Of a DNA stretch of 22,025 nt, positions 1-22,025 are shown one piece after another. Every line of letters begins with the position of its first letter. Position 1 is the first letter of the stretch. This DNA is from Candidatus Iainarchaeum sp. (GTDB lineage: Archaea > Iainarchaeota > Iainarchaeia > Iainarchaeales > JAFCCJ01): contig JBDRHK010000056.1 in assembly GCA_043816965.1 (NCBI GenBank), forward strand, positions 1-22,025, given 5' to 3'. The translations under genes were made by a program, and so were the position numbers. The notes under the pieces were generated by a model. The model did no database searches. It saw only the letters and a program-made list of their open reading frames with translations, and was not told the origin of the DNA.

Positions 1-383
1 TGAAGTGTTTTAAACATTCAGATAAAGATGCAGTGGGGAATTGTTCGTCCTGTGGAAAAGGAGTATGTTCTGAATGCGGGGTAGAAACGGAAGACGCCTT
101 GGTTTGTAAAGACTGTCTTGCAAAGGGAAAGACAAAAAGGAGTTCTTCTGAGAAAAAGAGTCCCGGTCTTGCGGCCGTTTTATCCTTCTTTTGGTCAGGA
201 TTGGGCCAGATCTATAACGGAGAGATAGCAAAAGGCATCATTCTTCTAATACTTTACACTGTGTCAGCCGTCCTAATGTTATTTTTAATCGGCTGTTGTA
301 CTACTCCGATTATATGGATTTATGGAATATACGATGCTTATAACTCCGCAGAGCTTATCAACAAGGGAGAAAAAGATGTTTAA
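1..383 (+). CDS. B-box-like zinc finger plus TM2 domain membrane protein (start codon probably 1 nt before the window)
   Basis: The frame is open upstream of 33: (M)KCFKHSDKDAVGNCSSCGKGVCSEC...VCKDC. It is followed by the TM2 motif KSPGLAAVLSFFWSGLGQIYNG. Confidence 0.8.
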   Translation, partial: KCFKHSDKDAVGNCSSCGKGVCSECGVETEDALVCKDCLAKGKTKRSSSEKKSPGLAAVLSFFWSGLGQIYNGEIAKGIILLILYTVSAVLMLFLIGCCTTPIIWIYGIYDAYNSAELINKGEKDV

Positions 384-861
384 AGGAAAAGGAACTTACC
401 TCCTTTTCCTGTCGATTATTTTTGTCTGGTTTTTACTAATCTTTTTGGCACCATTATTTGCGTCGTTGGGAGGTGTTTTTGATTTACCTTCTCAAATAAT
501 ATATTTAATTTTCAGACCGTTTTGCCATCAGATTCCTGAACGTTCCTTCTTCCTATTTGGTTATCCTTTAGGTGTTTGTGCAAGGTGTTTTGGGATATAT
601 TTTGGTTTGCTGATTTCTGCTTTAATATACCCGAAAATTAAAAAGGTCGATAACTTAAAATTTCCAAAAATTCATTGGATGCTATTGGCATTAGCTCCTC
701 TTGCAATTGATGGAATAACACAACTTGTTGGGCTGAGAGAAAGTACAAACCTATTGAGGTTAACAACGGGGTTCATCTTTGGCTATGTCTTGTTATTCTA
801 TATTGTTCCAGCATACAATAAAACAGTCAAAAGCATAAAAGCAAGATATTTTAGCAAATAA
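376..861 (+). CDS. DUF2085 family membrane protein
   Basis: Motifs CHQIPERSF, CARCFGIYFG and PLAIDGITQLVGLRESTNLLRLTTG. ATG at 376 follows GGGAG and overlaps the upstream gene. Confidence 0.85.
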   Translation: MFKGKGTYLLFLSIIFVWFLLIFLAPLFASLGGVFDLPSQIIYLIFRPFCHQIPERSFFLFGYPLGVCARCFGIYFGLLISALIYPKIKKVDNLKFPKIHWMLLALAPLAIDGITQLVGLRESTNLLRLTTGFIFGYVLLFYIVPAYNKTVKSIKARYFSK

Positions 862-927
862 GTATGTAAAAAGTTTATACAAATGTTCTGCATAATGAGG
901 AGAAAGCAACAAAATATCCCAATCAAC

Positions 928-1248
928 CTATCTGTGTTTTCTCTTTTTTTTATGTTTTTTGCTTCGAGATTTTACTACAATTTTGAAACTTCTTCCTTTT
1001 GTAATTACTTTGTACTTAGTTCCCGCAGGATATTTTCTCAGCTCGTCCAAAATATCATCGTCAAGATGGCTTGGATCCCAATAACTCGTGACAATATTCC
1101 CGGCCCACTTCGGGGTATTTGGTGAGGTGTACCATTTTGAAACTCGTACTTTTCTTTTTTTCTTCCCATGTTTAAATTTCTTCTTTTTAACTGTAAAAAA
1201 CCTACGTAATTTATTTACTATTTTTTTAAGAGATTTCATTAAATCCAT
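928..1248 (-). CDS. Small, very basic (Lys/Arg-rich) hypothetical protein
   Basis: 106-aa ORF starting 6 nt after the upstream stop, at the end of a minus-strand operon. No family recognised. Confidence 0.55.
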   Translation of the reverse strand: MDLMKSLKKIVNKLRRFFTVKKKKFKHGKKKRKVRVSKWYTSPNTPKWAGNIVTSYWDPSHLDDDILDELRKYPAGTKYKVITKGRSFKIVVKSRSKKHKKKRKHR

Positions 1249-1254
1249 TATAAA

Positions 1255-2379
1255 TTAGGCCTCCTTAATACTCTCCCGAACTATCTTTTCTCTTTCGCCT
1301 ATTTGTTCGAATTTTTCATTATCATCAGCCGCGGCAGCTATCACTATAAATAATGCACTTTTTTTACTAACATAAACAGTAAATTTTGTATATAATTCTT
1401 CACCTGTCTCAAACTCTACACCTAAAGTTCTTTTGTGAATATAATAGTCGTCTGTTTCGTAATCCTGAATATCTATAGTGTACTCTTCTAATTCCACTAA
1501 ACACGTATTCACTTCGTAATCATACCTGTCTTTATCAGTCTGGAACAAGGAAAATACTTCCTCTAATTTTTCTTCCCCGTAGAGATAACTAATACAAAAA
1601 CCTTGGGTATATTGTTTGATTTTCTCATCCTTGCCTACAGTTTCATAATTCATTATGCCAGATACTAAGAATGTGTAATCTTCATCTTCAATAAGGTAAG
1701 AAGTGTATCCCAAATATTGGCTTTCAGTCACTGTAAATCCACTATCCTCAGGCAGAGAAATTCTTATCGCGGTCGAATAATCTGGCGCTGAGAGAAACAG
1801 CAGGTAGAAAATAAAAATCAAAATCAATGCGAAGATGCCCATTGAGACACGATCTTGTATAAACTTTTTCTTCGGGAGATTGGAATCTATTTTTGCCCAA
1901 TTATCGTTCAAAGTTTTTTGGGAAAAATAAAAAAGCAAAGGCATCAATATTGGAAAAGGCAATCCAATAAATAAATAAAGTAATGGCATTACTACTATGA
2001 TATCAAGCATATATCCCACAAAATAAAAAATCGTGGCTAATCCTGGGGAAGGTTGGGAAGGAGTTACGTGGTTGTATTTGGAAAACAAATATATTTCTTT
2101 AAATAGTTTATAAACTAAATAAAACGAAACAATTGGAATTAACAATCCAAAAGTTCTTAAAGCAGGATTTATGCTTCCTGTTTTTTCATAATTTTTTTCT
2201 TCTTCTTTTAAATTTTTGTTTTCTTCAAAATTTAGATCGAAGTTCTGCTTTTTTATGAAAACGCTGGTTTTGTAGAACCAATAGAAATAGTAGAGGCCAA
2301 TAGTTAAAAGCGTAAATAAGAAAACTTGCCAGGCAGGTACGTGGTTGCTGTATTTTGGTTCATTTTCATTTGAATCCAT
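1255..2379 (-). CDS. DUF4234-like membrane protein with C-terminal soluble domain
   Basis: TLLTIGLYYFYWFYK motif and several TM segments. ATG at 2379 is preceded by GGAGTGA. Confidence 0.7.
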   Translation of the reverse strand: MDSNENEPKYSNHVPAWQVFLFTLLTIGLYYFYWFYKTSVFIKKQNFDLNFEENKNLKEEEKNYEKTGSINPALRTFGLLIPIVSFYLVYKLFKEIYLFSKYNHVTPSQPSPGLATIFYFVGYMLDIIVVMPLLYLFIGLPFPILMPLLFYFSQKTLNDNWAKIDSNLPKKKFIQDRVSMGIFALILIFIFYLLFLSAPDYSTAIRISLPEDSGFTVTESQYLGYTSYLIEDEDYTFLVSGIMNYETVGKDEKIKQYTQGFCISYLYGEEKLEEVFSLFQTDKDRYDYEVNTCLVELEEYTIDIQDYETDDYYIHKRTLGVEFETGEELYTKFTVYVSKKSALFIVIAAAADDNEKFEQIGEREKIVRESIKEA

Positions 2380-2383
2380 TAAA

Positions 2384-3697
2384 TCACTCCCGATCCTCAA
2401 TCTTCTGAATTTCTTCCAATTTTATTTCTTCAAGTTCCAATTCTTGTTCGCTCAGCGTTTCTTTAAAGGAGGAATAACTTATCCAATTAATCTCTCGCTC
2501 ACTATCATACAGAAAATAATCTCCGTCTGTGATTACCTCGTTTATTAATGAAAGATGCTCCGTATCATCATAAGAATCATTAATATGGATGCTTGTGTCA
2601 GGTATCATAGTAATCTCAGATGACCCATTCACATATCCCATAAATTCCCCGGTTTGGGGCTCTATAAGAGCTGCACCATTTAAATCAGAGTGTAAATTCT
2701 CAATTCCTTCGATTTTGTTTTTCGTAAAAGCAATTATGCAGTGTCCTGCGACATCATCTCTCTGGAAGTCGTACAGTGATCCGCAAACTATGTTTGGATA
2801 TTTATAGCCTTTAATTTTAACTGGACTAACTCTCGGAATCCACCAATCATGACTTTTTGTCAGGTAGTAGCCTGGGCCTATGCTATAAGGATCTTGATAT
2901 GCTTCTAAGATAATCTCTCGATCTCCTGGCGCAAAACATTCTTCCAGGAAATAATTGACCTCGGCTTTGTAAAAAAGTGAGAAATCTTCGCAGTCACCTC
3001 CTTTGTTTTTTATAATTTCTTCCAATGAAATCAATCTGTCACTGACAGTTGAGTCCACTAATGAATCCAAAACATCGTAATCTCCTCTGTATTTAAAATC
3101 AAAATCTTTCTCAGTTATATCTGCTTTGTATCTAAAATAAAAATCTTTTTCATTTATATGTGGAAGACATCCAGTAATCAATACACAGCTGTTTGCGCGA
3201 AAATCAAAGCAATTAGACCTGATCTTAAATCTCATCACGGTTTCTTTTTTTGGAAAAACTGAATTGTATCTAAACCAATCCATAGAATCCTGGATGTCTT
3301 GTTTAAAAGCTTCAATTTCTTCAAGAGTAGAGTCAATGTCATCCAACGTATTTTGCAGCTCCGATTCCAGAGATTCCTTTTCTGTACTCAGCGACTCTTT
3401 TTCCGATTCCAGAGATTCTGCTTCAGATTCCAGTTGACGTTTATCCTCAGATAACCTGCTGATTTGCTCCTCTAAATTAATAATCTTATTTACTTGGAGC
3501 CCGTATAATTTGTTCAAATCAGAAAATTTAGAGTTTAATTCAGTGTTCTCCAAATTCATTTGCTCAATTTGGGAATCAAGAGAAAGACTGATAAAAAGTA
3601 CAACTAGGAGTGCGAGGAAAAGCAAACAAACCACTATACTGAGGTGTTTTTTATTTATCCGACTTTTAACCACGGCAATAAAATCCATAAGTTTCAC
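2384..3697 (-). CDS. Membrane-anchored coiled-coil protein with transglutaminase-like cysteine protease domain
   Basis: N-terminal TM, heptad coiled coil (LESEAESLESEKESLSTEKESLESE), then GGDCEDFS (Cys), AGHC (His) and LIEPQTG (acidic) motifs. Confidence 0.75.
   Translation of the reverse strand: MKLMDFIAVVKSRINKKHLSIVVCLLFLALLVVLFISLSLDSQIEQMNLENTELNSKFSDLNKLYGLQVNKIINLEEQISRLSEDKRQLESEAESLESEKESLSTEKESLESELQNTLDDIDSTLEEIEAFKQDIQDSMDWFRYNSVFPKKETVMRFKIRSNCFDFRANSCVLITGCLPHINEKDFYFRYKADITEKDFDFKYRGDYDVLDSLVDSTVSDRLISLEEIIKNKGGDCEDFSLFYKAEVNYFLEECFAPGDREIILEAYQDPYSIGPGYYLTKSHDWWIPRVSPVKIKGYKYPNIVCGSLYDFQRDDVAGHCIIAFTKNKIEGIENLHSDLNGAALIEPQTGEFMGYVNGSSEITMIPDTSIHINDSYDDTEHLSLINEVITDGDYFLYDSEREINWISYSSFKETLSEQELELEEIKLEEIQKIEDRE
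3361..3433. repeat. Degenerate 21-bp (heptad-coding) tandem repeat
   Basis: CCGATTCCAGAGATTC at 3361 and 3403, with a partial copy at 3424. It encodes the coiled-coil heptads. Confidence 0.6.
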
Positions 3698-4854
3698 CTA
3701 AATGTCTGAGTTAAATAAAAATCATTTCCTTCTTGTGCAACACCTACTCCTGTTTCAGAATAGTCAGTGTTTATCATATTCCGGTAGTGCCCCGGGCTCG
3801 TTGTCCAACCACTAACGGCACAATTTGTGATGGCCTCTTCACTATAAACATTTCCGCAGCCGATTACGTCTCCCATTGGCACATTAGAGATATTTTCCGC
3901 AATGCCTATTGCATAAACTCCCCCACCTAAAGGAGTCCTCGTATTTATGCCGGCCTTCTCTGCTCTCTCAGTCGGACCGTCTCCGTCTGGATTAGTGTGG
4001 TCGAAAAAATTCCTTGCAGCTATGTCTTCGCTATGTCCCCGGGCAATTTTGGCTAAATCGTCGTTCCACTTTAATGGAGTTGTTCTTGCAGAATTTACCT
4101 TTGCAAACACCAGTTGCTCTATTTCACTTATATCTTTAGAATTATCGAATATTTCTTCCAAGCCCGAGAATACTTCCGTTGCATTGAAGTAATTTTCCTC
4201 GTCAGCAGATAGTTCAGCTACTGGTTTGTTCACTCCTGTTGGTTTATCCAATTTAATCGCAAAAGGATTGAATTTGTTGTAATCCAATTCTTCATAAACT
4301 CCTATTGCCACTTCCTTGTAATCTTCTTGGTTTTCATAAATATTGTAAGCGAACAAGAGGAGGAAAAGCAACAAGCCGTATTTTACAATGTTCATGCTTC
4401 CAAGATACCAATGGCGTGCCTGTCGGAAAGAAATCCTAAGAAAATAAAGAGAACCGAGTAACAATGCTATGAGGATTGTACTCCCGAGTTTAAGGAAAAG
4501 CAACGGGGAGGTGTTGAATTCTTCTACGTTTGAATAGAGTGTCAGGAAAATTAAAGCAATCACGAGGAAAATTACTGTGTTTTGTATGAATTTGCTCTTA
4601 CTGAAATAATGGTTCTGATGCTTTCTCCTAAACAGCCAGTATTTGAAATTTTCCAATTTCCGGACTATTTTGTCAGTAAAATTCGGTTTATTGTAGGAAT
4701 TGCCTTGTGGCGGATCCACGTATTCTTCCCCGCGCCTTTTCTGCCCAGATTTGCCATAGGCTTCATCTATTTTCTTCGCATCTTCTTCCGAAATAGGATG
4801 AGTTTCGCCATCATCAACAAAATCATGCAAACCGCCAGATCTTCTCCTATCCAT
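3694..4854 (-). CDS. Membrane protein with C-terminal CAP (SCP-like) domain
   Basis: Three TM segments, then VNSAR..PLKWNDDLAKIARGHSEDIAARNFFDH, AENI, WTTSPGHYRNM and GVGV...YLTQTF. Confidence 0.9.
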   Translation of the reverse strand: MDRRRSGGLHDFVDDGETHPISEEDAKKIDEAYGKSGQKRRGEEYVDPPQGNSYNKPNFTDKIVRKLENFKYWLFRRKHQNHYFSKSKFIQNTVIFLVIALIFLTLYSNVEEFNTSPLLFLKLGSTILIALLLGSLYFLRISFRQARHWYLGSMNIVKYGLLLFLLLFAYNIYENQEDYKEVAIGVYEELDYNKFNPFAIKLDKPTGVNKPVAELSADEENYFNATEVFSGLEEIFDNSKDISEIEQLVFAKVNSARTTPLKWNDDLAKIARGHSEDIAARNFFDHTNPDGDGPTERAEKAGINTRTPLGGGVYAIGIAENISNVPMGDVIGCGNVYSEEAITNCAVSGWTTSPGHYRNMINTDYSETGVGVAQEGNDFYLTQTFR

Positions 4855-4946
4855 TTAGAATTAGTTATATGAAAACTATTTTATATGTCTTTTTTGGGCT
4901 TAGAAAGCTTTTTAGGTGTTTTTTGAGGAGATTTCATGGGGGTTTA

Positions 4947-6857
4947 GTGAATAAAAGCAAGATTTTATTAGTGGTCATCTTCTTATTGCTTTTTAGTAGC
5001 TTAACCTATGCTCAAGATTTTAACTGTAGTGACTTTGTCAAGGACTTTAATTCAAGTTTAAAAGATCTTGAGGAGTACTATGGATGGTATTTTGATTCAA
5101 ATAGCGGCATATGTGATAATCAAGTATGTCAAAATATCATTCAAATTACTTTTAATGAGAAATTAACTGACAACCGAGTTCTTCGGTGCTTACAGGATTT
5201 TAACAAAGTAACGCTTGCCGATGATTATAATAAGGCAATATCTACTTACGATAAATTAATCGAAAAAGAAGAAAATGAAAATAACAAAGAGGAGCTTTTG
5301 AATCTTCTCGAAAATGAATATGGCATTTTGAGTTCTTGTGGCGGCTATTTAGCTAAACTAATAGATTCTTCTGGACTATGTGATAAGCAAGAACAAATTA
5401 AAGAAAAATTCAGAGATTTATTCAAAGAGGAATATGAAAAACGTGCTCAATCTATGAGTCAAAATACTTCTTGTCACGACCATGTTGAGTTTGTATCAAA
5501 CTTTTCATCTAAATTGGTGGGAATTGATACAAAAATGTTTTTTACTTTCAATAATGTCTTGGAAGATACTAGAAAAGATGTTTTCTTTGATGCAATTACT
5601 TGTGGTCAAGTTTGCACTAGCCAGATTCCTGAGTATCCTGCCCCAGAAGACTTAAATGGGGGACTAATTTGTTATGATTTAGCTAGAAAACTATTGCCTA
5701 CTGCCAATCTTGGGAAAAAAGGAGACATTAATCAGGACCCAGATAAAATTCTCAACGAGATAGATATTAATTCTGTGGCACTAGCTAAAGCAATCAGAGA
5801 CGAAAAATTAATATCTGATTATTCGTTTTTTGCAGGAAAAAGCGCTTATGCGCTTGGACTTAAAATTGTATGTGGCTTCCCAGATCCTCGTTGTGAAGAT
5901 ATGTTTGAAGATTATCTGGATGAAATTAGTTATGAAGATTATCATCTTGCTTCAGGCGCTTTTAGATCGTCGATAATATATTTTGCGGATTCTGAAAAGA
6001 CCAAAGACGAAAGTACTAGAAGTTTAATGAAGTTAAAAAGTACTATTAAAATTGGTGAGAGAAAAAAAGTTTATATGGACGTTTTCAATTCAATACAAGA
6101 AATATTCTTACAAATTTATGGGTTAATACCGATCTTTATCCTAATTAGTGGGTTTTTACTGATAGTTATGGCAATAATATATGTATTCCGTGATAAGATA
6201 TCTTTTCAGGAATATACCTTAAAAATTGAACCGCTGATTGAAAAATTACCTATTAAGGATTATTTACTATTGCTGGCTACTTTGTGGGTTGGTACCACAA
6301 TAGGTTTTACGTTGTCATTGAGTTTAGAAAATACTATCTTGATGGCATCTTCAACAAACGATGTTAATACTATTCTTTATCTTGCTAATAGTAATGATTT
6401 GACATCGATGTCATATTTTTCCTATTTTTTTAAGGATCTTTGGAATATTTTAGGGTTTTCATTTTTGTTTGGTGTTGTTTGGCTATTTTCCAAAGGGAAT
6501 AAATGGTTGGATCCAATTTATTCCATGGCTAATTTTTTTAGTTTTTTAGCGTTTGGCGTTTTTTTATTATACCTTGTTGGACTTATGAAATTAGAGGTTT
6601 TTTTCTCAGGAGCATTTCTACTGTTGATTACTGGATTAATTTTCAGTTGGTTGTTGATGGAAATTAAAGCACGAGCAAAAGCAGAAAAAATACTTAAAAG
6701 AAGGAAGTACATTCAAATAAATGGGGGAGAACCTATTCATGTTCCCACGTGCGGTTATTTGAATCGCACTGATGACAAAAACAAAAAAGAAGTGGATTTG
6801 TCAAAATCAGACCTTAAAAAATATCGAAAATGCACAAGGTGTATTAAAGATAATTAG
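4947..6857 (+). CDS. Large membrane protein: signal peptide, Cys-rich extracellular domain, multiple TMs, C-terminal His/Cys motif
   Basis: Long ORF with likely GTG start at 4947 (signal peptide ...LTYA). C-terminus has HVPTCGYL...KCTRC, a possible Zn site. Confidence 0.75.
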   Translation: MNKSKILLVVIFLLLFSSLTYAQDFNCSDFVKDFNSSLKDLEEYYGWYFDSNSGICDNQVCQNIIQITFNEKLTDNRVLRCLQDFNKVTLADDYNKAISTYDKLIEKEENENNKEELLNLLENEYGILSSCGGYLAKLIDSSGLCDKQEQIKEKFRDLFKEEYEKRAQSMSQNTSCHDHVEFVSNFSSKLVGIDTKMFFTFNNVLEDTRKDVFFDAITCGQVCTSQIPEYPAPEDLNGGLICYDLARKLLPTANLGKKGDINQDPDKILNEIDINSVALAKAIRDEKLISDYSFFAGKSAYALGLKIVCGFPDPRCEDMFEDYLDEISYEDYHLASGAFRSSIIYFADSEKTKDESTRSLMKLKSTIKIGERKKVYMDVFNSIQEIFLQIYGLIPIFILISGFLLIVMAIIYVFRDKISFQEYTLKIEPLIEKLPIKDYLLLLATLWVGTTIGFTLSLSLENTILMASSTNDVNTILYLANSNDLTSMSYFSYFFKDLWNILGFSFLFGVVWLFSKGNKWLDPIYSMANFFSFLAFGVFLLYLVGLMKLEVFFSGAFLLLITGLIFSWLLMEIKARAKAEKILKRRKYIQINGGEPIHVPTCGYLNRTDDKNKKEVDLSKSDLKKYRKCTRCIKDN

Positions 6858-6910
6858 ACTTAGAGGTAGTAAAATATAAAATATTGTTACATTAATATTA
6901 GTGATAATAT

Positions 6911-7468
6911 ATGGATAGTGTTTTATTAGAAATGAGCAGAATGTATGTTGAAGCCAATAAAGAACTAGAGAAATCTGACTATTTGCGTGCTGAAAAAATA
7001 ATTGATAGGGCGATTAAGAGGTTGCAGAATACTCTGCCACAGATGTATGATGAAAAATCCGTGAAATTCGCAATTGATGATGCTGCCCGACACTTGGATT
7101 GGCTCAGAGAAAAATTTAGAGAGACTAAAAAAGAAGAGATGGATGACTCAAAAAAAAAGTTCATATCATTCATAAATGAAAAGCAAATTTTACTCATAGC
7201 CTTGTTAATAAGGCATGCTTATGATTTAGATGAATTATCAAAACTTGATATGTTGATAAGGCCTATTTTTTATAGCGAATTAGTTCCAAGGCCAGATATG
7301 GTATTTATACATTCTGCAATGGATGACGATTATTACCTTAATGTATTCAAAAAAAGATTTGAAAGTTTTGTTGGTAAGTATCCGGATTTTAACCCGGAAA
7401 TAATAAAATATAAAGAACATATTGATAAGAAAGGACGTGAATTTGGTAAAAAAATAAAGTTGATATGA
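6911..7468 (+). CDS. Hypothetical helical protein
   Basis: 185-aa ORF with ATG after GTGA. Overlaps the next gene (ATGA). Confidence 0.7.
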   Translation: MDSVLLEMSRMYVEANKELEKSDYLRAEKIIDRAIKRLQNTLPQMYDEKSVKFAIDDAARHLDWLREKFRETKKEEMDDSKKKFISFINEKQILLIALLIRHAYDLDELSKLDMLIRPIFYSELVPRPDMVFIHSAMDDDYYLNVFKKRFESFVGKYPDFNPEIIKYKEHIDKKGREFGKKIKLI

Positions 7469-8085
7469 TGGCGAACGAAAAGATAAAAGATAAAATAGCC
7501 CGAAAAGAGATTATTGAGTATATACTTGCCCATACAAACGAAGAAGTAGTAAAAATAAGGAAAGATCTTGAAAAGCAGATCCCCCAAGTGAGAGAAGAAA
7601 TTGCAAAAGAAATAAATTTTAAGGTGCAACATGACATAGATAATCTTCAAAAAGAATTGTCACTAATAAAAAGAGATTTGGAAAAATCTAAAATTCAATT
7701 AGTAGAGGTTTTGGGAGTATTTACGGCAATTCTTGCATTTATTGTGACTTCTATCCAAATTGCTGTTAAATTTACAGCATTACTGGATGCATTGGTTTTG
7801 ATTTTCTCCATAGGAATAATTTTAATTTTGTTTATTTTTTTGCTTAAAAGAATAATTGAGACTCGATCAGAAAAACAAATACCCGGGCCAATCGAAGAGC
7901 GCAATATTGGTTCCTGGAAGAAATTTAGAAATTCATTAAATTTGTTTTTACCAATTCTTATTTCAATCTCATTAGCAATATTGGCTTATTCTGAAGTGAT
8001 CATCAAACAAAACTTATCTCTAGATTTTTGGACAATTTTATTTTTTGCTAGTTTGCTTGTTTTCATTGTTAATACTTTAGCTTGA
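7465..8085 (+). CDS. Coiled-coil plus ~4-TM hypothetical membrane protein
   Basis: Charged helical N-terminus followed by hydrophobic segments. Translationally coupled to the upstream gene. Confidence 0.7.
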   Translation: MMANEKIKDKIARKEIIEYILAHTNEEVVKIRKDLEKQIPQVREEIAKEINFKVQHDIDNLQKELSLIKRDLEKSKIQLVEVLGVFTAILAFIVTSIQIAVKFTALLDALVLIFSIGIILILFIFLLKRIIETRSEKQIPGPIEERNIGSWKKFRNSLNLFLPILISISLAILAYSEVIIKQNLSLDFWTILFFASLLVFIVNTLA

Positions 8086-8092
8086 TAAGGGA

Positions 8093-8365
8093 TTAAGGTG
8101 ATTGTCTGTGTTTTTGAATATTTTTTAAGATAATAATTCCTTTTGTCGTCCTTTCAAATATTTTTCCTTTTCTGGCCTCGGGAGTAAGGCATTTTACCAG
8201 GCCTTTTTCTATAAGTTCTGAAAGCGCTCTACTTACATGAGCTTTGTTAATATCTAAATCCTTCGCTAATTGAGTAGGAGTAGTAGGAAAATTCAGCTTT
8301 TCAAGAACCAATTTACGGTATCTGCTCCTGATTACAAAGCTAATAGTTTTCCAGTCTTTCGTCAT
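8093..8365 (-). CDS. Archaeal winged-helix transcriptional regulator (ArsR/MarR-like)
   Basis: SRYRKLVLEKL..PTTPTQLAKDLDINKAHVSRALSELIEKGLV...RKGKIF..TTKG. Confidence 0.85.
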   Translation of the reverse strand: MTKDWKTISFVIRSRYRKLVLEKLNFPTTPTQLAKDLDINKAHVSRALSELIEKGLVKCLTPEARKGKIFERTTKGIIILKNIQKHRQSP

Positions 8366-8378
8366 TATAATTAAGTTT

Positions 8379-8415
8379 GATTACTTTTATATAGATTTAG
8401 TTACCAAATAGTTAC
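8379..8415. promoter_or_regulatory. Divergent promoter with TATA-like box and TAGTTAC direct repeats
   Basis: TTTTATATA near 8385-8393. TAGTTAC at 8398-8404 and 8409-8415 (11-bp period), plus GATTAC at 8379. Confidence 0.45.
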
Positions 8416-8434
8416 GTTGATGGGGAGTGGAAAA

Positions 8435-9364
8435 ATGGGTAAATTTGTCTTCATACTAATAATATTTGCATTATTGCTTATCGGTTGTTCCTCACCACCT
8501 GAAACACAAGAAGAGTATACTCCTACTGGCGGCTATGTCTGTCCAGATGGTTCTCCTGTGACAAGTCTTTCTAATTGCGCCAAAGAGAACTCTGAACCGG
8601 AAGAAAGTGTATTTGAGCCTAACGGAGAACCGGTTGTTAGGCCTGAACAGGAAGTAATCGATTGTGGCCAAGATTTTAACTGTTTTAAGATTGCTATTCC
8701 CGATTGCGATCTTGCCAAGACTACTCAATCCGCCGGGCTTTTAGGGACTTATAATGCTGAAATTCAGGAAGACTGTTCAATTCTGATTAAAATGGAAACT
8801 ACGAGTGGCGTAACCACCAAAAGTTGTAAAATAAATGACCAAATAGTGTTGGATTATTTTGATAGCATTTCAGAGATGAACCAAATTTGCGATGGTTCGC
8901 TGCAGATTGTTAACTCTAAGCTTCTTGACCAAGATGACAGGAAAGTAATGGGGGGCAATTCTATTGTTTTAGGTTCTTCTGAACTTAGGTGGCAAATAGT
9001 TAAGATTGTAGAATATGGTGCCACGAAAAAAGACGAAGAGGCAGAGATGGATTCAATTTTTTGGGAAATGGAACCGAAAGAAGGATGGAAAAGAGAATAT
9101 TTCTGGATTGTTATAAGAAACGATTCTTTGAAGAAAGAATCTTTTAGCAGTAGTAATTTGCGTGATTTATATGCTTTTTCTAATTCTGACGAAATTGAGT
9201 TTGATATTCATATTATGCCTGGAGAGAAAAACATATCTTCAATTCCTGCAGGGGATGGTGCAATATATTATGGGGCGGCACTGTTGCCTGAAGACAGAAC
9301 TACCGCAGAAATAATTTATCGGCCTTCTTTTAATCGGGCAGATGCTATTTTCTTATTTGAATAG
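8435..9364 (+). CDS. Putative lipoprotein or surface protein
   Basis: Lipobox-like LLIGC after a hydrophobic signal, with Cys-rich segments (YVCPDG, IDCGQDFNCF). ATG at 8435 follows GGGGAG. Confidence 0.75.
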   Translation: MGKFVFILIIFALLLIGCSSPPETQEEYTPTGGYVCPDGSPVTSLSNCAKENSEPEESVFEPNGEPVVRPEQEVIDCGQDFNCFKIAIPDCDLAKTTQSAGLLGTYNAEIQEDCSILIKMETTSGVTTKSCKINDQIVLDYFDSISEMNQICDGSLQIVNSKLLDQDDRKVMGGNSIVLGSSELRWQIVKIVEYGATKKDEEAEMDSIFWEMEPKEGWKREYFWIVIRNDSLKKESFSSSNLRDLYAFSNSDEIEFDIHIMPGEKNISSIPAGDGAIYYGAALLPEDRTTAEIIYRPSFNRADAIFLFE

Positions 9365-9704
9365 TCTGAATTAACCTATAATTCATTTTGCCTATTCTTT
9401 CGATTTTTTCATTCAGCTCTTTGAAAGAATCCTTGCCCAGATAACCCAAGTCTCTTGCCAGAATAAGAAAGTTCTCAACTTCCTTTGCCGACCCGTTCGC
9501 CATGTACAGAAAACGGGCAAATTCTTTCTGGCTATTTTTTCCAGTGCCTTCGGCAATATTTGATGAAATGCTGTATGCCGCTCTCCGCATTTGCTGGGCC
9601 ATCCCGTATTGTTCAGTTTTTGGGAATTTTTTGGTTGCTTCATAAATGTCCAGAACCAATTCTTTGGATTCTTGCCAAAGTTTAAGTTTTTTGAAATCTT
9701 GCAT
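9345..9704 (-). CDS. Four-helix bundle protein (23S rRNA-IVS protein / Avd-like family)
   Basis: FKKLKLWQ...IYEATKKFPKTEQYGMAQQMRRAAYSISSNIAEG...FARFLYMANGSAKE. True start is ATG 9704 (119 aa), 1 nt after the terL stop, with GGTGGAG upstream. Confidence 0.9.
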   Translation of the reverse strand: MQDFKKLKLWQESKELVLDIYEATKKFPKTEQYGMAQQMRRAAYSISSNIAEGTGKNSQKEFARFLYMANGSAKEVENFLILARDLGYLGKDSFKELNEKIERIGKMNYRLIQTIQIRK

Positions 9705-9705
9705 C

Positions 9706-11283
9706 TTAACACTCCACCAATTCACCGTCAATCCACATTTTATCGCCGATTGCAAAAATAACTCCTCTTGTTTTTGTCCCCCAACAAGCATAGCAAAGCG
9801 CATCAACAAAATCATCACTACCGCCTTCAACATGGTGGAGCTTCATTTTTCCTGCAGCGTTTAACTGGAATTTGAACACCCGAAGCTCATACTGCAGTTT
9901 GTTATGCATTGGGATGGCCAGATTGCCGTCTTCCATTTGCTTTAATAGGTGATTGTAGGCCTCTGCTTTCGAGTCCAGCGTTGGCTTGAAGAATTCAACG
10001 TTCAAACCATCACGTTTCAGGTTTTCACAGGAGTTAATGCTTAATCCAGCATACTCTGAGATAACTTTCTTAAATTTCCAATCTGAATTAATCTGTTTTA
10101 TTCTTTCCTCCTGTATCTTGAAAGGAATATTGTGCATTTCGATTATTGATTCAACTTTTAACTCTTTTTCTTTATTCTTGGAAATAATTACAACAACAGA
10201 GCTGTCTTGTATTCGACCCCAATCAACACCGGCGTAATAGGACTTTCCATCTTCTTTTGGGCAGGTGTTCCGTAAGGTATACTCTCTTGTAACAGATTTT
10301 ATTGTCTCAAGTTTGAAGAAGCTATCAATTGCCTGGGAGAAGTTAGCTTCAATTTCTGTCTCATAGGCAAGACTGCTCATTGTTTTCTTCTGGTCTTCAA
10401 GCCAGTCCTTTGAGATGTACTTATTGATGCCGCTGGGGAGCTTTAATTTGACGTAAATAGGATTATTGTAGGCATCCCACAAAACACCATTGGTTCCCAA
10501 CGGGGATGACATCATTATCAGCGAACCTCGCTTTATTGCCAGCATTGGCTCAGTGGCCTGGATTGTGTCCTCCGTAATTCCATGAGCGACCTCATTCATG
10601 AAAATGTGGGTTACTTCAGTATATCCGCGAATGTATGTTGTGGAAGGTAATGAGTAAACCTCGCTCCCATTGGTGAATTGAATTACTTCCATATTGCTCT
10701 TCTGAACGGAATCGAATAATTCATTGGATTTGGCTATGAAATTCATAATTCTGTTGAATAATAAATCAGATTGTCTTTGTGCAGCAGAAACCAGAAGAAT
10801 TCTTTGGTTGGAATTTACTACTGAAAGCCATAGGGCAAAACAGGCTATGGTAAAGTCTTTTCCAGATTGTCTTCCGAGAACAAATACACATCGCTTATGA
10901 TTCAGCATTAATTTAACCATTTCAAGCTGGTAATCCTGTAATTCAATTCCCAAGACGTCTTTGCAGAATTTGTCTACACCGGTTGTTCCTTTGAACCAGT
11001 TCTTCAGCTGTTCGTCTGTAAAACCGAAATGTGCTTGCTGCGTGCGTACTTCTTCGCCGCGCAACACACGAATTCTTGTGGCTAAATCCTTCTTAGATGC
11101 CTTTAATTCCTCTATTTTTCTGTGTTTTTTCCCGCCTACTAATCGCTTGCTTAATTTATACTTGCTCTTAACCCATTTGATTACAGAATAACTGCAGCCG
11201 AAATACTCGGCAATTTCCTTTAGAGATTCGCCTTCCTTGAGCAGTTCAACAAACCTATCCTTATTAGCCTGAGTCCACTTCAT
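9706..11283 (-). CDS. terL: Terminase large subunit with N-terminal HTH extension
   Basis: Adenine motif LQDYQ, Walker A GRQSGKD, IRG...IFMNE (Walker B), motif III SSP, RNase H-fold nuclease AGVDWG and DDFVDALCYA. N-terminal GESLKEIAEYFGCSYSVIKW is HTH-like. RBS GGTGAGG. Confidence 0.92.
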   Translation of the reverse strand: MKWTQANKDRFVELLKEGESLKEIAEYFGCSYSVIKWVKSKYKLSKRLVGGKKHRKIEELKASKKDLATRIRVLRGEEVRTQQAHFGFTDEQLKNWFKGTTGVDKFCKDVLGIELQDYQLEMVKLMLNHKRCVFVLGRQSGKDFTIACFALWLSVVNSNQRILLVSAAQRQSDLLFNRIMNFIAKSNELFDSVQKSNMEVIQFTNGSEVYSLPSTTYIRGYTEVTHIFMNEVAHGITEDTIQATEPMLAIKRGSLIMMSSPLGTNGVLWDAYNNPIYVKLKLPSGINKYISKDWLEDQKKTMSSLAYETEIEANFSQAIDSFFKLETIKSVTREYTLRNTCPKEDGKSYYAGVDWGRIQDSSVVVIISKNKEKELKVESIIEMHNIPFKIQEERIKQINSDWKFKKVISEYAGLSINSCENLKRDGLNVEFFKPTLDSKAEAYNHLLKQMEDGNLAIPMHNKLQYELRVFKFQLNAAGKMKLHHVEGGSDDFVDALCYACWGTKTRGVIFAIGDKMWIDGELVEC

Positions 11284-11332
11284 AACCTCACCGCCTCACC
11301 CATAAAACTAACCGAACATAGCGCTGGAAACA

Positions 11333-11506
11333 CTATATCTCCTCTCCGTAAAGGTCCCGGAATTCCTCCGCAGCTTTCTTGAGTTGCCTGCTTAGACGTA
11401 GCCTTGTAGCATCCGAAATCCGATTGTTATCAACCGCGCAGAGCAGCGAGGTAATCTTAAGCCGGTGACTGAGCCGGAAGGAAATCGCCTGTTGTTCAGT
11501 AGGCAT
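11333..11506 (-). CDS. 57-aa small protein upstream of terL (not in the ORF track)
   Basis: MPTEQQAISFRLSHRLKITSLLCAVDNNRISDATRLRLSRQLKKAAEEFRDLYGEEI*, with GGAGG RBS upstream of the ATG. Confidence 0.6.
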   Translation of the reverse strand: MPTEQQAISFRLSHRLKITSLLCAVDNNRISDATRLRLSRQLKKAAEEFRDLYGEEI

Positions 11507-11526
11507 ATTCTTGCCTCCAGCTAATT

Positions 11527-11653
11527 ATGTCATGGTTTGTCACCGTGACATCAGTGTATTTATAGAGGTAGAGTAGAATGGGTGTCGTATCTCTATGTTT
11601 TATGGAAAATGTCACCCGTGACAAAGTGTGACATGGGATGACCGCAGATGACA
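11527..11653. repeat. Phased TGTCA/TGACA iteron array in imperfect inverted arms (candidate origin or packaging site)
   Basis: TGTCA at 11528 and 11538; TGAC(A/C) at 11619, 11629, 11639, 11649. Palindromes TGTCAC-C-GTGACA (11538-11550) and TGTCAC-CC-GTGACA (11610-11623). Inner IR ATAGAGGTA/TATCTCTAT. Confidence 0.8.
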
Positions 11654-12763
11654 TTATGCAATCACTCCCCGCTCTATTTTCTCATCTTCATACTTCTTCT
11701 TCCAGCGCTGAATCTGCCTTACGCTCTTGTTGAGTTTCTGCGCGTAGTACTTGTTGGTCTTATCAGAATGCTCCTTAAACAGATTAACAAATTCATTATA
11801 GCTTCCTGCATGCTCCTCATACAGATATTGTTTAAGCAGTGGTTCGGTCCACAACTCCGCCTGTTGTATTAGCACCTCTGAATCAGTTATTTCCAGTGTT
11901 TTTGACTTTGGAACTTCCTTTTCCATTACTTCATGTACTGCAAATCGAAGTATGTCAGAGCTTACTCTTGTTAGGAAGCCTATCTGCAAGTTTTCAAGGT
12001 GTTTGTCGCTCAGTTCTTTCGTTAAGTCTGAGTAGGATTCAATATACTGAGTGTAAGCTTGCTTTTTGATTAATACATGCCTAACAGGAAGCCCAAAGTA
12101 CCTGAGGTCAAACGATTGCTCCCCGCGCAAGGCGTCCATAAGCTCTCCATGTTCCGGGCAGCTGAAGTTAGGCGTGAACCTTGATTTTAAGCCTAATAAA
12201 CTCTGTGGATTCTCCTCAAACAGAGAGTTCACCTTTGGTTTTGGGTAGAACATTGCATAGGCGATGCATGAGAAGTTAACAGTGCCTTCAATACTTCCCC
12301 CGGAAACTGTAAGATTGGTCCATTCGTTCGGAGTTATGGACTCAGGTTCCTTCACAGCAAATCCCAGCTGTCTGTTTATTCTCTGATTCTCCAATACGCC
12401 TAATAATGCCTTGAGTCCGAATTCCCCAAGATTGTTGAACTCATCTACAACTAATATTTTTCCACCTATCTCTGCTGGCAATCCAGGCACATAGGTTTTA
12501 TCCTTGCTTATCGTTCCCAAAATAGCCGGTTTAGTGAGCTCATCCCGGACAACAACGTCATCACCTAGGAGCTCTTCGAGTTTGTGAGTGTAACTGGATT
12601 TTATCGTTCCGAAAGGCTTCACGATAAGCAAATGCATCTGCGGCCTCATTGAAAAATAACCGTTTCCTTGCTCTATCTCGAATGAGGTTAGCTTACGAAG
12701 TGCAGAAACGGTATTTAGTTGCTTGTTCAGCAGACCTACTGTGTTGTCTTCTATCGAATTCAT
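11654..12763 (-). CDS. Minimal MCM-like AAA+ ATPase/helicase with C-terminal HTH
   Basis: MHLLIVKPFGTIKS (MCM Walker A region), GGKILVVDEFNNL (Walker B), ALLGVLENQRI, SCIAYA and KSRF arginine finger. C-terminal KYYAQKLNKSVRQIQRW is HTH-like. Confidence 0.75.
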   Translation of the reverse strand: MNSIEDNTVGLLNKQLNTVSALRKLTSFEIEQGNGYFSMRPQMHLLIVKPFGTIKSSYTHKLEELLGDDVVVRDELTKPAILGTISKDKTYVPGLPAEIGGKILVVDEFNNLGEFGLKALLGVLENQRINRQLGFAVKEPESITPNEWTNLTVSGGSIEGTVNFSCIAYAMFYPKPKVNSLFEENPQSLLGLKSRFTPNFSCPEHGELMDALRGEQSFDLRYFGLPVRHVLIKKQAYTQYIESYSDLTKELSDKHLENLQIGFLTRVSSDILRFAVHEVMEKEVPKSKTLEITDSEVLIQQAELWTEPLLKQYLYEEHAGSYNEFVNLFKEHSDKTNKYYAQKLNKSVRQIQRWKKKYEDEKIERGVIA

Positions 12764-12792
12764 GTTGTTTCACCGAGTAATTTAATCTATTT

Positions 12793-12900
12793 TTATCTGA
12801 TAACGTCAACTGGGCCTCTCATCCTCGTAACTCTCGGTGCACTTTTCGGCACTCTGGTCACAGAGCCAGAAACCCAATCAATTGGTACTAATTTTCTCAT
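12793..12900 (-). CDS. 35-aa basic small protein (not in the ORF track)
   Basis: MRKLVPIDWVSGSVTRVPKSAPRVTRMRGPVDVIR*. The ATG directly follows the RHH stop (TAAATG). Confidence 0.45.
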   Translation of the reverse strand: MRKLVPIDWVSGSVTRVPKSAPRVTRMRGPVDVIR

Positions 12901-13026
12901 TTAATCCCCCAAACGATTCTTTAGAAGCACACGGACAAGGCCGCTAAAGGTATGTCCTCGTGAATCACAATACTCTTTCGCTTTTTGGAGCAAATCCTCG
13001 TTTATGGAAATTTGGACATTTTTCAT
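12901..13026 (-). CDS. Ribbon-helix-helix (CopG-like) regulator, 41 aa
   Basis: MKNVQISINEDLLQKAKEYCDSRGHTFSGLVRVLL fits the RHH pattern. ATG at 13026 lies ~30 bp downstream of a TATA box. Confidence 0.8.
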   Translation of the reverse strand: MKNVQISINEDLLQKAKEYCDSRGHTFSGLVRVLLKNRLGD

Positions 13027-13056
13027 CAAATCACTAATAAGAGTAGAAATAAGGAG

Positions 13057-13095
13057 TATATAAAAGTATACATTTAAATACACATTTGATGTATA
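13057..13095. promoter_or_regulatory. Back-to-back archaeal promoters with candidate operator IR
   Basis: TTTTATATA on the minus strand (13057-13065) and TTTAAATA on the plus strand (13073-13080), each ~30 bp from its ATG. IR TATACAT (13067-13073) / ATGTATA (13089-13095). Confidence 0.6.
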
Positions 13096-13109
13096 TATTA
13101 TTGATTGGT

Positions 13110-13757
13110 ATGAATGCTTTGAATAGTATTTGGGTAAAGAATATTGTATTCTGTCTATTGGATTCTCCTTTAATTCAGAGCCAGATAGCTAAGAAGACTG
13201 GCTATCCCCAACCACCTGTATCAAGGATACTGGAGCAGCTTAAGGATGAAGAAATTCTTGAGCATACTAAGAAGTCAATTGAGAGAAATGAAGGAAAGAA
13301 GAAACCCAGGTTTGCTTGGCAAATTAATTTCAACACCTTGCTAAAGTTTGCTCTTCTGCCTAAAGATATGTCATACGAAGCAAAAAAAGCAGCTTTGTTA
13401 GGAAATGTAAAAAGCTCAAAAATGACATTCGACAAGCCACATTATTACCAAGAACTCCCCGGGAGATTTGAAGAGTACTTAAAGCAAGTTAAAGAAAATG
13501 AAAAAAAGCCAGATAAAGATAAGATGATGAAATTAATTAGAAAGGCAACTTATACTGAAATGACACTTGAAACCATTATTGGTCAGTTTTTGGATTATTA
13601 TGCTCCAGTTATTTTATCAAAGACACTTGAAAGTTCAAAGATGATGGAATCGGATGAACTAAAACTTGAGTTAAAAGAAGCACTTGAGGCAATGAAACTA
13701 AGATTTGTCATGGGTTCTGTAGGAAGCTTAGGACTCAGTTATCCGGTGGAGATTTAA
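13110..13757 (+). CDS. N-terminal winged-HTH transcriptional regulator
   Basis: SPLIQSQIAKKTGYPQPPVSRILEQLKDEEILE wHTH. ATG at 13110 fits a leaderless transcript from the TATA at 13073. Confidence 0.75.
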   Translation: MNALNSIWVKNIVFCLLDSPLIQSQIAKKTGYPQPPVSRILEQLKDEEILEHTKKSIERNEGKKKPRFAWQINFNTLLKFALLPKDMSYEAKKAALLGNVKSSKMTFDKPHYYQELPGRFEEYLKQVKENEKKPDKDKMMKLIRKATYTEMTLETIIGQFLDYYAPVILSKTLESSKMMESDELKLELKEALEAMKLRFVMGSVGSLGLSYPVEI

Positions 13758-13805
13758 TGAGCGATAGCATTTATTTTACAAACAATAAACAAGGAGGTAA
13801 TAAAA

Positions 13806-13907
13806 ATGAATAAAGAAAATCAAAATTCGGGTTCAGATATCCCGGCTGAAAACCATCAAACCTCTAACCTAACCGGTAAGGAGTTCAAATCCCCCACGGT
13901 CCATTAA
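13806..13907 (+). CDS. 33-aa ORF running through the att site; candidate int(N) fragment of a split tyrosine integrase
   Basis: GGAGGT at 13793-13798, ATG at 13806: MNKENQNSGSDIPAENHQTSNLTGKEFKSPTVH*. FKSPTVH is encoded by the tRNA-derived sequence, and the stop follows immediately. Confidence 0.55.
   Translation: MNKENQNSGSDIPAENHQTSNLTGKEFKSPTVH
13883..13903 (+). other. Duplicated tRNA 3' end (attR-like), probably tRNA-Ala
   Basis: G-TTCAAAT (T-loop), CCCCC (T-stem 3' strand), ACGGTCC (acceptor 3' strand, U70) and A73. No 5' half of a tRNA lies upstream. Confidence 0.75.
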
Positions 13908-14188
13908 TCAGCCTTCTTTTTATAGCGCTTGTTGAGAAATAAATAGTCCTTTTCAAGGGCATCTGTGTAGGTAAGGTGCGGGCAATTTTTTTCAAGACAA
14001 ATGTACCGGGGGGCATTTGGGCAGTAATTTGGTTTTCGGGGAGTTCTATAATTTGCATTGTAATGCGGATTTGGGGCCTTTTTGGTTTTGAATTTTTTCA
14101 GGTCAACTACTTCATACCAATATTTATCTTTTTTATCACTCCATTTCCTCGCACAGTAAGCTTCAAGAATTATGTGTGTCCAACCCAC
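13904..14188 (-). CDS. Hypothetical basic protein with Cys cluster
   Basis: 94-aa ORF with GGAGG upstream of a GTG start and YCPNAPRYICLEKNCPH. Its stop abuts the att copy. Confidence 0.6.
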   Translation of the reverse strand: MGWTHIILEAYCARKWSDKKDKYWYEVVDLKKFKTKKAPNPHYNANYRTPRKPNYCPNAPRYICLEKNCPHLTYTDALEKDYLFLNKRYKKKAD

Positions 14189-14204
14189 TGCTTAATCCTC
14201 CAAT

Positions 14205-14519
14205 TTATTTCCAGACTTTTTCAAGGTTTTTGAGCCCTTCTTTGAATTCTTCCTCGCTTAGGGGATTTGCTATATTCCTTTCTTTTAGCTCTTCCATCAT
14301 TTCCCAAATGCCTATTTCTGCATTTTCTGCTGCCTTTCCTATGCTAAGTTTCCCTTCCTGATACTGCTTTATGGCCCTCTCTATCTTGTATTGTTTTGCC
14401 CCTATCCCAAATATCCTTTTCAGGGCGGTGGTTTTATCTGTTTTTTCATCTTTAGCAACCTGCTCTATCAGGGCAGTGTCTTTCTTTTCAAATCTGGCGG
14501 AAACCATTTCTGTTTTCAT
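14205..14519 (-). CDS. UPF0175 family antitoxin-like protein
   Basis: N-terminal RHH-like VSARF, then AIKQYQEGKLSIGKAAENAEIGIWEMMEELKERNI. GGAGG RBS. Confidence 0.85.
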   Translation of the reverse strand: MKTEMVSARFEKKDTALIEQVAKDEKTDKTTALKRIFGIGAKQYKIERAIKQYQEGKLSIGKAAENAEIGIWEMMEELKERNIANPLSEEEFKEGLKNLEKVWK

Positions 14520-15052
14520 TTTTTGCCTCCTTTTATTTTTTCAATTCTATTGAACGCATTGAAAATGAAATCTATTTTATACCTTCCCTCATTCTGGGCA
14601 ACTTTTAATGCCTCCAGTGCCTCTCCTTTTGAGATTTTTTTCCTCTCAGCAAAACCCACAATAATATCCGGAATTGTTGCCCAGTTTATTCCAAACAATT
14701 TTGCCGCGTTTATTGCCTGCCTGTCATCCGCCAGCAAAAGTTTTGCTTTTGTTTGAATGTAAAGATGAATTGCCTGCATTTCACCCTCATCCAGGTTAAG
14801 TTCCCTGAGCCATTTTATTGCTTTTTTGTCTTTCATAGGCAATGTTTTCCCGACAACTATCCTGTTTTCATTGATCGCCTCCTCGATTTTTAATGCATCC
14901 ACTTTGCGTAATTTTTTCCCTTCAATTACTGTTTCTTCAAAAACCTTCTCCGGAATTTCAACTTTAAACTCCTTGCACATTACATTCAGCAATCCTGCCT
15001 TGGCCCCAATAATCAGGGAACTGCTGTCAGACACCACAAGCAATTTTGTCAT
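14516..15052 (-). CDS. PIN-domain protein (DUF3368 / VapC-like toxin)
   Basis: VVSDSSSLI, IPEKVFEE, LDEGEMQAI and LLADDRQA acidic PIN motifs. Confidence 0.85.
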   Translation of the reverse strand: MTKLLVVSDSSSLIIGAKAGLLNVMCKEFKVEIPEKVFEETVIEGKKLRKVDALKIEEAINENRIVVGKTLPMKDKKAIKWLRELNLDEGEMQAIHLYIQTKAKLLLADDRQAINAAKLFGINWATIPDIIVGFAERKKISKGEALEALKVAQNEGRYKIDFIFNAFNRIEKIKGGKK

Positions 15053-15102
15053 ACAATATATTATAACGTAAACAGAATATAAACCTGCTGTTTCCGGGCC
15101 TT

Positions 15103-15135
15103 ATCAATCCAGCATCAATCCAGCATCAATCCAGC
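15103..15135. repeat. Perfect 11-bp tandem repeat x3 (ATCAATCCAGC)
   Basis: Directly visible at 15103, 15114 and 15125, between divergent genes. Confidence 0.9.
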
Positions 15136-15181
15136 CCCTTCGCAAAAGCTATAAATACCAGTTTGGACTTATATTTGGTCA

Positions 15182-15880
15182 ATGATTAGAAAATTATTTT
15201 TAATTGGTTTATTGTTGGCAGCAGTCCTGATTGGCGGATGTACTGAACCACAAATACCTGCTTGTGAAAACTATTGTGAATCTTTAACGCCTGATATCGA
15301 TTGCATTGGCAAATGGATGGCAACAGGAGATTATCCTAATTGTGGTTGTGAATTTGAATGTGATTCTGAATCTTCGGAAGAGTGTAAAAAGGAAGGGGAA
15401 TCAATCCCGGTTATTGCCAACCCCCCTAAATGCTGTGCGGGCTTGGAGCTCATTCCGCCCAAAGAGGCGCAAATCCTTGGCATAAGCGGCTACTGCACGG
15501 CAAAATGCGGAAACGGAATTTGCGATGAAATAGAGAGCGAAAATAACTGCCAGCAGGACTGTGCCGGAGGCGGGCCTGTTCCATACGGGGAATGCGGAGA
15601 CGGCATATGTGAACAGGGGGAAAACACCCCATCATATCCATATTATTGCCCTGAAGATTGCGGAAACGGAATCAGCACATCGCCCTGCGACACCAAGGAT
15701 TACTGTGAAATTGATAGTGATTGCGAATATGTGTGGTTTACCGGCGGTTGTTTTGATCCGCACAAGGTTGGGGAGTGCATGCAGGAATTAATTGATTCTG
15801 GAATGCGCCCTGGGGAAGCAGAGCCAAGGGACGGAGTTACTTGCACTTGTGAAAACAATAAATGCATAACTCATGGCTGA
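15182..15880 (+). CDS. Cys-rich secreted lipoprotein
   Basis: Lipobox-like LIGGC and repeats CGNGICDEIESENNCQQDC / CGDGICEQGE...CPEDC. Confidence 0.8.
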   Translation: MIRKLFLIGLLLAAVLIGGCTEPQIPACENYCESLTPDIDCIGKWMATGDYPNCGCEFECDSESSEECKKEGESIPVIANPPKCCAGLELIPPKEAQILGISGYCTAKCGNGICDEIESENNCQQDCAGGGPVPYGECGDGICEQGENTPSYPYYCPEDCGNGISTSPCDTKDYCEIDSDCEYVWFTGGCFDPHKVGECMQELIDSGMRPGEAEPRDGVTCTCENNKCITHG

Positions 15881-16010
15881 ATTATTCGCCCCTTCGCTTC
15901 AAATAAATTGTCTCAATTTTTTATAATAGATTTTTAACTCTTTCCCAAGTTAATCGAATTATGCTTTCTGCTTTTTCGGCAGAATAGATATTGCCTTTTG
16001 GTGGGGAATT

Positions 16011-17090
16011 TTGGTCTTTGAGAAGAAATCAGTAAGGGTATTTATAATTATACTTTCAGTCTACTTTTTCTTTGTGGCTATTAAGCTAATGGGGGAAAGC
16101 TTCAAGCTTTTTGGGGGAGGCATTGCAGAGGGGCTTATGACCGCAACCTCAAACCCGTTGGTCGGATTGTTGATAGGCCTGCTCGCAACTTCAATTGTCC
16201 AGAGCAGCAGTGTAACCACTTCGATTTTGGTGGGGATGGTCGCTTCAGGGGTTATAGGGCTTGAGGCCGCAATACCGATTGTTATGGGGGCAAATATAGG
16301 GACAACCATCACAAACATAATTGTTTCCCTCGGCCATATGCGGGCAAGGGACGAATTCAAAAAGGCCCTTGCAGGGGCGACAGTCCATGATTTTTTCAAC
16401 ATTATTGCGGTCGCCATACTCCTCCCCCTCGAAATCCTGTTCCACCCTATTGAAATAACTGCAACAATTCTATCGGATTTATTTGTCGGGGTCGGGGGAA
16501 TAACTTTTGCCTCACCAATCAACATAATAGTTTCCCCTGTTGTATCGGTATTCATATCCCTCTGCATGGGGAACCCAATAATACTTTTGATAGTTGCTCT
16601 CGCACTTTTGTTTCTCACCCTGAAATCATTGGTTACGAATATGAGGATTCTCGCCATTGAGAAGATTGAAAATTTCCTTGATGTTTACCTTTTTAGGACT
16701 GCCCTTACCGCATTTCTTGTGGGAATGGTTTTCACAGCAATTGTGCAGAGCAGTTCAATTACAACTTCCCTGGTAATTCCTCTGATCGGGGCCGGTGTCC
16801 TCTCAGTGAGGAAAATGTTTCCTTATGCACTGGGCGCGAATTTGGGAACAACAGTTACCGCATTCCTTGCAGCAATGGCGGTTAGCGCACCCATTGCAAT
16901 TACTCTTGCCCTTTGCCATTTTCTTTTCAATTTATATGGCATAATCATAATTTATCCGTTTAGGGCAATTCCTATAGCAATGGCTGAGAAATTCGGGGAA
17001 TTTGCGGCAAAAAAGCGGAGATTGGCGATTGCGTATATCGTGCTAAGCTTTTATATAATTCCGATAATATTAATACTTTTAATGGGGTGA
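16011..17090 (+). CDS. nptA: Na+/phosphate cotransporter (NptA / SLC34 family)
   Basis: Duplicated QSSS motifs (IVQSSSVTTS, IVQSSSITTS), GANIGTT/GANLGTT and ATVHDFFN. Confidence 0.92.
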   Translation: MVFEKKSVRVFIIILSVYFFFVAIKLMGESFKLFGGGIAEGLMTATSNPLVGLLIGLLATSIVQSSSVTTSILVGMVASGVIGLEAAIPIVMGANIGTTITNIIVSLGHMRARDEFKKALAGATVHDFFNIIAVAILLPLEILFHPIEITATILSDLFVGVGGITFASPINIIVSPVVSVFISLCMGNPIILLIVALALLFLTLKSLVTNMRILAIEKIENFLDVYLFRTALTAFLVGMVFTAIVQSSSITTSLVIPLIGAGVLSVRKMFPYALGANLGTTVTAFLAAMAVSAPIAITLALCHFLFNLYGIIIIYPFRAIPIAMAEKFGEFAAKKRRLAIAYIVLSFYIIPIILILLMG

Positions 17091-17094
17091 AAAA

Positions 17095-17763
17095 ATGCTG
17101 AAAGAAATCATTGATGTATGGACAAAAGAAGGCCTTTTGAAACAGAGCAGGGAAATAATCCTGAAAATGTTTGACGAAACAAGGCTAATGTATTCGGAGT
17201 CAGCCCTGTCATTCAAGAGGCCGAGAAAGGTAGCGTTTGACATAAACAGCAGGGATAAAACTGTTGATGAGATGCAGATGGATGTCAGGAAAAAGGTTTT
17301 GGAACATCTTTCAATTTCCCCTGCGCAGGACATTACAGCATCCCTGATATTCATTTATGTTGTGGACGGCCTGGAGAGGATTGGCGATTACTGCAAGAAT
17401 GTATATGACCTCACCGACATCTTCCCGAAGAAGATAAGTGAGGGAAAGTATATGGCTGCCCTTAATGAAATTGAGCCAATGATTTCCGCGAATTTTGATT
17501 TAACAAAGGAGGCCTTTGAGGAATCGGACACAAAAAAGGCGAGGCAGGTTGATACAAAACACCTCGAGGTCAAGAAAAAGGTTGATTCCCTGATATTGAA
17601 AATAATGAAGGATCCCTCACTTAAAGCAAACGAGGCGGTGAGCTATGCCCTGTACGCAAGATTTTTGAGAAGGATCGACAGCCACCTGAAAAACATTTCA
17701 ACGGCTATGTTCAACCCTATCCAGAAAATCGGCTACAAGCCTGAGAAAGGCAACGGGGGATGA
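17095..17763 (+). CDS. phoU: PhoU family phosphate uptake regulator
   Basis: DKTVDEMQMDVRKKV, LERIGDYCKN and LRRIDSHLKNI; adjacent to the Na/Pi transporter. Confidence 0.88.
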   Translation: MLKEIIDVWTKEGLLKQSREIILKMFDETRLMYSESALSFKRPRKVAFDINSRDKTVDEMQMDVRKKVLEHLSISPAQDITASLIFIYVVDGLERIGDYCKNVYDLTDIFPKKISEGKYMAALNEIEPMISANFDLTKEAFEESDTKKARQVDTKHLEVKKKVDSLILKIMKDPSLKANEAVSYALYARFLRRIDSHLKNISTAMFNPIQKIGYKPEKGNGG

Positions 17764-17814
17764 ATTCAACCTTCCTTCGGCAATTTTAAATACTAGTTTC
17801 GCCTTTCTATTTGA

Positions 17815-18132
17815 GTGGTAATTGTGGCAAGACGGCTATTTGAAAAACTTGCAAGAATGCGTGCGAAAAAAGGTGCTAAAAGAGTTTCAAAAAAGGATGG
17901 TGCTGTGCCATCTATTGAAAAGGCGAGGAAAATTTGGGGAAATACGGGGGAAAGGGGTCCAGCAATTTATATGAAAGATGACCAGGGGGTGTATTTCAGG
18001 TTTACCCAAGGTCAGGTAGAAGAAGCTGAGAAATCTGGCTTTCGCGTTGTTGGTGATAAGGAATTTGACGGTGATTTCAAAAAATCTGGCGGCGAACTAA
18101 TAATGTGGTCCGCAAACAAGCCAAAACGTTAG
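17815..18132 (+). CDS. Hypothetical protein
   Basis: 105-aa ORF with TTTAAATA ~30 bp upstream. Confidence 0.55.
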   Translation: MVIVARRLFEKLARMRAKKGAKRVSKKDGAVPSIEKARKIWGNTGERGPAIYMKDDQGVYFRFTQGQVEEAEKSGFRVVGDKEFDGDFKKSGGELIMWSANKPKR

Positions 18133-18250
18133 CGAAAGAAATAACTATTCCCACTCAATTCCTCTGCGAACGCTACGATAGTGAATTAGCGGGGTATAAC
18201 TACATTTTTTTCAGAATTTGTAGGTACGACACTTTTTCCAATGCTGATGT

Positions 18251-19207
18251 TCATTTTACTTTAAGGAATTCCTTAACCTGCCTGAAGTATTCCTGCAGGG
18301 AAAATTCCACGAAAGCCTTGTACTTGCCTGTTTCCGCACCCCTGATTAAGCCTTTGAAGTATTCTTCCTTTTTTGCTGAAATGTTCAGCAGCGGGAAATT
18401 GCTGTCGATAAGTGTTTTGTTCAGTATGAGCCTGCAAATCCTCTTGTTGCCATCAAGGAAAGGATGAATCATGTAGATTTTTGTATGTGCGACAAATGCC
18501 TTTTCCAGAGGGTTCAGGTCAGTAAAATGGTACCATTCAACAAATTCCCTGAAAAGCGCGGGAATTTTTTCCGGTGACGGTGGCTTGAAGGCAATTTCAA
18601 CTCCTGCCGGATTTTTGTGGTCCTGCTTGTATATGTAAACCCGCCGGTTCCTGAGTTTTCCCGGTGTTTTGGTTTCAAATTGCGACATTGCAACTGCATG
18701 CAGTTTCAGAAGGTATTTCTCGTCAAGGCTCTTCTTCTTCCTTATGAAATCAACTGCCTGCAGCATATTTTTGCTTATTTTCTCCCTGACATTCAATCCG
18801 CCATGCTTCTCCAAAGCGTTTTTGACATCCTGTAAATCAACATCAACATCTTCAGTGGTCAAGGTTGTCAGTGTGAATAATATGGTACTGTCAACATCGT
18901 ATTTCCTCCTTTTGACAGATGACATCGCGTTATATTTCTTGTAAAATCTGTCCCTGAACAGGGCTGCTTTTATCAAATCGTCTTTAGATATGATCTCGTT
19001 GGAATATTCTTTCCCAAATAGATTTTTCACCAACTCCGATTTGAACTCATTTTCAAGCCTCGCCAGTTTCCTTTTCGAGGGCTTTTTTATCCCGACATAT
19101 TTGCTGAAGCTTTTAGGCTTATCTAATACACGATAACTTAGATGAAGATAATAATATTTCTCGCCTTTTACTTTTTTCTTTCTTAGAGACACACAATAGT
19201 TAGGCAT
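18251..19207 (-). CDS. Fic/Doc family protein with N-terminal basic domain
   Basis: HPFLDGNKRICR Fic motif, PGKLR and FTLTTLTTED (position of the inhibitory helix). Confidence 0.9.
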   Translation of the reverse strand: MPNYCVSLRKKKVKGEKYYYLHLSYRVLDKPKSFSKYVGIKKPSKRKLARLENEFKSELVKNLFGKEYSNEIISKDDLIKAALFRDRFYKKYNAMSSVKRRKYDVDSTILFTLTTLTTEDVDVDLQDVKNALEKHGGLNVREKISKNMLQAVDFIRKKKSLDEKYLLKLHAVAMSQFETKTPGKLRNRRVYIYKQDHKNPAGVEIAFKPPSPEKIPALFREFVEWYHFTDLNPLEKAFVAHTKIYMIHPFLDGNKRICRLILNKTLIDSNFPLLNISAKKEEYFKGLIRGAETGKYKAFVEFSLQEYFRQVKEFLKVK

Positions 19208-19275
19208 ACAACTTTATTTAAATCCGTCTGCCTAACCGGTTAGGCATACAAAATATCGCAGAAACGTATGCCTAA
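19199..19275. promoter_or_regulatory. Four TGCCTAA boxes including an 18-bp perfect palindrome (candidate fic operator)
   Basis: TGCCTAACCGGTTAGGCA at 19229-19246. GTTAGGCATACAA at 19199-19211 (over the start codon) and 19239-19251. GTATGCCTAA at 19266-19275. Confidence 0.7.
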
Positions 19276-19305
19276 TGGTGGTGATAAAAATAAGTTATGT
19301 ATAAG

Positions 19306-21108
19306 TTATTCCCACTCAATTGTTGCCGGCGGCTTATGTGTTACGTCATAAAACACCGCGCCAATTCCCTCCAATGAAGTAATCCTTTCCACCATTTTTG
19401 CAATAACCTCCCTTGGCAGCACCGCAAATCTGGCAGTCATTGCCTCGCGGGAATGGACAGGCCTTAAAACAATTGATTCTCCTTGTCCGTTCACCTCAAC
19501 AGGAACCAAAACTGTGGGAAACTGCCAGATCTCATCATCCAAACCTGCGGCTCCCAATTCCTCCATTGAAATAGCATCTGCCTCTCGCAATAAATCAAGC
19601 CTTTCCTTGCTCAAATACCCCTCAAGCAATTTAACAGATTCAATTTTCTCCGGGGCCAGGGCAAAAACCACACGGTTTATTTCACTCATGCTGTTTGTAA
19701 GTTTTGTGGAGCATTCCTCCAGTTCCTTGCAATTCATTTTTCCCTCAAGGGCGAGCACATTCCTGTAACTACGTTCATCGCCCTGCACACCCACTGCCTT
19801 TACTGGCAGGGGAACTGCGTTAAAATCAAAATTCCAACTGGAAATTAATTCATTTGCCTTCTCCCCCAATTCCTCTAAATTCCCCTCTTTCCCATCAGAG
19901 CAAAGCGCTCTTATGGCTAAACCAGGCCCTGGGAAGGGGTGCCTGTTCACAAGATTTAGCGGCAAGCCCAGTTCCTGGCCCAACTCCCTTACCTCGTCCT
20001 TGTACAGCAATTTCAGGGGCTCAATAAGCTTCCCCTTTTCAATAAGCTCCTGAATTGCCTTCACCCTGTTATGGTGGGTTTTAATCAAATCAGCATTTTT
20101 AGTTCCTCCGGTTTCAATTGTGTCTGGATAAATAGTTCCCTGCCCCAAAATCCACTCATCAGGATTCAAACCCAGTTCCGTTATCTGCCTATCTGCAATT
20201 TCAACAAACAGGGCACCAATAATTTTCCTCTTGTCTTCAGGGTCGGAAACCCCTTTAACCGCGTCCAAAAATTCCTCACCGGCATCAAAGACATGCAATT
20301 CCTTCATCCCCAATTTATCCAGTTCCCCCTTAACAGTCCTGCTCTCATCCTTTCTCATAAATCCGTTGTCAACATGCATTGCGTAAATTCTCTCGCCTCC
20401 CAGCGCGCGGTGTAGCAAAGAAAGTACAACTGAACTATCAACACCCCCGCTCACAAGGAGGAAAACCTTCTTTTCTCCAACCTCTTCCTTTATCTCCCTA
20501 ATCTTCTCCTCAAGGTAATTTTTCATGCCCCATTCCTTTTTGCAGCCGCAGATATCGAGGAAGTTCCCAAGGATTTTCATACCTCCCTCAGTATGCGTAA
20601 CCTCAGGATGGAACTGGAGCGCAAAGATTTTCTTTTCGGGATTTGTGATTGCCGCAAATTCACAATCTTCAGTAGAGGCAAGTTTATCAAATTCGGGAGG
20701 AATCTTTTCCACCTTGTCCCCATGGCTCATCCATGCTATGGAATTATTTTTGGTTCCCCTAAACAGATCATTTTTTCCCTTAATTTCGATTTTTGCGGTT
20801 CCATACTCCCTGACCTTTCCCCGCTGAACCTCCCCGCCCATCTCCTTTGCTATAATCTGCAAACCATAGCACAGGCCGAGAATTGGCTTCCCTAAATTAA
20901 AAATTTCAGGGTTGAATGAGGGCGCATTTTCAGCGTAAACACTCGCCGGGCCGCCGCTCAAAATGATTCCGCAGCAGTTCCCCAATTCCTCTTTTGATGC
21001 AGTAGGGGGAAGAATCTCAGAATAAACCCCCAATTGCCTCACCCTCCTTGCAAGGAGATGTGTGTACTGGGAACCAAAATCAAGAACAAGAATTCTTTCG
21101 TTGTCCAT
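19306..21108 (-). CDS. guaA: GMP synthase (glutamine-hydrolysing), fused GATase and ATP-PPase domains
   Basis: LDFGSQY, SGGP, GLCYG, QFHPE, SGGVDS, QGTIYPD, IKTHHN, HPFPGPGLAIR and KPPATIEWE. Confidence 0.98.
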   Translation of the reverse strand: MDNERILVLDFGSQYTHLLARRVRQLGVYSEILPPTASKEELGNCCGIILSGGPASVYAENAPSFNPEIFNLGKPILGLCYGLQIIAKEMGGEVQRGKVREYGTAKIEIKGKNDLFRGTKNNSIAWMSHGDKVEKIPPEFDKLASTEDCEFAAITNPEKKIFALQFHPEVTHTEGGMKILGNFLDICGCKKEWGMKNYLEEKIREIKEEVGEKKVFLLVSGGVDSSVVLSLLHRALGGERIYAMHVDNGFMRKDESRTVKGELDKLGMKELHVFDAGEEFLDAVKGVSDPEDKRKIIGALFVEIADRQITELGLNPDEWILGQGTIYPDTIETGGTKNADLIKTHHNRVKAIQELIEKGKLIEPLKLLYKDEVRELGQELGLPLNLVNRHPFPGPGLAIRALCSDGKEGNLEELGEKANELISSWNFDFNAVPLPVKAVGVQGDERSYRNVLALEGKMNCKELEECSTKLTNSMSEINRVVFALAPEKIESVKLLEGYLSKERLDLLREADAISMEELGAAGLDDEIWQFPTVLVPVEVNGQGESIVLRPVHSREAMTARFAVLPREVIAKMVERITSLEGIGAVFYDVTHKPPATIEWE

Positions 21109-21141
21109 AAAAAATTACTGAACAGCATGTTTTTAATTGCT

Positions 21142-22025
21142 TCATATGGCGTCTTCGCACTCTTCCCTAAGTATGGGGTGCAATATTTTCTCGCAGAGGG
21201 CCTTATTCAGGAAGTGTGTCGCATACTGGTATCTGCATTGGTTGGCGGAATCATATTTCTCAGTGGGAAAGTTCTTGTCTATGTTATTGCACAAATCAAT
21301 GTCCTCTATCTCAATCGCAATATTCCCGAAACACCTTATATATGGTTTTCCGGCATGTATTTTTTTGCACAGCTCCAGGTCAAGTTTTGAGATGGCGATA
21401 GATGAATAGCAGCCATCAAGCCTATTGTAATCCTTCACCCAATAATCGCTGCAAAGGTTGGGGTTGTTAGTGGCCACAGCAATCTCATTAACACAATCAT
21501 CTCTCAGACTGAAGTTTTCCAGGATATTATTGCATGTGCCTGAAACTTTTGTCTTAATTGCCATGTCAAAAATGCAGTCATATCTCTGATCCCTATCCGG
21601 GAAACTCTGGCAAAGCTCAAGAGAGGAATGGTTTGCATCTGCAAGCTGCTGCAAACAATCAACAGTATGGCTCTCGAAATTCATCTCATTGCAGTAGATG
21701 TAGTTCTTGCTCGATTGCGCAACATTGCCTATGCAGGAATCAAACGCATTTACATCCACTATTTTCTGGCATGCCTCGTAATTGGCATTGCCCTCACTGG
21801 CCCGTATGAAACAATGGTTGGATAGATTTGCGTCAATTATTTTAGAACAGAGTGCGGCATCCTTTGTTGTATCAAATATTTCCATATTGCACTCATCCCT
21901 ATAGTATGAGCCCTGCCTGATTTCAGTTGTAATCAAATTGCAGATCAAATCACTTTTCTTTTTCTGCGCAATATCATAAAAACAGTCGTCCTGAATAAGT
22001 GTTGAAAGTATCGGGAAACACTCTT
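21142..22025 (-). CDS. Cys-rich repeat surface protein (5' part outside the window)
   Basis: The frame stays open to the window end. Repeats of ~27 aa, C..I.....RD.C...IA....D..LC, typical of DPANN/CPR secreted proteins. Confidence 0.8.
   Translation of the reverse strand, partial: ECFPILSTLIQDDCFYDIAQKKKSDLICNLITTEIRQGSYYRDECNMEIFDTTKDAALCSKIIDANLSNHCFIRASEGNANYEACQKIVDVNAFDSCIGNVAQSSKNYIYCNEMNFESHTVDCLQQLADANHSSLELCQSFPDRDQRYDCIFDMAIKTKVSGTCNNILENFSLRDDCVNEIAVATNNPNLCSDYWVKDYNRLDGCYSSIAISKLDLELCKKIHAGKPYIRCFGNIAIEIEDIDLCNNIDKNFPTEKYDSANQCRYQYATHFLNKALCEKILHPILREECEDAI

Follow-up and report, generated by a model that had tools for sequence, protein, structure and literature searches.

An integrative island with a large terminase subunit and no recognisable portal or capsid gene recurs in a DPANN phylum

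Genes and features of the locus

The window, meaning the whole stretch of DNA analysed here, is an entire contig of 22,025 nt from Candidatus Iainarchaeum sp., a DPANN archaeon. A run on its minus strand comprises genes for an RHH protein and a mini-MCM (369 aa), a cluster of seven RTGACA sites, and genes for a large terminase subunit with a fused HTH domain (HTH-TerL, 525 aa) and a four-helix protein of the 23S-rRNA-IVP/Avd type (IVP). The genes named in a preliminary description of the locus all lie on this strand at the positions claimed.

HTH-TerL (9706..11283, minus strand) begins with a three-helix HTH and a conserved long helix, followed by an ASCE ATPase and an RNase-H-like nuclease. 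It matched phrog_2 with an E-value of 1.8e-31, and both terminase halves scored slightly below the Pfam cut-off. Compared with the PDB, the family profile retrieved T4 gp17 (3.1e-17, positions 98-512) and a thermophage TerL nuclease (about 1e-20). The AF2 model reached a pLDDT of 87.6, and the top 46 Foldseek matches were all TerLs, with an E-value of 2.8e-23 for T4 gp17. Helices 5-16, 21-28 and 32-41 of the model make up the N-terminal HTH, whose matches to HTH profiles were weak. Across 35 homologues, Lys142, Glu231, Glu410 and Asp491 are invariant, and Asn230, Asp354 and Asp490 nearly so. The two-domain ATPase-nuclease fold and the conserved catalytic residues are shared with the TerLs of tailed viruses (T4 gp17, HK97, Sf6, D6E, P74-26/G20c). 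The island protein differs from these in its additional N-terminal HTH domain and conserved helix, in having Asn, in islands and related viruses alike, where an acidic residue normally precedes the Walker-B Glu, and in that no portal or capsid gene adjoins it.

In the sole pair of terL sequences with unsaturated synonymous sites, dN/dS was 0.087. Synonymous sites were saturated in 14 of the 15 pairs (pS 0.76-0.88, pN 0.15-0.25), and pN/pS ranged from 0.12 to 0.33. Together with the retained catalytic residues, the sequence comparison indicates strong purifying selection on terL and gave no sign of the relaxed selection that had been named as a possible objection. Both the HTH and the TerL fold of the preliminary description were recovered, but their fusion, inherited from complete tailed viruses, is not a satellite invention: in the IMG/VR locus L030, the gene for a TerL of this type (45% identical) precedes portal, protease and capsid genes. 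We collected 75 TerL homologues, for a minority of which the genomic context is known. In a quick tree, the island TerLs formed a clade of nine rows (SH-aLRT 100). No member of this clade was found in IMG/VR, where the best match was 45% identical and belonged to a complete virus. Judged from its sequence, the island TerL is a catalytically intact relative of the TerLs of complete tailed archaeal viruses.

The IVP gene (9345..9704, minus strand; 119 aa) matched PF05635 (2.5e-40), in agreement with the proposed four-helix bundle, and phrog_3206 'Avd' (3.7e-14). Its homologues comprise 115-116 aa, and translation therefore probably starts at 9704, one base past the terL stop. The protein is probably translationally coupled to terL. 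An IVP gene follows terL in all five informative close loci, although it is frameshifted in L022 and split off by a three-gene insert in L020. It is absent from virus loci and other island types and single-copy in this genome. As described previously, a convergent lipoprotein gene (8417..9364, plus strand; 315 aa, signal peptide and lipobox Cys) overlaps the IVP gene, by 20 nt; two lipoprotein genes occupy the corresponding position in island L021. Three further cargo genes (4869..8085, plus strand) encode a secreted protein of 662 aa that spans the membrane several times, a helical protein of 185 aa and a membrane protein of 206 aa. Hydrophobic segments were detected in this cargo, and its GC content is 30-33% versus 42.5% for the genome. 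It has a homologue of 606 aa in island L021 (E 1e-23), and others adjoin the TerL-IVP pair of L019 (E 1e-18 and 5e-31). Between the two cargo blocks lies a gene for a 90-aa wHTH regulator (8093..8365, minus strand; HVO_A0261_N, 2.5e-8) that is common to related islands, with homologues inside L021 (40% identical) and L002/L029 (42% identical).

The mini-MCM (11654..12763, minus strand) is a AAA+ ATPase whose fold is of the MCM type and whose C-terminus forms a helical, HTH-like tail. Pfam gave no match; with PF00493, a distant relative reached 22.8 bits, the cut-off being 23.3. The AF2 model (pLDDT 82.9) matched only MCM subunits among the Foldseek matches listed (E about 1e-8, probability 1.00), so that the modelled structure favours the MCM-like ATPase proposed earlier. 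P-loop Lys55, Asp107-Glu108 and Ser194-Arg195 are invariant in 12 homologues. Among the matches listed, the AAA+ core is closest to MCM2-7 and archaeal MCM, and a helical, DNA-binding-like tail at the C-terminus is a further feature in common with MCM helicases. In contrast to cellular and viral MCMs, the protein is about half as large, lacks the N-terminal OB/zinc domain, scores below the Pfam MCM cut-off and belongs to a family of short proteins of its own (243 clusters; 88-470 aa in all 150 listed of these). It is the predicted replicative helicase or initiator of the island. The replication slot varies: in L021 it is occupied by a D5_N/DUF5906 primase-helicase, one example of the different replication genes found in relatives of the TerL island.

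Next to the mini-MCM gene, at 11528..11653 (no strand), lie seven of the 27 RTGACA sites of the window; two palindromes formed by these half-sites flank an AT-rich TATAAATA-like box. An equal cluster (seven sites in 150 bp) directly follows the 70%-identical mini-MCM gene of L002, and a non-coding alignment of the repeat site had a mean column identity of 79%. Eight loci without this mini-MCM, six with the window-type TerL family and two with the L002-type TerL, contained at most two RTGACA sites per 150 bp. In its distribution the cluster thus follows the mini-MCM, not TerL, which makes an origin or operator likelier than a pac site. The iteron array of the preliminary description is present, but it is no evidence for a TerL recognition site; it probably serves the mini-MCM module as origin or operator.

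The run begins with the RHH gene (12901..13083, minus strand; RHH_5, E 5e-4), whose true start is probably an internal Met, giving a product of about 41 aa. The protein matches an RHH_1-positive 62-aa protein of island L028 (E 7e-7). Divergent from the run, and as reported, a gene for a 223-aa wHTH protein is located at 13086..13757 on the plus strand, with weak matches to HTH_5 (3.1e-4) and DUF7343 (2.4e-4). It shares 39% identity with a 246-aa protein at the same end of island L021, and L002 has a 219-aa protein of the same Pfam families in the equivalent position. The 223-aa protein is probably the switch or repressor of the island. Two small ORFs that had been listed as genes were not supported. 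Neither the 35-codon ORF (12793..12900, minus strand) nor the 57-codon ORF upstream of terL (11333..11506, minus strand; Pfam, PHROGs and all loci compared) has a family match or homologue, and in L002 the RHH-like ORF abuts the MCM gene with no counterpart of the 35-codon ORF between them.

The genes can be grouped into a regulatory pair (divergent wHTH, RHH), a replication module (mini-MCM and site), a packaging module (HTH-TerL and IVP) and membrane/lipoprotein cargo; no portal, capsid, protease or tail gene was recognised among them.

Related islands, boundaries and virion genes

TerL matches were present in 12 of 215 genomes of the phylum. In nine of the 12, TerL lies in a small island without a portal (the window, L019-L022, L024, L027-L029); two contain a full morphogenetic module (L025, L026), and in one a contig end cuts the locus (L023). 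Four of the nine portal-less islands have an integrase and flanking direct repeats, three of them at tRNA genes: L021 (tRNA-Ser, 31-nt repeat, spacing 12.66 kb), L024 (tRNA-Met, 48-nt repeat, 6.94 kb), L022 (tRNA-Arg, repeated 16-18-nt ends) and L020 (26-nt repeat, 11.4 kb). Where both ends are single, the islands measure 6.9-12.7 kb, and no head or tail gene fragments were detected in these bounded islands. A sister island type, represented by L002, has the same mini-MCM and a Phage_cement/scaffold-like small protein after TerL. We conclude that the window holds the core of an integrative island whose family is recurrent in this DPANN phylum.

The element is larger than the core of ~4.5 kb proposed initially. 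The genes at 4869-8365 have homologues inside or beside related islands, and the island thus reaches left to at least 4869. At the other end, what had been taken for a tRNA att is a tRNA-3'-end-like stretch of 21 nt (about 13884..13905, no strand) within a 33-codon ORF (13806-13907); it resembles T-loop, T-stem and acceptor 3' end. ARAGORN and Rfam called no tRNA in the window, and no second copy of at least 20 nt was found in the 109-contig assembly. Its position, just past the wHTH gene, matches that of the distal 31-nt tRNA-Ser repeat of L021, and the stretch may be what is left of a distal att. No integrase or second att for the window copy was detected in the assembly, the integrases elsewhere in the genome being located at other tRNAs or on other contigs; the window copy may therefore be incomplete.

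None of the 32 window ORFs scanned matched a portal, capsid or tail gene in Pfam or PHROGs. This bears out the core architecture described previously, a replication module plus TerL without capsid or portal. Left of 13907, the ORFs of at least 250 aa are all accounted for by TerL, the mini-MCM and proteins that have hydrophobic segments or a lipobox. As positive controls, the same PHROG scan recovered portals from three virus loci (L030, L031, L033), proteases from L030 and L031, a capsid gene from L030, portal and capsid genes from provirus L025 and a portal from L026. We also searched for helper portals. Two portal families (phrog_18178, phrog_9232) were detected in none of five island-bearing genomes; the control for phrog_18178 was positive in two of two known carriers, and phrog_9232 had no genome-search control. 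The L030-type portal gave one weak match among the 215 genomes.

Function of the island

From the gene content we infer, at about an even chance, that a tailed archaeal virus serves the island as helper and supplies the capsids in which this satellite ('hitcher') is packaged. The cargo of relatives (AbiTii, a type IV restriction-like Mrr-helicase, DUF4238; in the sister type, the cement/scaffold-like protein) is satellite-like and fits this reading, as do the recurrence and mobility of related islands, the selection on terL and its viral origin. The unsuccessful search for helper portals, the lack of island-clade TerLs among the IMG/VR matches and the missing integrase and second att of the window copy weigh against it. 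Alternatively, TerL, together with the IVP, could have been co-opted for a capsid-free role, and the island could be an unpackaged integrative plasmid-like or defence island. TerL might then interfere with viruses, by competing for or cutting their concatemers or by blocking the portal, or process the island's own replication products. Such a role would fit the constancy of the TerL-IVP pair, the lack of IVP in virus loci and the failure to find a helper virus in island-bearing genomes. It would also fit defence-type cargo, both that just named for related islands (AbiTii, the Mrr-helicase, DUF4238) and that of the sister type (Shedu SduA_C, a pPIWI-associated nuclease). However, TerL, IVP and mini-MCM matched no PADLOC model, and ATPase and nuclease residues both stay invariant, as in packaging enzymes. 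Moreover, interference goes with self-transfer in known satellites, and the two readings partly overlap. We regard a purely capsid-free role as unlikely.

The locus could also be a full tailed provirus in decay, stripped of its head and tail genes, in which terL persisted by chance. The missing integrase and second att of the window copy, the frameshifted IVP gene of L022 and the complete viruses among the closest TerL relatives of known full context are compatible with decay. However, the capsid-less layout recurs across several families, too often for a one-off remnant, and four islands have kept integrase and direct repeats. The low dN/dS and pN/pS of terL and the clean interior of the bounded islands likewise speak against decay. 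The homologous loci are recurring islands bounded by integrase and att, and the one-off deletion that had been named as a refutation was not upheld; we consider decay very improbable. About as improbable is an autonomous virus with unrecognisable virion proteins, such as membrane proteins or lipoproteins forming an unconventional particle: homologues of the 662-aa protein and the 185/206-aa pair do recur beside TerL in L021 and L019, each bounded island has secreted or lipoprotein genes, and numerous ORFs lack a family match, but TerL motors are to our knowledge confined to portal-bearing HK97-type capsids, no soluble unknown protein of at least 250 aa remains in the window island or L021, the 6.9-kb L024 has space for at most one, and the cargo genes vary between islands.

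Known satellites and a possible packaging mechanism

The literature searched contained no account of an archaeal island that carries TerL but no capsid genes, in line with the earlier statement that no equivalent was known. The island resembles PICI/SaPI and the minimalist PICMI elements: these are small, integrate site-specifically or at tRNA genes, and possess an integrase, a regulatory switch, a replication module of their own, accessory or defence cargo and one packaging-redirecting gene, but no capsid or tail genes. They rely on the TerL of the helper and themselves encode a small terminase subunit or a redirecting factor, whereas the archaeal island has the whole large subunit with a fused HTH. 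Their hosts are bacteria, and induction and packaging of the archaeal island are predictions. Like cf-PICIs, a satellite of this kind would bring its own packaging enzyme and not merely a specificity factor. However, cf-PICIs also encode major capsid proteins, portal and connector and steal only tails; no such genes were found in the island. Among archaeal elements, pSSVx/pSSVi and the SRCE of halo- and nanohaloarchaea, some with DPANN hosts, likewise combine plasmid-type replication with an incomplete morphogenetic module, and pSSVx has a helper-type morphogenesis ATPase without a capsid protein, as stated by Zhou et al. (bioRxiv 10.1101/2025.02.15.638363). These elements are mostly plasmids; they act as satellites of spindle-shaped viruses, and their AAA+ ATPase is an unrelated one (bioRxiv 10.1101/2025.02.15.638363). 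The hallmark of the island, in contrast, is a tailed-virus TerL, and it is chromosomally integrated.

If the island is a satellite, infection by the helper would open the switch, and the mini-MCM would replicate the island, excised or in situ, from the repeat site. The fused HTH domain would let the island's own TerL recognise island DNA, and TerL would dock on the portal of helper-made procapsids and fill these with island DNA. Such a mechanism would be without precedent, because we know of no satellite family, from the literature searched or otherwise, that has TerL without capsid genes. In this virus lineage, recognition is apparently fused to the motor, so that a satellite with a specificity of its own would need the whole TerL.

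Gene order around the terminase

The window is an entire 22,025-bp contig of a 1.34-Mb genome in 109 contigs with a GC content of 42.5%. Between positions 9345 and 13083 all credible genes are read leftward. The run opens with a small RHH protein (12901–13083; RHH_5, E = 5e-4), followed by a 369-aa protein without a Pfam match (mini-MCM; 11654–12763), a repeat-rich spacer (11528–11653), a 525-aa terminase large subunit (TerL; 9706–11283; phrog_2, E = 1.8e-31) and a four-helix protein of the 23S-rRNA-IVP/Avd type (IVP; 9345–9704). The IVP gene probably starts at 9704, one base past the terL stop, because its homologues are 115–116 aa long. On the plus strand, a lipoprotein gene converges on the run with a 20-nt overlap, and a 223-aa wHTH gene diverges from it. 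The preliminary description, made from the sequence alone, had reported this arrangement, which is largely borne out. The 35-aa and 57-aa ORFs that it placed in the run, however, had neither a family match nor a homologue, and its tRNA attachment site comes down to 21 nt resembling a tRNA end, of which no second copy was found.

The window gave neither an integrase match nor a tRNA, and this copy does not show the integrase and flanking attachment repeats looked for in a PICI-like satellite. A 47-nt tRNA-end-like stretch had only partial matches of 12–17 nt elsewhere in the genome. Integrases on three other contigs of the same genome, C81 (beside a tRNA-Glu), C74 and C31, did not fit the attachment-like end; the 3′ end of the tRNA-Glu differs. 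The genome gave 28 Rfam tRNA matches, several of them 95–164 nt long, which we read as putative intron-bearing archaeal tRNAs. Further integrase-bearing elements lie on C81 (15008–16376) and C74 (16542–19900). One of their integrases is encoded at a contig end, adjoining the tRNA-Glu; another, of 497 aa and accompanied by wHTH and lipoprotein genes, is 33% identical to that of the comparison locus L002.

Several features were noted in the flanking DNA. The GC content is 30–36% over most of the left third (1–8500), compared with 42.5% for the genome, and positions 1–9400 have almost no DNA match in G152, a genome of the same genus. Therefore, the whole left part of the window may be accessory DNA. 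The block syntenic with G152 begins only at 16123 and stops at a contig end. Just outside the tRNA-end-like stretch, genes for a UPF0175 protein and a PIN-like 178-aa protein (14205–15052; PADLOC candidate PDC-S70) probably form a toxin–antitoxin pair. A Fic/DOC-family gene (18251–19207; PADLOC SoFic, 2.6e-26), located between the PhoU region and guaA, is absent from the otherwise collinear, ~80%-identical block of G152, which makes it look like a small insertion of its own.

The terminase and the predicted replication module

Across 35 TerL homologues, the P-loop (Gly137-Arg138-x-x-Gly141-Lys142) and Glu231 are invariant, as expected of an N-terminal ASCE ATPase; in most members, virus-type sequences among them, Glu231 is preceded by Asn instead of Asp. 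The C-terminal part has the residues of an RNase-H-like nuclease, with Glu410 and Asp491 invariant and Asp354 nearly so. A profile of the 35 sequences aligned to T4 gp17 over positions 98–512 (3.1e-17), to the P74-26 ATPase domain, and to the nuclease domains of the thermophages G20c and P74-26 (~1e-20). When the AF2 model of the window protein (pLDDT 87.6) was searched with Foldseek, the first 46 ranked matches were all TerLs, with T4 gp17 as the best (2.8e-23), so that the whole-protein fold is that of a TerL. The scores for Terminase_6N (21.5 bits vs. 22) and Terminase_6C (20.2 vs. 22.6) were below the curated Pfam thresholds. We consider the identification of the protein as TerL secure.

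TerL begins with a three-helix HTH, from which a disordered linker leads to a long helix that is strongly conserved. The nearest sequence matches of the HTH are resolvase/transposase-type HTH domains, and they are weak. HTH-TerL has 75 homologues, mostly of 515–580 aa and with 96–98% query coverage; one of them, 72% identical, carries the NCBI name 'Candidatus Diapherotrites archaeon'. The IVP, assigned to PF05635 above the gathering score (137.4 bits, cut-off 33.8; E = 2.5e-40), is single-copy in the window genome. Its gene comes after terL in all five informative close loci, although in L022 it is frameshifted and in L020 an insert of three genes separates the two; neither the viral loci nor the other island types have it. 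In the viral locus L030, the HTH-TerL (2854–5364) is 836 aa long and contains an insert of ~300 aa whose PHROG matches are to unrelated proteins (helicase, polymerase), a pattern that an intein would give.

The AF2 model of the mini-MCM (pLDDT 82.9, pTM 0.86) matched, among the Foldseek matches listed, MCM subunits only (E about 1e-8, probability 1.00), revealing an MCM-type AAA+ core. Twelve homologues keep the P-loop lysine, an Asp-Glu pair and a Ser-Arg pair, which we take to be Walker A, Walker B and the arginine finger. With 369 aa, the protein falls short of the ~650 aa or more of a full-length MCM; it has no N-terminal OB-fold/zinc DNA-binding domain, and its model covers no more than roughly one third to one half of full-length MCM chains (TMt 0.26–0.32). 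The window protein gave no PF00493 match at the gathering score, and a 34%-identical relative scored 22.8 bits vs. a cut-off of 23.3. Thus, 'mini-MCM' is a description of appearance; the protein is not a canonical member of the MCM family. A word-indexed search found only 11 relatives, and a full HMMER scan 243 representative clusters, the best 150 of which are 88–470 aa long. Scanning IMG/VR with the mini-MCM alignment found no relative.

Seven of the 27 RTGACA sites of the window are crowded into 126 bp that follow the mini-MCM stop and precede the 57-codon ORF, where they make two palindromes flanking a TATAAATA-like box. L002 encodes a mini-MCM 70% identical to that of the window, but its TerL is of a different, HTH-less type (22% identity). 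The same RTGACA cluster follows the L002 mini-MCM gene directly, with the core palindrome kept. By contrast, at most two sites per 150 bp were counted in six loci that have the TerL family of the window but other replication genes, and likewise in two loci with the L002 TerL type. The cluster therefore tracks the mini-MCM and belongs to the replication module, probably as an origin or operator, and does not speak for a TerL recognition site. We rejected the idea that it is a pac site, as it follows the mini-MCM and not TerL. Judged by homology only, the window island would have its own replication module, consisting of the mini-MCM and the conserved adjacent repeat site. The two form a compact candidate origin–helicase pair for biochemistry.

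Distant mini-MCM relatives (32–35% identity) occur on four metagenome contigs (L004–L007) in one-directional, virus-like gene runs that hold a PrimPol-type primase and an N6/N4 DNA methylase; in L004 and L005, an AdoMet decarboxylase and a PCNA homologue are present as well. None of these runs contained a recognised structural gene.

Head genes and recurrence of the islands

Pfam and PHROG scans of the 32 window ORFs gave no match to portal, capsid, protease or tail families. All ORFs of at least 250 aa left of 13907 encode TerL, the mini-MCM, or proteins with hydrophobic segments, a signal sequence or a lipobox. Four proteins of 662, 437, 386 and 381 aa were considered as hidden portal or capsid proteins and rejected on the hydrophobic segments and signal sequences found in a crude hydropathy scan. 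As controls, we examined virus and provirus loci. In L030, from IMG/VR, an HTH-TerL of 45% identity precedes a portal (4.8e-41), a protease and a major head protein, and portals were also found in two further virus loci, L031 and L033. In L025, a provirus of the same phylum, both a portal (1e-51) and a major head protein (5.8e-62) were detected, and L026 gave a portal (1e-56). Thus, the same method is able to detect such genes in this host group. Capsid, portal and head-completion genes, as expected of a capsid-forming PICI, were found neither in the window nor in any close island.

A TerL match was present in 12 of the 215 genomes of the phylum. Nine of these have small portal-less islands (window, L019–L022, L024, L027–L029), two have full head modules (L025, L026), and in one (L023) the locus ends at a contig end. 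Four islands are bounded by attachment sites, each with a tyrosine integrase. L021 has a tRNA-Ser at one end and, 12.66 kb away, a repeat of the last 31 nt of that tRNA at the other; L024 is flanked by a tRNA-Met and a 48-nt repeat, 6.94 kb apart; and L020 by 26-nt repeats, 11.4 kb apart. L022 begins at a tRNA-Arg, with several copies of the tRNA end. The bounded islands measure 6.9–12.7 kb, compared with 26–45 kb for related viral contigs; they are capsid-less and much smaller, like satellites. An empty-site search for L021 within its family matched both flanks, not adjacent to each other.

L021 shows synteny with the window and encodes, in order, an integrase, a membrane protein (homologue of the 662-aa protein), AbiTii, a wHTH (homologue of 8093–8365), two lipoproteins, DUF4145, IVP, TerL, a D5-like primase-helicase in the mini-MCM slot, a wHTH (homologue of 13086–13757) and the distal repeat. 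Given this synteny, the window island extends left to at least 4869.

The preliminary description had named, as one outcome that would overturn it, a one-off deletion remnant of a full provirus under relaxed terL selection. The islands recur, and when the terL genes of six islands were compared, 14 of the 15 pairs had saturated synonymous sites (pS 0.76–0.88) at a pN of 0.15–0.25, with a dN/dS of 0.087 in the sole unsaturated pair. We therefore reject the remnant explanation. In a quick tree, the island TerLs together with three sequences of unknown context make up a 9-row clade (SH-aLRT 100), and the TerL of virus L030 falls in a neighbouring clade. Viral contigs in IMG/VR were reached only with the TerL alignment; a scan with the single protein found no relative.

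Two side observations concern other islands. L022 carries five copies of the last 16–18 nt of the tRNA-Arg along 9 kb (3120–12200), with a HicAB pair and a DUF4238 gene between copies, which suggests that a single tRNA took up several elements in tandem. L002 (7282–15585), L027 and L028 represent a second island type. L002 consists of a tyrosine integrase, a wHTH, an RHH-like ORF, the same mini-MCM and repeat site, a 161-aa ORF, an HTH-less 415-aa TerL and then small proteins, one of which matches head-scaffold PHROGs and Phage_cement (4.8e-8). The L002 island has neither a portal nor a capsid gene. L027 and L028, with the L002 TerL type, have a pPIWI-associated nuclease or Shedu nearby.

A possible satellite family

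The preliminary description interpreted the locus as a self-replicating element that brings its own TerL to load itself into helper-virus heads. Our results support this in part. The absence of head genes and the predicted replication module agree with it; the architecture suggests encapsidation, and portal-family searches of the phylum and of the island-bearing genomes identified no helper virus. Whether the islands are satellites is, in our judgement, a finely balanced question.

In its layout the island resembles a PICI/PICMI-type satellite and would work alike, but a full TerL replaces the small-subunit or redirecting gene, and the host is an archaeon. cf-PICIs have terminase genes as well, but together with capsid genes, of which there are none here. 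The archaeal pSSVx and SRCEs, as described in a 2025 preprint, encode a morphogenesis ATPase of the helper type and no capsid protein, but these elements belong to spindle-shaped viruses (bioRxiv 10.1101/2025.02.15.638363). According to that preprint, the described satellites in Archaea are those of spindle-shaped viruses only. A 2026 preprint proposes one putative Asgard satellite, without a terminase, and the terminases reported for marine VEIMEs are small subunits only. Our literature search, supplements aside, turned up no account of archaeal islands that carry TerL but no capsid genes.

Taken jointly, the islands may be the first satellites of tailed archaeal viruses and follow a new strategy, in which a complete TerL with a built-in DNA-recognition domain and a dedicated four-helix partner takes over helper procapsids outright, with no small subunit re-aiming the helper terminase, and in which replication modules (mini-MCM and origin, D5-like primase-helicase, or wHTH protein) are swapped between island lineages. 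We put this combined reading forward tentatively, as slightly more doubtful than credible. If the islands are satellites, they would constitute a family of tailed-virus satellites in DPANN archaea, and thus a further layer of parasitism on cells that are themselves symbionts. They would mean that packaging can be hijacked by bringing the motor itself, and would provide a vehicle for the surface-protein and defence genes exchanged among these tiny genomes.
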